Shown here: in pieces, positions 1 through 64,000 of the stretch
How positions within the stretch are numbered: the stretch's first letter is position 1
Layout: each line of letters begins with the position of its first letter
Source: a virus
Lineage: Duplodnaviria > Caudoviricetes
Strand: one strand, 5' to 3'
IMG/VR virus record: IMGVR_UViG_3300020440_000010
Location: 1-64,000 of that record
DNA length: 64,000 bases
Program-made: the position numbers and the translations under genes
Notes under the pieces: generated by a model
Seen by the model: only the letters and a program-made list of their open reading frames with translations
What the model was told of the DNA's origin: nothing
Databases searched by the model: none

Positions 1-159
1 TCAGACGTAACTGTAGAGTATCATCAACACGAACTACACTATTGGCAGGAGAGATTGGAAAGTTGGCAAACGCGGTTTCCCCAAAATCAATCACTGCATG
101 ACGAAGCACACATGGAGATCGACATCATACGATCACACATCAAGCAGGAGCATGAATGA
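1..159 (+). CDS. Hypothetical protein, 5'-truncated by the window edge (..SDVTVEYHQHELHYW..KQEHE*)
   Basis: Frame 1 is open from base 1 to TGA at 157-159, which overlaps the next ATG (ATGA). Confidence 0.6.
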   Translation, partial: SDVTVEYHQHELHYWQERLESWQTRFPQNQSLHDEAHMEIDIIRSHIKQEHE

Positions 160-449
160 TGCTGAGACTGTTTTCATACACCGTTATCATCACAGCATGG
201 CTTGTGACGATCACAGCAACAGCACAGTCAGATCACACATTTGAAGAATTCGAACTCAGAGAACAGTTACAGACGTTACAGATAAATCTCTGGGAACTAC
301 TGCATCAAAACACCTATGTTGATGACGGTGTGAGACCTGTGGTGCATGAAGAAATTCGAACGATACTTGAGAGTGTTAGTGCAACTGTTTCGGATCTATT
401 GGAGGCGTATGAGAGAAATCAGCCCCATGTTCCTCCTCCTGCTCCTTGA
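156..449 (+). CDS. Hypothetical exported protein
   Basis: Hydrophobic N-terminus ending ATA-Q looks like a signal peptide; ATGA coupling to the upstream ORF. Confidence 0.55.
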   Translation: MMLRLFSYTVIITAWLVTITATAQSDHTFEEFELREQLQTLQINLWELLHQNTYVDDGVRPVVHEEIRTILESVSATVSDLLEAYERNQPHVPPPAP

Positions 450-609
450 TCCATGTTTTGAGAAAGTTCAGATAGTCAACCAATATATCATAAGAAGCCT
501 GATGAAAACGATCGCCTGTTTGCACGTACAGTTCTGAGTGCTGATCAATCAGACGGCTTACTGCCTGTATGTGTTCCTGCCAAGGTTGTCTTACGTCGTC
601 CCACGCCAT
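376..609 (-). CDS. Hypothetical protein (MAWDDVRQPW...)
   Basis: Internal ATG at 609 follows on from 591..1166; helical, phage-like composition; overlaps the 3' end of 156..449. Confidence 0.45.
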   Translation of the reverse strand: MAWDDVRQPWQEHIQAVSRLIDQHSELYVQTGDRFHQASYDILVDYLNFLKTWIKEQEEEHGADFSHTPPIDPKQLH

Positions 610-1166
610 GATTCTTCTCCTGGGTAAAATTCCACGGTGCTTTTCCATAAATCACCATCGGGTGTGCAACTGGGCACATGATAGAGATCAGTGTCTGCCA
701 ATCCACCACGTGTTTGCATGAATTTCAAAACTCTGTTGCTGTACACATATAGGCTGTTGGGTTTGGCATTCAACACTCGCATACACAGACCTGGGTTGAC
801 CTGTGTTTGATGTGTTTGCAGTTCTGTGACATTACTGTACTGTGAAAAGTCTCTGAATGCACCATTGCCACGCAACCAAAGATATCTACGGTTTTCCAAT
901 ATGGGAATATCTGTGGCAGTTTTATATGATCGTGCTATCATGCCCATGCTTTCAAACTTTTCCGCTGATCCTACTGTTATAATTTCTCTTACTCCGCCTA
1001 TGTCATTGATCTTTTGATCCCAATAGTCCCAACACAGCCAATGACTGGCAATTACAGCATCATAGTCTGATATCTTCACGGCTGGATGTGTTACCTTTTG
1101 ATGCTCCTGACAAGGTATCCATGTGTGTGAATGCTGAGGATCTTTAATCTGCGTAGTTAATATCAT
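591..1166 (-). CDS. Hypothetical protein
   Basis: 191-aa ORF with TAAATA 6 nt upstream of the ATG on the minus strand. Confidence 0.65.
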   Translation of the reverse strand: MILTTQIKDPQHSHTWIPCQEHQKVTHPAVKISDYDAVIASHWLCWDYWDQKINDIGGVREIITVGSAEKFESMGMIARSYKTATDIPILENRRYLWLRGNGAFRDFSQYSNVTELQTHQTQVNPGLCMRVLNAKPNSLYVYSNRVLKFMQTRGGLADTDLYHVPSCTPDGDLWKSTVEFYPGEESWRGTT

Positions 1167-1198
1167 CGTAGATATTTACCACTTTGATCTTCCTAAGG

Positions 1199-1228
1199 TT
1201 GACTTTTATTAAATAATCATGTTATAGT
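1199..1228 (+). promoter_or_regulatory. Sigma70-like (early) promoter TTGACT-N18-TATAGT
   Basis: Near-consensus hexamers in the divergent intergenic gap before 1253. Confidence 0.55.
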
Positions 1229-1252
1229 GTACACATAAAGTAGAAAGAAACA

Positions 1253-1477
1253 ATGACAGAAAACATAATAAACAGAGATGAATTTCTAAAACGCAAGAAA
1301 GAACAGCAGATTGATATGTGGCGACTGGGAGAACTTTCGGACAGAGAGTTTGTGGACTGGATCCTGGTATGGGGTGATGATGAAGATGTAGAATGGCTCA
1401 GCCAAAACCTAGCACATGATTTTGATATAGATATAGGAGAACCAACCAATGACAATGATAGACCTCAAACACCTTAA
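1253..1477 (+). CDS. Hypothetical acidic protein
   Basis: ORF directly downstream of the promoter. Confidence 0.6.
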   Translation: MTENIINRDEFLKRKKEQQIDMWRLGELSDREFVDWILVWGDDEDVEWLSQNLAHDFDIDIGEPTNDNDRPQTP

Positions 1478-1724
1478 AGAAAGTTACAAAGTAAGTGGAC
1501 GCAAACCCACACACGCACTGGGCAGATACCTGTGGCATTGGGGATTTGCTATGAAAGAAGCAGTGATGCTGGCATGGTTGGCAGTGTTGAGTGTGATTCA
1601 CGCATTTGTACCTTGGCTGTTTGGTTGGGGATTACTAGAAAAGCACGTTGAAATGTTGAAATATACCAAGAGCAAAGTTCCCAACAATAAGACAATGAAA
1701 ACTGTGAAATTCCTCAAAGAATAG
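1449..1724 (+). CDS. Small membrane protein, DUF6356-like
   Basis: HWGFAM...LSVIHAFVPWLF pattern resembles the DUF6356 family (from memory). Confidence 0.55.
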   Translation: MTMIDLKHLKESYKVSGRKPTHALGRYLWHWGFAMKEAVMLAWLAVLSVIHAFVPWLFGWGLLEKHVEMLKYTKSKVPNNKTMKTVKFLKE

Positions 1725-1754
1725 CAATAAATATTTGTAACACAGGAGGTTAAC

Positions 1755-1967
1755 ATGACTAAAAGTGTTACTATTAATCTAAGTGTTGGCGACGAAATAC
1801 TCGTAGGCAAGTTTAGAAACAGCAGAGCAAAGATAACCAAGATTGAAGTAGCCAAGAGTGGCGATGTTCTGTTAAAGACCACAAAGGGTGAACGCATGGC
1901 CCTTACCTTCCGTAGAGTTCCTGAAGAATTTGAAGATTCACGCAGACCCGCAGACAAGTACAGATAA
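1755..1967 (+). CDS. Hypothetical protein
   Basis: Strong SD (AGGAGG) upstream. Confidence 0.7.
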   Translation: MTKSVTINLSVGDEILVGKFRNSRAKITKIEVAKSGDVLLKTTKGERMALTFRRVPEEFEDSRRPADKYR

Positions 1968-1980
1968 AATAAATAACTGT

Positions 1981-2208
1981 ATGAAAGCGATTGAATTCAT
2001 CACGGAAAAAAAGAAAGAACGCAACAGAGGCAAAGCAAGTCGCAAACTCTGTGCAAGTCCTAAGAAACTAGGCAACAGTGATCAAAGCAGTTGCGTAGCA
2101 CAAGGTCTACGTCCGAGGAATTCAGGAAAGAAACACAAAGGTAAAAGTCTCAAAGGTCGTAGAGTAAAAGCGGCCAAGTACGGCGGACCATTAAAGGATT
2201 ATTCATAA
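1981..2208 (+). CDS. Small basic protein, possibly internal head protein (start moved to MKAIEFITE)
   Basis: TAAATA-N5-ATG at 1970-1983; K/R-rich; shared N-terminal motif. Confidence 0.65.
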   Translation: MKAIEFITEKKKERNRGKASRKLCASPKKLGNSDQSSCVAQGLRPRNSGKKHKGKSLKGRRVKAAKYGGPLKDYS

Positions 2209-3005
2209 TGCGAATACAAGAACTACATGAAAACAAATGGAGAGAGTTTGCTGACAAACTAAAACGTTTGATTGCAGGAGATAAAGAAGCATTTACTCGA
2301 GGTGATATTAAAAATTATAGTTTTCCTATGCGAGGACTTTCAGGTACCAGAGGCGAAGATGTAAAAGGATTACAGACTGCACTGAATGGTTTAGGTTTTG
2401 ATGCAGGTACAGAAGATGGCATCTACGGAAACAAAACGACAATGGCCGTTAGACAGTTTCAAAGAACATACGGTCTAAGAGTAGACGGTGATGCAGGACC
2501 TGAAGTTGCTAAAACACTTAATGGTATAGTTGCAGGCACGATAGAAAAAGCAAGACCCAAAGCAGTTGGTAAAAAAAGAGGTAGAGTAAGAATTGGTCCT
2601 AACGCAGATGTCAAATCAATTATCACTGGCATGGCAAGAAAATACCGCATCAACAAAGATGTTGTTATGGCAGTTGCAAAAGTAGAAAGCAATTTTGAAA
2701 TTGATGCTGTTGGTGACACAGATCTAAGTCAACCTGCCTATGGTGTTATGCAGATAAGAATGCCTGCTTACCTTGATGCAAGAAAACACACTAGCCTAAG
2801 ATGGGATTGGGAAGAAGTTAAGACAGAACCCAAAGCAAACATAGAAGCGGGTATTGCCTACCTTGCAGTAGGTAGAGATGTTTATGGTTACACAGATTAC
2901 AATGACCTTGTAAGATTTTACAACGGCGGACCTAATGGACCTAAAAGAAATAGCACAATAGGTTATCACGCAAAAGTAGTTAGAGCATATAAAAGTTTAG
3001 TATAA
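2208..3005 (+). CDS. Peptidoglycan-binding domain plus SLT-type lytic transglycosylase
   Basis: PG_binding_1 pattern (DVKGLQTALNGLGF..DGIYG..T..AVRQFQ..GL.VDG.AGP) then SLT motifs (AVAKVESNF, YGVMQI, FYNGG). Confidence 0.85.
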   Translation: MRIQELHENKWREFADKLKRLIAGDKEAFTRGDIKNYSFPMRGLSGTRGEDVKGLQTALNGLGFDAGTEDGIYGNKTTMAVRQFQRTYGLRVDGDAGPEVAKTLNGIVAGTIEKARPKAVGKKRGRVRIGPNADVKSIITGMARKYRINKDVVMAVAKVESNFEIDAVGDTDLSQPAYGVMQIRMPAYLDARKHTSLRWDWEEVKTEPKANIEAGIAYLAVGRDVYGYTDYNDLVRFYNGGPNGPKRNSTIGYHAKVVRAYKSLV

Positions 3006-3919
3006 TGAGACACTACGAACTAACAGAAAGTGCAAGGATGTGGGACAACATCATTGCTAATCTCAAACAAAGTCCTAGCATAACAGATCCTAGACGACAG
3101 TTTAGAAATGACCCAGGTGGTTATCACAGAAGTTCTAGACAGATATTTCACACATGGGCCAAGCAGAGAATGAAAGGTTATCGTGCAGGCATACTAAGAT
3201 CCAATGTTCCAACAAGCAGAATATGTTTTCTTGCTTTCGTAGGATTGATGCAGAGAGAATGTGGAATACCCGTAACAGGAATATTTGATACTGCAACTGT
3301 TAGAGCATTTGCACAAAACCAAGACAAGTTTACTGATCCTTACATCAGCAGTAGAGTAAAACAATATCTAGATCCTAAGATTCCAAGAGAATATTATGAA
3401 GTTGTGAAAAAGATAGAAAACCAAAGCACCGGTGGAGCACAATGGTCAAGTGCATACGCAACCTATTGGAACTACACAGGCAATCAAGATTTTGGTATAG
3501 GTCCAGGACAAGTAGAACCTGAAACCTATAACAAAGATGTAAAGAAATATGGTCATGCAAAATCAAACTTTGACTTTGCTAACTTTGAACACGTGACATC
3601 AATTGAAAGACTAACAAAACTAATGAATGATGCTATCAACAGAAAGATGGAGATAGCAGAAGCCAAGGGTGGATCACTAGAAGCATTTGCTAAAGCATGG
3701 AATCCGGATCATTGGGACAAAGCAACTGCGGTGTTAAGAAACAAAGGTGATGATAACAAAACTGTTTCAGTGCCAAAACCAAAACCAAGACCAGACCAAG
3801 TTGGAAACAAAGAGCCTGATGATATTGAAGATTTCAAAACGAACAAACAGGTAGCCAAAGCACCAAGCAAAGGTTTGGTAAGTCGAATTGGAAAAGTATT
3901 ACAAGGTTATTTTCAATAA
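3005..3919 (+). CDS. Hypothetical protein with a possible PG-binding segment
   Basis: LMQRECGIPVTGIFDTATVRAF resembles a PG-binding helix pair; N-terminus MRHYELTE. Confidence 0.6.
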   Translation: MRHYELTESARMWDNIIANLKQSPSITDPRRQFRNDPGGYHRSSRQIFHTWAKQRMKGYRAGILRSNVPTSRICFLAFVGLMQRECGIPVTGIFDTATVRAFAQNQDKFTDPYISSRVKQYLDPKIPREYYEVVKKIENQSTGGAQWSSAYATYWNYTGNQDFGIGPGQVEPETYNKDVKKYGHAKSNFDFANFEHVTSIERLTKLMNDAINRKMEIAEAKGGSLEAFAKAWNPDHWDKATAVLRNKGDDNKTVSVPKPKPRPDQVGNKEPDDIEDFKTNKQVAKAPSKGLVSRIGKVLQGYFQ

Positions 3920-3923
3920 ACAC

Positions 3924-3951
3924 TTGACAAAATACAAAACCGTGTTATATT
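3924..3951 (+). promoter_or_regulatory. Sigma70-like promoter TTGACA-N16-TATATT
   Basis: Consensus -35; the ATG at 3958 lies 6 nt after the -10. Confidence 0.5.
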
Positions 3952-3957
3952 AATAGT

Positions 3958-4203
3958 ATGAAATGGTTTATTGTATATATTGTAACAACGTTCGGTGCAC
4001 CTACTGACGTTGTGATTACTCAAAAAAGTTATGACACTTTGGCACAATGCCAATTGCATGAATACTTTGAAAGAGATGACAAAGGTACTTTCAATGCCTT
4101 GTGTGTTCAAGAGAATACATTTGAAGACTTTACAAGAAATGATTTTGCAGATGCTTTGGTTGTTGACACTAGACAATTCAAAATAAAAACTCACAGACAT
4201 TAA
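3958..4203 (+). CDS. Hypothetical protein
   Basis: ORF after promoter; hydrophobic N-terminus. Confidence 0.6.
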   Translation: MKWFIVYIVTTFGAPTDVVITQKSYDTLAQCQLHEYFERDDKGTFNALCVQENTFEDFTRNDFADALVVDTRQFKIKTHRH

Positions 4204-4220
4204 ATTCTGTAAATACAGTC

Positions 4221-4886
4221 ATGCAAGATAATAACTTACCACTAGGACACCAAAGTGGGGCCAATATGAGAGACCCACAAAACCCATTCCCTGATTTTAA
4301 TGCAGAGTATGATGACTTTATAGGAAAGTACACAGGTGTATTTGATGCACAATGGTGTGCTGACGTGATAGATCATTTCAAGTATCTAAAAGCAAGTGGT
4401 CACACTTTCAACAGACAGTATCAACAACATCAAAAGCACAGACAGGACGATGAAAGTTATCTGACAGCAGAAGAATGGGATCATCAACTTAGATCAAGAA
4501 ACAGTTTAGTAAACAACGGTTTCAATATGGGCATGGAGTATTGCCTTAATGATTATATGACAAAATATAGTATTCTTCAAACCTGTCAGCAGATGAAACT
4601 TACCAGCATTAGGATTCAAGAAACAGGCAGTGGTGGAGGATTTCACAGTTGGCACAGTGAGAGACAAAGTAACTTAACTTCCAACAGAAAACTTGTTACA
4701 ATGGTTTATTTGAACACAATTCAAAACGGTGGTGAAACAGAATTTCTTTATCAAGCAAAAAGAATTAGACCAGAACAAGGACTTGCACTAATTTGGCCTG
4801 CAGATTTTACACATACCCACAGAGGCAATCCACCGTTGGCAGAAACAAAATATATTGTTACAAGTTGGTTTGAGTTCGCAGTATGA
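4221..4886 (+). CDS. 2OG-Fe(II) oxygenase (prolyl-hydroxylase-like)
   Basis: FHSWHSE, YLN...GGETEF, THTHRGNPP...KYIVTSW. Confidence 0.9.
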   Translation: MQDNNLPLGHQSGANMRDPQNPFPDFNAEYDDFIGKYTGVFDAQWCADVIDHFKYLKASGHTFNRQYQQHQKHRQDDESYLTAEEWDHQLRSRNSLVNNGFNMGMEYCLNDYMTKYSILQTCQQMKLTSIRIQETGSGGGFHSWHSERQSNLTSNRKLVTMVYLNTIQNGGETEFLYQAKRIRPEQGLALIWPADFTHTHRGNPPLAETKYIVTSWFEFAV

Positions 4887-5473
4887 CAGCAGAGTTTGAT
4901 CAATTCATCGGCACATTCACAGATGTATTTTCAGATGAATACTGTGATGAAGTAGTTAAACACTACAAGTACCTTGAAGGTATGGGACAAACTGTTACCC
5001 GCGATGAAACTAATAATACGCCAACCATACAGATAGATGACGATGCTTATGTGCCTATTGATGAATGGGACGAACAGGTAAGGATTCATAATTTTAAAAT
5101 TAACAAAAGTTTTATTGATGGTATGAACTTCTGTCTTGATGCTTATATTAAAAAATACAGTGCATTGACTTTGTTCAAACCTATCAGCATACAGGTAAAC
5201 AAAATACAAAAAACAAACATAGGCGGCGGGTTTCATGCTTGGCACGCCGAACACGGAGCCAAAGATGTTTCGCACAGAGTTTTGGCTTGTATGTTATTTC
5301 TAAACGATGTCCAAAATGGCGGAGAAACAGAGTTCTTATACCAAACTAAAAGAGTGAACGCAAAGAAAGGCACTGCTCTTATTTGGCCTGCAGGGTTTTC
5401 TCACGTACACAGAGGCAATCCACCACTTTCCAATACAAAGTATATCATTACCAGTTGGTTTGAATACGTTTAA
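4883..5473 (+). CDS. 2OG-Fe(II) oxygenase, tandem paralogue of 4221..4886
   Basis: FHAWHAE, FLNDVQNGGETEF, SHVHRGNPP...KYIITSW. Confidence 0.9.
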   Translation: MTAEFDQFIGTFTDVFSDEYCDEVVKHYKYLEGMGQTVTRDETNNTPTIQIDDDAYVPIDEWDEQVRIHNFKINKSFIDGMNFCLDAYIKKYSALTLFKPISIQVNKIQKTNIGGGFHAWHAEHGAKDVSHRVLACMLFLNDVQNGGETEFLYQTKRVNAKKGTALIWPAGFSHVHRGNPPLSNTKYIITSWFEYV

Positions 5474-5545
5474 CCAAACCACATTTAACACCCCGCAAAC
5501 ACCTGGTGGCCTAAATACAAGTACTTAAAACAAAGGAGTACTAAA

Positions 5546-5722
5546 ATGGCAACACATGATGACATTAAAACGGCTGTGGAAAAATACCTAGCAGAATCAG
5601 AAGCATTTGAAACTAAAGGTGTAAAAGCGGCGGCAACTAGAGCAAGAGCGGCACTTAACGATTTGGGTAAATTAACAAAAGTAAGACGTAAAGAGATTCA
5701 GGATAAGAAAAACTCGATGTAA
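5546..5722 (+). CDS. Hc1/histone-H1-like small basic protein, 58 aa (not in ORF track)
   Basis: MATHDDIKTAVEKYLAESEAFETKGVKAAATRARAALNDLGKLTKVRRKEIQDKKNSM; SD AAGGAG; the G.KAA.TRAR.AL..L.K motif matches Hc1-like proteins. Confidence 0.8.
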   Translation: MATHDDIKTAVEKYLAESEAFETKGVKAAATRARAALNDLGKLTKVRRKEIQDKKNSM

Positions 5723-6276
5723 TGTTGAACTCTGAATGGCCAACTCATATCCTTCATTCAAATATAAAAGACACGGACTATTGTCAAGAACTCTTTCATT
5801 ATTTGATTTCCACGTACGGAGATGAGTGGCCAAACAGTTTTGCCCAAAAAGATATATTTTCACACACAGACCATAAGAATCCCATATTTGATAAAGCACA
5901 ATCCTTTATCCAAAGCAGTATACAAGAATTATTTTTTATTGCTTTCCAAACTATACCAAAACACATTGTTAAAACATTTGCAACCAATCATACTAATATT
6001 GGTCTACATCAGCATCAAGGCAGTTTGATAAGTGGAGTCTTTTATGTTTACTGTGAAAGTGGACTATTAACTTTACACGATCCTAGATTAAATGCCCAAA
6101 GAGGTTATCCAAATGAATTACAGAAGTACTTTGAACCAAAGAAGATAGCACCCAAAACAGGAGATATAATATTGTTTCCAAGTTTTCTACAACACGAAGT
6201 TGCATATAATTTAAGTAAGCAACCACGTGTTATTATGCCTTTTGATGTGTTTGGAGATCAAGATCATTTTGGATAG
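5722..6276 (+). CDS. Putative 2OG-Fe(II) oxygenase (TIGR02466-like)
   Basis: LHQHQGSLISGVFYV..LTLHDPR..GDIILFPSFLQHEV. Confidence 0.8.
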   Translation: MLNSEWPTHILHSNIKDTDYCQELFHYLISTYGDEWPNSFAQKDIFSHTDHKNPIFDKAQSFIQSSIQELFFIAFQTIPKHIVKTFATNHTNIGLHQHQGSLISGVFYVYCESGLLTLHDPRLNAQRGYPNELQKYFEPKKIAPKTGDIILFPSFLQHEVAYNLSKQPRVIMPFDVFGDQDHFG

Positions 6277-6357
6277 TTTTTTCGGTTGACTAATAGGTAA
6301 AACCGTAGTATATTAAGTATATAATTAATTAACAAGGCAAACAAAGGCAGGTACTAA

Positions 6358-6615
6358 ATGGGATTAGAGCGAAGATCGTTAAACAACATTGATGTTAAGT
6401 TCGCACAAAAAGATATTAATCCACCAAGTATGTGGTGGGAATATGGAACACTTTGGGCAGATACCAACAGTGAAGAAGATGTTCAAATTATTAAAGAAGG
6501 TCTTGAAGAAATGTTGATGCCACATTGTGAAGTTAAAGTTTCAAAATTAAAAGCAACAGATACAGAACCATGGGATCAATATGCGTTCGATGTATGTGAT
6601 AAGGTATACAATTAA
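6358..6615 (+). CDS. Hypothetical protein
   Basis: ORF after an AT-rich promoter-like gap. Confidence 0.65.
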   Translation: MGLERRSLNNIDVKFAQKDINPPSMWWEYGTLWADTNSEEDVQIIKEGLEEMLMPHCEVKVSKLKATDTEPWDQYAFDVCDKVYN

Positions 6616-6929
6616 TGTTTTGGATTAGAGCACATAAAGATTTCATACAGAAAAATGAAGTCGAAATGGAAAGCAAACTTCAGTTCGTTGGAGAAAAACA
6701 ATTGAGTGAAGGAAGTTGTGCTTATGTGTCTAACCTAACTGATGAAAGAATAATGATATATTGGTACAACAAAGAAGATACAAGAAAGTTAGTGCAGACA
6801 GCAGAACTTTCAAGACCAATGATCATAAACACTGCCCATCCTGTTACACTTAAAAATTTAGGTGATAAGAGTGCGGTGGTAGACTATGTAGATTTGAATA
6901 CAGTAATAGAAAATTATAGAGGGATATAA
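6615..6929 (+). CDS. Hypothetical protein
   Basis: Translationally coupled (TAATG) to both neighbours. Confidence 0.6.
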   Translation: MFWIRAHKDFIQKNEVEMESKLQFVGEKQLSEGSCAYVSNLTDERIMIYWYNKEDTRKLVQTAELSRPMIINTAHPVTLKNLGDKSAVVDYVDLNTVIENYRGI

Positions 6930-8257
6930 TGAGAACACAACCACAAGATATAATCTTAGAATTGGAAGCAGATAATTCACGACTAGCCAAAGAAGCAGTC
7001 CTACAAAAGTACATGGAGAGTAGCGAAGGCTATGGTGAATTCTTTGAAGGTGTTAGAATGGCTTTGGACAAGTTGTATACTTTTGGTGTACAACAAGTTC
7101 CACAAGCAACACAAGATGGACAAGGACTTGAATGGTCAGTGTTCAAAGATCTTGCAGAAAAATTACAACGCAGAGAGTTGACTGGTCATGCGGCCAGAGA
7201 TGCAATTGAATTATCAAAGAACGTTGCAACAGTATCGCAATGGAACAATTTTTACAGACGTATTCTTATTAAAGATTTACGATGTGGAGTTTCAGAAAAA
7301 ACTGTGAACAAGATAGCAAAGAAGACTAAGAAGGCAGAATACAGTGTACCAGTATTTGAGTGTATGTTGGCACACGATTCAGCAAAACATCAAAAGAAAG
7401 TGAGTGGAAAAGTATGTCTGGATAAAAAATTAGACGGTGTAAGAGTTCTCACAGTCATAGACTGTGCTATGGGAGATGTCGTGTCGCAATATACTAGAAA
7501 TGGCAAGGCCTTGAAGAACTTCACCAAACTAACAAATTTTTTAAAATCTAAGGTCCTTGAATCAGGATCGAGAGCAATGGTGCTAGATGGCGAAATCGTA
7601 TCTAGTTCTTTTCAGGACTTGATGAAACAAGTTCATAGAAAGGACAACGTACAAGCGGACGATGCCGTATTGCAACTGTTTGATATAATACCGTTAAGTG
7701 AATTCAAGCAGGGCAAGTCTACTCTTAACCAACGTCAGCGCCATGTGTTTCTTAAAGAATATTGCAAGATATTTGATGGTTTCGACAATATTCAGATCAT
7801 TCCTAAAATAGAAGTTGACCTTGACACTCAAGAAGGTCAGAAAACTTTTACAGAGTTTAACAAAGAAGCAATTGAACAAGGCTATGAAGGTATCATGATT
7901 AAAGATCCTACTGCAAAATATGAGTGTAAAAGATCTACTGCATGGTTAAAACAAAAGCCTTTTATAGAAGTAAGTTTAGAAGTAAAAGCAACAGAAGAAG
8001 GTACAGGTAGAAACGTAGGCAAACTTGGTGCTTTGATCTGCGAAGGTACAGATGATGGAAAGCATATCAAGGTTAATGTTGGTAGTGGATTATCTGATTG
8101 GCAACGTGATGAGTTCTGGGAACAGAAGGAAAAAATGATAGGTATGATTGCAGAAGTTAGAGCAGATGCAATTACACAGAATCAAGATGGTTCATATAGT
8201 TTGAGATTTCCAAGGTTTAAAACATTCAGAGGCTTTGCAGAAGGAGAGAAAATATGA
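6929..8257 (+). CDS. lig: ATP-dependent DNA ligase
   Basis: Motif I KKLDGVR, LDGEI, FDII, EGIMIKD, WLKQKP, and a C-terminal OB fold with SLRFPRF. Confidence 0.95.
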   Translation: MRTQPQDIILELEADNSRLAKEAVLQKYMESSEGYGEFFEGVRMALDKLYTFGVQQVPQATQDGQGLEWSVFKDLAEKLQRRELTGHAARDAIELSKNVATVSQWNNFYRRILIKDLRCGVSEKTVNKIAKKTKKAEYSVPVFECMLAHDSAKHQKKVSGKVCLDKKLDGVRVLTVIDCAMGDVVSQYTRNGKALKNFTKLTNFLKSKVLESGSRAMVLDGEIVSSSFQDLMKQVHRKDNVQADDAVLQLFDIIPLSEFKQGKSTLNQRQRHVFLKEYCKIFDGFDNIQIIPKIEVDLDTQEGQKTFTEFNKEAIEQGYEGIMIKDPTAKYECKRSTAWLKQKPFIEVSLEVKATEEGTGRNVGKLGALICEGTDDGKHIKVNVGSGLSDWQRDEFWEQKEKMIGMIAEVRADAITQNQDGSYSLRFPRFKTFRGFAEGEKI

Positions 8258-8628
8258 AGCGAATGATGATAGATGCGGCGACTATTCTTTTTGACGACTC
8301 AAAGAATGATCTTCGTGCATTACCTAAGACTGTAAGATTACAACTACTTACAACTTTAAGTTTTGTTTGGTCTACAGCCTTTACAATTTACATTTGGGGA
8401 ATTGTCCGTACAGACATTTGGACTGCTCTTGTAGTAGGACATATGGCAATAATTTTCGCGATGTATTACACATTCAAACAATTTCATAATGTAAAAAATA
8501 AACGATATCAGTTTGGAAGTTATCACAGTGTTGGTAGACAAAGAGCATACACTTGGGCACGTGATAAACAAGGCAATCCATATAGGGTTGCTCTTCCGGC
8601 GGGTGATCCTGGAGGAGAACACGAATGA
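8254..8628 (+). CDS. Hypothetical membrane protein
   Basis: Two hydrophobic segments; ATGA overlap with the ligase. Confidence 0.65.
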   Translation: MKRMMIDAATILFDDSKNDLRALPKTVRLQLLTTLSFVWSTAFTIYIWGIVRTDIWTALVVGHMAIIFAMYYTFKQFHNVKNKRYQFGSYHSVGRQRAYTWARDKQGNPYRVALPAGDPGGEHE

Positions 8629-8732
8629 TAGGTTTGTTCTTTCTAGGAATGATAGTAACCGTATTGTTTTTTATGGTATGGTTCAAAGTAATGGAATATG
8701 AACATAACAAAAGGTTGGGAGATGATTCATAA
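8625..8732 (+). CDS. 35-aa single-TM peptide MIGLFFLGMIVTVLFFMVWFKVMEYEHNKRLGDDS (not in ORF track)
   Basis: ATGA overlap with the preceding stop; SD GGAGGAG; fills the gap. Confidence 0.6.
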   Translation: MIGLFFLGMIVTVLFFMVWFKVMEYEHNKRLGDDS

Positions 8733-8913
8733 AATATCACAAATGTGTGACAAAGTATCAGTCATATATAATAAGAGTATGGAACTTCGTAGACTGAAGT
8801 ATGATACTCCTAAAGAATCCAGAGACGAGAATCAGATTAATTTCTTGGTTCAGGATATACAGGCCCTGTGTAGGGAAATAGCAAACGATACAACAACGTA
8901 TACAAAAACCTAG
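8722..8913 (+). CDS. Hypothetical protein (start uncertain)
   Basis: In frame with ORF 8698..8913; GGGAG upstream. Confidence 0.55.
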   Translation: MIHKISQMCDKVSVIYNKSMELRRLKYDTPKESRDENQINFLVQDIQALCREIANDTTTYTKT

Positions 8914-8928
8914 GAGAGGAGGTATAAT

Positions 8929-9222
8929 ATGTACAAAGTGATGATGTCAGTATTTTTAGCAGTAGGATTGTTAATTGCAGTTACGACTGGAATTGCAAAC
9001 TCAAATGAAAATACAGTATTACCAGAGAAGAAGCCTTTTACACTTGCACTTAAAAGCAAAGTGAATAGTGTCAACGATTGGTTAAACTCTAGACCAGACG
9101 CAGTGAACAACTGGGTTGAAGAAACTAAAGAGTACCAAAAGAATAGTTGGGCAGAAGGCAAAGCACAATTGATTAGAAATAAAAATTCTATCAAGTACTT
9201 TTTCTTAGGTGAAGAAAAGTAA
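8929..9222 (+). CDS. Hypothetical exported protein
   Basis: SD GGAGG; signal-peptide-like N-terminus. Confidence 0.7.
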   Translation: MYKVMMSVFLAVGLLIAVTTGIANSNENTVLPEKKPFTLALKSKVNSVNDWLNSRPDAVNNWVEETKEYQKNSWAEGKAQLIRNKNSIKYFFLGEEK

Positions 9223-10793
9223 TGCCAAAAAAAATTGTTATAGTAGGAGGCGGATCCGCAGGTTGGATGTCCGCCACTACTTTTATTAGATGTTTTCCTG
9301 ATTGGGATATAAGCCTAATCGAGTCACCTAATATTCCTATTAGTGGAGTAGGTGAAAGTACACTTCAGTCTATCAATACATGGATGAGACTGGTAAAGAT
9401 CACAGACAAAGATTTTATGAAAGCCTGTGATGCTTCATATAAATTAAGCATAAAGTTTACAAATTTTTATAAGAATGGAGATGGTGGCTTCCATTATCCA
9501 TTTAGTGATCCTGATCTCGATGGTACAAGGTTTGGATTAAATGATTGGCACATAAAAAATATTTACAAAGGTCCTTTAGCAAGAAGCGATTATGCAGATA
9601 GTTTCTTTAGTTGTATGGCCTTGGTTAATCAAAACAAGTTCGACAAAAACACTAGCCTTGGATTGCCTAACTTTAGATACGGAAAGAACACATCATTTCA
9701 TTTTGATGCTACAAAGTTTGGTATATGGTTACGAGATAATATATGCGTCCCTGAAGGAGTTAAACATATACAAAGCACAGTCAATGAAGTAATACACGGC
9801 GAACATGGTATTCAAGCACTCAAATTAGATAATAAAGATTATGTCCAAGCAGATTTGTTTATAGATTGTACAGGTTTTAGAAGTAGACTACTAGGCGGAG
9901 AAATGAAAGTGCCGTTTACAAGTTTCGAAGATTACTTACCCAATAATAGAGCATGGGCAGTGCAAGTACCATATCTAAACAAGGAAGAACAATTGAAACC
10001 TTATACAGGTTGTCATGCACTTGGTAATGGTTGGGTATGGGATATACCTTTATGGAGTAGAATAGGTAAAGGTTATGTTTACAGTGATAAGTTTACAACG
10101 CCAGAAGATGCATTGACTGAACTTAAAGAGCATTTATCGACCCTTGGATACTCTCCTGAAACATTACAATTCAAAGACATTAAGATGCGAATAGGTATGC
10201 ACGAAAAGATGTGGGAAAAGAATGTTGTTGGAATAGGATTAAGTGCAGGCTTTATTGAACCATTAGAGTCAAATGGCTTGTTCGTGACACACGAATATCT
10301 AACAGAATTAATGCGTATACTTCAACGTGAAGAACATGATGATGAAATTGTTGCTACAGAGTTTGACAAAGGAGTTTACAATTTAAGGTGTACCAAAATG
10401 TTTACAGAGTTTACACATTTTGTTATACTGCATTACGCACTGTCGGCCAGACGTGATACCCCATATTGGAAAGCATTGACACAAAAAAACTATGATTGGG
10501 AACTATTGAATCCTCATTTAACAATTAGTTCTGGTATGAGATATTTGGCTATGGATAGAATGAGTAACAATGAATATCAACCCACAGGAGGCCCTCATTG
10601 TGTTGCTACAGGTTTAAATTGGATGCCTATAGATAGAATCAGTGAAGAAATAGATATCGATAAGTTGACTTCCTTAGAAATAGATAGTATAATAAAATAC
10701 TTAGATGATAGAAAAGAACGTTGGAATAATATGGTTAAGTCCGCTAGTTCTTTGAATCAATATTTAGGAAAGACAATATATGCAGATGAATAA
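9222..10793 (+). CDS. Flavin-dependent (tryptophan-halogenase/PrnA-like) halogenase 1
   Basis: GGGSAG FAD motif, GVGEST, catalytic-Lys segment ASYKLSIKF, WVWDIP, GFIEPLES. Confidence 0.88.
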   Translation: MPKKIVIVGGGSAGWMSATTFIRCFPDWDISLIESPNIPISGVGESTLQSINTWMRLVKITDKDFMKACDASYKLSIKFTNFYKNGDGGFHYPFSDPDLDGTRFGLNDWHIKNIYKGPLARSDYADSFFSCMALVNQNKFDKNTSLGLPNFRYGKNTSFHFDATKFGIWLRDNICVPEGVKHIQSTVNEVIHGEHGIQALKLDNKDYVQADLFIDCTGFRSRLLGGEMKVPFTSFEDYLPNNRAWAVQVPYLNKEEQLKPYTGCHALGNGWVWDIPLWSRIGKGYVYSDKFTTPEDALTELKEHLSTLGYSPETLQFKDIKMRIGMHEKMWEKNVVGIGLSAGFIEPLESNGLFVTHEYLTELMRILQREEHDDEIVATEFDKGVYNLRCTKMFTEFTHFVILHYALSARRDTPYWKALTQKNYDWELLNPHLTISSGMRYLAMDRMSNNEYQPTGGPHCVATGLNWMPIDRISEEIDIDKLTSLEIDSIIKYLDDRKERWNNMVKSASSLNQYLGKTIYADE

Positions 10794-12378
10794 GAAAATT
10801 GTAATTGTAGGCGGCGGCAGTGCAGGATGGATGACTGCTACTACCTTAGTGAAATTGTTTCCTAGTATGCACGTTACACTTGTAGAAAGTCCTAATATTC
10901 CAATTGCTGGTGTTGGTGAAAGCACAATAGCAGGAATTAATGAATGGATGAAACTTGTTGGCGTTGAAGATAAAGACTTTATGAAAGAAACAGATGCTAC
11001 ATATAAATTAAGCATCAAGTTCAATAATTTTTACAAACAAAATGACGGAGGATTTCATTATCCTTTTGCTTATCCAGATACAGAAGGTTGTGTATATGGA
11101 ACCAACGACTGGCACTATAAGAAACTAAAGTATCCAGAAACTCCCAATAGCGATTATGCAAATTGTTTTAGTAGTGCTATGGCATTGGTAAATGAAAACA
11201 AATTTGATAAGAACATAGATAACAAGTTACCAAGTTACAGATATGGAATAGACACAGCCTATCACTTCGATGCTACTAAATTTGGACTATGGTTAAGAGA
11301 TAAAATTTGTATACCTGGAGGTGTTGAACACATCACAGAAGAAGTTAACAATGTTCTATATGAAAAAGGCAAAGGTGTAAAAGGTTTAGTGTTGGGCAGT
11401 AATCTTGTTGTGCAAGGAGACTTGTATATTGACTGCACAGGATTTAGATCTTTGTTGCTAGATAAAACACTTAAAGAACCTTTTGAATCGTTTGCTCATA
11501 TGCTACCTAATAATAGAGCATGGGCAACTAGAATGCCATACACAGATAAAAGAAAACAGATGGAACCATTCACAGACTGTACTGCCTATAACAATGGTTG
11601 GATATGGAATATTCCATTGTGGAGTAGAATTGGTACAGGATATGTTTACAGTGATAAACACATTACTCCTGAACAAAGTTTAAATGAATTTAAAATGTAT
11701 CTAAGTGCAAAGCATGATGTAAACGTAGATGATTTAGAGTACAGAGATATTAAAATGCGTATAGGTATGCATGATAGGATCTGGGTTGAAAATGTATGTG
11801 CTATTGGATTGAGTGCAGGATTTATAGAACCACTAGAATCAAACGGATTATACACAGTTCATATGTTCTTGGTTGCCTTTGCTAGAACATTATTAAGAAG
11901 TGAAGGTAAACAAAATCATGTAGCAAGTAGATTTGATATAGATAGTTTCAACATGATTACTAATAAAATGTTCAAAGACTTTGCAGGCTTTGTGGCCATG
12001 CACTATGCTCTTACTCAAAGAACAGACAATCAATATTGGTTAGACAACTATAATAGAAATTATGAATATGATCTACTAGATGAAAACAATCCTTTCATAC
12101 ATGAACTTAAACTGTATGGTGTTGATCGTATGAAACACATGAATCTTACAGGCAATGGTTGGCCAGATATCGCAACAGGTATGGGATACAATCCTATTGA
12201 TAGAATAAGCGAAAAGATTGTTCCTGAAATGTATGAACTTAAAGATCATCATTATGATAGAATTATCAAACATCTTGACGATAGAAAAGCACGTTGGAAA
12301 GAAATCGTAAAGCATTGTCCTACCATGTATGACTACTTAAATACTACTATATTCAAGGACGTGGACAATGACAGTTGA
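10786..12378 (+). CDS. Flavin-dependent halogenase 2, tandem paralogue
   Basis: GGGSAG, ATYKLSIKF, WIWNIP, GFIEPLES; collinear with 9222..10793. Confidence 0.88.
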   Translation: MNKKIVIVGGGSAGWMTATTLVKLFPSMHVTLVESPNIPIAGVGESTIAGINEWMKLVGVEDKDFMKETDATYKLSIKFNNFYKQNDGGFHYPFAYPDTEGCVYGTNDWHYKKLKYPETPNSDYANCFSSAMALVNENKFDKNIDNKLPSYRYGIDTAYHFDATKFGLWLRDKICIPGGVEHITEEVNNVLYEKGKGVKGLVLGSNLVVQGDLYIDCTGFRSLLLDKTLKEPFESFAHMLPNNRAWATRMPYTDKRKQMEPFTDCTAYNNGWIWNIPLWSRIGTGYVYSDKHITPEQSLNEFKMYLSAKHDVNVDDLEYRDIKMRIGMHDRIWVENVCAIGLSAGFIEPLESNGLYTVHMFLVAFARTLLRSEGKQNHVASRFDIDSFNMITNKMFKDFAGFVAMHYALTQRTDNQYWLDNYNRNYEYDLLDENNPFIHELKLYGVDRMKHMNLTGNGWPDIATGMGYNPIDRISEKIVPEMYELKDHHYDRIIKHLDDRKARWKEIVKHCPTMYDYLNTTIFKDVDNDS

Positions 12379-13021
12379 AGTAGTAACACAAAAAGTTGAA
12401 GGAAAAGAAGAGTCTTTTATGGAGTTTGAAAACTTTCTCCATGAGGTTGACTATGAAAAAATTTTAAAGCACGTTGACGATGCTGACTTGCCTTGGCATT
12501 GGAACACTAAGACAGCAGGCAAAATCAGTTTGCCTAATCTACCACAAATAAGAGATTGTGGACAGTTTGTTCACATTTTACATGATAGTAGACAAATGGG
12601 ATTTTCACCCTATGAGCAAATAGCAGAACTTATCACACAAGGACTAACAAAACATTTACAAATGGACGTGGATGTTGTTGATAGAATAAAACTTAATTGT
12701 ATGGTTCCGCAACCTAATTGGGAACGCAGTCAGTTTAATATGCCACACTGCGACAAGCATTTAGAAGGTGGAGAAGATGTAAACTATCTAACTGCAATTT
12801 ACTATATCACAGACAGTGACGGTCCGACCTATTTCTTTAACAAATATTGGGGAGACAGTTTTGAAGATATGGAGGTAGAAGATTACTGCATACCTAAAAA
12901 GAATAAACTCATATTATTTCACAGCACCAAGTATCATACAAGCAGTCCGCCAATGAAGTATGACAGAAGAATTGTTGTGAATGCAGTATATAAAGTGAAG
13001 GAAAAGAATGACAACGTATAA
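12368..13021 (+). CDS. Putative 2OG-Fe(II) oxygenase
   Basis: MPHCD..AIYYI.DSDGPT.FF..ILFHS.KYHTSSPP...RIVVN. Confidence 0.75.
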   Translation: MTVEVVTQKVEGKEESFMEFENFLHEVDYEKILKHVDDADLPWHWNTKTAGKISLPNLPQIRDCGQFVHILHDSRQMGFSPYEQIAELITQGLTKHLQMDVDVVDRIKLNCMVPQPNWERSQFNMPHCDKHLEGGEDVNYLTAIYYITDSDGPTYFFNKYWGDSFEDMEVEDYCIPKKNKLILFHSTKYHTSSPPMKYDRRIVVNAVYKVKEKNDNV

Positions 13022-13697
13022 TAAATGGCAAACACCTTTCTATGTTGGTGAAGTTAAAGACCACGCGAAAGTTGTGGATGCTTTCATGCCATTTATTTTA
13101 AAAGAAAAGGATTACTTTCATGCACCTTGGACGTTAGCAAATTGTTTATCAAGTTGTCATCATGAACTTAACGCACAGATGCCGTGGGATATATGGTGGG
13201 ACGCAGTATCGCCAAACTTTGCAGAATACCTAAACAGTCTAGAACCTGTTGCAGACTATGAAATTAAATTATTAGACAGTTGGTGTAATATTTACAAGGA
13301 AGGCGGTTTCCAAGAAATACACGATCATTCTGCACCTAAGAATAATTTCAGTTGCAGTTACTTTTTTGAATATCCAGACGATACTGTTACTGGCGGCGAA
13401 CTTATATTGGAAAATACAAAGTTCACAGATATTACTGCTACCGGACTAGAAAACAAATTTAAAAGTTTCAATCAAAAATGTTTTATACCTAATGTAAAGA
13501 GCGGAATCATAGTAATATTTCCTAGTTGGATAAAACACTTTACTAGTCCTAACAAAAGTAAAAAACGAAGAACAACGTTTAGTGCTAATGTTGAAATAGA
13601 AACTAGGTTTACTCCAGAACAGATGCAAAAGTTTCCTATACAAGGTAGTGTGGGCGACTTTAATTTTAACTATCTAGGAGAAAATGATGCTAACTGA
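13008..13697 (+). CDS. Putative 2OG-Fe(II) oxygenase (TIGR02466-like)
   Basis: WCNIY..GGFQEIHDH, FSCSYF, IFPSWIKH, RTTFSAN. Confidence 0.8.
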   Translation: MTTYNKWQTPFYVGEVKDHAKVVDAFMPFILKEKDYFHAPWTLANCLSSCHHELNAQMPWDIWWDAVSPNFAEYLNSLEPVADYEIKLLDSWCNIYKEGGFQEIHDHSAPKNNFSCSYFFEYPDDTVTGGELILENTKFTDITATGLENKFKSFNQKCFIPNVKSGIIVIFPSWIKHFTSPNKSKKRRTTFSANVEIETRFTPEQMQKFPIQGSVGDFNFNYLGENDAN

Positions 13698-14319
13698 AGC
13701 AACACCCTGGCCTAGTATTATACACAAGGCACACTATGATGGTGACCTTAGCAAAATTGTAAGCAAGGTAAGAGCAGAACACATAAACGTACAACCTAAC
13801 ATAGGTGTAATGCAAGGTGGCGGCAAAACTAGTGTACGCAATCAAAAGACTCCGCCTCATACTTGGCAAGAAACTGTTGACCTAATGGAATGGTTTAAAC
13901 CTATCGTAGCAGAGTTGTGGAGCAAGTTTGAATATACAGAAGCAACTTTATCAATATTAAAAAGTTGGACAAACATACAACGTAACAAAGCATACGTAGA
14001 AGAACATGATCATGGTGGTTGTCATTTCGCAGTAAGTATGTATTTAGAAAAGCCTGAGGGCAGTGGTAACATACAATTTAGAAATATGAATTTACCTTTA
14101 CAAAACAACACACCTAAGAAATGGAAACAAGCAGGTATTAATGATTACTTTACAGAAGTAGAAGCAGTGACAGGAGATGCACTTATATTTCCTGGTTGGT
14201 TAAGTCACAGGGTACCACCTAATCCTACAGACCAAGAACGTATTGTTTTAAGTTTTAACATACATGGAATATGTGAAGGATCACCAACTTTAATTGGAAC
14301 GGCAAAAGAGGATGTATGA
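13684..14319 (+). CDS. Putative 2OG-Fe(II) oxygenase (TIGR02466-like)
   Basis: SWTN..EEHDH, P.GSGNIQF, FPGWLSHRV, RIVLSFN. Confidence 0.8.
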   Translation: MMLTEATPWPSIIHKAHYDGDLSKIVSKVRAEHINVQPNIGVMQGGGKTSVRNQKTPPHTWQETVDLMEWFKPIVAELWSKFEYTEATLSILKSWTNIQRNKAYVEEHDHGGCHFAVSMYLEKPEGSGNIQFRNMNLPLQNNTPKKWKQAGINDYFTEVEAVTGDALIFPGWLSHRVPPNPTDQERIVLSFNIHGICEGSPTLIGTAKEDV

Positions 14320-14834
14320 TAACCAAAAAAGAATTTTCAAAAGTGTTAACAAACCCAGAGTGGTTTATTCAAGGATCAATTTATACAATCATTGATGGTA
14401 AAGATGCTAGAGTAAATGAAACTTATAAATCCTACACAGATTACATAAGCAATTTGCCTACACTTATAGAAAACAAAACAGTCTTTAAAATACAAGACCT
14501 TGAAAAGTTTAACAGTGGCATTGTAAAAAAATGTTCACAGTTATTTGATGTATGGAAAAAGCCTGTGAACTGTCATGCCTATTGGGGTTATGCTGATACA
14601 ACAAGTTTCGATAAACACACAGACCCCTGTGAAGTTTGCATTTACATCTGTGAAGGTAATAAGCAAATAGATTTAGATCAACAACAGAGTATATTACGCG
14701 AAGGACAACACTTGTACATTAAAGCAAATCAGCCACACGCCGCTCGAAATATTACAGATTGTTTAAGCCTAAGTTTTGGCACTGAAGACTTTTCAGAAAG
14801 TTATTGTACTACAGGAATGGATATAAGTTTATGA
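14316..14834 (+). CDS. Cupin/JmjC-like oxygenase
   Basis: NCHAY...SFDKHTDPCEV...EG.K...LYI...PHAA. Confidence 0.7.
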   Translation: MITKKEFSKVLTNPEWFIQGSIYTIIDGKDARVNETYKSYTDYISNLPTLIENKTVFKIQDLEKFNSGIVKKCSQLFDVWKKPVNCHAYWGYADTTSFDKHTDPCEVCIYICEGNKQIDLDQQQSILREGQHLYIKANQPHAARNITDCLSLSFGTEDFSESYCTTGMDISL

Positions 14835-15910
14835 AAGATCTAATGATATATCTTAAGACTACAGAAACCTGTAATCTAAATTGTGCCCATTGTTTTACTA
14901 GTGGTATAAATGGACGTAAGATATATTTTGATACAGATAAAATTATTGATTGGTTCAAACGAATGAAAGAAGTGTTTCCTAGTTTTAGATCAGCACACAT
15001 AGACTTTCATGGTGGTGAACCTTTCCTTGCACCTATTAAAGATATGCAAAAAGTTTATGATGAAGTAAGCACACTTTATCCTGAAATGAGTTGGGGAACT
15101 ACAACTAATCTTGTGTATAAACTTACCGATGAAAAATTAAATTTTATGCGAACTGCATTAAACAAACGTGTAGGTACAAGTTGGGATCCTAAGATTAGAT
15201 TTGCTAATGACAAACAAAAAGAACTTTGGGAGAATAACGTTAGAACTTTAATTGCAGACGGATTTACAATAAAACTATTTGTAAGTATGAGTCGTGATGT
15301 AACTAACACAGACCCAAAAGAAATATTAGACTATGCAATAGGATTAGGAATACAAGAAATAGATTTTGAAAGGATTACACTAGATGGAAATGCCACAAAG
15401 AATTTAGCACTATGGCCTAGCAACAAAGAATTAGATGCTTGGTTTTTAGAGTATCACGAAGTAATTAAAAAGTACGATATGCGGGAAAAGATATATAATA
15501 CCTTTATGGAAAACATTTATGCCAAATTTGAACTAGGATTTCCTGATGCAGGAACATGGTGTAGAAACTGTGAGCAGAAGATGTTTACCTTAAATGCAGA
15601 TGGTACAATCGCAGGCTGTCCAAATTCAGCACCTAATGATCACTATGGGCATATAGATATGCCAATATATGAACTACTATTAAGTCCAAAAAGACGTAAT
15701 ATAATCGCCTGTGAAACTGCTAGAGACCCTAGATGCTTTGAATGTCCAGTATTTGACGTATGTGGCAGTGACTGTCACCAACTAGAATGGGAAGGTGATG
15801 TGTGTGCGTCGCCAAAAACACTCATGATGAAACTGAAAGATGATATAAATACACATACATTAAACAAAAAAGCGAAGTTTAACGAGAGATTATTAAAGGT
15901 ACATAACTGA
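14831..15910 (+). CDS. Radical SAM/SPASM protein 1
   Basis: CNLNCAHC, FHGGEP, and C-terminal CRNC..GTIAGCP..CFECPVFDVCGSDC..C; start moved to MKDLMIY. Confidence 0.92.
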   Translation: MKDLMIYLKTTETCNLNCAHCFTSGINGRKIYFDTDKIIDWFKRMKEVFPSFRSAHIDFHGGEPFLAPIKDMQKVYDEVSTLYPEMSWGTTTNLVYKLTDEKLNFMRTALNKRVGTSWDPKIRFANDKQKELWENNVRTLIADGFTIKLFVSMSRDVTNTDPKEILDYAIGLGIQEIDFERITLDGNATKNLALWPSNKELDAWFLEYHEVIKKYDMREKIYNTFMENIYAKFELGFPDAGTWCRNCEQKMFTLNADGTIAGCPNSAPNDHYGHIDMPIYELLLSPKRRNIIACETARDPRCFECPVFDVCGSDCHQLEWEGDVCASPKTLMMKLKDDINTHTLNKKAKFNERLLKVHN

Positions 15911-16467
15911 TGGCAACACTAACAAATCCAATTAGAAAGCAGAATCTAGTAGATAGATTCGCTGATTTTGTGGCTAATCACAACAATAGCCAAATTGTAT
16001 GGGGAACAAACAGTAAACCATTTTCACAGATGCCTGACAGTGAATTTACAGGTTCAACAGCAGGTAGATCAATAGGCATCACAGGTGCAAGTATTACAGG
16101 GGATACCATTGATTCAAGCAATATGATCTCTGCATTAGAAGGTGAAGCATATCAATATACAAGAATACGTAAGATGAGAGCAAGGCTGTTGATGCAGACG
16201 TCGGGCACAGGTGAAGCAAATCCAAGAGTAGATTTCAATCAAACACAAGTTGCTTATTTGGCCGCGGCCAGAAGACTAACACTTGATGGTATCAATGCTT
16301 CGACTGTTGAAGAAGATGATCTAGTAAGTGTTACTGGTCTTGAAACTTATTTTGCAGACCTACAAAGAGAAATGAACGAGAAGAGGGATACAACATATAA
16401 CAAGGACGTAACAATCTGTCACAGCAGTTGTCACAGTAATTGTCATGCTTCAAGAGGCAGAAGATAA
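15910..16467 (+). CDS. Candidate radical-SAM substrate: 185-aa protein ending in a Cys-His repeat (CHSSCHSNCHASRGRR)
   Basis: Coupled to rSAM1 by TGATG; the only Cys and most His residues sit in the C-terminal (CHxx)3 repeat at 16417-16452. Confidence 0.7.
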   Translation: MATLTNPIRKQNLVDRFADFVANHNNSQIVWGTNSKPFSQMPDSEFTGSTAGRSIGITGASITGDTIDSSNMISALEGEAYQYTRIRKMRARLLMQTSGTGEANPRVDFNQTQVAYLAAARRLTLDGINASTVEEDDLVSVTGLETYFADLQREMNEKRDTTYNKDVTICHSSCHSNCHASRGRR

Positions 16468-17201
16468 TGCAGAAAACCACAATCGCTCCTATTCCGTTAG
16501 AAGATCTAAAAGAATATTTTGCTAACAAAGAATTAACATTTTTAATAGATTACGAAAACAGTACACTTAAAGGTGAAAAGTTTCTAACTTATCTTAGCAA
16601 CCTAGATGTACCATGTGATGTAGTGCTTGGTAAGGACAAAGATAGTATACTAGAACTTGTTGAAGTGTATATGAATACTAGAATGCTTGTGAAATTACCC
16701 ACTTTAGAAATTATTGTGTTACAGATCCTAATGGCTAGCAAAGAAATAGATAATGGTTTGTACTATGACAATAAAATATTTTCTTTTGATGAATTAAAGC
16801 AGTTTGTCAAAGATAACAGTGAACTTGTAAACAAGTGGTTAGTTGGTTTAGTGAGTGGCTCACTGTTTAATATACATTGTATCAATGACGACAAGATCAA
16901 AGAATCACTTGATGATTTTGAAAAGGTAGAGGATGATCAATTTTGCGGTATCAACTATGCTAACCTTTACAAATATGAAGAATTATATGAAATATTTCCT
17001 ATGGTATCAATGGAAGATAGAAAGTTTTTAGTAAAACAGTTTACAGAACCTATGTTTAAAGGCGAATCTTTATACAATTATTGGTTCGTTCCTGGTAATG
17101 TAGTCGCTTTAATTACGGAAGCAGTCAGTGTCGGAGCATGGGATAAAGATAAATATTTAAAAGCAAAGGAAGAGAGCGTCAAAAATGTACCTACTGTTTG
17201 A
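16467..17201 (+). CDS. Hypothetical protein in the rSAM cluster
   Basis: Start moved to MQKTTIAP (TAATG overlap). Confidence 0.75.
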   Translation: MQKTTIAPIPLEDLKEYFANKELTFLIDYENSTLKGEKFLTYLSNLDVPCDVVLGKDKDSILELVEVYMNTRMLVKLPTLEIIVLQILMASKEIDNGLYYDNKIFSFDELKQFVKDNSELVNKWLVGLVSGSLFNIHCINDDKIKESLDDFEKVEDDQFCGINYANLYKYEELYEIFPMVSMEDRKFLVKQFTEPMFKGESLYNYWFVPGNVVALITEAVSVGAWDKDKYLKAKEESVKNVPTV

Positions 17202-18276
17202 TAGAGTTTATGTAAAACCAATGTATATGCTGGACATGGAACGTCCACGTGTTATTATTTCGCCTGATGCTTCATCTGAACTATTAGACGGCATTGAAAC
17301 CAAGTTTAGAAACTTAGGTGAAATGTTTTACAATGTCGACGGATACAATCAATTAGTGGGTGGCGAAGGTGAATTCGCAGATGACAAAGAGTTTTTCAAT
17401 TGGTTGCTTGACAAAGGTAGAGTTGATGTGTTTGTTGACAGCAACGCATATCATAAAATATTTGTTAAGTGGATTAAAATTATGTATCCTGATATACAAA
17501 AAGAACTTGCTTGGAAAATATATTCATTAGTGTCTACGCATACTAGACTTACTGTAAGATCAATGTTTACTTGGGGTACAGATAACGAAGGTGTTGATGC
17601 ACAAAAAACTCAAGCAAATGAATTTAAATGGCTTACACAAGATCAATTCCAAGGTTTATTTAAAACAGTACAGGTAGTAAAAGACAATGCGTTAGTGGGT
17701 AGAGTAAGAGCAAAAGCACCTATGGAATTTATTGTGGCTGGTAAGTTAAATGGTAAAACTACTTATGATGAGGCTTTAAAACAAAAAATGTATGCAATAG
17801 GTATTAAAAAAGTAAGAGATGAAATGAATCACGTTAAAAATCATTTACTACATAATATTAATAAAGCATGGGTACAAAAATTAGTTGGAGTTTCATACAC
17901 TGCTGGTGATGATCTTTTTGCACTTAAAGGCACAAATGCCAAAATTGATTTTCTATTAGACGAAATGTCTGAAGATGCATTATCAACTCATGATGTAGAC
18001 ATAGCAGATTTAAGAGAAGGTGCTCTTACTGAAGCAGGTGCACCAGATGGAGATTCAGATATTGGATTACCAACTTGGTTTATTAAAGCATTACAGAGTT
18101 CTTCAGGATCTATAGATTCAGCAACACTTGATAAAATTATTGAGTTTGAAGTGAACAATGTTATCAGTTTATTTGAAGTAGATGATAGAGCAAAAGTAAA
18201 TGTGATGTTATTAAATTACTTTTATAATCTTAAAAATAACAACACAGACGAATTAGCACACTATTCAATAGGCTAA
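17185..18276 (+). CDS. Hypothetical protein in the rSAM cluster
   Basis: 363-aa ORF overlapping the preceding gene. Confidence 0.75.
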   Translation: MYLLFDRVYVKPMYMLDMERPRVIISPDASSELLDGIETKFRNLGEMFYNVDGYNQLVGGEGEFADDKEFFNWLLDKGRVDVFVDSNAYHKIFVKWIKIMYPDIQKELAWKIYSLVSTHTRLTVRSMFTWGTDNEGVDAQKTQANEFKWLTQDQFQGLFKTVQVVKDNALVGRVRAKAPMEFIVAGKLNGKTTYDEALKQKMYAIGIKKVRDEMNHVKNHLLHNINKAWVQKLVGVSYTAGDDLFALKGTNAKIDFLLDEMSEDALSTHDVDIADLREGALTEAGAPDGDSDIGLPTWFIKALQSSSGSIDSATLDKIIEFEVNNVISLFEVDDRAKVNVMLLNYFYNLKNNNTDELAHYSIG

Positions 18277-18307
18277 TACACTTTTCAACAACCCCATAAA
18301 TATCTAT

Positions 18308-18865
18308 ATGATAGAAAAACACTGGGCAACACCTATCTATTCTCATCAGTATAATGATGACGATGATTGGAATCACAAATTAGACATTTTGCTAAAAGCC
18401 AAAATGACTGATATGAAATCAGAAGGGCATACTAATATTGCTGATGTCAATGTTAGTTTCAAACCATTTCCTGATATCATGGATAGATTCAAAACTGCGT
18501 TTGATGAACTTTGTGATGTGTATGAACACCCAAAAAATTATAATATAACTGATCTAAATATAATCAATCCTATGAATTTTGGAGATTACAAAAGCGTTCA
18601 CTCACATGATAAGATTGATGCTTTTGGAATTTTCTATGTTGATGTGGGTACAGAAACATCAGGCGGACATTTAAAATTATATGATCCTAGATGGCAGAAT
18701 CAAAAATCATTTGTAGGATCCAAACCATACATGGAAATAGTTCCCAAGAAAGGATTGCTAATTGCCGCTCCTCATTATGTTTGGCACGAAGTCACTCCGT
18801 ATGTTGGGGACTTGACAAGATTAAGTTTAGTGTGTAATATGCAGTTTAACGAAATAGTAGAATGA
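18308..18865 (+). CDS. Putative 2OG-Fe(II) oxygenase (TIGR02466-like)
   Basis: SVHSHD, GGHLKLYDPR, PHYVWHEV, RLSLVCN. Confidence 0.78.
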   Translation: MIEKHWATPIYSHQYNDDDDWNHKLDILLKAKMTDMKSEGHTNIADVNVSFKPFPDIMDRFKTAFDELCDVYEHPKNYNITDLNIINPMNFGDYKSVHSHDKIDAFGIFYVDVGTETSGGHLKLYDPRWQNQKSFVGSKPYMEIVPKKGLLIAAPHYVWHEVTPYVGDLTRLSLVCNMQFNEIVE

Positions 18866-19863
18866 TAGAACACAACATTATTACAAAAACTAACAAACGA
18901 AGTATCCTTGGCGAGATCATTGTGACTCTGTTTGAGCAGTGTAATATGAGTTGTAAATTTTGTAATCAAGATCATAACAGCAAAGTAGGAATGGATACTA
19001 TCAAAGACAAGTTACCGGTAGTAAAACGTGCAATAGAAAACATGAGCAAAACTAGAGAAATGTTTAGTGTGCATTTTATGGGCGGTGAAGTGTTTAGTGA
19101 TTTAGTACCTGACAGTTGTTTTGATGATTACAAATATCTAGCAGACGAACTAGAAGCATGGAGTAAAGAAAACAACTACGATGTAGAAATATGCTTTACT
19201 ACAAACTTTGTATATGAACAAACACATAGACTACAAAAACTACTAGACCAATGTCCACAGGTAAAATTGTTAACCAGTTACGATCCTAGTGGACGTTTTG
19301 GCCTAGGTCAATTAAATGTATTTAAAAAGAATGTAATAGCATTTGAAAAGTATATTAAGAGTGCAAATGTAATAATGACTAAACCTAATATAGATAAGTT
19401 CTTAAAAGGCAATACACCTTTCTTTGATTATCTCTATGATAGGTATGACATTTATTTTGATTATTACACACCAGAAAAGAATAGAAAGTTGATGACTCCT
19501 AATGATGTTCAATTGCGTGACTTTATGATTTATATGTTTGACAACTATCCTAACTGTTTGCCATTCAAAGATTATCCTAGTAAAATTAAAAAACGTATGA
19601 CTTGCCAAGATACATTTACAATAATGCCAAGTGGCGATGCAGGCGGCTGTACTATTTTGTTATCACAAGATTTATCAGGGTACAAACCAACCAAAGAAGA
19701 AATGGAACAAAAATGGTTTGACGATTATAATTGTTTAGAATGTCCACACTTTCAGAGATGTTCAATGGGTTGTTTTTTAAGCAATCATCTAAAAAGTTTT
19801 AGAACACAGGAAGTGTGTTGGTTATCGGAGGTTTACGATTATGTTGATTCAAAAGAAGTTTGA
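18862..19863 (+). CDS. Radical SAM/SPASM protein 2
   Basis: CNMSCKFC, FMGGE, and C-terminal CQ..GGC..CLECPHFQRCSMGC..C. Confidence 0.9.
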   Translation: MIEHNIITKTNKRSILGEIIVTLFEQCNMSCKFCNQDHNSKVGMDTIKDKLPVVKRAIENMSKTREMFSVHFMGGEVFSDLVPDSCFDDYKYLADELEAWSKENNYDVEICFTTNFVYEQTHRLQKLLDQCPQVKLLTSYDPSGRFGLGQLNVFKKNVIAFEKYIKSANVIMTKPNIDKFLKGNTPFFDYLYDRYDIYFDYYTPEKNRKLMTPNDVQLRDFMIYMFDNYPNCLPFKDYPSKIKKRMTCQDTFTIMPSGDAGGCTILLSQDLSGYKPTKEEMEQKWFDDYNCLECPHFQRCSMGCFLSNHLKSFRTQEVCWLSEVYDYVDSKEV

Positions 19864-20494
19864 TGCTAATAATTTTTACAAGCATGGTTTTGATGTTGTT
19901 GAAATGCCAAAACAATTATCTACTTTACTGTGGGCACAGATATCTTTAGAAGATTGGAACCCCCACGGAGTATATAAAAATGTTCCGTCATGGAGCATGA
20001 ATAATGATATGGTAGTGGGTAGTGTTGACAGAAAGTATGATAGAAACAAAGAACAAGAAATGTGTAAAGAAAGTTTAGATAGAGTTCCGCTTATATACAA
20101 AGATACACTTACTGCTCTTTTTAACGAAGAATATTATAGAAACTGGTTTGTAAAAACTTGTGGGTACAATTGGGAAATGCGTTTTATTGATTTATGGAAT
20201 GGCAGTGACAGTTTAGACTGGCATTGGGACGGAGTAGAAGACCATGACATTGGATTTTTAATTTACTTTACAGAAGAGCCTACATGGAACGAAGAGTGGG
20301 GAAGTGTGTTGAAAGTAGGAGAAAGAGATTGGCCAGATACTAATGTACAAAATGTTAGGAAAATTATTCCTTTAAATGGAACGGTGGTATTACTAAACAA
20401 CATGAATCCTAGATTTGTTCATAGTGTAGATACACTGGTTGACACAACTAAAAATAGATATACAATAAATTGTGGAATAAGTTTATGGAATTAA
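19841..20494 (+). CDS. 2OG-Fe(II) oxygenase
   Basis: LDWHWDG, LIYF..W.EEWG.VL, FVHSV, RYTI. Confidence 0.82.
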   Translation: MLIQKKFDANNFYKHGFDVVEMPKQLSTLLWAQISLEDWNPHGVYKNVPSWSMNNDMVVGSVDRKYDRNKEQEMCKESLDRVPLIYKDTLTALFNEEYYRNWFVKTCGYNWEMRFIDLWNGSDSLDWHWDGVEDHDIGFLIYFTEEPTWNEEWGSVLKVGERDWPDTNVQNVRKIIPLNGTVVLLNNMNPRFVHSVDTLVDTTKNRYTINCGISLWN

Positions 20495-21105
20495 ATGTAG
20501 ATAAATTTTGGACAGACGGGTATGATGTAACTACTCTTGATGATGAAAAGTATTCAATGTTGTGGAGTTTGATACACAATGAGACTTGGGTAGATGGTAT
20601 ATTTCCTATTCAAAAGGTTGCTAGTTGGAGTAATACTACAAAAGAAAATTTAAAAGATAGAGTAGAAGATATATCCCCTAATTTAACAATGTGGAATGTG
20701 CCTGTAGAATACGATCAAATAATGAACGATATATGGAAAAGCGATTACTATCAAAAATTCTTTAGAGACTATGCTAAAAAAGTAGGAAAGATAGAATATA
20801 TTGATGTGTGGAATAAAACACCAGCACATGAATGGCACAGTCATACTCCTGATAATGTAGATTTAGTATTGTTAGTTTATCTAAATGAACAAGAGCAATG
20901 GAAACGTGAATGGGGCGGAGTACTGCAAGTAGGTACGAAAACAATTGAAACCAACGAAGTAGGAAACGTACATTCTATTTTGCCAAACAATAAAACAGTA
21001 GTGCTTATCAATAATATCAACCCAAGAATTTTTCATAGTGTTACAGAACAAATATCTGAAAACAATAGATATACAATTGGAGCAGGAATTAAGTTATGGA
21101 ACTAA
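20485..21105 (+). CDS. 2OG-Fe(II) oxygenase, paralogue of 19841..20494
   Basis: HEWHSH, LVYLN..W.REWGGVL, IFHSV, RYTI. Confidence 0.8.
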   Translation: MELNVDKFWTDGYDVTTLDDEKYSMLWSLIHNETWVDGIFPIQKVASWSNTTKENLKDRVEDISPNLTMWNVPVEYDQIMNDIWKSDYYQKFFRDYAKKVGKIEYIDVWNKTPAHEWHSHTPDNVDLVLLVYLNEQEQWKREWGGVLQVGTKTIETNEVGNVHSILPNNKTVVLINNINPRIFHSVTEQISENNRYTIGAGIKLWN

Positions 21106-22202
21106 TTATAAAACCCACAGAATTGTGCAACTTTAAATGTACCTTTTGTTCTAGTACAAAGATTGCAGAGCATGGTAAAGTAGTTTTAGACCATGAACAC
21201 ATTTTTAGATTCTTAAAAAGATATCCTAATACAAATACAATTATTGTTAATGGTGGTGACCCGTTGATGATGGATCCTGATTACTATTGGAAAATTATAG
21301 ACTATCTTGACGAACACGAGATGTCAACAAGTATTGCGTTGACTACTAACCTTTGGCCTTTTTACAAGAAGCCTAGCAAATGGAAAGCATTGTTCAACAA
21401 TGAAAGGATAGGCGTTACAACCAGTTTCAATTACGGTGATGGTAGATTAAAAGGAGACTTTAGTTTATTCACAGTAGAAGACTTTTGGCGTGTAAGTGAT
21501 GCTATGTTAGAACACTGTAACTATCGACCAGACTTTATTGCAGTTGTTACAGACAGCAATGATCACCTTGCTATGAAAAATGTAGAACTTGCTGTTGAAA
21601 TGAGTGACGGCGTAGAACCCGGCGGTACATTACATAACTTTGCTCGTAACAATAAAACTGGTGTTGAATGCAAATTAAATTATGCAATGAGCAGTGGAGA
21701 ACAAGATAGACCATATCTACTATCCAAGATTTACAAAACTTATGTAGATATATGGGAAGCAGGATTGGCTCCATGGGAGTTCAATACAAAACAAATGATG
21801 AAGCGTTTGAAAGGAAACGCTACCTCTTGTCCACAGAACAGACGCTGTGACGAAGGAATTAGAAGTATGAATCCTGGCGGAGACTATTATAGTTGTGGTG
21901 CATTTGGTGATGATATGGAGAAACCAATAGATTTTGAAAAAGAAATGAATGGGGATTTCTTTACACCATTACAGGATAGTTTTGAACTTGCAAGTATGAA
22001 AAAATCATGTTATACTTGTCCTATGTTTGAAATATGCAATGGTTGTAGAAAAACAGTTAAGGATTTCAAAAGACACAAAGTTGTTGAAGCACACTGTAAA
22101 ATAATGAAGACTGTTGCACCCAAAATACTAAAAGCAAACGGTTTGGAGGGAGTAGAAGTTACTCCGTATGTAAATGAAACTATTGAAACAAGACAAGCCT
22201 AA
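21096..22202 (+). CDS. Radical SAM/SPASM protein 3
   Basis: CNFKCTFC, NGGDP, and C-terminal CPQNRRC..YYSCG..CYTCPMFEICNGC..C. Confidence 0.92.
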   Translation: MELIIKPTELCNFKCTFCSSTKIAEHGKVVLDHEHIFRFLKRYPNTNTIIVNGGDPLMMDPDYYWKIIDYLDEHEMSTSIALTTNLWPFYKKPSKWKALFNNERIGVTTSFNYGDGRLKGDFSLFTVEDFWRVSDAMLEHCNYRPDFIAVVTDSNDHLAMKNVELAVEMSDGVEPGGTLHNFARNNKTGVECKLNYAMSSGEQDRPYLLSKIYKTYVDIWEAGLAPWEFNTKQMMKRLKGNATSCPQNRRCDEGIRSMNPGGDYYSCGAFGDDMEKPIDFEKEMNGDFFTPLQDSFELASMKKSCYTCPMFEICNGCRKTVKDFKRHKVVEAHCKIMKTVAPKILKANGLEGVEVTPYVNETIETRQA

Positions 22203-22926
22203 TATTAGAAGTTATTATGGTGATGGATATGATATTGTAGATGTTGATCTAAGTGTGATTGATCATCTTGGTTCTTATATACTACAGGAAAATTTTAGTG
22301 ACAGTCCTCTACATCCAGGTATATCACAACCGGATTGGGACGCAGACTATACTAATATTACCAAAGAGTTTTATGAAGCACAACAAAAGTATATTGATAT
22401 ACTTAAACCTTTGGTTGAAAAAGAAAACTATTTTGATTACTGGCGTACATTACGAGGACCATTTGATGAACTTATTGTAAGCATCAACAAAATGGATAAA
22501 GGTAGTAAGATGGATTGGCATTGGGACGGTTTTGATGGTAGTATGTTACAATTGATGTTGTATGTAAACTTAGAAGAAAGAACACGAGAAGATGGAGGAT
22601 TTTTAGAAGTAGGTGTATCGTATGAACCTATGATAAACCAAGATGATCCTTTCCCACACTGGTCGCCTGAAACAGGCTTAAACAAAGTTACTGGGCACGT
22701 GATGTCTAAGTGCAGTTATGTACCTAAGAATGATAAAGCAATTATATTAAACAATGATAATCCTTTGTATGTTCATAGAGTAACAGAATGCAAAACTGAC
22801 AAACCTAGGTACAGTGTATTATTACAATGCGGATATAAAACACTTTGGGACGGAAACTCACTAAAGAACAACGGTGGACAATATAAAGATCCACGTACAG
22901 GAATGATTACAAAATTAAACCTATGA
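22174..22926 (+). CDS. 2OG-Fe(II) oxygenase
   Basis: MDWHWDG, LYVN..DGGFLEV, YVHRV, RYSV. Confidence 0.8.
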   Translation: MKLLKQDKPNIRSYYGDGYDIVDVDLSVIDHLGSYILQENFSDSPLHPGISQPDWDADYTNITKEFYEAQQKYIDILKPLVEKENYFDYWRTLRGPFDELIVSINKMDKGSKMDWHWDGFDGSMLQLMLYVNLEERTREDGGFLEVGVSYEPMINQDDPFPHWSPETGLNKVTGHVMSKCSYVPKNDKAIILNNDNPLYVHRVTECKTDKPRYSVLLQCGYKTLWDGNSLKNNGGQYKDPRTGMITKLNL

Positions 22927-23483
22927 AGAACAAACAATTTTCAAATGGCAGAATTCACGGATCAAGATTTGAAGAAGCAGTATATCATGACGGATATCTT
23001 GCATTTTCTGTAAGTCCTTTTGATCAAGACTTTGAAAATGAAATAGAGGATGGTGTACTACCTCATGTGAAAGTGTTGACTACTAAAGGCTATTGTCCTA
23101 TCAGCAGTTGTCATGGTCATTACGAACACGGTAAATGGATGCCTTGGTATGTGATGATAGCACTAGGGGACAATGCCGTGAAACAAAAACAAATAATACT
23201 AGATGCAATTAAAAACATACCAGGAATATATACTGAAACAAGAAAGCAAAGTGCTAATGTTATTAATGGTAAAACTGTATTTGACAAAGTTGATCTGGAT
23301 AAAGAATATGAAGAATTGAATAAAATGTTTTTACGCAAAAACACAACTTGGGAATATTTGTATATCAGTTTGTTTCAACACAGAACAATTTACAATAAAA
23401 TTGCAAAACTATTATTTTTTACACACAGTAAAAATAAATTATTTTATGCTTTAGAAAGATTACCAGATGAACATATCAATTAA
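22923..23483 (+). CDS. Hypothetical protein
   Basis: Coupled ORF containing SSCHGH. Confidence 0.7.
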   Translation: MKNKQFSNGRIHGSRFEEAVYHDGYLAFSVSPFDQDFENEIEDGVLPHVKVLTTKGYCPISSCHGHYEHGKWMPWYVMIALGDNAVKQKQIILDAIKNIPGIYTETRKQSANVINGKTVFDKVDLDKEYEELNKMFLRKNTTWEYLYISLFQHRTIYNKIAKLLFFTHSKNKLFYALERLPDEHIN

Positions 23484-24381
23484 TCCTAGTTATTTTTGTA
23501 ATTTTCGTTGTGACTTCTGTTATCTAACGCCCGAGCAACTTGCAGATCAAAAGAAAATAGATTTGCAAAGATTAGATGATATGTTAGCAGAAGTAAAAGA
23601 ACAAGATGATATTCATCATATTGATTTATATGGAGGAGAGATAGGAGCATTAAAGAAAGATTACTTCTATGGTTTACGTGATGTAATAAGAAAATACTAT
23701 GACAAGGACATTAATATAAACACAAACTTTTCTATGCTACACGATGGCTTCTTTGAAAAAGACTTTTACTTGAGTGTAAGTTATGACTTTGAAGCAAGAG
23801 AGAAGCATGAATTAGTATACAAAAACATGATGTTGTCACCAGTGCCTATCGCAGTATTAGTATTGGTATCTCCAACTATTTTACAAAAAGATGTAGATGA
23901 AATGATTAGAATGTTTAACCTTTGTACTCCTGTAAAAAGTGTAGAGTTAAAACCATATAGTATTAATCAAGCCAATGCTCATAATGTAACACACAAAGAC
24001 TTTGAGCAACACGTAATTAAATGGATACAATCAAAAGAAGATATGCAATTTGCATTTATAAACGATTACAAGATACAAGACAGTATTGAAAAAACTTACA
24101 ATGCATTTAGTAACGATCATGTATATATTACTCCTAATGGTAAGTTTGGAGTACTGGAGTTTGACAAAGATGACAAAGAATATTTTTTAGAACTAGACAG
24201 TTATAAAGATTACAAACTATGGGCAGACAAAGAGCCAGACGTTAATTGTAGTGATATCTGTAAGTCATGCAAATACTATGGACACTGCCTAACAGAACAC
24301 TATAGATACGTTAAGGATCTAGACAACGGATGTAACGGATATAAAGGACTATTAGAATTTTATGAAAGACTGGAAAGTTAG
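23467..24381 (+). CDS. Radical SAM/SPASM-like protein 4
   Basis: CNFRCDFC, LYGGE, and C-terminal CSDICKSCKYYGHC..CNGY. Confidence 0.9.
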   Translation: MNISINPSYFCNFRCDFCYLTPEQLADQKKIDLQRLDDMLAEVKEQDDIHHIDLYGGEIGALKKDYFYGLRDVIRKYYDKDININTNFSMLHDGFFEKDFYLSVSYDFEAREKHELVYKNMMLSPVPIAVLVLVSPTILQKDVDEMIRMFNLCTPVKSVELKPYSINQANAHNVTHKDFEQHVIKWIQSKEDMQFAFINDYKIQDSIEKTYNAFSNDHVYITPNGKFGVLEFDKDDKEYFLELDSYKDYKLWADKEPDVNCSDICKSCKYYGHCLTEHYRYVKDLDNGCNGYKGLLEFYERLES

Positions 24382-24769
24382 ACAAGAAATATATCATAGG
24401 TTGAATAGCGATCACTCTGATGATTTAAACAGAGTAGAAATACAAGAGTGTCCTGATAGTCAATTACTTGATTACGCAATCGAATATTTTACCAACGACA
24501 AACTAGGTTGGGTCTATCCTGCTAAGAGTTATGTAGTTGGAATTTGCTATGCACTCTGGTTGACCAAAGACTTTGGAGGCGGGTTCTATGAATATCTAAA
24601 TGATCCTGAATTGCTGTATGGAAATGATCCCTATTTTGTTCCTTATGACAAAGATCAACAAACGTACGATAATATTATCAACAGTGTAGGATTTGGATTC
24701 GATCAACGTCTTGGAGTCATACCTGATATACGCCATTACTATGAAGAGGAGTTTATGCTTAATGATTGA
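24362..24769 (+). CDS. Hypothetical protein in the rSAM cluster
   Basis: Overlaps the rSAM4 stop; SD AGGA upstream region. Confidence 0.7.
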   Translation: MKDWKVRQEIYHRLNSDHSDDLNRVEIQECPDSQLLDYAIEYFTNDKLGWVYPAKSYVVGICYALWLTKDFGGGFYEYLNDPELLYGNDPYFVPYDKDQQTYDNIINSVGFGFDQRLGVIPDIRHYYEEEFMLND

Positions 24770-25367
24770 AACTAAAATAAGCAGTGATGGTGCCAACGAA
24801 GTTTTTATTAAGGCATCTGATCCACAAGCACTAGAGTATAAGTCTATGGTCCTAGCAGTTTGGCCTAACACAAATTTACAAGGATTACAAATGATTAGTT
24901 TTGACAAAACAAAAAACAAAGTCAATCTAACATTTGATGTGTATCCTAGTGAAGAGATCAAAAAAGAATTTGCTGTGGCAGACTATCATCAGTTCTGTGA
25001 TTACTATGCTGTCGAATGTTTTATAGATTTACAATGGCGTGTACTAAAAGTATATGATCAAAATTTACCAATGCACCCTTTACCTAGTTTACCAAAAGGA
25101 AGTAGGATAGATGTATTGAAAAGCGGAGTAGGTGTTTATTATGGTCGCAACGTAGAAGATTATAGAAAAGTTTATTTTCTACATGACGATATTGATTATG
25201 TAAAAGAGTTTTTCAATGATCTACAGTTACCAATTATTGTAAAGAAATACAAGTATGCAATATTTGGTTTGGAGTACAATGTTAAGACAATGAAATTACA
25301 TCACATTTCGTACTATGATATACAGGATAAGGATAATATATATAGTAAGGATAGTTTAAAACAATGA
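24762..25367 (+). CDS. Hypothetical protein
   Basis: Start moved to MIETK, with GAGGAG upstream. Confidence 0.65.
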   Translation: MIETKISSDGANEVFIKASDPQALEYKSMVLAVWPNTNLQGLQMISFDKTKNKVNLTFDVYPSEEIKKEFAVADYHQFCDYYAVECFIDLQWRVLKVYDQNLPMHPLPSLPKGSRIDVLKSGVGVYYGRNVEDYRKVYFLHDDIDYVKEFFNDLQLPIIVKKYKYAIFGLEYNVKTMKLHHISYYDIQDKDNIYSKDSLKQ

Positions 25368-25939
25368 CAACAGCAAATAAAAGAATAGCAGTAGTTGGAG
25401 CACACGGAGTAGGTAAAAATACAGTCTGTATAAAATTGTTGCAAAGAGAAAAGTTTGGACAACGCGGGATCAATGTAACATATATGCCTGAAACTGTGAG
25501 AAGCACAATGTTTATGAATCATGATATACTTGCCAATGAAATAGGCGGCGACATCAACAGTTGTGCCTGGTTGTATCATAGACACTGGAGCCAAATGCTA
25601 GAACATGAATACAGTTGCGAAGTGTTTATTACAAAAAGATTACCATTAGACTATGTTGTATTCAACGAATGTGCATACGTAATGAAGATGTGCAAAGAAA
25701 CACTACCTTTTCAGTATTTAGAATTAGCAGTTGAACAAGCAAAACAGTTTCATGAAGTTTATTTTGTAAGACATAATCCTGATCATGATTTGATTACAGA
25801 TAGCATTAGACAGGGTCCAGCGGCTAGTGAAGAACTTCAACCTTTGTGGGACACAAACTACAAAAGAATAATAGACGAATACGAAGTTCCTGTAATTGAA
25901 GGTACAGCAGGCGAACTACTAGAAAAGATTAAAGTATGA
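25364..25939 (+). CDS. P-loop NTPase/nucleotide-kinase-like (AAA_28/NadR-like)
   Basis: Walker A VVGAHGVGKNT followed by PETVR and KRLPLDY. Confidence 0.7.
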   Translation: MTTANKRIAVVGAHGVGKNTVCIKLLQREKFGQRGINVTYMPETVRSTMFMNHDILANEIGGDINSCAWLYHRHWSQMLEHEYSCEVFITKRLPLDYVVFNECAYVMKMCKETLPFQYLELAVEQAKQFHEVYFVRHNPDHDLITDSIRQGPAASEELQPLWDTNYKRIIDEYEVPVIEGTAGELLEKIKV

Positions 25940-27228
25940 ATATAGTTATTGTTGGAGGCGGCACTGCCGGTTGGCTCACTGCTCTTTCACTACATAAGAA
26001 ACATGATGTAACCTTAATAGAAAGTGAAATACCTACAATAGGAGTAGGTGAAAGCACAACTGACACTGTCATACGTTGGCTAAAGCAACGTGTGGATATG
26101 AAAGAATTTCACACAAAAACAAATAGCACATTTAAATTAGGTGTGCAGTTTGATAATTGGGTAAACAAAAATGAAACTTACTATCATTTGTTTGGTGATG
26201 TAGAAGACAAAGTACCTAATGGAAAATTTAACCAAGTGGTAAGATACTGTTTTCAGAATGGTATAAACTTAGATAATTTAAGTATATTTGACAAATGTAA
26301 AGAAGAAGATATGACTTGGGATAGTGTTGCTACCCATTGGGACAGTGTTGCAGTACCGGCCTATCTAAGACAAAAACTAGAACACAAAATATTAATAGTA
26401 AATGATACAGTCGAAAAGGTCCATTACGAAAACGAGTCTATTACAAAACTACAATTAGTCAATAGTACTGTTGAAGCAGATTTATATATAGACTGTACAG
26501 GATTTCATAGAGTTCTAACTAAAAATACAAATAATAAATGGATTGATTGGAACGCAAAAGGTCAAGTAGATCGTGCCCTAGTATGGCAAATGCCACACAA
26601 AGATACTATACCAACTTTTACTCAAGCAGAAGCATGGGACTATGGTTGGAGATGGAAAATACCTACCACTGATCGACTGGGAAATGGTTACGTGTTTGAC
26701 AGTGACTTTATAAGTGTAGAAGATGCAGAAAAAGAAATTAGAAAAAGAGTTGATTACAAAGGTCCTGTTAGACTTATAGAATTTAATCCCGGAAGGATTG
26801 AACAAGTATATTATAAAAATATAGTAAGTTTAGGATTAAGTTCTCATTTTCTTGAACCACTTGAAGCAACAAACTTTGATTTTTTAGTATATAATTTACA
26901 AAACTTAGATCTTGTTATAGAAGACAAAATAAATGTAGAACAATTTAATAAAAATGCAAACAGACTTGCTGAATCTATTAGAGAATTTGTCAAAATGCAT
27001 TACATAAACAACACAAACAATACTGCATTTTGGAAAGCACAAAACAAAAATCTGTGCGGAAATGCTATTAGGGTTATTGAAAATGCAGAAACCACTAATA
27101 ACCTTGCACCAGGTGGATTATTTACAGATTACAATTGGTACAAAGTTGCTCAAGGTGTTGGCATAAAGAGTAAAAGCAAAAATGATGATGCTGAATTACT
27201 AGCATTATTCCAATTAGCATCCATCTAA
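25936..27228 (+). CDS. Flavin-dependent halogenase 3
   Basis: GGGTAG, GVGEST, STFKLGVQF, WRWKIP, FLEPLEA. Confidence 0.85.
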   Translation: MNIVIVGGGTAGWLTALSLHKKHDVTLIESEIPTIGVGESTTDTVIRWLKQRVDMKEFHTKTNSTFKLGVQFDNWVNKNETYYHLFGDVEDKVPNGKFNQVVRYCFQNGINLDNLSIFDKCKEEDMTWDSVATHWDSVAVPAYLRQKLEHKILIVNDTVEKVHYENESITKLQLVNSTVEADLYIDCTGFHRVLTKNTNNKWIDWNAKGQVDRALVWQMPHKDTIPTFTQAEAWDYGWRWKIPTTDRLGNGYVFDSDFISVEDAEKEIRKRVDYKGPVRLIEFNPGRIEQVYYKNIVSLGLSSHFLEPLEATNFDFLVYNLQNLDLVIEDKINVEQFNKNANRLAESIREFVKMHYINNTNNTAFWKAQNKNLCGNAIRVIENAETTNNLAPGGLFTDYNWYKVAQGVGIKSKSKNDDAELLALFQLASI

Positions 27229-27252
27229 AACAAATACAGATTAAATATTGCT

Positions 27253-27936
27253 ATGTTTAATCCGTTCAAAATAAATCCAAATGCAGATGTGCAAAAAATT
27301 GATTTGCCATACTTCGAAAAATACTATTGGCAAATAGATGACTTCTATACAGATCCAAAAGCAGTTAATACTTTTTTAGATACAGAGTGTGAATACAAAT
27401 TATTCAAGGAAGACGAACCAGGACTAAATGGTGTTAAGTTTGAAGACAAAAGACACGAAGGACATCACAAAGGCCTAGAAGCCGTAACTTTTGCTCTAAT
27501 GGAAGTTTGTAAAGCAAACAAATGTAGAGACGAAGAAGATCTAATTATTACCAATACATTCAAAGTATTAGATCCTGATTGGGGTAAACAATATAAAGAT
27601 AACTGGTGGTGGCCTCATTTAGATTGGGGTTGGACTGCATTGATATATCTCAATGAAGAACCATGTGAAGGAACAAACTTATATCACAAACCAGGTATGC
27701 CCAAAAACGCAGTACATGATGGTATAGATAAACTTATTAGACAAGGAGCCGCAAAACATAATGAATATGTAGATCCTTGGACTACACGGGATAATTGGAT
27801 ACTAGGAGCAAATATTCCTAGCAAATTTAATAGAGCAATAATATTTCCAAGTAAAATATATCACGGTATGGCTATTGAAAGTGATCGTTGGACCAACGAC
27901 ACACGTAGAAATCAAGTAGTATTTTTTGAATATTAA
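27253..27936 (+). CDS. DUF6445-like putative 2OG-Fe(II) oxygenase
   Basis: IDDFY.DP, PHLD..WTALIYLN..GTNLY, FNRAIIFPSKIYHG. Confidence 0.7.
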   Translation: MFNPFKINPNADVQKIDLPYFEKYYWQIDDFYTDPKAVNTFLDTECEYKLFKEDEPGLNGVKFEDKRHEGHHKGLEAVTFALMEVCKANKCRDEEDLIITNTFKVLDPDWGKQYKDNWWWPHLDWGWTALIYLNEEPCEGTNLYHKPGMPKNAVHDGIDKLIRQGAAKHNEYVDPWTTRDNWILGANIPSKFNRAIIFPSKIYHGMAIESDRWTNDTRRNQVVFFEY

Positions 27937-27968
27937 AAAAGGGCGATAGTTTCCTACCGCCCAGTTTT
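27935..27968. terminator. Probable bidirectional intrinsic terminator
   Basis: A-run, GGGCGaTAG-TTTC-CTAcCGCCC hairpin (27941-27962), T-rich tail; lies between convergent genes. Confidence 0.7.
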
Positions 27969-27976
27969 GTTTATTA

Positions 27977-28288
27977 TTATTTTTTTGAATTGTTTATAAA
28001 GTTGTAAAACTTTTCAGCAGTTTCTAATACATCATCAACTCCAGGAATATCTGGCATACCGACTTTGTTTACGATCTCACCAGTCTTCTCATCACGAGCG
28101 GATGTAATTTCCCAACCATTCCATTTGCTTGAATATTCAAACTCCTTGAATTGTTTTGCCATGTCTAATACATTGGTACGGATTTCGTAACCATTTTTAT
28201 TAAACTGTACTTTGGGTAGTGTTTCACGCACTGATTGTGCTAGTTGTTCGGCACCTTTTTCGATACCTTCTTTAAACGTCTTGTTCAT
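27977..28288 (-). CDS. Hypothetical protein
   Basis: SD AAGGAG preceded by a CA-rich tract; has its own promoter. Confidence 0.75.
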   Translation of the reverse strand: MNKTFKEGIEKGAEQLAQSVRETLPKVQFNKNGYEIRTNVLDMAKQFKEFEYSSKWNGWEITSARDEKTGEIVNKVGMPDIPGVDDVLETAEKFYNFINNSKK

Positions 28289-28328
28289 ACTGTTTCTCCT
28301 TTGTGTGTATGTGTGTTTAAGTTATATT

Positions 28329-28357
28329 ACTATAACATTTTTATTTAGTATTGTCAA
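28329..28357 (-). promoter_or_regulatory. Sigma70-like promoter TTGACA-N17-TATAGT
   Basis: Consensus -35 and 17-nt spacer. Confidence 0.75.
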
Positions 28358-28366
28358 GAGGTGAGT

Positions 28367-28386
28367 AAAGGCTCTTTCGAGCCTTT
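28367..28386 (-). terminator. Hairpin AAAGGCTC-GAAA-GAGCCTTT, probable terminator of the small-ORF operon
   Basis: Perfect 8-bp stem directly after the 28391 stop; short U tract. Confidence 0.6.
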
Positions 28387-28390
28387 ATTC

Positions 28391-28453
28391 TTATTTGGAT
28401 TTTGGTTTTGGATTAGAAAGCATTTCGTTTTCTTCATCAGTATAAGGCCACAT
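28391..28453 (-). CDS. 20-aa ORF MWPYTDEENEMLSNPKPKSK (not in ORF track)
   Basis: TAATG coupling; SD GGAGG upstream. Confidence 0.55.
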   Translation of the reverse strand: MWPYTDEENEMLSNPKPKSK

Positions 28454-28557
28454 TAGAACATTCCTCCATATTTCATTGCGTTTAGAATTAAAACAGCAAA
28501 TAAGATAGACATCATTATTGCAATTGGTAGTAAACTCTGTATAAAGGTTTTAAGCAT
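28453..28557 (-). CDS. 34-aa single-TM peptide MLKTFIQSLLPIAIMMSILFAVLILNAMKYGGMF (not in ORF track)
   Basis: Overlaps the upstream stop; AAGG SD; hydrophobic core. Confidence 0.6.
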   Translation of the reverse strand: MLKTFIQSLLPIAIMMSILFAVLILNAMKYGGMF

Positions 28558-28804
28558 GAGCCTTACCTTTCCAAGTTGCTACACGTTTACCTCTCATGTA
28601 ATGATCTCCAGGTTCATAAGAAGCCTTTTTATCGCGGTATTTTTCTAATCTAATAATTGCCGCTTTGCGAGTGTTACTTAACTTGGCTTTCTCTAGCATT
28701 AAAACTTTTGCTTGTTCATATAAACCTTGTTGTGCTAAATTGGCCGCCGCACGAGCATAACCCATTTGTGTTAAAGTATTTTTTATTCTTTGCCATATCA
28801 ACAT
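28550..28804 (-). CDS. Small hypothetical protein (..MGYARAAANLAQQGLYEQAK..)
   Basis: SD AAGGAG; part of the minus-strand operon. Confidence 0.7.
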   Translation of the reverse strand: MLIWQRIKNTLTQMGYARAAANLAQQGLYEQAKVLMLEKAKLSNTRKAAIIRLEKYRDKKASYEPGDHYMRGKRVATWKGKAHA

Positions 28805-28816
28805 TTTATCTCTCCT

Positions 28817-28999
28817 TTATCTGTAATATGCTTGTTTCTTTTGGAAGATTCCACCACCAATGTGTGATACCTTCCCGTGTTGGAGAAGTCGTTGGCGACG
28901 CTCCAAGTCAACAAGATCAACAGACTGAGACAGCCAACGTTCTTCGGGGCTGACAGTTGATTTTGCCAAAAGTTTTTTAAAGTAATTAAGAAGTCGCAT
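28817..28999 (-). CDS. DUF3563-like small protein
   Basis: EERWLSQSVDLVDLERRQR resembles DUF3563; SD GGAGG; TAATG overlap. Confidence 0.6.
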   Translation of the reverse strand: MRLLNYFKKLLAKSTVSPEERWLSQSVDLVDLERRQRLLQHGKVSHIGGGIFQKKQAYYR

Positions 29000-29202
29000 T
29001 ATGCTACCTCCTTTGTAGGCTTTGTCCAACCATTTAACTCGCTATGAGTTGGCGCCCTACCATTGTGATCTAACATGAATTGATAAGCATATTGCCAATC
29101 ATTCTTGTATTCAGTTCTGGCCCATGTGTATAGATCGTTACGAAACCTTTTACCGGCTCCGCATTTCATCCAAGACACTAGACCACTTATTAAGTGGTTC
29201 AT
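28999..29202 (-). CDS. Small hypothetical protein
   Basis: SD AGGAG; first gene after the structured leader. Confidence 0.7.
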   Translation of the reverse strand: MNHLISGLVSWMKCGAGKRFRNDLYTWARTEYKNDWQYAYQFMLDHNGRAPTHSELNGWTKPTKEVA

Positions 29203-29415
29203 TTTTTTCTCCTATGTATTGGATGCTTAAGGAAAGCAATACCCCCTGTCTTTTCAGGGCGTCAGTGGTCTTTTCCACCGTCAATGCCACTTTGGGCATC
29301 GTCAATTGCTGTTTAAGGAGTGCTCTCAACTCCCCAGTCTCTCCTGGTGTATGTGTGTGTCGTAGTTGTCAGGCCTCTACTGGAACGTAAAAGTCTTTGC
29401 ACTGCAACATTCGTA
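29203..29415 (-). ncRNA. Putative structured RNA or cis-regulatory leader with three repeated UGACG-stem-AAAG hairpins
   Basis: GC-rich island. Closing stem AGCAAU/AUUGCU (29235-29310) encloses 3 hairpins, with further hairpins upstream; promoter directly 5'. Confidence 0.6.
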
Positions 29416-29454
29416 TTTATATACTACTATAACATTTCGCCTTAAAAAGGTCAA
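29414..29454 (-). promoter_or_regulatory. Composite promoter: TTGACC-N17-TATAGT plus late-type TATAAATA
   Basis: -35 at 29449-29454, -10 at 29426-29431, TATAAATA at 29414-29421. Confidence 0.7.
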
Positions 29455-29544
29455 GTTTTTATTTGAGAGGATGTGTTAAATTTTTTTTACAATTATTATA
29501 AAGGAGTTTTATTTTGCGATGATAAGTTCTAAATAATTGTGACT

Positions 29545-29790
29545 ATGATGGACAAAAAGAAATGGCGAGCAACTAAACGTAAGGCTCCTAAAGTGCCTGA
29601 CGATACTTGTCCAATTATTGACGGTGTGTTAGATAGACTTGATGCTATACACAAAGGAAACAAAAAGCACACACAATTTCAACACGATCAAATAATCAAG
29701 AAAATGGAACAGATTAGAAAAGCCAACGAACAGTTACGTGAAAGCGGACACTATTGGTATGATTTGGCAAAAAGATTCCTTAAACCTTAA
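29545..29790 (+). CDS. Hypothetical protein (start uncertain)
   Basis: APKVPDDTCPIID..MEQIRKANEQLRESG..WY. Confidence 0.65.
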   Translation: MMDKKKWRATKRKAPKVPDDTCPIIDGVLDRLDAIHKGNKKHTQFQHDQIIKKMEQIRKANEQLRESGHYWYDLAKRFLKP

Positions 29791-29863
29791 CGTCTTGTTC
29801 ATTGTGTGTTCATCGCCAATATGCTATATACTATTATAATATTAACCTTAACTGGAGATTGCA

Positions 29864-29941
29864 ATGGCTTGGACAAAACCAATCATTACACAAATCTGTG
29901 TTGGCTTAGAAATTAATTCTTATGCCTGTGCAGAAAAATAG
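29864..29941 (+). CDS. pqqA: PQQ precursor peptide PqqA, 25 aa (not in ORF track): MAWTKPIITQICVGLEINSYACAEK
   Basis: W-x-x-P, the ICVG(L/M)E motif and the E-x-x-x-Y core (EINSY) match alphaproteobacterial PqqA (e.g. Methylobacterium MKWAAPIVSEICVGMEVTSYES..); SD GGAG; AT-rich -10-like sequence upstream. Confidence 0.88.
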   Translation: MAWTKPIITQICVGLEINSYACAEK

Positions 29942-29991
29942 TTGACAATTTTGTTATAGATAGTATACTAAAATTGTAATATTATTTTAAC

Positions 29992-30022
29992 GGAGCCAAC
30001 CTTAGGGAAGGCTCCTTTTTTT
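29992..30022 (+). terminator. Intrinsic terminator GGAGCC..GGCTCC plus T7
   Basis: 6-bp GC stem with an inner CC-TTAG-GG helix, followed by 7 T; 50 nt after the pqqA stop. Confidence 0.75.
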
Positions 30023-30037
30023 ATGAAAGGAGTTGTT

Positions 30038-30238
30038 ATGCATAGTACAAAACAATCAATGGACTGGCATATACAAGAAGTTTTAACCTGTGAACTGTTA
30101 CGAGTAGATCCTAATAATGAAATGCTTGAAAAGTTTTTGGGTATGCAAAATCATTTTGGTGCAGAAATGCGTAAAATAAAAAAGTTTTATGAAGAACAAG
30201 GTAAATGGCCGCCTAGAGAGCCTGGGAGTTTATGCTAA
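30038..30238 (+). CDS. Hypothetical protein
   Basis: SD AAGGAG favours ATG 30038 over 30023. Confidence 0.6.
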   Translation: MHSTKQSMDWHIQEVLTCELLRVDPNNEMLEKFLGMQNHFGAEMRKIKKFYEEQGKWPPREPGSLC

Positions 30239-30426
30239 TGAAAACTTATACTTTAGAATTTGTGTTGTTTGGCTGGTTGGCTTATAACATAGCAATAGAA
30301 ATAGTAAGTTGGTTTGAGCCAGAAGATGAACTACAAGCACCTACGCCTGTGGAAATGTCTCCTGCACAGCAAATACTAGAAGGTGGTACTGACTATCCTA
30401 TTACTGAGGAAAACTCCACAAGTTAA
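30232..30426 (+). CDS. Small membrane-anchored hypothetical protein
   Basis: GGGAG SD; N-terminal hydrophobic helix and acidic tail. Confidence 0.55.
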   Translation: MLMKTYTLEFVLFGWLAYNIAIEIVSWFEPEDELQAPTPVEMSPAQQILEGGTDYPITEENSTS

Positions 30427-31226
30427 ATCTGTGGAGTTTCTAAACCGTCAACTAACTTTTTGATGTGTGTCACATAGTCACCTATGTTATGATCAGTAAA
30501 GTTATCTATCTTACCTTTTTTCAACCCACGCCACATACCACGGAATCTGTCTTTGATTCTTTGGTATCCGGTTGGATTACGTTTGTTACCCCAAGTATTT
30601 AGATAATGTTCTGTGCCGTGATGTCGATATCCCATTATCCATAACGGCACTCTACATACTATATCATTATTGTTTACCCATCTGTGATGTGTGATACCAA
30701 GGCTACTTACATATCCTGGCCAACCCACTCTTGGCGAGCCATATGTGTAAAGTTCCTTAGGATCTAGTGTATCTAAATGTAACAAACATCTCGAAGCCAT
30801 TATAGTTGCCATTGCCGCTCCTAATGAGTGTCCACAAAACCAAAGGTCTTTTTTAGCATTTACAGATCTAAATAAATCTTCAGTGATTGATGGCCAAAGT
30901 TCATCTACTTCTGTTTTAAATCCTGCATGGACTCTGCTTACAGTCTCAGCAATTACAGGCAGTGCATTTGCATCTGCTTGAATGTCATTGTATTCTGTTG
31001 GTTGTGTTCCTCTACAAGCAATTACTATATCATTTTTGTTCATGAATCTGTAACTCTGAGCACCTTTGTTATCGTAATACTCAACTGTGGTAAAGCCTAA
31101 CAGTCTTGCTTGTTTGTGTGCTTTATCCTCTTTTAGGTATGATATCATACTCAATTCAGCAAAAAGCAAACTTCTTTCTTCGAAAGATAGTTCTACTATT
31201 GGTTTTTTTAACTTTGCACTATACAT
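30423..31226 (-). CDS. Class 3 lipase (alpha/beta hydrolase)
   Basis: IACRGT, VHAGF, nucleophile elbow CGHSLGAAMA, YTYGSPRVG, NNDIV, C-terminal DH. Confidence 0.88.
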   Translation of the reverse strand: MYSAKLKKPIVELSFEERSLLFAELSMISYLKEDKAHKQARLLGFTTVEYYDNKGAQSYRFMNKNDIVIACRGTQPTEYNDIQADANALPVIAETVSRVHAGFKTEVDELWPSITEDLFRSVNAKKDLWFCGHSLGAAMATIMASRCLLHLDTLDPKELYTYGSPRVGWPGYVSSLGITHHRWVNNNDIVCRVPLWIMGYRHHGTEHYLNTWGNKRNPTGYQRIKDRFRGMWRGLKKGKIDNFTDHNIGDYVTHIKKLVDGLETPQI

Positions 31227-31292
31227 TGTACCTCCGCGTTCTCTTTACAATATTTACCTGCTATTTCTAATAAATATTAGAGAGGTAGTTAG

Positions 31293-31553
31293 ATGAAACG
31301 CACAACACGAAGTATATTACAAGAATTACATGATATTCAGGCCAAACCCGAGCCTGAAAATGTGGTTGACAGCAGAGCAGTTCATGTTATAGAATCAGCA
31401 ATAAATGTTATTGCTATGATGCATGAAAACTTTGATAATGCTACTGCTAATGATTTGGAGAAGAGATTCATCAACAGTATAAAAAGTGGTGATCCACAGA
31501 AATTTGCTCGTGGCATTAAAAATATAAAAAAGGGCAAACCAGATGCAATTTAA
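31293..31553 (+). CDS. Hypothetical protein
   Basis: TAAATA and GAGG upstream. Confidence 0.7.
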   Translation: MKRTTRSILQELHDIQAKPEPENVVDSRAVHVIESAINVIAMMHENFDNATANDLEKRFINSIKSGDPQKFARGIKNIKKGKPDAI

Positions 31554-32769
31554 AGAACTAATAGCAGAAGAAGCCAAACAAAATAAACACCTAGAACACA
31601 TCGAAGAAGAAATTCTCAATAGAGGATCTGCCGGTGCTGAAGATACAATGAATACTTTGATGCGTTTTTCAGATATGCTAAAAGGTAGATCCAATAAAAA
31701 ATTAAAAGTTACAGTTAAATGGGACGGTGCACCTGCAATAGTGTGTGGTACTGATCCGCAAACAAAAAAATTTTTCGTAAGCACAAAAGGAGCATTTGCT
31801 AACAAACCTAAATTAGCATTTACACAAGAAGATATAGAAAGTATCTTTCCAGACTACCTATGGGATAAATTAGGTCCATGTTTAGAACACTTATCTAAGT
31901 TAGGCATCAAAGGCGTTGTACAAGGCGATCTTATGTTTAATGAAGAAATGAAAAAAGAAACAGAAATAGATGGCAAACAGTACGTGGTATTCAAACCACA
32001 AAAAATTACATACGCATTTCCAATAGACAGTGAAGTAGGCAGACGTATAGTCAACGCAAAGTTAGGAATTATTTTTCATACAAATTATACAGGCGATGCT
32101 ATGAATGACATGGAGGCAGATTTTAACGTAGATGTTTCAGGTTTTAAAAACAACAAAGATGTTTGGTTTGACGATGCAACATTTAAAGATGTGACTGGCA
32201 GTGTCTTACTTACAAAAAGTGAACAAGTTCAAGTGAAACAAGATTTGGCTGACGCAATGGCGGCCTATAAGGCTGTACCAAGCGACTTATTAGAAGCAGT
32301 AAAAAACAATAAAGATTTCGTGGTGTACTGGAAACGTACAGTTAACGATTATGTAAGGGCAAACAAACTACCTGGGGATCCTGATCAGTTCTTAAACGAT
32401 TTCATCGATGTGTATAAGAATGTTATTCAGAAAGGAATTGCTGGATTAAAAAATCAGGATCCTGCCGCCCCTGCTGTAAAATCTAGAATGGACAAACTTG
32501 AAACACAAGTAAACCTAGTCAACGCAAATAGAAAAGGCCTAGCAAACATTATTAGATTTATGAAAGAAGTTTCTAATATTAAGTTGATGTTTATTAGAAA
32601 ACTTAATAATATTGAAAGTGTAGCACAGTTCTACCAAGAGCCAGATGGATCATATACTGCGGCTAATCCAGAAGGATATGTTGCTGTTGATCATATAGGA
32701 AATGCTGTTAAATTTGTAGATAGATTAGAATTTAGCAGACGTAACTTTGGTGAAAAGGACTTTGGCTAA
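31543..32769 (+). CDS. Conserved phage protein (DUF6267-like) with ligase-like KWDG and EGYV motifs
   Basis: VKWDGAPAIVCG, QGDLMF, PEGYVA; N-terminus MQFKELIAEE. Confidence 0.65.
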   Translation: MQFKELIAEEAKQNKHLEHIEEEILNRGSAGAEDTMNTLMRFSDMLKGRSNKKLKVTVKWDGAPAIVCGTDPQTKKFFVSTKGAFANKPKLAFTQEDIESIFPDYLWDKLGPCLEHLSKLGIKGVVQGDLMFNEEMKKETEIDGKQYVVFKPQKITYAFPIDSEVGRRIVNAKLGIIFHTNYTGDAMNDMEADFNVDVSGFKNNKDVWFDDATFKDVTGSVLLTKSEQVQVKQDLADAMAAYKAVPSDLLEAVKNNKDFVVYWKRTVNDYVRANKLPGDPDQFLNDFIDVYKNVIQKGIAGLKNQDPAAPAVKSRMDKLETQVNLVNANRKGLANIIRFMKEVSNIKLMFIRKLNNIESVAQFYQEPDGSYTAANPEGYVAVDHIGNAVKFVDRLEFSRRNFGEKDFG

Positions 32770-33650
32770 TGAGCGAATTTAAGTTCTTTGATTATATAAG
32801 CGAAGGCAAATTAGTTCGCAACGATAGTTTACAACGCATGACATACACAGATGTCTGTGATTTAATTCTATTATATTTTCTTGCTTTACAAACTATGCGT
32901 TTTTATCCAAGCAGTAGGAAATACGTACAGAATTATACCAAAGAAGTGTTGAAATGGAATGATTGGCATTATCATAGAATGAGCGGTAATGACTTGTACA
33001 ACTTATTAAACATTGTAGATGGTGAAGATAGATTAATAGACAAATTAAAAAATCCTAGCAGTGCAAAAACACTAAGGCAAAGAACATATTTTCCTACCCT
33101 TGCTTGTAAAAGATTATTGAGAGATATGAGCAACGGTAAGAATCCTAGTTCAAGTGATGCAAGTGAATTAATGAAAATAAACAATGCACTAAAAAATAGC
33201 AAATACAATTCACAGAGAAGAAGTGTTGCGAATTTTAATACACTATCTAATCAGGATAGAAAGAAAACAATTACAGAAATAGAAATAAGTTTAAAAGCAA
33301 GAGGTAGAACTAGTGATCTACTTGACTATTACATAATGTTTGTTACAGCATATGATCTAGAAAGCGACAGAGCAGTTGATAGAGAGCCAGTGGTAAGTGT
33401 TCCTGATCCTATTGAAGCAGATGTGAAAGATATTAATATGCTAAGGTTACTAGGAGTGCCGACTAAAGATTTACCATTTGCCTACAAAGTTTTAAGCCTA
33501 GCATCGCGTGGCATGGCAATACCTCCTAGGTTTGCAACAGCCTATAAACCTATCATGCAAATAGTAGATGATATTGTAAAAGCAGGTCCGGGATACGTAA
33601 ATCTATTTAAACAAGTGCATAAAAGAGCACAATCTGCCAGAAATCGCTAA
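32769..33650 (+). CDS. Hypothetical protein
   Basis: 293-aa coupled ORF. Confidence 0.75.
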   Translation: MSEFKFFDYISEGKLVRNDSLQRMTYTDVCDLILLYFLALQTMRFYPSSRKYVQNYTKEVLKWNDWHYHRMSGNDLYNLLNIVDGEDRLIDKLKNPSSAKTLRQRTYFPTLACKRLLRDMSNGKNPSSSDASELMKINNALKNSKYNSQRRSVANFNTLSNQDRKKTITEIEISLKARGRTSDLLDYYIMFVTAYDLESDRAVDREPVVSVPDPIEADVKDINMLRLLGVPTKDLPFAYKVLSLASRGMAIPPRFATAYKPIMQIVDDIVKAGPGYVNLFKQVHKRAQSARNR

Positions 33651-33687
33651 AAATCATTATATTATCGGTTTTTTCTTTCTACCATCT

Positions 33688-33695
33688 TATAAATA
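33688..33695 (+). promoter_or_regulatory. T4-late-like promoter TATAAATA
   Basis: Exact octamer upstream of a strongly SD-led gene; also at 46477 and 60628. Confidence 0.65.
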
Positions 33696-33756
33696 CTATT
33701 AAGATTACCTACTGAGCGTAGGAATCGGTCATAAGAGTAAACAAAGGAGAAATAAA

Positions 33757-34143
33757 ATGGCTGGAATCACAAAAACAAATCCAAAAGTAGCGGATATCAT
33801 TGGTGAATTAAGAGCATGGGGTAAAGAAGTTACTATGTTAGCAGTAGACTTCAACGTTGATGCTGATGGTTCAACTTTGGCAATGGAAGCGGCTTTAAAT
33901 CAAATCTCAAGATACGGAAATATCGTAATGGCTGGTGCTGTATACGGTACAGGTCAACAAATTGACTTGATCATCGAAGGCGACCTTGCTGGATCTGATT
34001 ACGTATCTGCTGATGGTACAGTAACTGGTACAGTTGCACAGGCAATGGCAGAAGACCTAATAAACTTAGGTACTGTTGATGGCGTTAACTTTGCAACAGG
34101 TACACCTGCTGTAACTATCAAATCAACTTTACAATTTGCGTAA
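33757..34143 (+). CDS. Probable virion structural protein
   Basis: Late promoter, SD AAGGAG, optimal-looking codons, G/A/T/V-rich, own terminator. Confidence 0.7.
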   Translation: MAGITKTNPKVADIIGELRAWGKEVTMLAVDFNVDADGSTLAMEAALNQISRYGNIVMAGAVYGTGQQIDLIIEGDLAGSDYVSADGTVTGTVAQAMAEDLINLGTVDGVNFATGTPAVTIKSTLQFA

Positions 34144-34169
34144 TTTTTAATTACCGAATTGGTTACACT

Positions 34170-34202
34170 AAAGGGCGATCATTTATTGGTCGCCCTTTTT
34201 TT
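34170..34202 (+). terminator. Intrinsic terminator AAGGGCGATCA-TTTAT-TGGTCGCCCTT plus T-run
   Basis: 11-bp stem with one G.U pair and a long U tract. Confidence 0.85.
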
Positions 34203-34221
34203 ATGGCCACTAAATATTTGT

Positions 34222-34632
34222 ATGCGTATAGTAATAGAAACTCTTGTAGATATAACAAAGTCAGGTGTGAAACGTAAAGGTCAGGGCGACGATGTCAAAT
34301 TGGCTCAGCAAAGCAATTTCAATACCATGCAACAGGTTATTAATATGAGAAGTTTAATAAACGAGAACAGTGATCCTTTTATAACTACAAAGGACATTAC
34401 AGGGCAATTTGGTAACAAATACAAGGGAGAACACAAAGTTTGGACCTATGAATTTACCATTGACAGAGACGGTGTATATGCTACTGATAATGACGATGCA
34501 GGACTACTAAAAGAAGACTTTCAAGGTATACCTATAATAGGCGGACTTACAGAAACAGTGAGTAAACCTAGCACATTTAAGGTAAAAGGTACTACCGATA
34601 AAAATACGTTAATCCAAATATTTGATAAATAA
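34222..34632 (+). CDS. Hypothetical protein (start moved to MRIVIETLVD)
   Basis: The track start crosses the terminator; TAAATA-N5-ATG at 34211-34224. Confidence 0.75.
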   Translation: MRIVIETLVDITKSGVKRKGQGDDVKLAQQSNFNTMQQVINMRSLINENSDPFITTKDITGQFGNKYKGEHKVWTYEFTIDRDGVYATDNDDAGLLKEDFQGIPIIGGLTETVSKPSTFKVKGTTDKNTLIQIFDK

Positions 34633-34695
34633 ATTTGTAAAGGCAAAAAGCAAGGCAATCATAGGCTCCAACGATAATTACCTCTGAGCGAGGAT

Positions 34696-34944
34696 ATGGA
34701 GAATGATATAATGGCAACGGCCAATATAGAAAAAGAAAATTTAGAAGCACACGTAGAACTTTGTCAGCAAAGGTACGAAGTGCTAGAAAGAAGACTAGGT
34801 GGAGTTGAATCTAAGGTTCAGCACATACATGATGACCTAGGCAAATCCCACTCTTCACTGGTAAAAGTGATTATTGGTTCTGCAGGAACAATCATTGCAG
34901 GACTTCTTTCAACAATCGTAGTAATACTCATCAACACACAATAG
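34696..34944 (+). CDS. Coiled-coil protein with a C-terminal TM helix
   Basis: Heptad segment then a hydrophobic C-terminus; the start may be 34711. Confidence 0.7.
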   Translation: MENDIMATANIEKENLEAHVELCQQRYEVLERRLGGVESKVQHIHDDLGKSHSSLVKVIIGSAGTIIAGLLSTIVVILINTQ

Positions 34945-34958
34945 TACTAAATAGTAGT

Positions 34959-35237
34959 ATGAGACTACTAGAACTTTTTAATGACCTTACGGAGAAGCAG
35001 ATCTGGGGACGCACAGGTAAAAAACTAGTGCGTAAGTACAGATGTATGGGTGGTAAACGTCATGGACGTATTGTTTCAAACCCTGCACAATGTTTTGCTC
35101 CACCTAACATTCAACAGAAAATTAGAATGAAGATTACTAGAAAGAAACTAGGTAAAAGAATGGCTATGAGATCTAGACGTACAAAACGTACTAATCCAGC
35201 AAGTAGAGCCTTAAAGCATTTGAATAGAAGAAAATGA
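34959..35237 (+). CDS. Small very basic protein A
   Basis: K/R-rich; RKYRCMGGKRHGRIVSNPAQCFAP. Confidence 0.75.
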   Translation: MRLLELFNDLTEKQIWGRTGKKLVRKYRCMGGKRHGRIVSNPAQCFAPPNIQQKIRMKITRKKLGKRMAMRSRRTKRTNPASRALKHLNRRK

Positions 35238-35566
35238 AGATAGCAGAGTTATTTGAAGCAGATACAATTTTCAAACGTGGTGGCGGTTCAGGCGGAACAC
35301 GTAAAGGTAAAGTGCAATCACGTAAGTTTCGTTGCATGAGTGGTCCACGTAAAGGACGTATTGTTGCAAACGTAAGTACCTGTCATGCGCCTATTAAAGC
35401 AAGTGCTAAACAAAGAATGACAGTTACCAGAGCAAGAGCACCTAAAAAAGCATCATGGAAAGCAAAACTAACTAAAAAAGGATCTGGTGTAAGTAGAACA
35501 GTTGCAAACTTAAATAAAGCAAAAGGTAGTTTGAAACCTAGAAAGATAAAGAAGGCAAGAGCATGA
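35234..35566 (+). CDS. Small very basic protein B, paralogue of A
   Basis: RKFRCMSGPRKGRIVANVSTCHAP. Confidence 0.75.
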   Translation: MKIAELFEADTIFKRGGGSGGTRKGKVQSRKFRCMSGPRKGRIVANVSTCHAPIKASAKQRMTVTRARAPKKASWKAKLTKKGSGVSRTVANLNKAKGSLKPRKIKKARA

Positions 35567-35922
35567 AGATAGTAGAAATAGCACCCATGGCAGTATCAGC
35601 CAAGAAAGCCATGGATCTTAAAAAGATAGCAACCGCCCAGGCTGATGGCCAAAAAACAACTGCTCAAGGATCTACAGGTACAACTGGTACAGTTAAGCCG
35701 GGTGATACAATTGGTAGAAATACTTCTACAAACCAAAATCAAATGGATTTTGTTAGAGGTGATGAATTAGATATACCTAATGTTGATAATCCAAACAAGC
35801 CTGAAAAGTATAAAGTACAAGCAGTGACTGGTAATGATGTTGAACTAGTACCAAAACAGAACAAGCCTGGTATTCCAAAGAGTATTAAGTTTAAGAAGTC
35901 AGATCTGCCCAAGACAGTTTAA
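35563..35922 (+). CDS. Hypothetical protein
   Basis: ATGA coupling. Confidence 0.65.
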   Translation: MKIVEIAPMAVSAKKAMDLKKIATAQADGQKTTAQGSTGTTGTVKPGDTIGRNTSTNQNQMDFVRGDELDIPNVDNPNKPEKYKVQAVTGNDVELVPKQNKPGIPKSIKFKKSDLPKTV

Positions 35923-35941
35923 AAATCCTTTAATTAATAGT

Positions 35942-36430
35942 ATGAAACCCGAAGTCAGAAAACTGGTGGAAAATTTTCGCACCACAGCGAAAAACGTCCA
36001 AAATGAATTAAAAGAAAAAGGATTCATATTACCTGTTGCCCATAATGGAGGCATTAAGTATTATCATCTTTGGGTAAAGAAAAACAGTAAGTTTATGTAT
36101 GATATAAGAAATCTGCATAATCCTAAACTGTTTTACTATCATAATATATGTAATCATAAATTGGCTATTGCTATCATGATATACGAAGCATTGGGCAAGA
36201 AATTTAATGCAAAACACATATTAGACTTGGATGATGCATACGCACACCACTTACAAAATATTAAAATATATAAATACCATAGTAGATTAGCGTCTAAAAG
36301 TGGCAACGTAGACAGATCAGATATAATAGAATCTAGGTGCGATTACCACTATAATGCATTAGAACCACTGAAAACAGAGGTACGTGGCGTTCTAAACGAG
36401 GCTGAAAAACTTATGTTCGACAATAAATAA
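35942..36430 (+). CDS. Hypothetical protein
   Basis: 162-aa ORF; TAATTA-N5-ATG. Confidence 0.7.
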   Translation: MKPEVRKLVENFRTTAKNVQNELKEKGFILPVAHNGGIKYYHLWVKKNSKFMYDIRNLHNPKLFYYHNICNHKLAIAIMIYEALGKKFNAKHILDLDDAYAHHLQNIKIYKYHSRLASKSGNVDRSDIIESRCDYHYNALEPLKTEVRGVLNEAEKLMFDNK

Positions 36431-36451
36431 CAATGTTATAGGGGATAGTAA

Positions 36452-37930
36452 ATGAAAACAACAGATTTTTTAAAAGAAGTTACAGTAGAGGATCTTAACA
36501 AGAAATTGTACAAAGAACACAATACTACTGTAGATCTTGCCAAATACAGCAAGGAACAACTAGAAGCATACAGCAAACGTATTGATGCTAAACTAACACA
36601 ATTCGAAACTTCATCTAAGTTCAATGACAGTTTAACAAACGAGTCATATCAAAAGATGCAACTTATCAAGCAACTTGTAGAAACTGCTATCAACCAATAT
36701 ATTGAAAATCCCCTAGAAGCAGTTGACGAAGAAGACTTGGGTGATGATGTATTAGAAGTAGAAGCAACTGATCAAGATGTTGCATCAGACTTCGCAGAAG
36801 ACGAAAAAGAAGAAGAACCTAAAGACGACGATGAAGAAGACGAAGACAAAAGTCCTAATAATGTTTCTTCAATGGCTATTGCGGCACTAAGACAAATGTT
36901 AGATGATCCAAGCAAACTAGGATTGGCACGTAGAGCATTAATGAAAATTACTGATCATGAAAAATTAAACACAATTACTCCACAAGAGTTAGATGCTATT
37001 CGTGGTCCATTAGAAAAATTCTTTGTACCTATTTTAGATAAAGGTATGCAAGGTATAACAAGAACAAAACCTGTGCTAAAAACTTTAGGTGGCGGTGAGT
37101 CAGTTGAAGAAGGTGCATACGAAGGTTATCACAAAATGCCTTTGAAAGCAGATGTAATGAAATGCATCAAAGATGGTATGTCAGAAGCACAAGTTTGTGA
37201 AAAATATAAAAAATGCAATCCAAAGGAAATGAAACTTATGGCATCATCATGCATGAAAGAATACAAAAGCAAAAACGAATCAATCATACGTGAAGGTAAA
37301 ATGCCATCTAAAGCACACGTTAAGAAAATGTGTAAGGATGGAAAGTCTGAAGCAGAAATGTTAAAAATGCACCCAGATGCAGATAAAGGTAAATTAAAGG
37401 CAATGATCAAAGATTGCAAAAAAGAACTTAAAGAATCAATCATTAATGAAGGCGAAGAAGACAAAGCGGCATTGGTAATGGCGGCCAAGGATATGGTAGA
37501 TAGATTTACTTCATTCTTAGAAGACGTTGCTGAAATGAGTGCTGAAGGAATGCTTGAACTACAAGATCAAATTAGAGAAGAACTAGGACAAGAACAAGCA
37601 GAACAGTTTGTTAATACAGTAGGGCCTGCACTTGAAGGTACTATAGAAAATTTAAAACAATCACGTGAAGCACTTAATGGTGGTGTTGGTATTATTACTG
37701 GCGAAGGTGCACCCACAGATACAATTGGCGCTGAGGAACCTGCTCCTGAAGTAGATCCAGAAGCACCTGCTGAAGAGCCAATGGATGCTCCTGCAGATGA
37801 CGAATTTGGTGCCAGCGACCCGGCAATGGGTGGAGACGAACCAATGGGCAGAGAAAAGCGTGAAAGTTATACTCCAAACAAAAAAACTGTTACTGAGTCA
37901 GCAAGAATTTTCAGCACATTAAGTAAGTAA
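36452..37930 (+). CDS. Acidic, probably head scaffold/core-like protein with an internal tandem repeat
   Basis: D/E-rich tracts; two ~55-aa repeats starting KMP and ending ESII(R/N)EG. Confidence 0.65.
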   Translation: MKTTDFLKEVTVEDLNKKLYKEHNTTVDLAKYSKEQLEAYSKRIDAKLTQFETSSKFNDSLTNESYQKMQLIKQLVETAINQYIENPLEAVDEEDLGDDVLEVEATDQDVASDFAEDEKEEEPKDDDEEDEDKSPNNVSSMAIAALRQMLDDPSKLGLARRALMKITDHEKLNTITPQELDAIRGPLEKFFVPILDKGMQGITRTKPVLKTLGGGESVEEGAYEGYHKMPLKADVMKCIKDGMSEAQVCEKYKKCNPKEMKLMASSCMKEYKSKNESIIREGKMPSKAHVKKMCKDGKSEAEMLKMHPDADKGKLKAMIKDCKKELKESIINEGEEDKAALVMAAKDMVDRFTSFLEDVAEMSAEGMLELQDQIREELGQEQAEQFVNTVGPALEGTIENLKQSREALNGGVGIITGEGAPTDTIGAEEPAPEVDPEAPAEEPMDAPADDEFGASDPAMGGDEPMGREKRESYTPNKKTVTESARIFSTLSK

Positions 37931-37939
37931 GGAGGCACT

Positions 37940-38287
37940 ATGCGTCTTTACGAACTCACCCAAAATGATTCAGTACAAGATTTAGTAATCCTTTTCCGTA
38001 ATCAAATCAAGAGAGCAGATTCAGAAAATGCTTTCGTTAATCTAAATTGGAATGCAATATCGAATCTAATGCGAGACATGGGTCATGGACCTTTTGATTA
38101 CAATACTTTCAAGACAGCATTTGATACAACTCCTGAACTAAAAACTATTGTTCAAAATTACAATGCTGATGGCGTTACTCTACGTACTAAAACAGATGCG
38201 CCTAAAGGTGATGGTGTTGATGCTGACGTGGCTCCTACCAAAACTATAGACAAGATGGCAAAAAGAGCCGCAGGTAAACGTTTATAA
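37940..38287 (+). CDS. Hypothetical protein
   Basis: SD GGAGG; N-terminus MRLYELTQ. Confidence 0.75.
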   Translation: MRLYELTQNDSVQDLVILFRNQIKRADSENAFVNLNWNAISNLMRDMGHGPFDYNTFKTAFDTTPELKTIVQNYNADGVTLRTKTDAPKGDGVDADVAPTKTIDKMAKRAAGKRL

Positions 38288-38290
38288 TAC

Positions 38291-38320
38291 TTGACTTTCA
38301 GTACCAAAACAAGTTATAAT
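38291..38320 (+). promoter_or_regulatory. Sigma70-like promoter TTGACT-N18-TATAAT
   Basis: Consensus -10 and near-consensus -35. Confidence 0.65.
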
Positions 38321-38339
38321 ATATTTTTAAGGAATAATC

Positions 38340-39041
38340 ATGACTGATCAACAACCGCCTATTATTAATAATAAATTTGAATACCATAAATTAAAGCAGA
38401 TAAATGATCCTGTTTTGAAACAAAGGGTATATGAAACTCCAGACGGAGAAAAATTACCAAGTGTCACTACCATTCTGGGCAAAACAAAAGACATGACACA
38501 TTTAATAGAATGGAAAAAACGTGTAGGCGAACAAGAAGCACAAAGAATTGTTACTGAAGCATCTGGTGTTGGTACAGCCATGCACAACAATCTTGAAAAA
38601 TTTGTTAAAGGCGAACAACGAATGCCAGGTAAAAATCTAGTTCATGTAAAAGCAAATGCAATGGCAGATAAAATTATTGAAAATGCTTTAAACCACGTTG
38701 ACGAAATATGGGGTGTTGAAACGCAACTTTATTTTCCTGGTTTATATTCAGGTACAACAGATCTAGTAGGAATATACAAAGGACAACCTGCTGTAATGGA
38801 CTTTAAGCAAACAAATAAACCTAAAAAGAAAGAATGGGTAGACGATTACTTCTTACAATTAACTGCTTATATCCTAGCACATAACGAAGTGTATGGTACA
38901 GATATTAAACAAGGGCATATATTCATGTGTAGCAGAGACGAACAATATCAACAATTTGACCTTTGGCCCCACGAATTTGATATGTGGACTACAGAATGGT
39001 GCAATCGTGTAGAGGACTACTACAAGAAATATCATAAATAG
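38340..39041 (+). CDS. PD-(D/E)XK exonuclease (RecB-family/MGME1-like)
   Basis: LPSVTTIL, GTAMH, E..L, SGTTDL, MDFKQT, QLTAY. Confidence 0.85.
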   Translation: MTDQQPPIINNKFEYHKLKQINDPVLKQRVYETPDGEKLPSVTTILGKTKDMTHLIEWKKRVGEQEAQRIVTEASGVGTAMHNNLEKFVKGEQRMPGKNLVHVKANAMADKIIENALNHVDEIWGVETQLYFPGLYSGTTDLVGIYKGQPAVMDFKQTNKPKKKEWVDDYFLQLTAYILAHNEVYGTDIKQGHIFMCSRDEQYQQFDLWPHEFDMWTTEWCNRVEDYYKKYHK

Positions 39042-39059
39042 TAGTAAGGAAGAATTAAA

Positions 39060-40712
39060 ATGGCAGTTGTACAAATATCAAAAATTCAACATAGACGTGG
39101 TAAAGCAGGTAGCAGTGCTATTCCGCAATTAGCAAGTGCTGAACTTGGCTGGGCAATTGATACACAAAAGTTATACATAGGTAACGGATCTGTATCAGAA
39201 GGAGCACCAGGTGTAGGCAACACAGAAATATTAACAGAAAAAAGCAATATTTTTGAATTACTATCAACATATACATACAAAGGTCCTACAGAAGTAGTAA
39301 AGCAGACAGGCGAATTTATTGCAGAACCTATCAAAAGAACACTACAACAAAGACTAGATGATATTGTAAGCATTAAGAGTTTTGGTGCTAAAGGTGATGG
39401 TACTACTGACGATACAAAAGCATTACAAAGAGCAGTGGATCAACTTTTTATAAACACAGACAAAGCAGACGAAAGAACAAGAGTTGGCTTACATATAGAT
39501 GCAGGCGAATACAAAATTACAGATACAATTTACATTCCACCATTTGCTACATTAATAGGAGATGGTAAAGGCAAAACTAAAATTAAATTATATACAAATC
39601 CAGACGACCTAAGTCCGACTGCTAGATCTATTTTACAAACTGTAGATGGTACCAGCACACCTGGAAATTATGTTAAGTATTCTAACATTCAAAATTCTAC
39701 TAGACCAAAACACATAGTGATTAGAGGAATGACTCTCGAGGTAGACAGTGCTGTCACTGTGCATAATGCAATTTTAAAAGCAGACTGCATGACTGAAAGT
39801 TTAATTGACAGTGTTGAATTTGTAAGCGACTGGGAAAAAGATGATGGATATGATGCAACAAAAAGTGGTATTGAATTTAGAGCCATTGGTGCAACAACAA
39901 GTGAAAATGTCATCATACAAAACAGTGAATTTAGAATGGTTAGTGTTGGTATCTACAGTGTCCAAGATGTTAGAACAATTACAGTTGCAGATTCTTATTT
40001 TGATTTTATGCAGGTTGGTATTGATTTAGCAAGAACTAGTACAGGAACAGGTAATCAGGCACTAGGTCCTAGACACTTTATAGTTAAGAACAATAAATTT
40101 AACAGAATTATGGATTTTGGTTTTGCAGTACACAAACCTGTAAGTACTTTAGAACCAATTGGACATATTTCTAATGCAAATATATATTTAGATGTTGGAA
40201 ACAACATGAATGGACAAGACAGTCCGCAGACAAGTGTAATTAAATTTGCAGGTCCATTGTGTGAAAGCATTGGAGATACATTTGAGAGAGAAAGTGAAAT
40301 TAATAAATCTACTTTAATTTCTGTACCTTTCAAACCTTTGGTTGATGGTTATCATTATACCAAAGGAAAAGTTAATGAATTTACTCTTTCAGAAGTAGAT
40401 GCATTAACAACTTTTTCTAAACTTCCATTTACGGATAAGAAAATTGCTTATGTTGATTACTTAATTGTTAAAACAACAGGAAGTGCTACTACTAGACAAG
40501 GTAGATTAACAATTACTATTCAAGATAACACTAATATAAACGTCACAGACAACTTTAGTCACACTGGCAGTTCAGATGGTGGTGTCGAGTTTGGTGCTGT
40601 TCTAGATGATTTAGATTCTACAGCAGGCAGTGAAACAGTGAATATTCAATACAGAAATCTTATCGGTAACGGAGTAGGCACCTTAACATACGCAATTAGT
40701 TATTTTGCTTAA
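39060..40712 (+). CDS. Virion tail/baseplate-associated protein with a pectate-lyase-3-like beta-helix
   Basis: N-terminal IQHRRG..P.LA..ELGWA.DT..LYIGNG; SIKSFGAKGDGTTDDT.ALQ.A. Confidence 0.75.
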   Translation: MAVVQISKIQHRRGKAGSSAIPQLASAELGWAIDTQKLYIGNGSVSEGAPGVGNTEILTEKSNIFELLSTYTYKGPTEVVKQTGEFIAEPIKRTLQQRLDDIVSIKSFGAKGDGTTDDTKALQRAVDQLFINTDKADERTRVGLHIDAGEYKITDTIYIPPFATLIGDGKGKTKIKLYTNPDDLSPTARSILQTVDGTSTPGNYVKYSNIQNSTRPKHIVIRGMTLEVDSAVTVHNAILKADCMTESLIDSVEFVSDWEKDDGYDATKSGIEFRAIGATTSENVIIQNSEFRMVSVGIYSVQDVRTITVADSYFDFMQVGIDLARTSTGTGNQALGPRHFIVKNNKFNRIMDFGFAVHKPVSTLEPIGHISNANIYLDVGNNMNGQDSPQTSVIKFAGPLCESIGDTFERESEINKSTLISVPFKPLVDGYHYTKGKVNEFTLSEVDALTTFSKLPFTDKKIAYVDYLIVKTTGSATTRQGRLTITIQDNTNINVTDNFSHTGSSDGGVEFGAVLDDLDSTAGSETVNIQYRNLIGNGVGTLTYAISYFA

Positions 40713-41125
40713 TGTTTCTTGAGACAACAGTCGAGCAACGTATTCTGGCATGGAGAAAATTTAGAGAAAGCCTAGAAACTTGTGATAACCCTTTGCAGGA
40801 AACTATGGACTTCTGGTTTCAAGCACCAAGGATTAACAGGCTACTAGACCCATGGGATTCTCAACGGTGGAACACTCCATGGGAACTTTTAAAGGAAAAC
40901 CGGTTTTGTCCCGTAGCAATACCCCTTATGATGGGATGGACACTGAAGTTAACTACAAAGTTTTCCAAAGCAAATATTTTGATAAAAAGTATTATAGACA
41001 TATCGTCACAAAGATACTATAATCTATTATATGTTGATGACAATGTTTTAAACTACGGCAGTACAGTTGAAAAGGAATACAACCTACAGTCTAATCTTGT
41101 TTGTCAGTATCAAACCAGGATTTGA
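40712..41125 (+). CDS. Hypothetical protein
   Basis: TAATG coupling. Confidence 0.7.
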   Translation: MFLETTVEQRILAWRKFRESLETCDNPLQETMDFWFQAPRINRLLDPWDSQRWNTPWELLKENRFCPVAIPLMMGWTLKLTTKFSKANILIKSIIDISSQRYYNLLYVDDNVLNYGSTVEKEYNLQSNLVCQYQTRI

Positions 41126-41172
41126 TAAAACAAGTAAATACTGAATACGAAATAGAAATAGGCAGGAGAGAA

Positions 41173-43545
41173 ATGAACAAAGAAATTTTAATCACAAAAC
41201 GTAATGGAAAAAAAGAAAAGTTAAATCTTGATAAGATCCATTTCGTTGTTGAAGAGGCTTGCGATAGCCTTAGCGGAGTAAGTGCATCTCAAATAGAAAT
41301 GAATGCAGATTTACAATTTTACAGTGGTATGACCACAGATGAAATACAGAACATTTTAATTAGAAGTGCTAATGATTTAATATCATTAGAAAATCCTAAT
41401 TACCAGTATGCGGCGGCACGTTTACTTTTATATGGACTACATAAAAAAGTTTACAATCGTTATGAGCACCTAAACTTTGTTACAATGATTAACAAGAACA
41501 TCGACCGAGGAGTATATGATCCTGCTATTAAAGAAAACTATACTCAGATCGAACTTAAAAAGATGAACACTTGGATTAAGCATGAACGTAACGAAGACTT
41601 TACCTATGCTGGACTAAGACAAGTTGTAGACAAATATCTCTGCCAAGATCGTAGCACAGGTGAAATTTATGAAACTCCGCAATTCATGTATATGATGATT
41701 GCGGCAACATTATTTGCTAACTATCCAAAGGACACACGTATGAACTACGTGAAGAAATATTATGACGCGACCTCACTTTTTAAAATCAACATTCCAACCC
41801 CAGTCATGGCTGGCGTACGTACTCCAATTAGGCAGTTTGCTAGTTGCGTATTGGTTGATGTTGACGATACTCTGCCTAGCATTTTTAGTAGTAACTCCGC
41901 TATTGGTTATTATATCGCTCAGCGAGCCGGTATTGGCATTAATTCGGGCCGGGTACGAGCGATTAATTCAAAAATTAGGGGCGGTGAAGTAGCACACACA
42001 GGAGTTGTTCCCTTCTTGAAAGTATATGAATCTACTGTAAGAAGTTGTACACAAAATGGTGTACGTGGTGGTAGTGCTACTACCCATTTCCCACTATGGC
42101 ATTATGAAATTGAAGACATCCTAGTTCTTAAAAATAACAAAGGTACAGATGACAATCGTGTACGTAAACTAGACTATTCAATTCAACTTAACAAAACAAT
42201 GTATGAAAGATTGTTGGCCGGCAAAGATATTACTCTTTTCTCACCACATGACGTGCCAGATCTTTACGAAGCATTTTTTAATGATCAAGATAAATTTGCA
42301 AAACTTTACGATCAGTATGAACGTAAAACTAGCATAAGAAAGAAAACTATCAAAGCAATGGATTTGTTTGGTGCACTTTTAAAAGAACGTGCAGAAACAG
42401 GACGTATCTATATTATGAATGTAGACCATTGTAATACACATAGTTCATTTAAAGACACAGTATACATGAGTAACCTGTGTCAAGAAATTACATTACCCAC
42501 AAAACCAATTAACCATATAGATGATGAAAATGGAGAAATTGCACTTTGTATCCTTTCCGCAATTAATGTAGGTTTAATCAATAAAATTGATGACCTTGAG
42601 CCATTGTGTGATTTAGCAGTAAGAGCCTTAGATGAAATTATTGATTATCAAGGTTATCCTGTAAAGGCCGCTGAAATAAGCACAAAGGCAAGAAGATCGT
42701 TAGGTATAGGTTACATTGGTCTTGCACACTATCTTGCAAAGAATAAAGTAAAATATTCTGATAAGAAAGCATGGAAATTAGTGCATGACCTTACAGAAGC
42801 ATTTCAATACTATCTATTAGTTGCTTCTAATGAATTAGCAAAAGAGAAAGGAAAGTGTGATGCTTTTGACAAGACAAAATATGCAGATGGTCAGTTACCA
42901 ATCGACCACTATAAAAAAGAACTTGATGAAGTTATCAACACTACATTAAAATATGATTGGGAGGATCTTAGGAAGGATATCGTTGCACACGGTCTACGGA
43001 ACTCAACATTGTCTGCACAAATGCCATCGGAGAGCAGTTCCGTTGTGTCAAATGCAACAAACGGAGTTGAACCACCTAGAGACTTCTTGTCCATTAAGAA
43101 AAGTAAAAAAGGGCCTCTTAAGCAGATTGTTCCACAATATAATCAATTGAAAAACTTTTATACTTTGTTATGGGATATGCCTAACAACGAAGGATATATT
43201 AATATTGTTGCGGCAATGCAAAAGTTCTTCGATCAAGCAATTAGTGGTAACTGGTCATACAATCCTTTACACTTTGAAAACAATGAAGTACCATTAAGTG
43301 TAATGATGAAAGATATGTTGACAACCTACAAAATGGGTTGGAAGACAAGTTACTATCAAAACACTTATGACTTCAAAGGTGAAGAAGAAACCGTACAACC
43401 AGCAGGTTTGGAAGAAACTGTTATTGACAAATCTGTAAATGGTGTTAGTATAAACGGTACAAATGGGGACCATGTAAACGGGTCCAACGGTGAAAAAGTA
43501 CCAGCAGAGCAGGAAGATGAACACTGCGATGCGTGTGCAATTTAA
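41173..43545 (+). CDS. nrdA: Ribonucleotide reductase class Ia alpha subunit
   Basis: ATP cone (ITKRNG), FASCVL, SNLCQEI, ALCILS, TSYY, C-terminal CDAC; start moved to MNKEIL (SD AGGAG). Confidence 0.97.
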   Translation: MNKEILITKRNGKKEKLNLDKIHFVVEEACDSLSGVSASQIEMNADLQFYSGMTTDEIQNILIRSANDLISLENPNYQYAAARLLLYGLHKKVYNRYEHLNFVTMINKNIDRGVYDPAIKENYTQIELKKMNTWIKHERNEDFTYAGLRQVVDKYLCQDRSTGEIYETPQFMYMMIAATLFANYPKDTRMNYVKKYYDATSLFKINIPTPVMAGVRTPIRQFASCVLVDVDDTLPSIFSSNSAIGYYIAQRAGIGINSGRVRAINSKIRGGEVAHTGVVPFLKVYESTVRSCTQNGVRGGSATTHFPLWHYEIEDILVLKNNKGTDDNRVRKLDYSIQLNKTMYERLLAGKDITLFSPHDVPDLYEAFFNDQDKFAKLYDQYERKTSIRKKTIKAMDLFGALLKERAETGRIYIMNVDHCNTHSSFKDTVYMSNLCQEITLPTKPINHIDDENGEIALCILSAINVGLINKIDDLEPLCDLAVRALDEIIDYQGYPVKAAEISTKARRSLGIGYIGLAHYLAKNKVKYSDKKAWKLVHDLTEAFQYYLLVASNELAKEKGKCDAFDKTKYADGQLPIDHYKKELDEVINTTLKYDWEDLRKDIVAHGLRNSTLSAQMPSESSSVVSNATNGVEPPRDFLSIKKSKKGPLKQIVPQYNQLKNFYTLLWDMPNNEGYINIVAAMQKFFDQAISGNWSYNPLHFENNEVPLSVMMKDMLTTYKMGWKTSYYQNTYDFKGEEETVQPAGLEETVIDKSVNGVSINGTNGDHVNGSNGEKVPAEQEDEHCDACAI

Positions 43546-43577
43546 TAAGTAAAGAGAAAAGAGAAAGAGAAATATTA

Positions 43578-44681
43578 ATGGGTAAGACTGTCTTTAATAG
43601 AAAGAACGTAGACTTTACAAAAGAATATATGTTTTTTGGTGCTGACCAAAACACACAAAGATATGATGTCTTTAAATATCCTGAGTTTGATAAGTTGAAT
43701 CAAACTATGCTAGGATACTTCTGGAGACCAGAAGAAGTGTCTTTGCAAAAGGACAGAGGTGATTATGCAGAGTTTACTGACGAACAAAAGCATATCTTTA
43801 CTAGTAATTTAAAATATCAAACACTACTTGATAGTGTGCAAGGACGCGGACCTTGTCTAGCATTTTTGCCATATTGTTCTAATCCAGAACTAGAATCTTG
43901 TATTGTATGTTGGGACTTCCAAGAAACTATTCACAGTAGATCTTATACACACATTGTTAAAAATGTATATCCAGATCCTGCGGAAGTGTTCGATACTATT
44001 TTAACTGATGAAAAAATTGTTGAACGTGCAAACAGTGTATGTAAACACTATGATAAATTTTATGATATCGCTAATGAATACTTTAACAAAGGCAAAGGTG
44101 ACATCAAAGAAGTTAAGAAGCAATTATACAGAGCAATGATGACTGTTAATATGCTTGAAGGTTTACGTTTTTATGTTTCATTTGCTTGTACATTTGCCTT
44201 TGGCGAACTTAAACACATGGAAGGTTCTGCAAAAATTATTTCACTTATTGCTCGTGACGAAGCAACACACTTGAATTTATCAACACACATTATTAAACAT
44301 TGGATGAAGGGTGAAGATGATCCTGCTATGAAAAAAGTTGCCGCTGAACTTGAAGAAGAAGTTTATGATATGTGGCGTGAATGTGTTGATGAAGAAAAAC
44401 GTTGGGCAGACTATCTGTTTAAAGATGGTTCAATGATTGGGTTAAATGCTAACCTACTTCATGCTTATGTTGAATTCATAGCAAACAAAAGATTAAAGGC
44501 TTTAGGTCTTAAACCTTTGTATGATCGTCCCCTTAATCAAAACCCTTTACCATGGACACAACACTGGTTAAGTAGTAGTGGATTACAAGTTGCTCCACAA
44601 GAAACAGAAGTTGAATCTTACATTGTTGGCGGAGTAAAACAAGACGTGGTAGAAGATACATTTAAGGACTTTAAACTATGA
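43578..44681 (+). CDS. nrdB: Ribonucleotide reductase class Ia beta subunit
   Basis: FWRPEEV, LLDSVQGR, ETIHSRSY, EGLRFY, DEATH, APQETEVESY. Confidence 0.97.
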   Translation: MGKTVFNRKNVDFTKEYMFFGADQNTQRYDVFKYPEFDKLNQTMLGYFWRPEEVSLQKDRGDYAEFTDEQKHIFTSNLKYQTLLDSVQGRGPCLAFLPYCSNPELESCIVCWDFQETIHSRSYTHIVKNVYPDPAEVFDTILTDEKIVERANSVCKHYDKFYDIANEYFNKGKGDIKEVKKQLYRAMMTVNMLEGLRFYVSFACTFAFGELKHMEGSAKIISLIARDEATHLNLSTHIIKHWMKGEDDPAMKKVAAELEEEVYDMWRECVDEEKRWADYLFKDGSMIGLNANLLHAYVEFIANKRLKALGLKPLYDRPLNQNPLPWTQHWLSSSGLQVAPQETEVESYIVGGVKQDVVEDTFKDFKL

Positions 44682-44932
44682 TAGAAATATGGGGTAAACC
44701 TGCCTGCGGTTATTGTGATGCCGCAAAAAGATTATGCGAACAAAGAGGTTGGAAATTTACATACAAACAACTTGGTGTAGATTTTGACCGCGAAAAAGTA
44801 ATGGAGGAGTTTCCAACTGCAAGAACTTTTCCACAAATCAAAGTATACGGAAAGCCTGTTGGGGGTTATCAAGAATTTGAAAAATATATTGATGACACTG
44901 GCTACAACGGAACTGGACACTCATTAGGATAA
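44678..44932 (+). CDS. Glutaredoxin
   Basis: CGYC, TFPQI, VGGY; adjacent to nrdAB. Confidence 0.92.
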   Translation: MIEIWGKPACGYCDAAKRLCEQRGWKFTYKQLGVDFDREKVMEEFPTARTFPQIKVYGKPVGGYQEFEKYIDDTGYNGTGHSLG

Positions 44933-44933
44933 T

Positions 44934-45245
44934 ATGTTAATACAAGCACCCTACAAAGTAAATGATGTAATTAGTATCAAACTGCAAACAGGCGAAGAAC
45001 TTGTTTGTAAACTAATTGAAGAAAGTAATACACACCTAAAAGTAAAGACTCCTCTTACACTAGTAATGAGTCAACAAGGTTTAGGTATGCAACAGTATAT
45101 GTTTACTACTGATCCTGATCAGCCTGTAAATATTGCTAAAGATAAAGTAATTGTTGTTCAAAAAACACGTAAAGACTTCTCTGATACATTCACTGAAAAG
45201 ACATCTGGACTAGTTACTGCTCCACCTAACTTACAAGTAAAATAA
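44934..45245 (+). CDS. Hypothetical protein (possible Sm-like beta fold)
   Basis: IKL.TGEELVCKL beta-rich pattern. Confidence 0.7.
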   Translation: MLIQAPYKVNDVISIKLQTGEELVCKLIEESNTHLKVKTPLTLVMSQQGLGMQQYMFTTDPDQPVNIAKDKVIVVQKTRKDFSDTFTEKTSGLVTAPPNLQVK

Positions 45246-45253
45246 ATAACTTT

Positions 45254-45445
45254 ATGCACAGGTTTGTGATAAAGGATAAAGGAGTTCTGACAACTTATAA
45301 TAAGTTCGAAGATATACCTATGAAATTTGATCATGTCATTGAATTTCATCCGTATACTCCACCAGAGCCACATACCGAAGAACAGCATAAAGAAATAGAG
45401 CAATGGCCTAGTAAGTTGCAAGAATTAATTAAGAGGGAAAGATAA
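45254..45445 (+). CDS. Hypothetical protein
   Basis: TAAATA-N5-ATG; coupled to the PAAR gene. Confidence 0.7.
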   Translation: MHRFVIKDKGVLTTYNKFEDIPMKFDHVIEFHPYTPPEPHTEEQHKEIEQWPSKLQELIKRER

Positions 45446-45732
45446 TGCCTGCCATTACACGTAAAGGCGATAAAGATGTAACACACTGTTCAACTCCTGT
45501 GAGAGAAGAACATAGTCCTGATGTCTATGCTAATAACATACCAATATCAAGACAGGGTGATAACAATGACAGTCATCTACTACCAGGCGTACCTTGTCCA
45601 TCACATCAAGCACCTATAACAACAGGATCAACAACTGTGTTTATTAATAACAAAGGTTGTGGTAGAATAGGTGATGCAGTAACAGGTTGTACTAGTGTTG
45701 CTGAAGGTAGTGAAAACTGCTTCGCAGGTTAA
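45445..45732 (+). CDS. PAAR-repeat spike tip protein (T4 gp5.4-like)
   Basis: MPAITR.GD..HC, S.DVY.N.IP..RQGD, H, GS.TVFIN....GRIGD..C. Confidence 0.9.
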   Translation: MPAITRKGDKDVTHCSTPVREEHSPDVYANNIPISRQGDNNDSHLLPGVPCPSHQAPITTGSTTVFINNKGCGRIGDAVTGCTSVAEGSENCFAG

Positions 45733-45845
45733 TCAACTAACAGTTTAGAAAAAAGGTACCATAAAGCCAGTACCGTCAAAATGAATTTTAAAGGATCTTG
45801 TCCTTTGGGTTTGAGAGTAGGTTTGGAAAATTCATATGGATTCAT
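45729..45845 (-). CDS. 38-aa membrane peptide MNPYEFSKPTLKPKGQDPLKFILTVLALWYLFSKLLVD (not in ORF track)
   Basis: ATGA overlap with the 45842 stop; hydrophobic C-terminus. Confidence 0.45.
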   Translation of the reverse strand: MNPYEFSKPTLKPKGQDPLKFILTVLALWYLFSKLLVD

Positions 45846-46027
45846 GCCCTAGACCAAGCCACTGGTTTGCCGTGTATATCAACTACTAGATCACCTGTGT
45901 CTTTGTACTGAGCAACCATGATGCCCTTTCCTTTTCCTGCTATGTATCTACAAGGCTTTATTTCTCTTTCACCATGAAACCGTTTTATATGGTTTGTGAT
46001 TATACCTCGCGTCTTTTTACCTGCCAT
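45842..46027 (-). CDS. Small basic hypothetical protein
   Basis: TAATG coupling. Confidence 0.7.
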   Translation of the reverse strand: MAGKKTRGIITNHIKRFHGEREIKPCRYIAGKGKGIMVAQYKDTGDLVVDIHGKPVAWSRA

Positions 46028-46173
46028 TATCTACCTTGTCCATTGTAAAATTTATGGTTTCGTTTTTTATGCTTATTCATACTACTAAACTTACAAGATT
46101 TTTTCTTACTAGACTGGCTAGTTTTCTTAGGAGTACGAACGTGTGCTACATAATTTTTTGCTAATTTTGCCAT
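46027..46173 (-). CDS. 48-aa basic protein MAKLAKNY..SSMNKHKKRNHKFYNGQGR (not in ORF track)
   Basis: Fills the gap exactly between two coupled ORFs; AGGT SD. Confidence 0.7.
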   Translation of the reverse strand: MAKLAKNYVAHVRTPKKTSQSSKKKSCKFSSMNKHKKRNHKFYNGQGR

Positions 46174-46174
46174 G

Positions 46175-46378
46175 TTATCTACCTAACTTTTTCTTTCTAC
46201 CTATAGGGAGTGCTTGGGTCATTCTGAATTCGTGTCCTTTTTTACCTGTCCACTCTACTATAACTGATTTACTTTTTGTACCGCTTTGATAGGATTTAAC
46301 GGCTTTTTTAAAACTTATATCTTCTTTGGTTTCAGTCTTATCACCATCTATAAAGGTGAAAGTCCTCATCTTTGCCAT
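46175..46378 (-). CDS. Small basic hypothetical protein
   Basis: SD AAGGAGG. Confidence 0.7.
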   Translation of the reverse strand: MAKMRTFTFIDGDKTETKEDISFKKAVKSYQSGTKSKSVIVEWTGKKGHEFRMTQALPIGRKKKLGR

Positions 46379-46453
46379 AACCCTCCTTGGTTTGTTTTGG
46401 CTAATTTTTTAGACTTTAGTTATCATTTAAATTAAAAAACACGCACTTTATGA

Positions 46454-46484
46454 TTGACATCCAAAACAAATGGTGCTATAAATA
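46454..46484 (+). promoter_or_regulatory. Composite ssrA promoter: TTGACA-N17-(TG)-TATAAA overlapping TATAAATA
   Basis: -35 at 46454-46459; extended -10 and late octamer at 46477-46484. Confidence 0.75.
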
Positions 46485-46489
46485 TAAGT

Positions 46490-46792
46490 GTAATTGTTGA
46501 CAGCATCGTATGTCACAAGAGCAGGACCCCGGGGCGGTACCGGGCAGGTCCACCATAAACACATTGTTTTTTATGGTTAGTAGTGTGTTTATGATGGGCC
46601 TGAAATAGGATCGACTGGCTTGTTAAGGGTGAAAGAGATTACCGGTAAGGTACGACCGAGCATTATATGGGGAGACTCATGCTACTGTCCAAAAACCATA
46701 AATGCAAACGATAATTTTGCATCTGAAGAGTTACGTCTAGCGGCGTAGTTCTACGGGGTTGGCAACTTACCTGGCAACAGAAAAGTTGCACT
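46490..46792 (+). ncRNA. ssrA: Circularly permuted two-piece tmRNA, alphaproteobacterial type; tag ANDNFASEELRLAA
   Basis: T-arm CCCGG-GGCGGTA-CCGGG and 3' CAGGTCC-A-CCA (ends 46555) precede the 5' end GGGCCTG (46596), giving a 7-bp acceptor stem with G3.U70; hairpin intervening segment; tag frame 46704-46748. Outer ends are approximate. Confidence 0.93.
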
Positions 46793-46886
46793 TCTAAATA
46801 CAATATTACAACAAAGCACATAGTAACGGTACAACAGGGCAATTACGCCTAAATAACAAAGAAGCAGACCGTATAGTATTATCTCA

Positions 46887-46920
46887 AAGAGCAGTTGACC
46901 TAGTCCTGCTCTTTTTCTTT
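46887..46920 (+). terminator. Intrinsic terminator AAAGAGCAG..CTGCTCTTT plus T-run
   Basis: 9-bp stem and U tract downstream of ssrA. Confidence 0.7.
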
Positions 46921-46960
46921 TATTTGCAGTTTCAATAAATACACATAGGAGAACCAGTTC

Positions 46961-49393
46961 ATGTCAGTAAAAGTAATTGATGGATTTAGATTAATTGTAG
47001 CCAAAAAAGGACAAACCAATATTGGCACAATTGAAGCAGATGCAGATAACGATACACTTACCTTAGAAGCAGGTAGTGGTATTAGTTTTACAGTAGATGC
47101 AAATGATGATAAAATCACAATAATAAACACAGTAGAATCAGAAGTCCTAGCGGCGGCAAGAGCCCCTATCTATATTAGAGCAGATGATTCAACAATTAGA
47201 GAAGTGCGTGGCAGTGAGAGTTTTGGTATTGTTGGAACTGGTGCAGTAACTACATCAAGCAACGCAGAAGGTGATATTACAGTCAATGCAAGTACTGACC
47301 TTAGCACATATGACAATACTAGTTCTGGATTTATCACAGGAAATAATTTAGGTGACCGTGCAGATGTTACAATTACTAGTATAAGCGACAATGATTTATT
47401 ACAATATGATACTACAAGTGGAAAATGGCAAAATCAATCTATTACTAATGCCGGATTTGCAACAGTATCTACAACAGGTTCTTACAACGATTTAACAAAC
47501 AGACCAAATATTACTTTTTCAGGTGACGCTTCAGGAAATACAGGCGGTACACTTGGTGGTGGTGCAAGTACAGTTACTCTAGTTTTAGATAGTGTTGCTA
47601 CTCCAGGAACATACAACGGAATTACTATTGATGCAAAAGGTCGTGTAACAAATATTAATGTTGCTGACTTTGAACAGGACACACTACAAACTGTAACTGA
47701 TAGAGGCACAACAACAAATAATAATATAACAGTGGCAGGTTTAACAATAGGCAATATTGTTATGCCTACGACATTAGGTGCTGACGGAACAGTACTGAAA
47801 GTAAACAATGGTGTATTACAATTTGGAACAGACACTAATAGTTCATTTAACATTGTTGCAGATGATTCAACTGTTAGAAAAATTACACTAGGTGAAACAA
47901 TTGGCGTACTTGGCACAGGTCCTATAACAACTTCAAGTGATGCAGAAGGCAATATTACAATTAACAGTAATCCAACAATTGATCAAGTTTTAGGAAATGG
48001 ATCTATCACTACAAAAAGTATTCAAGTAGGACAAGTAATAGTTGGTTCAGAATATTCTTTACCTACAACTAAAGGAACAAACGGAACAGTTCTAGGGATG
48101 AACAATGGACAACTGCAATTTATTGCAGGTGGTTCCGGACAGGCTTTGCGAGTAAGAGCAGATGACAGTGCAGAACAAACTATCAATTCTGGAGAAGCAC
48201 TTGCATTTTTAGGTGCTGGTAATGTAACAACATCTAGTAACGCAGAAGGAGAAATAACAATTACAAGTTCTCCTACACTGACAGATGTTTTAGCAAATGG
48301 AGCCAGTACTACGACAGCAGTAGACTTTCAAGGTAATGTAACAATAGGAAGTGACACCACAGATATTATTACAGTTAACGGTGCGTTAGCAGGTAGATTT
48401 CCTTTATCATTTGAAGGACTTACTGACAACAGTATCTTTACAAGATTTGAAATTACAGATCCAACAGGAGGTCAAAACACTGTAACTTTTCCAGACGCAA
48501 GTGGTACAGTAGCATTTGTTGGAGCAGACATCAGCACATTCAATAACGATTCTAACTTTGTTTCAACCAGTGGCAATGTAGCAACTGCAACTGCATTACA
48601 GACTGCAAGAAACTTTGAAATCACAGGTGTTGTAACCGCCGGTGCACAATCATTTGATGGTTCAGGTAATTTAACATTAACAACACAATTTGCAAATCAA
48701 AATATCAGCCAATTTAACAATGACGCAGGATTTGTAACATCTGGTTTGACTACTGACACACCTATTAGCACATTACCAAATGATGCAGGTTATATGAGCA
48801 AATGGTTTATTGGTGCTGATGACAGTTCCATGAAACAAGTAAATGGCGATGAAGCAATTAAAATTATGGGCAGTGGTGCGGTAAGCACAGCAAGTGATGC
48901 CGAAGGTAACATAACTGTAACTGCTTCAAACAATTTAAGTTCATACAACAACGATGCAGGATTTAACACAGAAAATGATACTATTACACTTACTGGAGAT
49001 TTAAGTGGTAGTGGTAAAACAACTATCAATGCAACACTGTCCACAAACTTATCAAGTGTAGCACCAGGCACCTACAACTATGTCACAGTAGATACCAAAG
49101 GTATTGTTCAGAGTGCAAGTTTAAAATCTTACATTGAAGCAGGTACGTTACTAGAACAAGATCTTAAAGGCAGTGTATTTGCAGATGATTCTAGTGTAGT
49201 AATTGATGGTGTGTCGGGTAATATTGTTGGTACAGTTACAGGAACTACCACAGGTACTATTGCACCTGGAACAACTGCACCTAGTGCCGATACTGATGCA
49301 GGTACAACTGGTGAAATAAGAGTAGATGACAACTATATCTATGTGAAAACATCTACCGTTTGGAAAAGAATTACGTTGCAAGGATTTGTATAG
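46961..49393 (+). CDS. Tail-fibre-like protein with four ADDS..AEG.IT repeats
   Basis: G/T/S/N/D-rich; repeated modules; GTY..IT(I/V)D.KG(R/I)V twice; C-terminal GEIRVDDNYIYV.T...WKRI.L motif. Confidence 0.8.
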   Translation: MSVKVIDGFRLIVAKKGQTNIGTIEADADNDTLTLEAGSGISFTVDANDDKITIINTVESEVLAAARAPIYIRADDSTIREVRGSESFGIVGTGAVTTSSNAEGDITVNASTDLSTYDNTSSGFITGNNLGDRADVTITSISDNDLLQYDTTSGKWQNQSITNAGFATVSTTGSYNDLTNRPNITFSGDASGNTGGTLGGGASTVTLVLDSVATPGTYNGITIDAKGRVTNINVADFEQDTLQTVTDRGTTTNNNITVAGLTIGNIVMPTTLGADGTVLKVNNGVLQFGTDTNSSFNIVADDSTVRKITLGETIGVLGTGPITTSSDAEGNITINSNPTIDQVLGNGSITTKSIQVGQVIVGSEYSLPTTKGTNGTVLGMNNGQLQFIAGGSGQALRVRADDSAEQTINSGEALAFLGAGNVTTSSNAEGEITITSSPTLTDVLANGASTTTAVDFQGNVTIGSDTTDIITVNGALAGRFPLSFEGLTDNSIFTRFEITDPTGGQNTVTFPDASGTVAFVGADISTFNNDSNFVSTSGNVATATALQTARNFEITGVVTAGAQSFDGSGNLTLTTQFANQNISQFNNDAGFVTSGLTTDTPISTLPNDAGYMSKWFIGADDSSMKQVNGDEAIKIMGSGAVSTASDAEGNITVTASNNLSSYNNDAGFNTENDTITLTGDLSGSGKTTINATLSTNLSSVAPGTYNYVTVDTKGIVQSASLKSYIEAGTLLEQDLKGSVFADDSSVVIDGVSGNIVGTVTGTTTGTIAPGTTAPSADTDAGTTGEIRVDDNYIYVKTSTVWKRITLQGFV

Positions 49394-49396
49394 TAG

Positions 49397-49822
49397 ATGG
49401 AAACACACGTTTATAGAGCAAAAGTATTAAGAATAGTTGATGGTGATACCATTGACGTTGATTTGGATTTAGGTTTTACGGTTTGGATGCGTAAACAAAG
49501 AATACGTTTAGCAGGAATCGATACACCTGAATCTAGAACAAGAAACAAGGAGGAAAAGAAAAGAGGCTTATTATCAAAGGCAAAGTTAAAGGAGTTATGT
49601 CCTACAGGCAGTACAATTAAAGTAAAAACAGAACTAGATAAAGAAAGAGGCAAGTTTGGCAGAATATTAGGCACACTAATAAATTCAGAAGAAACAAATA
49701 TTAATCAATTTTTAATTGAAAACAATTATGCGGTTGCATATCATGGGCAATCCAAAAGCGATATTGAACAAGCACACCAAACCAATGCCATTCTTCTTAG
49801 AGAACGTGGCGAAATTGAATAA
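49397..49822 (+). CDS. Thermonuclease (SNase) family nuclease
   Basis: IVDGDTIDV, RIRLAGIDTPE, KFGRILG. Confidence 0.9.
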   Translation: METHVYRAKVLRIVDGDTIDVDLDLGFTVWMRKQRIRLAGIDTPESRTRNKEEKKRGLLSKAKLKELCPTGSTIKVKTELDKERGKFGRILGTLINSEETNINQFLIENNYAVAYHGQSKSDIEQAHQTNAILLRERGEIE

Positions 49823-49847
49823 TTGGTAAAATTGGTAAAATCTACAC

Positions 49848-49876
49848 TTGACTAAATCCTAGTTCTGTATTATTAT
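49848..49876 (+). promoter_or_regulatory. Sigma70-like promoter TTGACT-N17-TATTAT
   Basis: Near-consensus hexamers with a 17-nt spacer. Confidence 0.6.
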
Positions 49877-49928
49877 AAGGTATTACTGGTATTAATGGTA
49901 ATACTAAAGAAATATAACGGAGGCTAAA

Positions 49929-50234
49929 ATGGCAAAAAGCAAAGAGGTACTTGATAACATTAAGTCTATCTGCAAGAACACTTGGGGAGATGAAAATGTT
50001 TATGAAGGCCCATCAGGCAAATATAAATGGGAAGTAGGCAGAGATACAGGCAATGGTATCATCAATGGCGTAGTAAGAAAATTTATTGCTGAAGATAAAG
50101 AAGGCAATGAAATTTACACAGTCGCAGGTTCATTTAAAATCGATCACGATGGTAATGTTACAAGATGGACTGGACTTCCGAGAAGGTTTCAAAAAGAAGC
50201 AAGTGAATTGGCTAAATCTGTGAATGGTGACTAG
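49929..50234 (+). CDS. Hypothetical protein
   Basis: SD GGAGG. Confidence 0.75.
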   Translation: MAKSKEVLDNIKSICKNTWGDENVYEGPSGKYKWEVGRDTGNGIINGVVRKFIAEDKEGNEIYTVAGSFKIDHDGNVTRWTGLPRRFQKEASELAKSVNGD

Positions 50235-50436
50235 TATGTTATTTGACACAAGACATACAGTCCCATCAGATATTGCTAAAGATATTTGGATTGAGAAACT
50301 TAATAAAATTGATAAGGTTTTCGATTCTATTCAATCAAGCAATCACCAAAGTGGTTGGGCATTAGATTATTGGACAGGAGTAAGACGAAAACTACTAGAA
50401 CAGTTAAGGATAATAGATGCAGAAGGAAAAAATTAA
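50224..50436 (+). CDS. Hypothetical protein
   Basis: Overlapping operon ORF. Confidence 0.55.
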   Translation: MVTSMLFDTRHTVPSDIAKDIWIEKLNKIDKVFDSIQSSNHQSGWALDYWTGVRRKLLEQLRIIDAEGKN

Positions 50437-51088
50437 AAAAATTAATTGGAAAAAAGTTAAAATTACTTTTTATAAAGTGTTAGCAAGTGTTGTAATTATA
50501 ACATCTGCTTTTGGTTTTGGAACTTTCAAACCTAATCATTTTGTAGTAGAAAAGATTGAGACTAGAGTTGAAGTTAAACTTATTAAACAAGCAATAGATC
50601 TAGGATTACATACTCCTAATTTTGTGTACAGTGACGATGAAACTTTTATTGCCGCAGTCAATAAGTGTGTGGCATATCTAAACTATACCACAGATCCTGC
50701 ACAACGTATTCCAACTGCAATTATTATTGCCATGGCAGGTATTGAATCTGCTTGGGGGAATAGTAGATTCGCAACAGAAGGTAATGCACTTTTTGGAGTA
50801 AGAACTTGGAGTTTGGATAAAGTTCCTCATATGAAAGCAAAAGGTAATCCAAATGCAAGTTGGGGTGTAAAGAAATATGAAAATAAGTGCGATAGTATTA
50901 AAGATATGATTGCTATTATCAACAGACATCCAGCATATAAAGAATTTAGAATAGAACGTGATAGACAAAGACTTGACAATAACAAAATATGGAATTATAA
51001 TAAACTTATGCCTTTATTAAGTGCATGGAGCACTAACGAAAAATATGCAAATATAATCTTAAGAACTATTAAGGAGAGAAATCTATAA
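50417..51088 (+). CDS. Membrane-anchored glucosaminidase (Bax/FlgJ-like, GH73) peptidoglycan hydrolase
   Basis: N-terminal TM; IIAMAGIESAWG.SRFA.EGNALFG.R, HPAY.EFR, WST...Y. Confidence 0.8.
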   Translation: MQKEKIKKINWKKVKITFYKVLASVVIITSAFGFGTFKPNHFVVEKIETRVEVKLIKQAIDLGLHTPNFVYSDDETFIAAVNKCVAYLNYTTDPAQRIPTAIIIAMAGIESAWGNSRFATEGNALFGVRTWSLDKVPHMKAKGNPNASWGVKKYENKCDSIKDMIAIINRHPAYKEFRIERDRQRLDNNKIWNYNKLMPLLSAWSTNEKYANIILRTIKERNL

Positions 51089-51552
51089 TGACAATGCATC
51101 TAGCACGTGGGTTGACAACACTTAATCTATCCAAAAAGAAAAAGAAAGTTAAAGTGACCAAAGGTAAAATTGAACGTTGGACAGAACAGTGTCGCAAACA
51201 TAACAAAGAGATGAAACGTCTCGGACTACCCGATCATATGATGACAGTAGATGATTATATAGATTATATACACGGCAGACACAAATCCAAAACACAACCA
51301 AGGGCAGTGCAAACACCTTGGCACCAAACAGGTAATGAATTTAAAAGAACAACTGAACACATTCCAAGTGGAGTCAGTAAACACAGTTTTCAACCTGCTC
51401 TTAAAAAAGAGCCACTGCAATACACAGGTGAACGTAAATTGGTAGGAATCGCTACAATGCACAAATCCAATATGGTTCCAATCTTTGCAGATGATGACGA
51501 TAAGACAGGTAGAAATGCGGCAACAGAGATTGCCAAAATGAGAAGGAATTGA
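51088..51552 (+). CDS. Conserved phage hypothetical protein
   Basis: C-terminal YTG..LVGIATMHKSN.VPIF motif typical of T4-like phages (from memory). Confidence 0.7.
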   Translation: MTMHLARGLTTLNLSKKKKKVKVTKGKIERWTEQCRKHNKEMKRLGLPDHMMTVDDYIDYIHGRHKSKTQPRAVQTPWHQTGNEFKRTTEHIPSGVSKHSFQPALKKEPLQYTGERKLVGIATMHKSNMVPIFADDDDKTGRNAATEIAKMRRN

Positions 51553-51618
51553 TATCTTTATGGTTGACAAAACCGGTAATGATGTTAATATAACAATATA
51601 GGCTTAAAAAGGAGGCTA

Positions 51619-52110
51619 ATGATGAAAGGCGTAAAAAATGCATTGATGGTAAGTGTACTTGCAGTCACACTAGGTGCTTGTAGTACAATGACTACCGTTG
51701 CAGAAAGAGACACTTATGCTGAACCTAATTGGTATGCAAAGTGTAAACAAATTGGAAACGAAGGTGGTTTTCTTTTCTGGTTTGGTACTGATTATGTTTA
51801 TGCTTGTGGTAAAGGTGTAAGCACATTTGACCAAGCGGCTGTGGCTCAAGCAAAGACTTTCGCACTTAAAGGTGTTGCAGAAAGAATCCACAGTAACATA
51901 AAAGCATCTACAAAAGTAGACATCAAAGACGAAACTAAAGTAAGTAGAACTACTGTAGAACATATTGTAAACAAAACAGTTGTAAGACAGCAGTTAGAAG
52001 ATGAAAAGTACACATACAAGTATGGCGGAAAGTTTCATACTTTTATGAGACTTAAGATCGAAAAAGAAGTCTTTGAAACTTTGATCAACGAAGCAAAAGC
52101 GGTACAGTAA
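51619..52110 (+). CDS. Lipoprotein (LPP20-like)
   Basis: Lipobox TLGA-C; SD GGAGG. Confidence 0.75.
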   Translation: MMKGVKNALMVSVLAVTLGACSTMTTVAERDTYAEPNWYAKCKQIGNEGGFLFWFGTDYVYACGKGVSTFDQAAVAQAKTFALKGVAERIHSNIKASTKVDIKDETKVSRTTVEHIVNKTVVRQQLEDEKYTYKYGGKFHTFMRLKIEKEVFETLINEAKAVQ

Positions 52111-52111
52111 C

Positions 52112-52471
52112 ATGAGAGTTCTTTTGTTACTGTCCGTAATCGTTGGTTTGAATGCTTGTTCTAGTGTAAAGCAACCTGACTTAGACATTATGTCTAGCAA
52201 GAAACAATATTGTCACACAGAGCAGGTTGTAGTACACGATAAAGAAAAAGGTAAATCAGACGAAGTAGCAAGTAGAACTGTATTGACTTGTAGTGATCAA
52301 ACTGATCCTATGGAAAATAAGTTAGTCAAAATGGGTGTTGCTGATAGGTGTGGTTATTTTCATGATACAATTAACATAGGAGGACAAAGTGTTTGGTATA
52401 AACAAATGGCGTGTTTCGTCGGTGACCAAGCAACAGGCCGTTGGGTTCTTATTGAAAACCCTACTTGGTAG
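52112..52471 (+). CDS. Cys-rich lipoprotein
   Basis: Lipobox GLNA-C; 4 further Cys. Confidence 0.7.
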   Translation: MRVLLLLSVIVGLNACSSVKQPDLDIMSSKKQYCHTEQVVVHDKEKGKSDEVASRTVLTCSDQTDPMENKLVKMGVADRCGYFHDTINIGGQSVWYKQMACFVGDQATGRWVLIENPTW

Positions 52472-52871
52472 TTGTTTTATATTTCTTATAGGTTGCAGTA
52501 GCAATCCAAGTCCTGTCAATAAAAATATTATCGTGCATAGCAATCACAAACATATTGACAGCACATATATGATGGCGTGGAAAATATTCGAAGACATGAA
52601 ATGGAATCTGCCTTATAATTCAACTAGGTTGCATAACCAAAGTGTTGTGATGGCAGTAAAACGTGCTCAGAACGGTCAAATGGTAGAATGGTTTGACGAA
52701 AAGAACGGGGCAATGGGTTATACAAAAATTTTAATTACACATCCAATAAGTGGTGGATATTGCAGACAAGCAGAAACTAAAGTTCAGTTTAACGGAAACA
52801 AACGAACTTGGATTTACAAGGCTTGTACTATTGACGAAGGAGCATCGTTCAATATTGAAATCACTGGATAA
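52452..52871 (+). CDS. Lipoprotein, 17-kDa surface-antigen-like C-terminus
   Basis: A TTG start gives LKTLLGSCFIFLIG-C; A.NGQ..EW..GG.CRQ pattern. Confidence 0.6.
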   Translation: MKTLLGSCFIFLIGCSSNPSPVNKNIIVHSNHKHIDSTYMMAWKIFEDMKWNLPYNSTRLHNQSVVMAVKRAQNGQMVEWFDEKNGAMGYTKILITHPISGGYCRQAETKVQFNGNKRTWIYKACTIDEGASFNIEITG

Positions 52872-52939
52872 AATTTTAATTGACTTTTACTCATAAACCG
52901 TATATATTTTAATCAAACAAATAGAGGTTAAATATACAT

Positions 52940-54823
52940 ATGATTTTAGGAATTATTACTTTATTATCCGCACTAACAATATCAGCGGTTGCGATATATT
53001 ACAGTGTGGCAGGATTGGCGGCAATTTTTGCGGCCGCAGTGGTTCCCATTATAATAATGGGTGTCGCACTAGAAGTAGGTAAATTAGTTACCGCAGTATG
53101 GCTTCACAAACATTGGAGTCGTGCAGTATGGTGGTTAAAAACCTATCTAAGTATTGCAGTAGTAGTACTAATGTTTATTACGTCAATGGGTATATTTGGT
53201 TACCTATCTAAAGCACATATTGAACAAACAAGTTTATCACAAGAACAAGTAGCATTAATTGGTACCCTTGAAGACAAGGAAAGTAGATCAACGTTCAAAA
53301 TAGATCGTTGGACAGAAGAAATGAGCAAACTCATGAAAGGTGAGGATGTTCGGGTAGATAATTTAATTGCTAATGAGCAAGAAGAACTTGATAAAATTAA
53401 TGCTCTTATCAAACAAGAAAAAGACGATGTAAGAGTTGATTTTGACAAGCAAATACAACTACAAAACGATAGATTAAAACAAGCCGCAGAACGTAAAGAA
53501 GCAGACATTAATGCCGCGGCTGAGAGATTTAAAAATAGTTTAGGCGGTGGAGCAAAATACGACAAAGCAGTTGAAGTTGCAAAAGCAAACGAATTATCTG
53601 TTGCTTCGGCGGCACAAAAAGAAATACAACGTATTAATGGTTTGCTAAACGATGCACTTGCTAAAGTTGAAGAAAAGTATGCAGATCAAATTAAAAATAT
53701 ACAAACTAGAATTACAGATCTACGTAATCAAGCAAACAATAAAACAGTTGATATAGAATCTAGAGTTAAAGAACTTGAAGGGTTTATTGATAGTGAACAA
53801 CTTATTATTGATCAAGTCAGAGAACAAAAGTTTGAATACGAAAAAGAATACCGTAAATTAGAAGCAGAAGTAGGCCCAATCAAATACATAGCAGAATTTA
53901 TTTACGGAGATCAAGCAGATCAAAACTTATTAGAGGCCGCAGTGCGATGGGTAATAATTGTTATTATCTTTGTGTTTGACCCACTTGCGGTGCTACTGCT
54001 TATTGCTTCGCAGTATACTTTCCAATGGGCAAGAGGCAAAGAAGGCGGTAGTTTGCCGGGAAAGCCAGATCCTGATCCAGAAGATCCTAACGACCCGGAC
54101 GAACCTCCATACACAGAAGAAGAGTGGAACGAAGCACACAGACATAATCAAGAATTTGATGGAGCAAAAAAAATTGCTACAAACGTTCCACCAACAATAT
54201 CCGAATATGAAAGAAGCATTAATGTTGAAGACGAAGAGCAAAAATTTGAAAAGTCACAACATAGTAGTCAATTGCTAATGTTCAATGATATAGATCCTTT
54301 ACCAATGAAGGATAGAGAATTTTTTGGTGAAGATGAAGAAGTTGCACTACCTCATCCAGATCAGCAATCACTAGACTTTGATGAGAAACGTGAAGATGAA
54401 ACTGAAGAAGAATATCTTAAACGTGTATGGAAAAAAGAACATCCACAATCTACAATTGAACATCAAAAAAGATTACTTCAAGAAGGTAACATAGAAAGTT
54501 TACCTTGGGAAAAGGTTTCTGAAACTATTGAAGATATGAAGTCTGAAGGTGAATGGCCCAAAGGTGAAGAAGAAGATGACTTGGATAAATGGAACGAATG
54601 GGTAGAGGCCGCAAACAAACAAGCAGAACAAAATCCAGAAAAAGGCAAATACACAGAAGTAATTGAACCACAAGGATTCGTTCAGAACGAAGAACAACAT
54701 CAAGGCGAATGGAATAAAATACAAAAAGCAAGGCGGTTAAAAGAATTGGAAATTACAGAAAAAGAATATAGACAAAGAGCCGGGGAGAAACAAAAAGAGG
54801 AAAAAAGTGTCGCAAAAAATTAA
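52940..54823 (+). CDS. Membrane-anchored coiled-coil protein with an acidic tail
   Basis: Three N-terminal TM helices, long heptads, another TM (IIVIIFVFDPLAVLLLIA), D/E-rich C-terminus. Confidence 0.75.
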   Translation: MILGIITLLSALTISAVAIYYSVAGLAAIFAAAVVPIIIMGVALEVGKLVTAVWLHKHWSRAVWWLKTYLSIAVVVLMFITSMGIFGYLSKAHIEQTSLSQEQVALIGTLEDKESRSTFKIDRWTEEMSKLMKGEDVRVDNLIANEQEELDKINALIKQEKDDVRVDFDKQIQLQNDRLKQAAERKEADINAAAERFKNSLGGGAKYDKAVEVAKANELSVASAAQKEIQRINGLLNDALAKVEEKYADQIKNIQTRITDLRNQANNKTVDIESRVKELEGFIDSEQLIIDQVREQKFEYEKEYRKLEAEVGPIKYIAEFIYGDQADQNLLEAAVRWVIIVIIFVFDPLAVLLLIASQYTFQWARGKEGGSLPGKPDPDPEDPNDPDEPPYTEEEWNEAHRHNQEFDGAKKIATNVPPTISEYERSINVEDEEQKFEKSQHSSQLLMFNDIDPLPMKDREFFGEDEEVALPHPDQQSLDFDEKREDETEEEYLKRVWKKEHPQSTIEHQKRLLQEGNIESLPWEKVSETIEDMKSEGEWPKGEEEDDLDKWNEWVEAANKQAEQNPEKGKYTEVIEPQGFVQNEEQHQGEWNKIQKARRLKELEITEKEYRQRAGEKQKEEKSVAKN

Positions 54824-55199
54824 TTTAATTTCACCACCGGACAAACTACACAATAACAATTTTACCTTTAATCTTGTTAACACCACTCCAAAAGAACAAG
54901 AAGAAGTATCTATGTTTCTAGCAAAGAATGGTCGTAGTGAGGAAATAAATGTTTACGTCTATAACAACGAAGCAAATCCTACATGGTTGCTAGATATTGT
55001 AGATGGCAAAAATAATACGTATATTAATCTTGACAACACCGGTGATATTAGTGTAAAATATACTAGTTATATGTTAAGTAAAGGAAATGTTTATTACTCT
55101 ACAAGCGATAAGAATAGCGAAGAAATTTACGGAATAATAAACAAAAATCTTGTAACAGACGTGGCAACATTTTTAGGTAAGATATATGCAGAAAGATAA
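54807..55199 (+). CDS. Hypothetical protein
   Basis: Overlapping operon ORF (non-ATG start). Confidence 0.65.
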
Positions 55200-56433
55200 A
55201 AAGAATTGGACTTGCGACTTTTGTGGTAAGAAAAGAGACGAAGTACATAAATTAATTGTTGGGTCAGATGCTTCTATTTGTAATGAGTGTGTAAGTCTTT
55301 GCACAAACATTTTAAGTGAAGAAAAACTAGCAAAAATTAAAAAAGAAAAAGGATTTGATCTTAAGAGACTTAATCCTGAGATAATCAAAAAAACATTAGA
55401 CGAACACGTAATTGGTCAAGAACAAGCAAAGATCAGTTTAAGTGTTGCAGTAAGTCAACATTATAAAAAACTTTATAATCCTAGTAAAGATTTAAAATTA
55501 GATAAAACAAATGTTATGTTAATGGGTCCTACTGGTTCTGGTAAAACATTACTTGCCCAAACTATTGCAGACTATCTAAATGTTCCGTTTGCAATTTGTG
55601 ATGCAACTACATTGACTGAAGCAGGTTATGTTGGTGATGATGTTGAAAGTATTATTACAAGACTGATGAATGAAGCAGAAGGTGATGTAGAACAAGCAGA
55701 ACGTGGTATTGTTTTTATAGACGAAGTAGATAAAATTACTAAGAAAGCACAGAATGTTTCAATTACTAGAGATGTAAGCGGTGAAGGTGTACAACAAGGA
55801 TTACTAAAAATTGTTGAAGGTACTAAAGTTCGTATTGCCGCAAGTGGTATGAAAAGAAAGAATCCACAAGCAGAAATGGTTGAAATAGATACATCAAATA
55901 TATTGTTTATAGTTGGTGGTGCATTTATTGGATTAGAAAAAATTGTAGAAGATAGACTTAATAAAGGTGGAATGGGTTTTGGTGTTGATATTAAAGATGC
56001 TGAAAAGGAACAAGACCTAAGTGAAGTACAACCAGAGGACTTAATTAAGTTTGGTTTCATTCCTGAATTTATTGGTCGTTTTGGCTTAATTAGTCACGTT
56101 AAGGAGTTGACAGAAAGTCAATTAGTTAGTATAATGAAAGAACCAAAGAACGCAATAGTTAAACAATATCAATATTTGTTTAAACTTGATGGTGTTGATT
56201 TGGAATTGACAAACGATGCAATGAATAGTATAGCCGGAAAAGCAAAAGCATTAAAGACAAATGCTAGAGGATTAAAAAGCATTATGGAAGACATATTACT
56301 ACAATGGCAATACAAATCAACCTCGTTGGTTAAAAAAGGGTTGACAGGCATAACAATCAATAAGGATTGTGTTGAGGAACCTGATAAGGCACTATTATTA
56401 TATAAGAAGGAAGAGAATGGCAAAAAGGACTAA
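55186..56433 (+). CDS. clpX: ATP-dependent Clp protease ATP-binding subunit ClpX
   Basis: C4 zinc finger (CDFC..CNEC), [34 protein letters not shown] loop. Confidence 0.96.
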
Positions 56434-56686
56434 AATAAGCACAATGGCAAACGTCAGAGATGGCGAATACGGATTATCAGTAAAGGTACGTGGAGACAGT
56501 CCACAGGACTTTATGAAGGCTTTAAGAAAGTTCAAACGTAAGGTTGCTGACAGTGGATTGCTTAAAGAAATCAAGGATAAGCAATACTATCAAAAACCAT
56601 CTGATAAAAGACGTGAGAAAAAGAAGGCCGCAAGAATTAGGCAGTTAAAAGCATTGGCACAACAGAAAAAAGATCTAGGGTATTAA
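56417..56686 (+). CDS. rpsU: Ribosomal protein bS21
   Basis: [19 protein letters not shown]....Y.KPS.KRREKK.AA. Confidence 0.9.
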
Positions 56687-56687
56687 A

Positions 56688-57224
56688 ATGTCAACACACG
56701 CAATGGTTGACCTAGAAACGTTAGGCACAAAACCAAATTGTGTAATACTAACACTAGGTGCAATTAAATTTAATCCACAATCAGACGAAGAACCTAAAGA
56801 CGGCATCTATCAAAAATTTGATGTCGACGAACAAGTTGCTCTAGGTAGATCACAGGACGATAGCACACTCGAGTGGTGGGCAAAGCAACCTAAGAATATT
56901 CAAGATGAAGCATTTACAGATGAAGGTAGAATATCACCTTTACAAGCAACAAAAGAACTAAACAAGTTTCTTGTTGGTGTTGACGTAGTATGGGCACAAG
57001 GACCTGCTTTTGATATTGTAATTTTAGAAAACTTATATCAGCAACTTGGTTTGCCGTTGCCTTGGAACTTCTGGCAAATCAGAGACAGCAGAACTTTGTT
57101 TAGTTTACTTGACAAAGATCCACGTAAAGCAATTCAACAAGAAGCACACAATGCCTTAGCAGACTGTTATTTTCAAGCAAAGTGTGTACAACAGGCATAT
57201 AAGAGAATTGGAGTGCCTGCGTGA
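56688..57224 (+). CDS. DEDD-family 3'-5' exo(ribo)nuclease
   Basis: MVDLETLG, WAQG..FD, IRD.RT, HNALADC. Confidence 0.85.
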   Translation: MSTHAMVDLETLGTKPNCVILTLGAIKFNPQSDEEPKDGIYQKFDVDEQVALGRSQDDSTLEWWAKQPKNIQDEAFTDEGRISPLQATKELNKFLVGVDVVWAQGPAFDIVILENLYQQLGLPLPWNFWQIRDSRTLFSLLDKDPRKAIQQEAHNALADCYFQAKCVQQAYKRIGVPA

Positions 57225-57796
57225 GAACAGATTATTTTGCCACACCAGTATACAAGTTTGACATTGTATATGACAACGATAAATTAGAAAACTGGATTCG
57301 TGGTATAAACAAAAATGTATCAAAGAACATACATGGTGGTTTTCAAAGTTTTGAAAAAGAAACTATGGAATACCAATTACCTTATAATTTTGCAGACTTA
57401 GAAAGTATGTTACAAGAAAAAATTAATATTGTTACAAAAGATTTAGATATAGGTGATTGTAGACTGCAAAACTATTGGGGTAATGTAAATCCTCAAGGCA
57501 GTTGTAATGATACACACAATCACCCTAATGCATTGTTAGTAGCAAATTATTATGTTAGTGCTCCTGGTAGTGATATGGGAGATCTAATTGTGCATAGAGA
57601 TGATGAAGCACAATACTATGTTTCACAGATTGCAAAAAGAAATAATATTACAGAAAGACAAATTAATATTACACCCTACACAGGTTTGTTTGTTGTGTTT
57701 CCTGGTTGGGTAAAGCATTCAGTAAACACAAACTTAAACAGTAAAGATAGAATATCAATCTCGCTCAACTACGGAAGGATTAAAAATGAGAATTGA
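57221..57796 (+). CDS. Putative 2OG-Fe(II) oxygenase (TIGR02466-like)
   Basis: WGNVN..THNHPN, FPGWVKHSV, RISISLN. Confidence 0.82.
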   Translation: MRTDYFATPVYKFDIVYDNDKLENWIRGINKNVSKNIHGGFQSFEKETMEYQLPYNFADLESMLQEKINIVTKDLDIGDCRLQNYWGNVNPQGSCNDTHNHPNALLVANYYVSAPGSDMGDLIVHRDDEAQYYVSQIAKRNNITERQINITPYTGLFVVFPGWVKHSVNTNLNSKDRISISLNYGRIKNEN

Positions 57797-58898
57797 CCAA
57801 GACATGAAACTAGATTTTAAAGACGTACTATTCAAACCTAAAAGGTCTAAACTTGAAAGTCGTAGAGATGTTGATATGCATAGAACATTTAAGTTTCATA
57901 ACAGTGGTAAAGAGTGGACTGGCATTCCTATTATGGCAAGTAATATGGACGGGGTTGGTACATTTGAAATTGCAAAAGTTTTGCAACAACATAAGATGTT
58001 GACTGTGTTAAGAAAACATTACACACAGGAAGATTGGAAAGAAGCAGTAGGCTCAGGACTTAAATTAAAATATGTTTCAGTATGCACAGGAACAGGTGTA
58101 ATATGGGATCCAGATGCTCCTGACTATGCTACAATGAAAGCAGTATTACAGAACTATCCTGATATTCCTTTTATCACAGTAGATGTAGCAAATGCCTACC
58201 ATGAAAACTTTGGAGAGTTTATTGCAAGGCTTAGAGATGAATATCCTGAGAAAACTATTATAGCAGGTAATGTCATTACTGCTGAAATGACAGAAGAACT
58301 AATTATTAGAGGTGCTGACATTGTTAAGTGTGGCATTGGTCCTGGCTCTGTGTGTACTACACGATTAATGACAGGCGTAGGAGTTCCACAACTTTCAGGT
58401 ATTATTGAATGTGCAGATGCGGCCAACGGTATCGGTGGACACATAATTGCAGATGGCGGTTGTGTATACCCCGGTGATGTAGCAAAGGCTCTTGGAGCAG
58501 GTGCACATTTTGTTATGCTTGGTGGTATGTTAGCAGGACACAAAGAAGGTGGTGGTAATGTTATTACAAAACACACTGCTACTGGTGGTGCTCACAAACT
58601 AGATAATGGCACTTATATTCCACATTTTGAAGAAAAACAGTTTGTACAGTTTTATGGAATGAGTTCAGATGCCGCAATGGAAAAGCATGGTAGCAGAAAA
58701 GATGGTTACAGAGGTGCTGAAGGCAAACTTGTTTCTATTCCTTACAAAGGAGAAGTAGAACGTACACTGACTGAAATCCTTGGAGGAGTAAGAAGTGCTT
58801 GTACGTATATAGGTGCTAAAAGGATTAAGGATATGCCTAAGTGCACCACTTTTACACGATGCACTCAGCAAGTTAATACTGTATTCGGAAACGTTTAA
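57786..58898 (+). CDS. guaC: GMP reductase
   Basis: KLDFKDVL.KPKRS.L.SR, PIMASNMD, DVANAY, KCGIGPGSVCTTR, FYGMSS..AM.KH. Confidence 0.93.
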   Translation: MRIDQDMKLDFKDVLFKPKRSKLESRRDVDMHRTFKFHNSGKEWTGIPIMASNMDGVGTFEIAKVLQQHKMLTVLRKHYTQEDWKEAVGSGLKLKYVSVCTGTGVIWDPDAPDYATMKAVLQNYPDIPFITVDVANAYHENFGEFIARLRDEYPEKTIIAGNVITAEMTEELIIRGADIVKCGIGPGSVCTTRLMTGVGVPQLSGIIECADAANGIGGHIIADGGCVYPGDVAKALGAGAHFVMLGGMLAGHKEGGGNVITKHTATGGAHKLDNGTYIPHFEEKQFVQFYGMSSDAAMEKHGSRKDGYRGAEGKLVSIPYKGEVERTLTEILGGVRSACTYIGAKRIKDMPKCTTFTRCTQQVNTVFGNV

Positions 58899-59318
58899 TT
58901 ATTTTAACCAAGCAATTTTTTCGCCGGCTTTAACTCTACGTTCTTGTTCAGCAACTGAACCAGGGAATCTCCATGCCCATATGGCTACCAATGCCATAAA
59001 GCCTCCACTCCACATTACTGCTTTAATATTCTCAGTTGTGAACCAAAGAAAGATGAGTGACGAAGCCATCACTGCAATCATTAGGTATTTTCCTTTAGTA
59101 GGAAATACTTTCTTTTGTACCCAATTGGTTAAGAATGGGCCAAAGTATTTGTGATTGTATAACCAATCGTGCATTCTCTTAGAACTCTTTGCAAAACAAT
59201 ATGCCGCAAAAACTAAGAAGATAGAAAAAGGAATTCCCGGAACAACAACACCAACGTATGCCATACCCAAGGACACAAAGCCTAATCCCATCCATATATA
59301 TTTTTTTATTTTATTCAT
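58899..59318 (-). CDS. ybaN: DUF454/YbaN-family inner-membrane protein
   Basis: LG..G.VVPGIP...FL..AAYCF.KSS.R.H.WL..H..FGP.L.NW. Confidence 0.85.
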
Positions 59319-60508
59319 TTTATCTCATTCCATTTTAAAACTAGTTTTAACTTATCAACCAAATCGTCCATCATAGCATCTGAATGATTTGGTGTTGGAG
59401 TAAAACGTAGTCTTTCTGTACCTACTGCAACAGTAGGATAGTTAATAGGTTGTACATATATGCCATGTTTGTACAACAGGTCATCGGAGATATTTTTACA
59501 TTTTTTGGCATCTCCAATTATTAAAGGAACAATATGAGTAGGGTTATCCATTAATGGAAATCCTGCATCTTTAAATTTAGACTTAAGAGTATTTGCTCTT
59601 TCCATAATGGAATCTCTCAAATCTGGATGTTCCTTGACATATCTTACACTAGCCAAAGCACCAGCACATAATACTGGACTCAAACTAGTTGTAAAAATAA
59701 AAGCAGGTGCTAGTGACCTAATACCGTCTATAAAAGGCGTCTTAGACGCAATATAACCGCCCTGTACGCCGAATGCTTTCGCTAGGGTGCCGTTTACTAT
59801 GTCTATGTCCTCAACCCCCTTTAAATCGCAAATTCCACCGCCTTTTTCACCATACAAGCCTACCGCATGGACTTCATCCAAAAAGGTTAATGCTTTGTAT
59901 TTTTTGGCTAATTTTACAATTTCTTTTATTGGACTGATATCTCCGTCCATTGAATATACACTTTCAAAAACAATCATTTTGGGTCCTTTGATTGTCTTTA
60001 GATGCTTTTCAAGATCTTTTAAATCATTGTGTTTCCAAATTACTTTGTTTGCTTTTGAATGTCTTATGCCCTGTATGATCGAACTATGATTTTCACTATC
60101 ACTAATATAAGTTATATCTGGAATGAATCGTGGAATAGTTTCTAATGTAGTTTCGTTGGCATTAAAGGCACTAGTGAATAGTAGTGCCGATTCTTTGTTA
60201 TGTAATTTTGCTAATTCATGTTCAAGTGCTACATGATAATGAGTAGTACCAGATATATTTCTAGTTCCACCCGAACCTGCTCCTGATTGTTCTAGTGCAG
60301 TTTTCATTGCATCTATAACAAACTGATGCTGTCCCATACCTAAGTAATCGTTAGAACACCAATTTACAATTTTTTTGATTGCGTACTTTGAATACCATAT
60401 TGCATTTGGAAATTCGCCGCACTCTCGCAAAATATCGTTGAATACTCTATATTTGCCGTCGGCTTTAAGGCCATTTAACACCTCTTCAAATTTATCTAAA
60501 TGTTCCAT
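59315..60508 (-). CDS. hemA: 5-aminolevulinate synthase (C4/Shemin pathway)
   Basis: [78 protein letters not shown]. Confidence 0.95.
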
Positions 60509-60696
60509 TATTATTCCAAATTATATACGCACATAATATTTAGTGATAATTTGGCAAAAAAATTACTATCTGACTCTTGTAATTTTAAAAAAAAGTATTA
60601 TATTATTAGTATGCAACAATTAAGTTGTATAAATACAAGTGTAAGATGCTTGATAGGTCTTACATTAATAACTTGCTTAATAAGGAGGACAAGAAA

Positions 60697-61149
60697 ATGA
60701 CAAACAAATCCCTATCAATTTTTAATCAACTTAGACCTGTAACAGTAGGATTCGACCCTATCTTTGATAGATTCGAAAGAATGTTTGAAGATGATTTCTT
60801 CAACGCACCTACTTTTAACAGTAACTATCCACCATACAATATTGTAAAGACAGGTGACTATACCTACAATATTGAATTGGCACTTGCTGGTTTTGGCAAA
60901 AAGGATATTGATGTAACATACGAAAATAGTATGGTAACAGTCAAATCAATCCAAGAAGCCAAATCAGAGGACAAAGAAACTGACGGTGTATTACACAGAG
61001 GTATTTCTAAAAGACAATTTACAAAGTCTTTTTCAATTGCTGATGATGTAGAAGTTAAAGGTGCTGAGTTGAAAGATGGATTGCTTTCGATCTCTCTGGA
61101 AAGAATTATTCCAGAAAGTAAAAAGGCAAGATCTATCGAAGTAAAGTAA
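60697..61149 (+). CDS. hsp20: Small heat-shock protein (Hsp20/IbpA-like)
   Basis: YPPYNI, IELALAGF, LHRGIS.R.F..F, GA.LKDGLL.I.L; start moved to MTNKSL (SD AAGGAGG). Confidence 0.93.
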   Translation: MTNKSLSIFNQLRPVTVGFDPIFDRFERMFEDDFFNAPTFNSNYPPYNIVKTGDYTYNIELALAGFGKKDIDVTYENSMVTVKSIQEAKSEDKETDGVLHRGISKRQFTKSFSIADDVEVKGAELKDGLLSISLERIIPESKKARSIEVK

Positions 61150-61158
61150 GCAAAAAGA

Positions 61159-61190
61159 TTGTTGGGGGAAATTGGACGTTTCCCCCACAA
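61159..61190 (+). terminator. Hairpin GGGGGAAA..TTTCCCCC after hsp20
   Basis: 8-bp core stem extended by TTGT/ACAA; weak U tract. Confidence 0.5.
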
Positions 61191-61251
61191 TTAACTGTTG
61201 CTTTATTTTAACTTATATGCTATATTAAATATACTAATAGGAAGGTACAAT

Positions 61252-61560
61252 ATGACAAATCCATCAACTGCAACTGTAGAAAAAGAAGCAGTAATAGACA
61301 GTATTAAAGAACCAGGTCTTTACAAGGTAGTATTTTGTAATGATAACTTAACTCCAATGGATTTTGTTGTCCAAGTTCTTCAAGATGTGTTTAGACACAG
61401 CAAAACAAAAGCAGAAGCAATTATGCTAGAAATACACAACAAGGGCGAAGGAGTCGCTGGTATATTTGTGTATGAGATAGCGGAACAGAAGGGTGTAGAA
61501 ACTACTGTGGCCGCTCGTGAACAAGGTTATCCGCTCGCAATTAAAGTCGAACCTGTCTAA
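61252..61560 (+). CDS. clpS: Clp protease adaptor ClpS
   Basis: P.LYKVVFCNDNLTPMDFVV.VL..VF, ML.IH.KG.G.AG, AR..GYPL. Confidence 0.9.
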   Translation: MTNPSTATVEKEAVIDSIKEPGLYKVVFCNDNLTPMDFVVQVLQDVFRHSKTKAEAIMLEIHNKGEGVAGIFVYEIAEQKGVETTVAAREQGYPLAIKVEPV

Positions 61561-61577
61561 GTCTTTTAAATAGTAGT

Positions 61578-62117
61578 ATGACTACTTTGAAAGAACTTAC
61601 ATGGGAACATCATAAAAACGCAGAACGTCAGGATTTTGTTAAAGTCCTAATGGGAGGATCCATAGATCCTAAACTGTATGCTACATTTTTATTCAATCAA
61701 CACCCGTGTTACAATTTATTAGAAACTATGGCTATGGGCCATGGATTGCTCAACGACATTCAAGAAATAAGAAGAGCACCACAAATTCACACAGATTTTT
61801 TAGAATTATGGAAGGACGAAAAAGAACTTCCAAAATTGCTTGATAGCACTAACAAATACATATATCATTTAAGAACTATTATGGATGATCCACACAAATT
61901 GATGGCACATATCTACGTCAGACACATGGGTGATCTAAGCGGTGGACAAATGATTAAAAAGAAAGTTCCAGGCAAAGGAACTATGTATGACTTTGAAGGT
62001 GACATACCTGCTATCAAAGATAAGATTAGAACTAAAATAGACAACACCATGGCGGAAGAAGCAAAACTTGTTTTTGATTTTGCCACTAATACATTTAAAG
62101 AATTAATGGAGATATAA
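61578..62117 (+). CDS. hemO: Heme oxygenase
   Basis: LKE.T...H..AE, AH.YVRHMGDLSGGQMI, EA...F. Confidence 0.92.
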   Translation: MTTLKELTWEHHKNAERQDFVKVLMGGSIDPKLYATFLFNQHPCYNLLETMAMGHGLLNDIQEIRRAPQIHTDFLELWKDEKELPKLLDSTNKYIYHLRTIMDDPHKLMAHIYVRHMGDLSGGQMIKKKVPGKGTMYDFEGDIPAIKDKIRTKIDNTMAEEAKLVFDFATNTFKELMEI

Positions 62118-62812
62118 TGAGTATTATTTGGGACAAACTGATTTCATGCAAAGATGAAATAATTGATATATTCGATGAGCACTGTGGAGAGATAGAAGAG
62201 CCTGGCATGAGCCAGTTTAATCAACCAGACAATGGTTGGATCAATAGAGTATGGGCAAACGCAGATGTGCGTAGGGCACACATTGATGTTGTTGATGTTA
62301 GAGAAACAAAAGGTCTTTGGATGATGCACGTCTGTTGTTTTCCTGTTCTTACAAACGATGCACCAATATATGGCTTTGATGTTATTGCAGGCAAAAATAA
62401 AATGACAGGTGCTTTTCATGATTTCTCACCAAGTGCTGGCGGAGAAGATCATCCTATGGTAGAATGGTATGTAGATGCAGTTAAAGATTTTATTCCAACC
62501 AAACAACGTAAATTACCCGAGTGGGCAACAAACATTTTCACAGAAAGCATGATTGCCGCAGGTAACGTAAGCACAGACGAAGAAGCAACTGCTATTGTGG
62601 ATCTTGCACTTAACAATCTACGTGTATGGTTTGAAAGTGTAGGTGAATACACAGGCAACAGCACAGTTGATTTTACAGCAGGATGCCAGAACTGGTACTG
62701 CCATAATCAGCAACAGAATCCACATACACCACGTGTAATGAAATCTCTAGGTTTAAAAGAAGCAGATGTAGACCTATTCTGCACCGACGCACTGTTTCCT
62801 AAAATAAAATAA
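62117..62812 (+). CDS. pcyX: Ferredoxin-dependent bilin reductase, PcyX-like
   Basis: RRAHIDVVD, WMMHVC.FP, PIYGFDVIAG, GAFHDFSP, Q..YC..Q.QNPHT; Asp57/His71/Asp88 fit the PcyX pattern; coupled to hemO. Confidence 0.8.
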   Translation: MSIIWDKLISCKDEIIDIFDEHCGEIEEPGMSQFNQPDNGWINRVWANADVRRAHIDVVDVRETKGLWMMHVCCFPVLTNDAPIYGFDVIAGKNKMTGAFHDFSPSAGGEDHPMVEWYVDAVKDFIPTKQRKLPEWATNIFTESMIAAGNVSTDEEATAIVDLALNNLRVWFESVGEYTGNSTVDFTAGCQNWYCHNQQQNPHTPRVMKSLGLKEADVDLFCTDALFPKIK

Positions 62813-62823
62813 ATAACTGTGTT

Positions 62824-64000
62824 ATGAGAGCACTAGAATTCACAAGATTAATCGAAGAGCCAGTTACTCAGCAAGATCTTGACAGAGTCCAAAGCGGAAA
62901 GCCTGTTGATCCTGAGTTAGAAAAAGCACTAGCAGATCTACAGCCTAAAGCAGAACAAGATCCTAGTGTGTTTGCTAAAGCCAAAGAAATTGTTGCAAAA
63001 TATCTAAAGCAACTACAACAGGTTGCTAAAACAGAATCAGCAGAAGTATTAGAAGATAATCCAACACCTGTGGTACAAGGTGGTATAAGAAGTATCAGTT
63101 CTGAAATTACTCAACAGTATGATAGATTCGAAGCGATTGTTAACCAAAGAATCTTGGATCTAGGTTTAGATATGCAGGATGATAAGGTTAAAACTATTAG
63201 AGACATGATGTTGAGAGACATTAGAGATCTAAGTGCAAGACGTGTTGAAAAAGGTCGTGACGAAGGACGTGAAGAAGCAAGAAAAGAATCACAAAAAGCA
63301 ATTCAGACACTTAACAGCGAAATGAAAATACTTGCAAAAAAAGTAGCAAACTACATTGATCCTGATGATGGAGTAAAATACAACAGCAAAGAAAAGAAGA
63401 AACAAGCAAATGCTTTAAAAGCCTTAGAAGGTTTGAAAAGTGGTTTGTTGGCTTTGTTCTTTAATAAAGTTTATTTGGAAGGGCAATTAACTGAAGAACA
63501 GGTAATCAATTTTGTTAAGGATTGTGTTGCTGGCAATGTTCTTAATATGCCTAGATTAATTAAAGCAAAACAAGGTGTAATTGATGATTATGTAGTTAAG
63601 CACAAAGATGTTTATGATGTAGTTGTACAAGACCTAATTAACTTCAAAGGTGAAGCAGGAACAGGTGGTGCATTAGGACCAGCAGAAATTTTATTAAGTG
63701 CAATTGGTTCACCTGTATCAACAGGCACAGGCGGAGTCAAAGGAGACCTTGCTGTAAAAATGGACGGAACTACTGTTGGAGTTGAGGTGAAGGCCGGTTC
63801 ACAAGCAAAAACCAGTGGTGCTAGATTAAATGGCACAGCGATTCAAGACGGCAAAGGTGCGTTAGCAAATTTCAAAAAACTTTATGCTGACCTAGGAATT
63901 ACCGTAGAAGATCTTGATAAAGGATCATATACAATAAGTGAACAAAAACTAAAAATACTTAATGAAAAGTTAGCAACATTTGATAATGAAAAATTAAATC
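62824..64000 (+). CDS. Large hypothetical protein, 3'-truncated (MRALEFTRLIEE...)
   Basis: TAAATA upstream; the frame appears open to the window end; omitted by the track because it has no stop. Confidence 0.75.
   Translation, partial: MRALEFTRLIEEPVTQQDLDRVQSGKPVDPELEKALADLQPKAEQDPSVFAKAKEIVAKYLKQLQQVAKTESAEVLEDNPTPVVQGGIRSISSEITQQYDRFEAIVNQRILDLGLDMQDDKVKTIRDMMLRDIRDLSARRVEKGRDEGREEARKESQKAIQTLNSEMKILAKKVANYIDPDDGVKYNSKEKKKQANALKALEGLKSGLLALFFNKVYLEGQLTEEQVINFVKDCVAGNVLNMPRLIKAKQGVIDDYVVKHKDVYDVVVQDLINFKGEAGTGGALGPAEILLSAIGSPVSTGTGGVKGDLAVKMDGTTVGVEVKAGSQAKTSGARLNGTAIQDGKGALANFKKLYADLGITVEDLDKGSYTISEQKLKILNEKLATFDNEKLN

Follow-up and report, generated by a model that had tools for sequence, protein, structure and literature searches.

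What do four radical SAM (rSAM) enzymes, encoded in a single run of phage genes, act on? The question is raised by a phage fragment from IMG/VR (here called the window, 64,000 nucleotides), for which an earlier note had proposed that the phage cross-links and oxidises the Cys-His-rich tail of a 185-aa protein, either as a released peptide or as a modified virion protein.

A conserved run of coupled genes

The module genes lie on the plus strand in one translationally coupled run, in the order cupin, rSAM1, the 185-aa tag protein, B, C, rSAM2, rSAM3, rSAM4 and E, with four 2OG-Fe(II) oxygenases and an unknown protein D interleaved with the core genes. Start and stop codons overlap at cupin/rSAM1 (ATGA), rSAM1/tag protein (TGATG) and tag protein/B (TAATG); the second overlap had been described as coupling in the earlier note and is real in the sequence. 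In the reading favoured here, the module genes are co-transcribed and in part translationally coupled with the tag gene. The four rSAM ORFs of that note are all present, as are its four interleaved oxygenases, but the unknown ORFs number five (starting at 16467, 17185, 22923, 24362 and 24693, the last a further overlapping ORF) and not four. Likewise, the conserved core begins one gene earlier than proposed, at the cupin gene at 14316.

The order cupin–rSAM1–tag protein–B–rSAM2–rSAM3–rSAM4–E is near-universal in the 80 IMG/VR loci compared. In 76/76 loci rSAM1 immediately precedes the tag gene, and presence among loci is 74/74 for B, 68/68 for rSAM2, 59/61 for rSAM3, 58/58 for rSAM4 and 56/58 for E; the cupin was found by tblastn in 57 of 76. 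The occurrence of 2OG oxygenases and halogenases varies between loci, and the oxygenases are accessory and not conserved partners.

This block of one cupin and four rSAM genes is common to many large phages. Three jumbo phages of unrelated lineages, Atu_ph07, RSF1 and P. aeruginosa DT01, have the same core in the same order, and the cupin is likewise present in all three. The module is nearly absent from cellular genomes: in a set of about 185,000 prokaryote species (one genome per species) only five relatives were recognised, all on MAG contigs. Four of these contigs carry module genes, and on the fifth the tag ORFs have an rSAM-like and a fibre-like gene as neighbours.

The genes immediately before the module in most marine loci are a gp8-like wedge gene, a giant gene of phrog_358 and one that is fibre-like. 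In the window, the upstream genes are a ligase, halogenases and oxygenases, and recognisable baseplate genes do not adjoin. The host recognition cluster of pelagimyophages contains rSAM gene cassettes (PMC7029224) in the same position, after the gp8-like wedge, a giant VrlC-like protein and fibre genes, and marine T4-like phages with many rSAM genes carry Fe-S assembly genes too (PMC5332604). The rSAM genes in both sets of phages are probably the same as those of the module. These two studies record the presence of rSAM genes and do not name the tag, a target protein or a function; we found no published account of this tag/rSAM system in the literature.

The tag is conserved and carried by unrelated proteins

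The tag gene (15910..16467) encodes a protein of 185 aa with a folded alpha/beta body, followed by the tag CHSS-CHSN-CHAS-RGRR (16417..16464), with the stop codon directly 3′. As the earlier note had observed, all Cys residues of the protein fall in this tail, and in a six-frame search of the window the tag is the sole match to the CH..CH..CH pattern.

Homologues of the tag protein form 336 clusters. In an alignment of 46 sequences (41-78% identity), 8 of the 12 invariant columns fall in the tail, so that its conservation is far above chance. The tag, (CHxx)3-RxRR-COOH, is almost invariant: the C, H and R columns do not change, and its position is always the extreme C-terminus. It can be written in general form as (Cys-His-x-[Ser/Asn/Gln])3-Arg-x-Arg-Arg, about 16 residues, since position 3 after each Cys is S, N or Q across tag families. 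The expectation that homologues keep both the tail and a neighbouring rSAM gene is thereby borne out.

At least nine body groups of 124–587 aa bear the tag (two large families, two small groups and five singletons), with no detectable similarity between bodies. Some tagged bodies are fused to Gly_rich_2 and some occur as tandem pairs. The triad of cupin, rSAM and tag protein is kept with an unrelated 587-aa body (locus L220), with a Gly_rich_2-fused body (locus L221) and where tandem proteins of ~130 aa replace the body. This persistence across unrelated bodies points to the tag as the partner of the enzymes.

A match to phrog_35144 is also confined to the tail of the protein. AF2 predicts the body with confidence (pLDDT 88.9), and its last strand stops at the first Cys. 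Beyond this strand the tag has low pLDDT, with residues 172-181 drawn as a low-confidence helix, and is therefore likely to be exposed. Structure comparison gave no clear PDB match for the fold; gp170 of Atu_ph07 is a relative of the tag protein by both fold and sequence.

The four enzymes most resemble peptide- or protein-modifying SPASM enzymes

A CX3CX2C motif is invariant near the N-terminus of all four rSAMs, starting at residues 11-27, and no N-terminal extension that could form an RRE precedes it in any of them. All four match phrog_1802, and in the genome search three score above 29.5 bits against PF04055, rSAM2 remaining under the cut-off at 20 bits. The C-terminal Cys residues are also invariant (59-71 orthologues).

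We applied the SPASM pattern CX9-15GX4C ... CX2CX5CX3C ... C, which binds two auxiliary clusters. The full pattern of seven Cys is conserved in rSAM1 (14831..15910; CX3CX2C at residues 14-21) and in rSAM3 (21096..22202). The latter is the most conserved core enzyme, with 12 invariant Cys and an identity of 51-73% among marine loci and of 51-63% to the DT01, RSF1 and Atu_ph07 copies. For rSAM2 (18862..19863; phrog_1802, 5e-37) the SPASM Cys set is readable in the window copy, one Cys falling below 90% conservation; among 71 sequences, C27/C31/C34 and six Cys of the C-terminus do not vary. The reduced C-terminus of rSAM4 (23467..24381; Pfam Radical_SAM, 4.4e-7) keeps C265/C268/C274/C289 in addition to C11/C15/C18. 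With only four C-terminal Cys, rSAM4 probably binds a single auxiliary cluster and, judging from its sequence, is probably a twitch-like or partial SPASM enzyme. The Cys-rich SPASM-like C-terminus that the earlier note assigned to each enzyme is thus complete in rSAM1 and rSAM3 and nearly so in rSAM2, but not in rSAM4.

Against TIGR04085 (cut-off 27), rSAM1 scores 27.0, equal to the cut-off, and rSAM3 (21.9), rSAM2 (14.3) and rSAM4 are below it. The top named models for rSAM1 are DarE, DynA, PapB and anSME, all far under their cut-offs, and SuiB is also among the best named matches of the rSAMs; these are SPASM enzymes that cross-link or oxidise peptides or proteins. None of the four reaches the cut-off of a nucleotide or cofactor rSAM family in the NCBIfam model search, and a placement among nucleotide-modifying or cofactor-synthesis enzymes, which would have counted against a role in peptide maturation, is not seen. 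Taken together, the four rSAMs most resemble SPASM enzymes that modify peptides or proteins.

The first core gene encodes a small cupin of 172 aa (14316..14834; Pfam Cupin_2, 1.6e-7) and overlaps the start of rSAM1. Residues H87, H101-x-D103 and H141 do not vary among 57 orthologues, and the nearest solved relatives are small metal cupins, for example TM1459. The model for JmjC/ROX-type protein hydroxylases, PF08007 (JmjC_2), gave 26.8 bits against a cut-off of 22, over ~35 residues only and with no single stretch passing.

Comparison with known systems

The candidate chemistries for the tag are thioether, His cyclophane and formylglycine. As in the PapB/CteB ranthipeptide, SCIFF and sactipeptide systems, an rSAM/SPASM enzyme adjoins a target with Cys every four residues, and small polar residues lie between the Cys in ranthipeptide-type targets and in the tag alike. 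PapB-type enzymes are also short, residues 7-318 of rSAM1 aligning to 6-319 of 330 in the PapB model. Nevertheless, the score against the PapB family (NF047865) is 39.9 bits for a cut-off of 340, and the tag has no acidic acceptor residue, the PapB target being Cys-X3-Asp/Glu. While ranthipeptide targets are peptides of ~45 residues, the tag sits on a folded protein of 124-587 aa, and the module further differs from ranthipeptide and sactipeptide systems by a His after every Cys, by four rSAMs and by its phage-only occurrence.

Another likeness is to anSME, an RRE-less rSAM/SPASM enzyme of ~370 aa whose substrate is a full-size protein, in which it modifies a short Cys/Ser motif with a final Arg. 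The profile of rSAM1 aligned at full length to anSME 4k36-4k39. The sulfatase motif is C-x-P/A-x-R, which the last unit of the tag, C-H-x-S-R, loosely resembles, although the P/A position varies in the tag (G, S, N or A). Scores against TIGR03942 are 33.1 bits (rSAM1) and 43.5 bits (rSAM3) for a cut-off of 349, and the module differs by having no sulfatase domain, three repeated units and four enzymes.

The His-Xaa-Ser system and the HaaB/HtkB cyclophane synthases resemble the module in their repeated His-x-Ser-like units and in having more than one rSAM; HtkB is reported to form a link from His-C2 to the C-beta two residues downstream (PMC11499958). Scores are far below cut-off for HxsB (32.0 bits against 370) and HxsC (27.4 against 267.9), and HxsA and HxsD gave no match to the tag protein, B, C, D or E at E below 0.1. 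Unlike the targets of these systems, the module tag has an invariant Cys in each unit, and with S, N or Q at position 3 it is not a strict HxS repeat. The CXXX-repeat maturase model TIGR04115 gave 27.7 bits against 350, over the N-terminal 100 residues only. Accordingly, the Cxxx-repeat and His-Xaa-Ser classes, to both of which the tail had seemed to conform, do not accommodate the module.

DarE and DynA are the best-scoring named models (rSAM1, 56 bits over the full length; rSAM3, 43 bits), far under their cut-offs of 650 and 450. Both are RRE-less SPASM enzymes that cross-link short motifs through ether, C-C or C-N bonds. They act on heptapeptides rich in Trp and exported as antibiotics, whereas the targets of the module would be tags on virion proteins.

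The tagged protein in virions

Published proteomics of Atu_ph07 places gp170 (31.9 kDa), its relative of the tag protein, in purified virions, where 8 peptides cover 35% of the protein (PMC6102473, Table S5). It occurs in gel bands 1-9 with a peak in band 1, the top band, which holds proteins of 127-137 kDa (PMC6102473). This anomalous migration, seen in a single experiment on a single phage, could stem from SDS-resistant oligomers or from aggregation instead of covalent links. By contrast, gp165, gp168, gp169 (the orthologue of protein B) and gp171 are absent from the portion of the table covered here. With the tagged protein recorded in virions, and the enzymes and B missing from the same portion, the earlier note's option of a modified virion protein gains support.

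Its other option, a released RiPP with a leader of ~170 aa, loses ground. In such a system the body would be the leader and the modified 16-residue tail would be cleaved off as a free metallophore, toxin or signal during infection, which we consider improbable. The RiPP logic does fit a precursor adjoining an rSAM/SPASM maturase, some loci have accessory enzymes of RiPP-tailoring type (2OG oxygenases, B12-rSAMs, halogenases), and a protease may have gone unrecognised among B, C and E. Nonetheless, several observations make a released RiPP less likely. The core does not vary whereas the bodies do and are in some cases unrelated, the opposite of what RiPP families show; the body folds confidently; and no PqqD-like RRE was found at the N-termini of the rSAMs or by Pfam in B and E. 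In addition, the body stays in Atu_ph07 virions at 35% coverage, no protease or exporter family was detected among the core proteins with Pfam and NCBIfam, and the module lies with genes for baseplate and fibre proteins.

PqqA and MftA, from which cofactors are made, have invariant core residues at their extreme C-terminus. The tag recalls this arrangement, and the neighbourhood of the window is rich in oxygenases and halogenases, as would suit an auxiliary metabolic cluster that supplies the infected cell with a cofactor or small molecule, with the tag as scaffold or sacrificial donor. We regard such a cluster, modelled on the PQQ, mycofactocin or pearlin-type pathways, as very unlikely: rSAM scores are not near the cut-offs of the PqqE and MftC models, the conservation of the core does not extend to the oxygenases and halogenases, the module is limited to phages and the Atu_ph07 homologue is a virion component.

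A model for maturation of the tag

On balance, we favour a phage-specific protein-maturation module whose target is a portable C-terminal tag on a virion protein, matured by the rSAMs. The sequence data show the genes with their catalytic motifs, the conserved and portable tag, the synteny and the restriction to phages, and proteomics shows one homologue in virions with anomalous migration. Gene neighbourhood suggests that the tag is the enzymes' substrate, and its chemistry and structural role are inferred. The flexible tag on its folded body would enter the rSAM active sites directly, without an RRE, in the manner of the sulfatase and leaderless peptide substrates of anSME- and PapB-type enzymes. 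Abstraction of hydrogen from residues of the tag would lead to intramolecular cross-links within each four-residue unit (Cys-S to carbon thioethers and/or His-to-C-beta links) and/or to Cys/Ser oxidation, and the cupin may contribute further oxidation. The matured protein would be built into the virion, probably in the baseplate or tail-fibre (host-recognition) region, with the modified tag acting as a rigid clasp, possibly metal-binding or covalently cross-linking. More tentatively, the rSAMs and the cupin may make a new cross-linked tag that serves as a covalent staple to baseplate or fibre partners, or as a built-in metallocentre. If true, it would be the first case of a structural element of a virion matured by radical SAM enzymes, and phages would be grafting a portable 'maturation tag' onto varied host-recognition proteins.

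We know of no precedent for four different rSAMs serving one 16-residue tag, and some of them may therefore have other substrates. The three Cys-His pairs could also bind metal without any modification. It is conceivable, though rather unlikely, that the unmodified tag forms a metal or Fe-S site, possibly across subunits, and that the rSAMs and cupin have their substrates elsewhere, for example among further virion proteins, cofactors or small molecules; the tag protein might even carry clusters for them or serve as their scaffold. Pairs of Cys and His spaced four residues apart are classic ligands of metals, the low-confidence helix in the AF2 model and the Fe-S assembly genes of rSAM-rich marine T4-like phages (PMC5332604) would agree with such a site, and four enzymes seem excessive for one short tag. 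Yet metal binding alone leaves unexplained the strict adjacency of cupin, rSAM and tag, their translational coupling and the fact that the triad is kept where bodies are unrelated, as well as the invariant RxRR end and the limit to S, N or Q at position 3. The resemblance of the rSAMs to peptide- or protein-modifying SPASM enzymes also speaks against this reading.

Further proteins of the module

Protein B (244 aa, 16467..17201; phrog_20767) is a core protein coupled to the tag gene and is modelled by AF2 with a pLDDT of 84, with no clear PDB fold match and no Pfam match in 28 members. Protein E (135 aa, 24362..24769; phrog_20737, 5e-48), also core, always lies 3′ of rSAM4; it occurs in RSF1 and DT01 as well, and none of 29 members matches Pfam. 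Protein C (363 aa, 17185..18276) is conserved and fast-evolving, without a Pfam, NCBIfam or PHROG match; it is homologous to RSF1 ORF072, and a gene of ~356-376 aa occupies its position in other loci. Protein D (186 aa, 22923..23483), likewise without a match in these three collections, is sporadic and was detected in a minority of loci.

The accessory oxygenases comprise one at 18308..18865 (Pfam 2OG-FeII_Oxy_5, 5.5e-8), two paralogues at 19841-20494 and 20470-21105 (Pfam 2OG-FeII_Oxy_4) and one at 22174..22926 (2OG-FeII_Oxy_3, 1.2e-5, just under the cut-off). The presence of the first three differs among loci, and the fourth is found in near relatives only.

Gene order around the tag protein

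The source record is 82.6 kb long and estimated to be ~30% complete; the window, its first 64 kb, is AT-rich (GC ~35%) and also encodes a DNA ligase, a ribonucleotide reductase, tail-spike-like genes and three Trp-halogenase-like genes. Between 14316 and 24769 every gene lies on the + strand, with ends that abut or overlap. An earlier note had this unit begin at the first radical SAM gene, at 14831. We find that it begins with a small cupin gene (14316-14834). The cupin is followed by rSAM1 (14831-15910), a 185-aa protein (15910-16467, hereafter the tag protein), B (16467-17201; phrog_20767), C (17185-18276), one 2OG oxygenase, rSAM2 (18862-19863), two further 2OG oxygenases, rSAM3 (21096-22202), a fourth 2OG oxygenase, D (22923-23483), rSAM4 (23467-24381) and E (24362-24769; phrog_20737). 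Read directly in the sequence, the junctions are ATGA for cupin/rSAM1, TGATG for rSAM1/tag protein, as the note had claimed, and TAATG for tag protein/B. We count five unknown ORFs rather than the four first reported, the fifth being the ORF at 24693, which overlaps E.

The three halogenase-like genes (9222-10793, 10780-12378 and 25936-27228) are FAD-dependent and match phrog_2928 at ~1e-140 and Pfam Trp_halogenase at 7e-87. Two of them lie just 5′ of three 2OG oxygenases (12368-14319), a run that leads into the module. A halogenase is common to only the nearest relatives (loci L013 and L014) and one other locus group. Downstream of E are a 224-aa ORF of no known family (24693-25367) and an AAA_28-like P-loop protein (25364-25939), both common to only the closest relatives and the group formed by loci L070, L074, L083 and L091.

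A conserved and portable C-terminal tag

As first noticed, the only Cys residues of the 185-aa protein are found in its last 16 residues, CHSS-CHSN-CHAS-RGRR, which we call the tag; no other CH..CH..CH match occurs in any of the window's six frames. A protein search with the tag protein returned 336 clusters of ~185-190 aa, mostly from marine metagenomes. The bodies of these homologues are 41-78% identical to the query, and their tails are nearly unchanged: C-H-[AS]-S-C-H-S-[SN]-C-H-x-S-R-G-R-R, followed by the stop. The AF2 model of the body is confident (pLDDT 88.9), with the last strand ending at the first Cys, and the tag itself is modelled with low confidence. Compared with the PDB, the body has no Foldseek match at E < 0.001 and no clear counterpart (best VIA-wide Z of 3.7). 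All its matches in BFVD are to uncharacterised phage proteins, gp170 of the Agrobacterium phage Atu_ph07 among them.

To follow the tag beyond this family, we searched for longer proteins and scanned IMG/VR for tag-encoding DNA. The tag also ends 453-461 aa proteins whose N-terminal domain is Pfam Gly_rich_2, 396-587 aa proteins with expanded or unrelated bodies, and the members of a second body family (124-140 aa), frequently found in tandem pairs. In every case it sits at the extreme C-terminus. Across the tag-bearing families, S, N or Q occupies the position three residues after Cys. Thus, of the two patterns that the tail was said to fit, the CxxxCxxxC spacing is kept and His-x-Ser is not strict.

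Variant tails also occur. A 231-kb contig (IMGVR_UViG_3300028797_000096) encodes a tag of four CH units, CHSN-CHSN-CHSN-CHTN-RSRR (8105-8155), borne by a 257-aa protein adjoining six rSAM-like genes. In locus L096, a 208-kb contig assigned to a 'Gemella' MAG from the human gut, a divergent homologue (10001-10561) ends in CHSSCHSNCHHR, without the RxRR end. It is flanked by several rSAM1-like genes, and tblastn did not detect the cupin, B, rSAM4 or E there. This locus is possibly a natural experiment on the roles of the RxRR end and the cupin.

Conservation and distribution of the module

With tblastn, we located the window proteins in 80 IMG/VR loci retrieved through the tag family, counting over loci with enough flanking sequence. 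rSAM1 lies directly upstream of the tag gene in 76 of 76 loci; homologues without rSAM neighbours, which the note named as a refuting observation, are not seen among them. B (74/74), rSAM2 (68/68), rSAM3 (59/61), rSAM4 (58/58) and E (56/58) are likewise in place. The cupin is found in 57 of 76 loci; it is divergent and so probably under-detected. The four 2OG oxygenases of the run, correctly reported as interleaved, are not part of this core: like halogenases and B12-rSAMs, they vary in presence among loci. The cupin-rSAM-tag protein triad is kept even where the body is unrelated (locus L220) or fused to Gly_rich_2 (locus L221).

Because the tag is invariant, always C-terminal, borne on interchangeable bodies and always found a few genes from the same cupin-plus-rSAM set, it is, judged from sequence, best explained as the substrate of that enzyme set. 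The main rival explanation is that the tail is an unmodified metal binder and that the rSAMs act elsewhere. If the tag is the substrate, each four-residue unit could acquire a thioether at Cys, of the kind found in ranthipeptides and sactipeptides; a His-to-C-beta link, the product of His-type cyclophane synthases; or a Cys or Ser oxidation, as carried out by anSME.

The core is found, with its order kept, in cultured jumbo phages of unrelated lineages: Atu_ph07, RSF1 of Ralstonia (with its relatives RSL2, the FLC phages and SURPRISE13) and pPa_SNUABM_DT01 of P. aeruginosa. Their tag proteins end in CHSSCHASCHNSRSRR (Atu_ph07), CHSSCHSSCHGSRGRR (RSF1) and CHTSCHTSCHSARGRR (DT01). Neither megablast of the region nor tblastn of the tag protein gave a match among phage records; the divergent homologues there were reached through rSAM1 and synteny instead. 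Module lineages include phiKZ-like, Rak2-like and marine T4-like phages from ocean, soil, sewage and gut. For two rSAM-rich groups, phiRP12/RP31 and the Campylobacter phages CP220/CPt10, ORF tables and text show no cupin or recognisable tag-protein gene, and both are absent from the rSAM1 tblastn matches.

Among prokaryotes (one genome per species, ~185,000 species), 132 stretches match the search pattern and five are recognised as relatives. All five are in MAG contigs; four come with module genes, and in the fifth (L097) two tag ORFs adjoin one fibre-like and one rSAM-like gene. Given so few relatives, the module is essentially specific to phages.

Tandem pairs of the 124-140 aa family, each member tag-ended, occur in L097 (614-10030) and in 16 further loci such as L101 and L167. 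In L167 a compact cupin-rSAM1-rSAM3-rSAM4-E-rSAM2 block, without a B gene, is found ~4 kb from the pair.

The enzymes of the module

Radical SAM/SPASM enzymes are known for making secreted peptides and cofactors and for forming active-site residues. All four rSAMs of the window belong to phrog_1802 and carry CX3CX2C, the motif first reported for them, within their first 11-34 residues, which leaves no room for an N-terminal RRE in any of them. In alignments of 29-71 orthologues neither the cluster Cys nor the C-terminal Cys vary. A Cys-rich, SPASM-like C-terminus had been ascribed to each enzyme. The complete pattern is conserved in rSAM1 and rSAM3; in rSAM2 it is readable in the window copy, with one Cys not conserved at 90%, and rSAM4 keeps only four C-terminal Cys.

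On TIGR04085, rSAM1 scores exactly at the cut-off and rSAM2, rSAM3 and rSAM4 fall below it; none of the four comes near the cut-off of any named NCBIfam model. The best named models are DarE (56 bits), DynA, PapB, CbpB, anSME and HxsB for rSAM1, all far below their cut-offs, and DynA and anSME (43 bits each, also below) for rSAM3; rSAM2 and rSAM4 match sactipeptide and RiPP maturases weakly. The rSAM1 profile aligns along its whole length with structures of anSME; its top-scoring PDB match, 8vpo, is a structure that a paper on rSAM cyclopropyl synthases cites. SuiB matches rSAM3 weakly. From these best matches, the four enzymes look most like peptide- or protein-modifying SPASM enzymes, and none belongs to the Hxs, CXXX-repeat, anSME, PapB or DarE family.

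Roles in nucleotide or DNA hypermodification, or of the MoaA/QueE cofactor type, were set aside: each has only weak N-terminal matches in its favour and leaves the tag unexplained.

The cupin is a small Cupin_2 protein whose H-x-D...H is invariant among orthologues. An assignment as a JmjC-type Arg/His hydroxylase was downgraded to 'small metal cupin', since the JmjC_2 match spans only ~35 residues and the PDB relatives are small Cupin_2 metal proteins. B and E have no detectable family, and Pfam scans of every alignment member gave scattered chance matches only. The predicted fold of B has no clear match (best Z of 4.7 over 52 residues), and neither B nor C has a usable match in the ESM Atlas.

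The tag protein in the virion

In the window the positional link to the virion is indirect, because the upstream neighbours of the module are oxygenases, halogenases and the ligase. In most marine loci the module comes directly after genes for a gp8-like baseplate wedge, a giant phrog_358 (DUF4815) protein and a fibre-like protein whose C-terminal domain is conserved. In L097 a 2859-aa fibre-like ORF precedes the tandem tagged pair, which is followed by the rSAM-like gene.

In Atu_ph07 the tag protein is gp170 (296 aa, 31.9 kDa), and Table S5 of PMC6102473 reports it from purified virions, where 8 unique peptides cover 35% of the sequence. According to that paper, a cluster of virion genes (CDS 170-215) begins with gp170. 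The enzymes gp171, gp168 and gp165 and the B protein (gp169) are absent from the rows of Table S5 that span their gene numbers. These data speak for a matured structural protein rather than for a peptide released from the tag protein. Release would further predict a conserved leader with a variable core, and a protease or exporter; neither that arrangement nor, in the module, either gene is seen.

In the same table gp170 is found in gel slices 1-9 and peaks in slice 1. Slice number rises as size falls, with proteins of 127-137 kDa peaking in slices 1-2 and those of ~30 kDa in slices 7-8 (PMC6102473). In this one experiment on one phage, gp170 hence runs far above its expected size on SDS-PAGE. 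Migration in the top band would fit an electrophilic or cross-linking product of the tag, and would also fit SDS-resistant oligomers.

Relation to known systems

We found no paper naming the tag, its target protein or its function, and a literature search with the tag string gave nothing relevant. Genome papers list the cupin, rSAM and 2OG genes merely as accessory genes (PMC11898562), and a comparative review of jumbo phages (PMC7824862) does not treat the module. Maturation of a Cys-rich target by rSAM/SPASM enzymes is an already known principle; we found no such enzyme tied to virus-particle building in the literature. What is unusual is the portable tag on virion proteins, the four dedicated RRE-less rSAMs and the restriction to phages.

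If the tag is modified, this would represent new enzyme chemistry on a Cys-His motif and a novel principle by which virions are assembled or hosts recognised, and would explain why marine myophages, as has long been observed, carry rSAM genes. Protein engineering could likewise make use of a short tag that has its own enzymes. The three cultured phages that carry the full module (Atu_ph07; RSF1/RSL2 and relatives; DT01) make the question directly testable.

In Atu_ph07 the rSAM4 orthologue (15165-16052 of its locus) shows 49% identity over 299 aa and is only partly annotated in the RefSeq record, where gp164 ('hypothetical protein') starts ~190 nt downstream.

What the first reader, a model, noticed from the sequence alone, without database searches (positions are those of the whole stretch)
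29203..29415. Structured RNA leader with three repeated UGACG-stem-AAAG hairpins in a four-way junction
Seen (minus strand): after a composite early/late promoter comes a GC-rich ~210-nt segment. It holds hairpins GUAG..CUAC (palindromic AGGCCU in the loop), CCAG-GAGAGA-CUGG and GGAGU..GAGA..ACUCC. A stem AGCAAU/AUUGCU then closes three units: UUGACG-AUGCC-CAAAGU-GGCAU, UGACG-GUGG-AAAAGA-CCAC and UGACG-CCCUG-AAAAGA-CAGGG. Stems differ in sequence while linkers and loops are kept, which is what structural conservation looks like. CUCCU in the upstream hairpin could alternatively pair with the AGGAG SD of the 29202 gene. Inference: a riboswitch-like or multi-site protein-binding leader or sRNA controlling five tiny ORFs. 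I cannot assign it to a known Rfam family.
Basis: partly seen in the sequence, partly recalled or inferred. Interest (0 to 1): 0.72.

Follow-up and report, generated by a model that had tools for sequence, protein, structure and literature searches.

The report
Hairpin-array leader RNA of marine phages
The flagged stretch is a real, conserved, folded RNA leader, absent from RNA databases, that sits between a phage promoter and an operon of tiny proteins in hundreds of uncultured marine giant T4-like phages; it probably controls how those proteins are made, though how it does so is untested.

Summary
Observation confirmed. The stretch belongs to a large family: more than 180 IMG/VR loci and 121 distinct leaders. 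All are one copy per genome, downstream of a T4-type late promoter, and upstream of a new small-protein gene (motif WAKTEYxxDWxYAY). That gene is followed by a DUF1127 or DUF3563 gene.

- **Structure:** stems P1, P2, the module hairpins and P4 covary strongly (97% paired, 16 pairs with double changes, 0 of 500 shuffles).
- **Strand and coding:** abundant G-U pairs place the structure on the sense RNA strand, and the region is non-coding.
- **Variant form:** the window's three-hairpin four-way junction is one variant. The junction holds one to three hairpins in relatives and is absent in minimal forms.
- **Constant features:** hairpins with a G-[NANAGA]-C hexaloop, a terminal hairpin with a CUUUCC-like loop, and an A-rich spacer before GGAG.
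- **Databases:** no Rfam family matches, and no GenBank phage carries it.

My best reading (inferred) is a cis-acting translational leader. Its closing helix and terminal hairpin compete for AUUGCUU, and the hairpin array serves as a protein-binding platform. The closest analogue is the cuckoo/CcsR-DUF1127 (CIN1) loci, but it is not a member. This scan has already found the same family on other DNA (e1-5804043, e1-5713516 and others).

The parts
29426..29454 (-). sigma70-like promoter TTGACC-17 nt-TATAGT (early/host type)
   Evidence: 10 of 12 matches, TG before the -10. A similar TTGAY-17-TATAKT lies just upstream of the late box in several relatives.
29414..29421 (-). T4-type late promoter box TATAAATA; transcript start expected about 29408-29406
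   Evidence: The exact box lies at the same distance in 49 of 74 distinct relatives, and one-base variants in the rest. The start site is inferred from T4 biology, not mapped.
29361..29400 (-). P0: variable 5' hairpin region. UUUAC-GUUCCA-GUAGA and, alternatively, GUAG...CUAC
   Evidence: Close relatives L013 and L049 keep NNUAC-GUUCCA-GUANN with changed stems. Other subfamilies have unrelated 5' hairpins.
29347..29360 (-). CA-rich single-stranded linker (ACACACACAUACAC); its last C is also the first base of P1
   Evidence: ACACAnAGACAC is conserved in the main type (alignment A2). In another subtype it is replaced by ...UGAGUGGCAC.
29334..29347 (-). P1 hairpin CCAG-GAGAGA-CUGG (hexaloop closed by G-C)
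   Evidence: All four modelled pairs show double compensatory changes (helix 1). Loop variants are GAUAGA, GAAAGA and GAGAGA.
29317..29333 (-). P2 hairpin GGAGU-UGAGAGC-ACUCC, abutting P1 with no linker
   Evidence: Four of five pairs have double compensatory changes (helix 2).
29305..29310 (-). P3 5' strand AGCAAU (J2/3 linker UUAAAC lies at 29316-29311)
   Evidence: Pairs with 29240-29235. The 5' strand varies among relatives (AAGUGAU, AAGCGAU, AGCAAU, AAGCAGU) and always stays complementary through G-U or A-U. Changes are one-sided only. Lost in some subtypes.
29282..29301 (-). Module hairpin M1 CGAUGCC-CAAAGU-GGCAUUG
   Evidence: Five of eight pairs have double changes in the family (helix 4). 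A metatranscriptome contig carries C29296-G29287 changed to U-A.
29263..29280 (-). Module hairpin M2 CGGUGG-AAAAGA-CCACUG
   Evidence: Hexaloop hairpin. The metatranscriptome contig carries G29276-C29267 changed to A-U, and loop base A29274 changed to C.
29241..29262 (-). P4 hairpin AC(G)CCCUG-AAAAGA-CAGGG(G)GU
   Evidence: helix 5, three pairs with double changes. Relatives use either this type with other stems or the fixed form GCACCG-CCGGGG-AAGU-UCCGGGG.
29235..29240 (-). P3 3' strand AUUGCU (overlaps the 5' arm of Pt)
29224..29238 (-). Pt: terminal hairpin UGCUU-UCCUU-AAGCA with a pyrimidine, anti-SD-like loop
   Evidence: Chosen by RNAalifold. Present in every subtype, with changed helices: AUGCU/AGCAU, AUGCUU/AAGCAU, GGAUG/CAUCC, GGAUGC/GUAUCC.
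29200..29223 (-). UCC tail, A-rich spacer, SD AGGAG (29213-29209) and AUG (29202-29200)
28999..29202 (-). ORF1, 67 aa, new small-protein family (motif WA[KR]TEYxxDWxYAY)
   Evidence: Alignment A1. No Pfam or PHROG family. 189 clusters at 50% identity in 1.8 billion representatives. AF2 model is helical, pLDDT 73, with no PDB fold match.
28817..28999 (-). ORF2, 60 aa, DUF3563; its start overlaps the stop of ORF1 (UAAUG)
   Evidence: Pfam PF12086, E = 1.6e-6, above the curated cut-off.
28453..28804 (-). ORF3 (84 aa, with QGxYxxAKxLML and YMRGK motifs) and overlapping ORF4 (34 aa, hydrophobic)
   Evidence: The same motifs recur downstream in relatives.

Best explanation
SHOWN. The stretch is the 5' untranslated leader (about 195-205 nt from the predicted start to the AUG) of a small-protein operon in an uncultured marine T4-like giant phage. 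It belongs to a conserved, uncatalogued family of sense-strand structured RNAs. The family is modular. In order it has:
- a variable 5' hairpin and a CA-rich linker;
- two abutting hairpins, P1 and P2;
- an array of one to three hairpins, mostly with a G-[NANAGA]-C hexaloop, often closed by a long-range helix P3;
- a terminal hairpin Pt that displays a CUUUCC-like loop, 8-25 nt upstream of an exposed GGAG.

INFERRED MECHANISM. The leader acts in cis on translation of the operon. AUUGCUU can pair either with the upstream AAGYGAU (P3, which closes the hairpin array) or with the downstream AAGCA (Pt). Unaided, Pt is slightly favoured and the RBS stays more open. A trans-acting factor binding the repeated hexaloop/AGAC hairpins would stabilise the P3-closed junction and melt Pt. 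That would free UUCCU to pair with AGGAG and lower initiation. The factor is most plausibly an RNA-binding protein, perhaps one of the operon's own DUF1127- or DUF3563-type products. The identity of the factor, and the direction of the effect, are not shown.
For: Family and structure:
All but six carry the whole leader.
- A protein-anchored scan that ignores the RNA sequence found a further 60 loci, nearly all with a leader.
- Covariation on 64 distinct sequences: 97.3% of cells paired; 16 of 31 pairs have changes on both sides; 0 of 500 shuffles reach this; slid controls are 35-48% paired.
- RNAalifold independently recovers P1, P2, the module hairpin, P4 and Pt.

RNA on the sense strand:
- Conserved G-U pairs (45 of 53, 40 of 51 and 51 of 62 sequences at three positions) would be C-A mismatches on the other strand.

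Non-coding:
- 86 of 119 leaders have no open sense frame in the 135 nt before the SD, and lengths vary out of frame.

Transcription:
- Late promoter box at a fixed distance.
- An 807-nt metatranscriptome contig runs from inside the leader (29334) through the ORFs. It carries two compensatory double changes in M1 and M2.

Switch:
- The P3 5' strand has at least five variants, all complementary to the invariant AUUGCUU.
- The two states are nearly isoenergetic: ensemble ddG +1.8 +/- 2.0 kcal/mol over 50 leaders, and 0.07 in this window.
- The SD is less accessible in the P3 state in 39 of 50 leaders (0.26 against 0.39).
- Pt is complementary to the SD region over at least 5 nt in 97 of 115 leaders.

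Protein platform:
- 118 of 121 leaders carry 1-4 hexaloop hairpins of the NANAGA type.
- AGAC is three-fold enriched.
- The hairpin count varies among leaders, which suits additive binding sites.
- The operon encodes DUF1127 proteins in most relatives (10 of 10 confirmed by Pfam; tally), and a DUF1127 protein is an experimentally shown RNA binder of hairpin loops (PMC8034643).
Against: - No experiment or raw-read data bears on function. The RNA contigs cannot show ends, strand or level.
- P3 has only one-sided changes. It is lost in the single-hairpin subtype, the L002-type and the minimal subtype, and in L149/L175, so the switch cannot be universal.
- The predicted accessibility difference is modest, and the 50 sequences are related, so the P value is inflated.
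- Pt-SD complementarity is only about 1 nt above a composition-matched shuffle (5.4 against 4.3). It is weak in variants with loops GUCCUC or AACCAUA.
- Hairpin type does not co-vary with whether the second gene is DUF1127 or DUF3563.
- This window's operon has no Pfam DUF1127.
- No other hexaloop hairpin lies in the 82.5-kb record, so there is no sign of a regulon.
Confidence: 0.45

Rival explanations
1. Dual-function or processed riboregulator, a viral counterpart of CIN1 loci. The leader is cut from the mRNA (for example by RNase E) and accumulates as a stable RNA. It then acts in trans in one of two ways. Either its CUUUCC-loop hairpin pairs with Shine-Dalgarno regions of host or phage mRNAs, or its hairpin array titrates a DUF1127-type or other RNA-binding protein.
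For: - In Alphaproteobacteria, cuckoo/CcsR RNAs are tandem hairpin RNAs with anti-SD loops. They are co-transcribed in the 5' or 3' UTR of DUF1127 genes, are bound by the DUF1127 protein CcaF1 and are processed by RNase E (PMC8034643).
- Here a hairpin array of variable copy number with one pyrimidine-loop hairpin precedes an operon that encodes DUF1127 in most relatives.
- The window carries an alphaproteobacterial-type tmRNA, which hints at an alphaproteobacterial host.
- Sequence conservation of the leader exceeds what simple RBS masking needs.
Against: - No terminator or conserved AU-rich cleavage site separates the leader from the ORFs.
- The one informative RNA contig is continuous from leader into ORFs.
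- Loops are purine-rich NANAGA, not CCUCCUCCC, and only one hairpin carries a pyrimidine loop.
- No Rfam ar14 or other match for any variant.
- The window's own operon has DUF3563 rather than DUF1127.
Confidence: 0.2
2. Passive structural leader. The stacked GC-rich hairpins at the 5' end merely protect the late mRNA from 5'-end-dependent decay, while the CA/A-rich unstructured segments promote ribosome loading. Nothing is sensed.
For: - A 5'-terminal hairpin follows the predicted start in all subtypes.
- The SD lies in an A-rich, weakly structured spacer.
- The number of hairpins is free to vary.
- Energy models favour the state with Pt and a free SD.
Against: - Protection needs no conserved loop sequences, yet hexaloop positions 2, 4, 5 and 6, the linkers UUACAAG and GGUAU, and the Pt loop are conserved while the stems drift.
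- A leader of 150-200 nt is kept in a giant phage with otherwise short intergenic regions.
Confidence: 0.15
3. Small-molecule riboswitch. The hairpins with conserved loops form a ligand-dependent tertiary or loop-loop arrangement, as the two ACGR hairpins of guanidine-II do. This arrangement decides between P3 and Pt.
For: - Covarying stems with conserved loops and junction nucleotides.
- Two mutually exclusive, nearly isoenergetic helices next to the RBS.
- The minimal subtype reduces to two hairpins separated by GGUAU.
Against: - The architecture is not fixed: 1-5 hexaloop hairpins, P2 loops of several unrelated kinds, P3 absent in some subtypes.
- The downstream genes are small proteins of unknown role, not a metabolic or transport gene that would name a ligand.
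- Loop-loop complementarity between hexaloops and Pt is barely above shuffled (5.2 against 4.3).
Confidence: 0.1
4. The stretch is not an RNA element. It is either protein-coding (the TTG frame 29329-29150) or a DNA-level signal such as repeated TGACG protein-binding sites.
For: A stop-free TTG frame exists in this window, and TGACG recurs three times.
Against: - The frame is not kept: 86 of 119 homologues have no open sense frame, and modules of 19-22 nt are inserted or lost out of frame.
- The third repeat is already out of frame with the first two.
- Compensatory changes and strand-specific G-U pairs show selection on a folded sense strand.
- C and G of TGACG are stem pairs.
Confidence: 0.02

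Closest known systems
CIN1 loci of Alphaproteobacteria: cuckoo/CcsR/NfeR RNAs (Rfam ar14, RSs0680) co-transcribed with DUF1127 genes such as ccaF1 (PMC8034643)
   Same: A tandem hairpin RNA of variable copy number lies in the UTR of a small-protein gene set that includes DUF1127. One hairpin displays a pyrimidine, anti-SD-like loop. In the known system the DUF1127 protein binds the hairpin loop of its own transcript.
   Different: - Loops here are NANAGA, and the single pyrimidine loop is CUUUCC(U/C), not CCUCCUCCC.
- There is no double-hairpin unit.
- No covariance-model match.
- Driven by a T4-type late promoter in a phage.
- The first gene is a new WAKTEY protein.
- This window has DUF3563 instead of DUF1127.
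- Processing and binding are untested.
Translational operators and leaders of T4-type phages (gene 32 pseudoknot, gene 43 hairpin operator, RegA sites); from general knowledge
   Same: Cis-acting RNA structure next to the RBS of a T4-like phage gene, with plausible autogenous control by a protein of the same operon.
   Different: Those operators are single short elements (a hairpin, a pseudoknot or an AU-rich site). None is a 150-200-nt modular hairpin array, and there is no sequence or structure similarity.
Guanidine-II (mini-ykkC) riboswitch; from general knowledge
   Same: Repeated hairpins whose stems vary freely while a short loop motif is invariant, placed just upstream of an RBS.
   Different: Guanidine-II loops are ACGR tetraloops closed by C-G, and there are exactly two hairpins that kiss. 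Here there are NANAGA hexaloops closed by G-C in 1-5 copies, with no self-complementarity and no Rfam hit.
Protein-sponge RNAs CsrB/RsmZ; from general knowledge
   Same: Arrays of hairpins with a repeated loop motif whose copy number varies between relatives.
   Different: The defining GGA loop motif is present only across the stem-loop border of P1, not in the module hairpins. Those RNAs are free-standing genes with terminators, not mRNA leaders.
Bulk catalogue of 8,495 candidate structured RNAs from IMG/VR (Fremin, Bhatt and Kyrpides 2023, PMC10690425)
   Same: Same data source (IMG/VR intergenic regions) and the same kind of evidence (CMfinder plus R-scape). Parts of this leader may be among its unnamed DNAVirus_N entries.
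   Different: The paper does not describe this element.

Membership tests
Any Rfam 15 family | Covariance-model match at or near the gathering score | tested here: not met
   In the whole window only the tmRNA passes gathering. At E up to 10 the region gives one spurious Flavi_CRE hit at 19 bits against a cut-off of 42. Six other variants of the leader give nothing relevant.
Cuckoo/CcsR RNAs (Rfam ar14) in CIN1 loci | CCUCCUCCC anti-SD motif in the loops of a double-hairpin unit | tested here: not met
   Loops are GAGAGA, UGAGAGC, CAAAGU, AAAAGA, AAAAGA and UCCUU. Across the family they are NANAGA plus one CUUUCC-like loop.
Cuckoo/CcsR RNAs (Rfam ar14) in CIN1 loci | Adjacent to and co-transcribed with a DUF1127 ORF | tested here: inconclusive
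   Met in most relatives: 51 of 86 loci by motif, and 10 of 10 tested by Pfam. Not met in this window, whose second ORF is DUF3563.
Cuckoo/CcsR RNAs (Rfam ar14) in CIN1 loci | Processed to stable sRNAs and bound by the DUF1127 protein | not testable with these tools
   Only assembled RNA contigs were available.
Riboswitch (generic) | Aptamer of fixed architecture with conserved junction nucleotides | tested here: not met
   Hairpin number varies from 1 to 5, P3 is absent in three subtypes, and P2 loops are of unrelated kinds.
Riboswitch (generic) | Expression platform with mutually exclusive helices next to the RBS | tested here: inconclusive
   P3 and Pt share UGCU(U) and are nearly isoenergetic, and the SD is less open in the P3 state in 39 of 50 leaders. 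However, P3 shows only one-sided changes.
Guanidine-II (mini-ykkC) | Two hairpins with ACGR tetraloops | tested here: not met
   No ACGR loop and no Rfam hit.
Csr/Rsm sponge RNAs | GGA in most hairpin loops | tested here: not met
   GGA occurs only at the P1 stem-loop border and in some modules. The most frequent module loops, AAAAGA and CAAAGA, lack it.
T4-type late transcription unit | TATAAATA box a few bases upstream of the transcript start | tested here: met
   Box at 29421-29414. The exact box occurs in 49 of 74 distinct relatives and one-base variants in the others. The start site itself is not mapped.
The new leader family itself (model R1) | Match to the covariance model built from 36 relatives that excludes the window | tested here: met
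   Window 29358-29200, 79.2 bits, E = 1.7e-16, and the only hit in 64 kb.

The most novel reading that the evidence does not exclude
The leader is the RNA half of a phage-borne riboregulatory module that mimics or hijacks the host's small-protein/sRNA stress circuitry. Its hexaloop hairpin array is a specific, multivalent binding platform for DUF1127/DUF3563-type small RNA-binding proteins, whether the phage's own or the host's CcaF1-like ones. After processing, its CUUUCC-loop hairpin acts as an anti-Shine-Dalgarno riboregulator on host mRNAs. This would make it the first viral counterpart of a CIN1/cuckoo locus and a new RNA-protein recognition motif (G-[NANAGA]-C).
Probability: 0.15. Interest if true: 0.8.

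Novelty: new variant of a known kind. Interest (0 to 1): 0.6.

Why it matters
**How widespread and unannotated it is**
- The RNA family has very clean covariation and hundreds of members. It is kept as a single copy in uncultured marine giant T4-like phages.
- One carrier is a complete 342.6-kb genome with terminal repeats.
- The window's stretch is present near-identically in marine DNA runs from at least eleven studies (fourteen runs hold every sampled word), and in marine metatranscriptome runs.
- Neither the RNA nor the first protein it precedes is in Rfam, Pfam, PHROGs or any GenBank phage, so an abundant phage function is currently invisible to annotation.

**What it connects to**
- The operon links it to DUF1127 and DUF3563 small proteins, a class only now being given functions (RNA binding, PhoR control).
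- The leader offers a compact, testable system: a repeated hexaloop hairpin, a two-state platform at the RBS, and natural variants with one to five hairpins.
- If the factor is one of the operon's proteins, this would define a new RNA-protein recognition pair.
- If the factor is a host protein, it would be a way for phages to tap host post-transcriptional control.

Tried and rejected
- **GenBank phages.** Neither blastn (distant mode) of 2.5 kb around the site and of a consensus-type leader, nor tblastn of ORF1, found a match in 50,697 records.
- **Cultured relatives.** Model R1 on the complete genomes of Pelagibacter phages Mosig and HTVC008M and of Synechococcus phage S-MbCM7 found nothing.
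- **Profile-based locus search.** I replaced it with a hand-made degenerate DNA pattern.
- **Cellular genomes.** The protein pattern hit only three MAG contigs (Neomarinimicrobiota and Flavobacteriales bins). All three carry the leader too, so they are probably phage contigs binned by mistake.
- **Hexaloop hairpin as a general operator before other genes.**
  - It occurs nowhere else in the 82.5-kb record.
  - A fixed-spacing pattern gave no hits.
  - A variable-gap pattern gave 12 hits, all chance matches in coding sequence without stems.
I could not reproduce a link.
- **Kissing between hexaloops and the Pt loop.** The longest complementary run is 5.2 nt against 4.3 nt shuffled. A perfect 7-nt match occurs only in one subtype. 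This is not convincing.
- **Co-variation of hairpin type with DUF1127 or DUF3563 as the second gene.** None was found.
- **P2's CUCCU as anti-SD.** It is specific to this window's P2 version.
- **Second copies.** There is one copy per locus and per genome.
- **Fold of ORF1.** The model is a small helical protein, pLDDT 73, with no Foldseek match in the PDB.
- **Distant WAKTEY homologues.** Those on other contigs (L208-L211) lack the leader.
- **RNA contigs.** Several stop at different places inside or after the leader, and none covers 29344-29447. Contigs cannot show ends, so nothing is concluded from this.
- **First switch calculation.** chose wrong P3 partners and was replaced.
- **Fremin et al. 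supplements.** They are not held as text, so prior listing could not be checked.
Full report
**1. The observation**

On the minus strand, from 29454 to 29200, the sequence reads in this order:
- a sigma70-like promoter, TTGACC-17-TATAGT (29454-29426);
- a T4-type late box, TATAAATA (29421-29414);
- a variable 5' hairpin region;
- a CA-rich linker;
- P1, CCAG-GAGAGA-CUGG (29347-29334);
- P2, directly abutting, GGAGU-UGAGAGC-ACUCC (29333-29317);
- the linker UUAAAC;
- AGCAAU (29310-29305), which can pair with AUUGCU (29240-29235);
- three enclosed hairpins: CGAUGCC-CAAAGU-GGCAUUG, CGGUGG-AAAAGA-CCACUG and AC(G)CCCUG-AAAAGA-CAGGG(G)GU;
- UCC, an A-rich spacer, AGGAG and AUG at 29202.

The repeated 'UGACG' is really a UGA or A linker followed by the two outer stem pairs, C-G and G-U. 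The stretch folds better than all 200 dinucleotide shuffles (z = -4.36).

**2. It is a family**

Rfam 15 has nothing for it at gathering score or at E up to 10. GenBank phages have nothing similar.

All but six of them carry the whole leader. This gave 74 distinct sequences.

That sample is biased towards the 3' block. I therefore repeated the collection from the protein side, using a degenerate pattern for the motif AKTEYxxDWx[YF]A[YF] of the downstream protein.

A covariance model built from 36 relatives without the window gave these results:
- it finds the window at 79 bits (E = 1.7e-16) as the only hit in 64 kb;
- it finds one hit per locus in 95 of 99 sources and 57 of 66 sources;
- it finds one hit per genome, in four of five large records tested, including a complete 342.6-kb genome with direct terminal repeats.

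The window's own record is 82.5 kb at an estimated 30% completeness. These are therefore giant phages. Their ribonucleotide reductase is 67-71% identical to that of pelagimyophages and cyanomyophages. The cultured ones lack the element.

**3. Structure**

On 64 distinct sequences:
- 97.3% of cells form standard pairs;
- 16 of 31 pairs show changes on both sides (259 cells);
- no shuffle of 500 reaches this;
- sliding the partners by 1-3 columns drops pairing to 35-48% (one search gives the same picture on the MAFFT alignment that was not fitted to a model).

P1, P2, the module hairpin and P4 each have three to five pairs with compensatory double changes. RNAalifold recovers the same helices, plus the terminal hairpin, without my input.

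G-U pairs are conserved at several positions (45 of 53, 40 of 51 and 51 of 62 sequences). These would be C-A mismatches on the other strand, so selection acts on the sense-strand RNA.

The region is non-coding. 86 of 119 leaders have no open sense frame in the 135 nt before the SD, and modules come and go out of frame.

An 807-nt contig from a marine metatranscriptome spans 28534-29334, from P2 into the ORFs. It differs from the window by two compensatory double changes and one loop change:
- C29296-G29287 changed to U-A;
- G29276-C29267 changed to A-U;
- loop base A29274 changed to C, a variant also seen in the family.

A contig from an RNA library does not prove transcription, but this one is consistent with co-transcription.

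**4. What is constant and what is not**

The junction closed by P3 holds one, two or three hairpins. The window's four-way junction is the largest common form.

Two subtypes depart further:
- The L002-type replaces P3 and GGUAUUGC with another hairpin, and has the terminal hairpin GGAUG-CUUUCCCAAAAA-CAUCC.
- A minimal subtype (L147, L172, L176, L177) has only a 5' hairpin, one GAAAGA hairpin, GGUAU and the terminal hairpin.

The constant features are:
- at least one hairpin with a hexaloop N-A-N-A-G-A closed by G-C, found in 118 of 121 leaders at 1-4 copies, with AGAC three-fold enriched;
- a terminal hairpin whose loop holds UUUCCU, UUCCC, UAUUCCUC, GUCCUC or AACCA, and whose helix changes between subtypes (UGCUU/AAGCA, AUGCU/AGCAU, AUGCUU/AAGCAU, GGAUG/CAUCC, GGAUGC/GUAUCC);
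- an A-rich spacer and GGAG.

**5. Gene context**

The first gene is a 54-74-aa protein with the motif L(T/Y)WA(K/R)TEYxxDWxYAYxxMLxHxGxxP.
- It matches no Pfam or PHROG family.
- It is absent from GenBank phages.
- Under a strict DNA pattern it is absent from 185,579 species genomes, apart from three MAG contigs that also carry the leader.
- A profile search finds 189 clusters at 50% identity. Distant members lack the leader, but one is again followed by DUF3563.
- Its AF2 model is a small helical protein without a PDB fold match.

The second gene, usually translationally coupled, is DUF1127-like in 51 of 86 distinct loci and DUF3563-like in 25. Pfam confirmed DUF1127 in 10 of 10 tested, and DUF3563 in the window at E = 1.6e-6. 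Small proteins with QGxYxxAKxLML and YMRGK motifs follow.

In the window the operon appears to run from 29202 to about 28453. The 103-aa gene further on has its own sigma70-like promoter.

**6. Mechanism (inferred)**

AUUGCUU can pair with the upstream AAGYGAU (P3) or with the downstream AAGCA (Pt). The P3 5' strand occurs in at least five versions, all complementary through G-U or A-U exchanges to the invariant 3' strand. No change on both sides exists, and some subtypes lack P3.

Constrained partition-function folding of 50 leaders gives:
- the two states within +1.8 +/- 2.0 kcal/mol of each other, and 0.07 in the window;
- a less accessible SD in the P3 state in 39 of 50 leaders (mean unpaired probability 0.26 against 0.39), because the freed UUCCU pairs with AGGAG.

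The sequences are related, so the nominal P value overstates the case. Pt-SD complementarity of at least 5 nt holds in 97 of 115 leaders but is only about 1 nt above a composition-matched shuffle.

Conserved loops on drifting stems, together with a variable hairpin count, fit additive binding sites for a protein better than a fixed ligand pocket. I therefore propose a cis-acting translational leader in which a factor bound to the hairpin array tips the P3/Pt balance.

The operon's own small proteins are candidates, because a DUF1127 protein (CcaF1) is known to bind hairpin loops of its own transcript (PMC8034643). Against that:
- hairpin type does not track the DUF1127/DUF3563 choice;
- the window has no Pfam DUF1127.

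**7. Comparison with known systems, and novelty**

The nearest known arrangement is the CIN1 locus of Alphaproteobacteria, where cuckoo/CcsR hairpin RNAs lie in the UTR of DUF1127 genes. The defining CCUCCUCCC loops and a model match are both absent here. This is an analogue, not a member.

T4 operators, guanidine-II and Csr/Rsm sponges each share one trait and fail on their defining ones; see the membership table.

A 2023 bulk catalogue of IMG/VR structured-RNA candidates (PMC10690425) may contain fragments of this element unnamed. I could not check that. No paper in the library links DUF1127, bacteriophage and marine.

This scan has already met the same family in other genomes, and the earlier follow-ups reached the same placement. 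My searches reproduce that independently. They add the modular series, the two-state calculation, the compensatory changes in the RNA contig, and the one-copy-per-complete-genome result.

Noticed in passing
window 29864-29941 (+): A 25-codon ORF, MAWTKPIITQICVGLEINSYACAEK, looks like a PqqA precursor peptide (M.W.KP start, E-x-x-x-Y core). It lies in the region divergent from the leader's promoter. It is also noted by the first stage (e1-5888998). No pqqB-E genes were looked for.
   Followed up: partly
window 46450-46839 (+): A phage-encoded permuted tmRNA of alphaproteobacterial type (Rfam alpha_tmRNA, 125 bits; ARAGORN tag ANDNFASEELRLAA). This hints at an alphaproteobacterial host.
   Followed up: partly
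window 9222-12378 and 25936-27228 (+): Three paralogous genes match Pfam Trp_halogenase (E from 1e-87 to 1e-102) in a phage genome.
   Followed up: no
window 28999-29202 (-) and relatives: A new small-protein family (motif WA[KR]TEYxxDWxYAY, 54-74 aa, helical). It has 189 clusters at 50% identity, matches no Pfam or PHROG family, is almost always followed by a DUF1127 or DUF3563 gene, and appears to be phage-only.
   Followed up: partly
L123, L125 (PBPT01, Neomarinimicrobiota MAG) and L124 (PAND01, Flavobacteriales MAG): Contigs of three GTDB MAG records carry both the phage leader and the WAKTEY gene. They are most likely phage contigs mis-binned into bacterial MAGs.
   Followed up: partly
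L188, L189 (IMG/VR): Two loci encode a WAKTEY-type protein behind an ordinary short upstream region with no leader. Distant homologues L208 and L210 also lack it. The leader is therefore restricted to a subclade of the gene family.
   Followed up: partly
window 29361-29393 (-); L013, L049: In this subfamily the 5' hairpin region reads (C/U)UAC...GUAG...CUAC, so the middle GUAG can pair with either flank. This is a second possible alternative pairing, at the very 5' end of the transcript.
   Followed up: no
window 39060-40712 (+): A 550-aa protein has an Mtd_N (major tropism determinant N-terminal) domain plus a pectate-lyase-like domain. It may be a receptor-binding protein of the kind diversified by DGRs. 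No reverse transcriptase was looked for.
   Followed up: no
window 28329-28390 (-): A strong sigma70-like promoter (TTGACA-17-TATAGT, 11 of 12) follows a 12-bp palindromic hairpin. This appears to separate the leader's operon from the 103-aa gene at 28288-27977, which ends at a clean terminator (27962-27941).
   Followed up: no

Follow-up and report, generated by a model that had tools for sequence, protein, structure and literature searches.

PQQ is made from the glutamate and the tyrosine of the small precursor peptide PqqA, one peptide being spent per PQQ molecule, and the W-x-x-P leader of the peptide is the part expected to bind PqqD. The closest described viral counterpart of the gene studied here comes from Lake Baikal, where PqqA was reported in T4-like phages with Methylophilaceae as predicted hosts (Coutinho et al. 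2020, Microbiome 8:163, PMC7678222). In one of these phage populations, VP_266, which was assigned to freshwater Methylophilaceae, PqqA lies next to a viral methanol dehydrogenase (PMC7678222). PqqA was listed among viral genes again in 2026 (PMC13188868). The genomic setting of the gene also has a described counterpart, as T4-like phages have PeSLs (promoter-early stem-loops), by which genes in their plastic regions are shuffled (Arbiol 2010, PMC2839356; Comeau 2014, PMC4122927).

Here we describe a pqqA gene in the first 64 kb (hereafter the window) of an 82,572-bp IMG/VR record of viral DNA. As in the Baikal phages, it is a lone precursor gene in an uncultured large phage and can be read as an auxiliary metabolic gene for PQQ-dependent alcohol oxidation. 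Two differences separate the systems: VP_266 has a methanol dehydrogenase whereas the record studied here has no PQQ enzyme, and the peptide in the window is of the alphaproteobacterial subtype, in a phage with an alphaproteobacterial-type (alpha-type) tmRNA and a 5-aminolevulinate synthase (ALAS). The initial annotation of this DNA took pqqA to be undescribed in phages; the two reports above, and the presence of the gene in more than 200 IMG/VR contigs, show otherwise. Phage pqqA is already known, and the case introduces no new principle. What is new is a well-supported alpha-subtype example in a T4-like phage with an alpha-type tmRNA and ALAS, together with candidate hosts that own the PQQ pathway and a PQQ alcohol dehydrogenase. 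The range of phage pqqA is extended in this way from phages of methylotrophs (Methylophilaceae/OM43) to T4-like phages whose hosts are most likely streamlined marine Alphaproteobacteria.

An unannotated PqqA gene in a T4-like marine phage

The source record is linear, has a GC content of 35.8% and is about 30% complete as estimated by CheckV. Its ribonucleotide reductase (RNR) large subunit is 69–71% identical to those of the Pelagibacter myophages Mosig and HTVC008M (Kyanoviridae) and about 66–68% identical to those of T4-like cyanophages, also Kyanoviridae. The record further encodes an RNR small subunit, an endolysin, structural proteins, DNA ligase and ClpX. A megablast search with the 3-kb pqqA neighbourhood returned no match among GenBank phages. 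T4-like genes lie on both sides of pqqA and their synteny extends across independent contigs, which places a host-derived gene inside a bona fide phage genome and away from any host junction.

The gene occupies positions 29864-29941 (+) and consists of 25 codons and a stop. It encodes the peptide MAWTKPIITQICVGLEINSYACAEK, identical to the translation given in the initial annotation. At 25 residues the peptide falls within the size range of the family (about 20-40 aa), and it contains both the N-terminal W-x-x-P leader (W3, P6) and the Glu-X3-Tyr pair (E16, Y20) that supplies the cross-link residues. It scores 37 bits against TIGR02107 (cut-off 20) and 30.3 bits against PF08042 (cut-off 21.1), on a par with cellular copies, which score 34.6-37.2 bits. 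A degenerate PqqA pattern matched once in the 64-kb window against an expectation of 0.00 (0 matches in 100 shuffles). While adjoining pqqBCDE genes are absent from the 82.6-kb record, this adjacency is not strictly defining for PqqA, as the 2-4 copies in the candidate hosts described below are mostly orphans. We conclude that 29864-29941 holds a real gene for a genuine PqqA, left unannotated in a large T4-like marine myophage.

The peptide had been assigned to the alphaproteobacterial form, and 75 of the 80 listed bacterial loci of the same subtype are indeed titled Alphaproteobacteria. It departs from most of its viral relatives at position W+7, where the window copy has Q and 67 of 69 alpha-type viral copies (among the matches listed) have E. 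This position varies elsewhere too, with Q in a second viral copy (L017) and V in several others.

Searches of GenBank phages with the gene itself found no counterpart: tblastn of the 25-aa peptide gave no match, and blastn with distant settings of the 78-nt gene gave chance matches only (E about 8). The cultured pelagimyophages Mosig and HTVC008M and the cyanophage P-SSM2 lack pqqA, and the gene is therefore optional in phages.

Promoters and hairpin around pqqA

Upstream of the gene we found a candidate sigma-70-like promoter at 29813-29840 (+), with the hexamers TCGCCA and TATAAT 16 nt apart and 10 of 12 consensus positions matched. The two closest relatives, the viral contigs L036 and L074, have a homologous promoter region ahead of their pqqA. 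A Shine-Dalgarno sequence, GGAG, can be read directly at 29854-29857 (+), 6 nt before the ATG, and its context, TGGAGATT, is kept in the same two contigs. Both elements had been noted previously.

A second promoter sequence, of near-consensus early type (TTGACA, 16 nt, TATACT; 11 of 12 positions), lies at 29942-29969 (+). It begins directly after the pqqA stop codon, ahead of a hairpin, and is part of the downstream unit. Its class has 3 matches in the window where 0.24 are expected, and it is conserved in relatives, two of which lack pqqA. The hairpin that follows, at 29992-30022 (+), has the form GGAGCC...GGCTCC with a run of U7, a folding energy of -14.4 kcal/mol and a z-score of -2.2. As 7 of 200 shuffled sequences fold equally well, its stability is moderate; at least 11 related contigs share almost the same hairpin sequence.

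The initial annotation described this element as a strong terminator. The hairpin and its U7 are present, but the structure is of moderate stability and follows the second promoter, and the same promoter-plus-hairpin layout occurs, with a different hairpin sequence, in relatives that have no pqqA. The hairpin/U7 probably marks where the pqqA transcript ends and also forms the stem-loop part of a PeSL-like cassette.

The promoter and hairpin near pqqA resemble the PeSLs of T4-like phages in several respects. In both, an early promoter and a stem-loop form a composite element beside a small gene of a plastic region, and this gene, here pqqA, is optional, being present or absent among close relatives; the order of elements in the window is promoter, then stem-loop. 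The resemblance fits the presence/absence pattern of pqqA, and also the beta/gamma-type pqqA that L005 and L010, described below, have in the corresponding place. In the syntenic relatives L256 and L257, which lack the gene, a promoter and a stem-loop with another hairpin sequence precede the same conserved small ORF as in the window, and pqqA therefore behaves as a presence/absence cassette.

This small ORF, of 66-71 aa across the contigs, lies downstream of the cassette at 30038-30238 (+) and serves as a context marker outside PQQ biology. Its likely start is the second ATG, behind AAAGGAG. Relatives with 66-70% identity are encoded by 17 viral loci, and it has no match in Pfam, NCBIfam or PHROG.

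Conservation and selection among viral copies

A degenerate DNA pattern search recovered at least 120 viral contigs, all with an intact PqqA ORF of 23-27 aa. The peptides fall into two types: an alpha type (...VGLEIN[SC]YACAE-x), which includes the window copy, and a beta/gamma type (...IRLGFEVTMY-x3-R). The search pattern forced the Glu and Tyr codons, and we drew two further samples in a way that left the peptide unconstrained. The first used the neighbouring small ORF as an anchor. Among 13 contigs with enough upstream DNA, 11 carry pqqA, each with E-x3-Y, and 2 lack the gene. The second used a leader hairpin described below and left out 10 high-GC chance matches and 2 loci too near a contig end; E-x3-Y is kept in 76 of 76 downstream ORFs. 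The cross-link pair is thus conserved in all 87 copies sampled without peptide constraint. The order pqqA, promoter, hairpin, small ORF is common to 11 independent contigs from other metagenomes.

The nucleotide changes among these copies are mainly synonymous. In the synteny set pS is 0.43 and pN 0.10, and in 69 distinct alpha-type viral copies (among the matches listed) the values are 0.71 and 0.15. Codons outside the constraint of the search pattern give a pS of 0.66 and a pN of 0.25. The pN/pS ratios of 0.21-0.38 indicate purifying selection in phages. A sub-threshold gene that gene callers miss is in this sense common in the genomes of marine phages and under selection there.

One viral copy (L004:4742-4820, +) is out of frame beyond its Pro codon because of one additional base. 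As the near-twin L113 has an intact gene, this is either a sequencing error or a pseudogene.

Many alpha-type viral pqqA genes are preceded, at a distance of 25-48 nt, by a hairpin of about 34 nt that is absent from the window (loci L008-L118 and L268-L355, e.g. L013:4278-4324:-). Among the matches listed, 35 of the 79 viral loci of alpha type have it, compared with 0 of the 38 of beta/gamma type and 1 of 46 low-GC loci from bacteria. GCGG and CAACC are invariant in its internal loop. Pairing holds for 91.9% of the alignment cells, compensatory changes occur in 8 of 11 pairs and none of 500 shuffles reaches the observed score. Rfam holds no family for the hairpin and returned none in the pqqA neighbourhood. 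The relatives L036 and L074 have the leader hairpin and the window copy does not; comparison with them suggests that about 45 nt were deleted between promoter and Shine-Dalgarno sequence in the window copy. We also considered whether the conserved element upstream of the other viral copies was the 3' end of a tmRNA, and rejected this as the element is present where no tmRNA adjoins (L036, L045, L113). A 13.8-kb contig titled Maricaulis sp. MAG (L138, NZMJ01000006.1) has the phage-only leader hairpin together with a peptide identical to viral copies; it probably stems from a phage and was binned with a bacterial MAG.

These data bear on whether pqqA could be a neutral passenger, taken up recently from a host and without a role in infection. 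The gene is missing from 2 of the 13 syntenic relatives and from the cultured pelagimyophages, as such a passenger might be, and the plastic region around it has promoter/stem-loop cassettes prone to shuffling on its flanks. Yet the viral copies, lone and intact in more than 200 contigs, have a pN/pS well below 1, and many carry a structured leader specific to phages and absent from cellular copies. This phage-specific leader and the intact, selected state of the copies imply long residence and adaptation in phage genomes, and we regard a passive role as unlikely.

The pattern of conservation also addresses the alternative raised in the initial annotation, that the phage peptide acts as a decoy, binding host PqqD/PqqE without being productively processed and shutting down host PQQ synthesis. 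A decoy would be served by the W-x-x-P leader, which is intact, and the E-to-Q change in the leader of the window copy is unusual. However, it would need the leader only, and selection reaches further than that: purifying selection, seen against many synonymous changes, preserves E16, Y20 and all of the core and tail (G-L-E-I-N-x-Y-A-C-A), E-x3-Y is invariant in the samples drawn without peptide constraint, and the viral peptides are near-identical to functional host types. Nor is there an apparent gain for a phage in a lower host energy supply. Because the residues consumed in PQQ synthesis are conserved, and not the leader alone, this alternative is disfavoured and in our judgement distinctly unlikely.

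Lone pqqA and the upstream radical SAM cluster

The absence of pqqB, pqqC, pqqD and pqqE reported for the window extends to the whole 82.6-kb record, which also has no PQQ-dependent dehydrogenase. Nor do the five largest syntenic relatives (33-82 kb) contain any of pqqB, pqqC, pqqD or pqqE, or a PQQ enzyme. In 49 further viral records with pqqA, pqqE is absent throughout; five of them, 39-60 kb in size and 94-100% complete, lack pqqC as well. Taken together, the relatives without pqqB-E and the 49 records without pqqE make a lone pqqA the rule in phages. As the window's own record is about 30% complete, pqqB-E of this phage could sit in its missing part.

An operon-like run of about 19 kb at 9222-27936 (+), 2-20 kb upstream of pqqA, encodes three flavin halogenases of the Trp-halogenase family, at least eight 2OG-Fe(II) oxygenases and a cupin. 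It also encodes three radical SAM proteins with Pfam support (14804-15910, 21096-22202 and 23467-24381) and a fourth that has weak, sub-threshold matches only (18862-19863). The best matches of the radical SAM proteins are peptide maturases, DarE, DynA and PapB among them, all far below cut-off.

A cluster with radical SAM/SPASM proteins resembling peptide maturases, so many oxygenases and three halogenases at this distance might itself turn the PqqA peptide into PQQ or another product. Several observations make this very unlikely. Three minus-strand ORFs separate pqqA from the cluster, and pqqA has its own predicted promoter. The first radical SAM protein has no significant similarity to host PqqE (E 0.05), and no PqqD-like protein was found in the record. 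Five syntenic relatives, most of them with pqqA, have no homologue of the first radical SAM protein in the DNA available, and the five near-complete pqqA phages of 39-60 kb gave no PqqE-like match.

While the record is an uncultivated metagenomic assembly, it is extremely improbable that pqqA reached it as an assembly chimera or by host contamination, because the same gene order recurs in 11 independent contigs from different samples; moreover, pqqA has phage-like neighbours to either side whose order is shared with L036, the GC content does not vary along the DNA, and the surroundings of the cellular copies are different.

Candidate hosts and cellular PqqA

The record contains a two-piece (permuted) alphaproteobacterial-type tmRNA at 46450-46839 (+) with the tag ANDNFASEELRLAA. 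In two other pqqA-bearing contigs, L051 and L115, pqqA lies directly downstream of a two-piece alpha-type phage tmRNA. The record also encodes an ALAS on the minus strand, which scores 576.7 bits against TIGR01821 (cut-off 338.6). To our knowledge, 5-aminolevulinate synthase is confined among bacteria to the Alphaproteobacteria. At 59315-62812 the ALAS gene stands back to back with genes for Hsp20, ClpS, an unassigned 179-aa product and a ferredoxin-dependent bilin reductase-like protein, a neighbourhood that looks like a tetrapyrrole module. The tmRNA and ALAS point to an alphaproteobacterial host or gene pool. Of the two, the tmRNA is a weak host marker, because an alpha-type tmRNA is also carried by the OM43 phage Melnitz (PMC9004378).

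Scanning bacterial genomes with the alpha-subtype pattern returned at least 120 loci. The nearest cellular PqqA peptides among the matches listed share 19-20 of 23 core residues with the phage peptide and come from marine single-cell and metagenome genomes of 1.3-2.0 Mb, with pqqA loci of 27-34% GC; one is titled Pelagibacteraceae TMED13. In the five candidate genomes analysed, pqqE scores above cut-off in every case, and one has a full pqqABCDE operon. This operon (locus L163, SAG AG-896-A16) runs pqqA-B-C-D-E, each gene above its NCBIfam cut-off, and is followed by a pseudoazurin-like gene. All five genomes encode one PQQ dehydrogenase of the methanol/ethanol family (TIGR03075, 673.8 bits), and its gene lies some 3 kb away from pqqE next to those of a quinoprotein-associated SoxYZ-like carrier and a cytochrome of the c type. 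Each of the five has 2-4 copies of pqqA, mostly orphans, which suggests that precursor dosage matters. A search of the literature for work linking PQQ to SAR11 or AEGEAN-169/HIMB59 found none. A streamlined marine alphaproteobacterium of low GC content is the most likely host, and the PqqA subtype may serve as a cheap host-class marker for uncultured phages.

Two cellular forms of the gene can be set beside the phage copy. The orphan pqqA genes of low-GC marine alphaproteobacterial SAGs and MAGs (L139, L214, L168) are of the same family and length, share the 19-20 of 23 core residues and stand alone, away from pqqBCDE, as in the phage. They differ in their chromosomal contexts (endonuclease III, cobS, a sodium/solute symporter) and in having neither the phage promoter/stem-loop cassette nor the phage-only leader hairpin. 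The operon gene, as in L163, is of the same peptide subtype, with identical E-x3-Y core and W-x-x-P leader spacing, but is directly followed by pqqB, C, D and E, none of which accompanies the phage copy in its record.

Proposed role of phage pqqA

We consider it likely that this is a functional phage pqqA which acts as an auxiliary metabolic gene and provides the PQQ pathway of the host with the substrate that it uses up. The same role had been proposed initially, and it fits the data: the Glu and Tyr are always kept, the gene is under purifying selection and the candidate hosts have pqqBCDE and a PQQ alcohol dehydrogenase.

Under this model, the gene's own sigma-70-like promoter would produce a short pqqA mRNA, whose 3' end probably falls at the hairpin/U7 near 30022. 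Enzymes of the host would do the rest: PqqD would bind the 25-aa peptide through its W-x-x-P leader, PqqE would form the cross-link between E16 and Y20, and PqqB and PqqC would finish PQQ together with a protease. When the phage shuts down host transcription, the supply of PqqA would be the first to be starved; the phage pqqA mRNA, made at that time, would refill the only stoichiometric input of the pathway, and no other phage gene would be needed. The host's periplasmic PQQ-dependent dehydrogenase of the methanol/ethanol family, and the energy it yields, would thereby be kept running during infection, to the presumed benefit of the phage. The gene suggests that these phages keep periplasmic PQQ-dependent alcohol oxidation going as a source of energy.

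Counted against substrate supply are the Q at W+7, the missing leader hairpin of the window copy, the lack of pqqA in Mosig, HTVC008M and P-SSM2, and the incompleteness of the record at about 30%.

Two pqqA subtypes in one plastic region

More speculative readings of the locus can be formulated. In one, the radical SAM, 2OG-oxygenase and halogenase set of the phage would turn the PqqA-like peptide into a cofactor or modified peptide of its own; in a milder version, for this lineage of large T4-like phages, the pqqA subtype in one PeSL-flanked slot would be swapped when a phage changes between alphaproteobacterial and OM43-type hosts. We give these ideas very little credence. If the swapping were true, the pqqA subtype would mark the host.

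Downstream of the small ORF, a class-3 lipase gene (PF01764, 70 bits) lies at 30423-31226 (-), with 47-59% identity to homologues in the phage contigs L005, L010 and L061. Two of these contigs, L005 and L010 (IMG/VR 3300047379_000549 and 3300046655_000311), belong to large related phages and carry a beta/gamma-type pqqA in the opposite orientation. It sits between their homologues of the window's 28999-29202 and of the class-3 lipase, an arrangement that suggests, on comparison of the gene neighbourhoods, swapping of pqqA subtypes within one plastic region.
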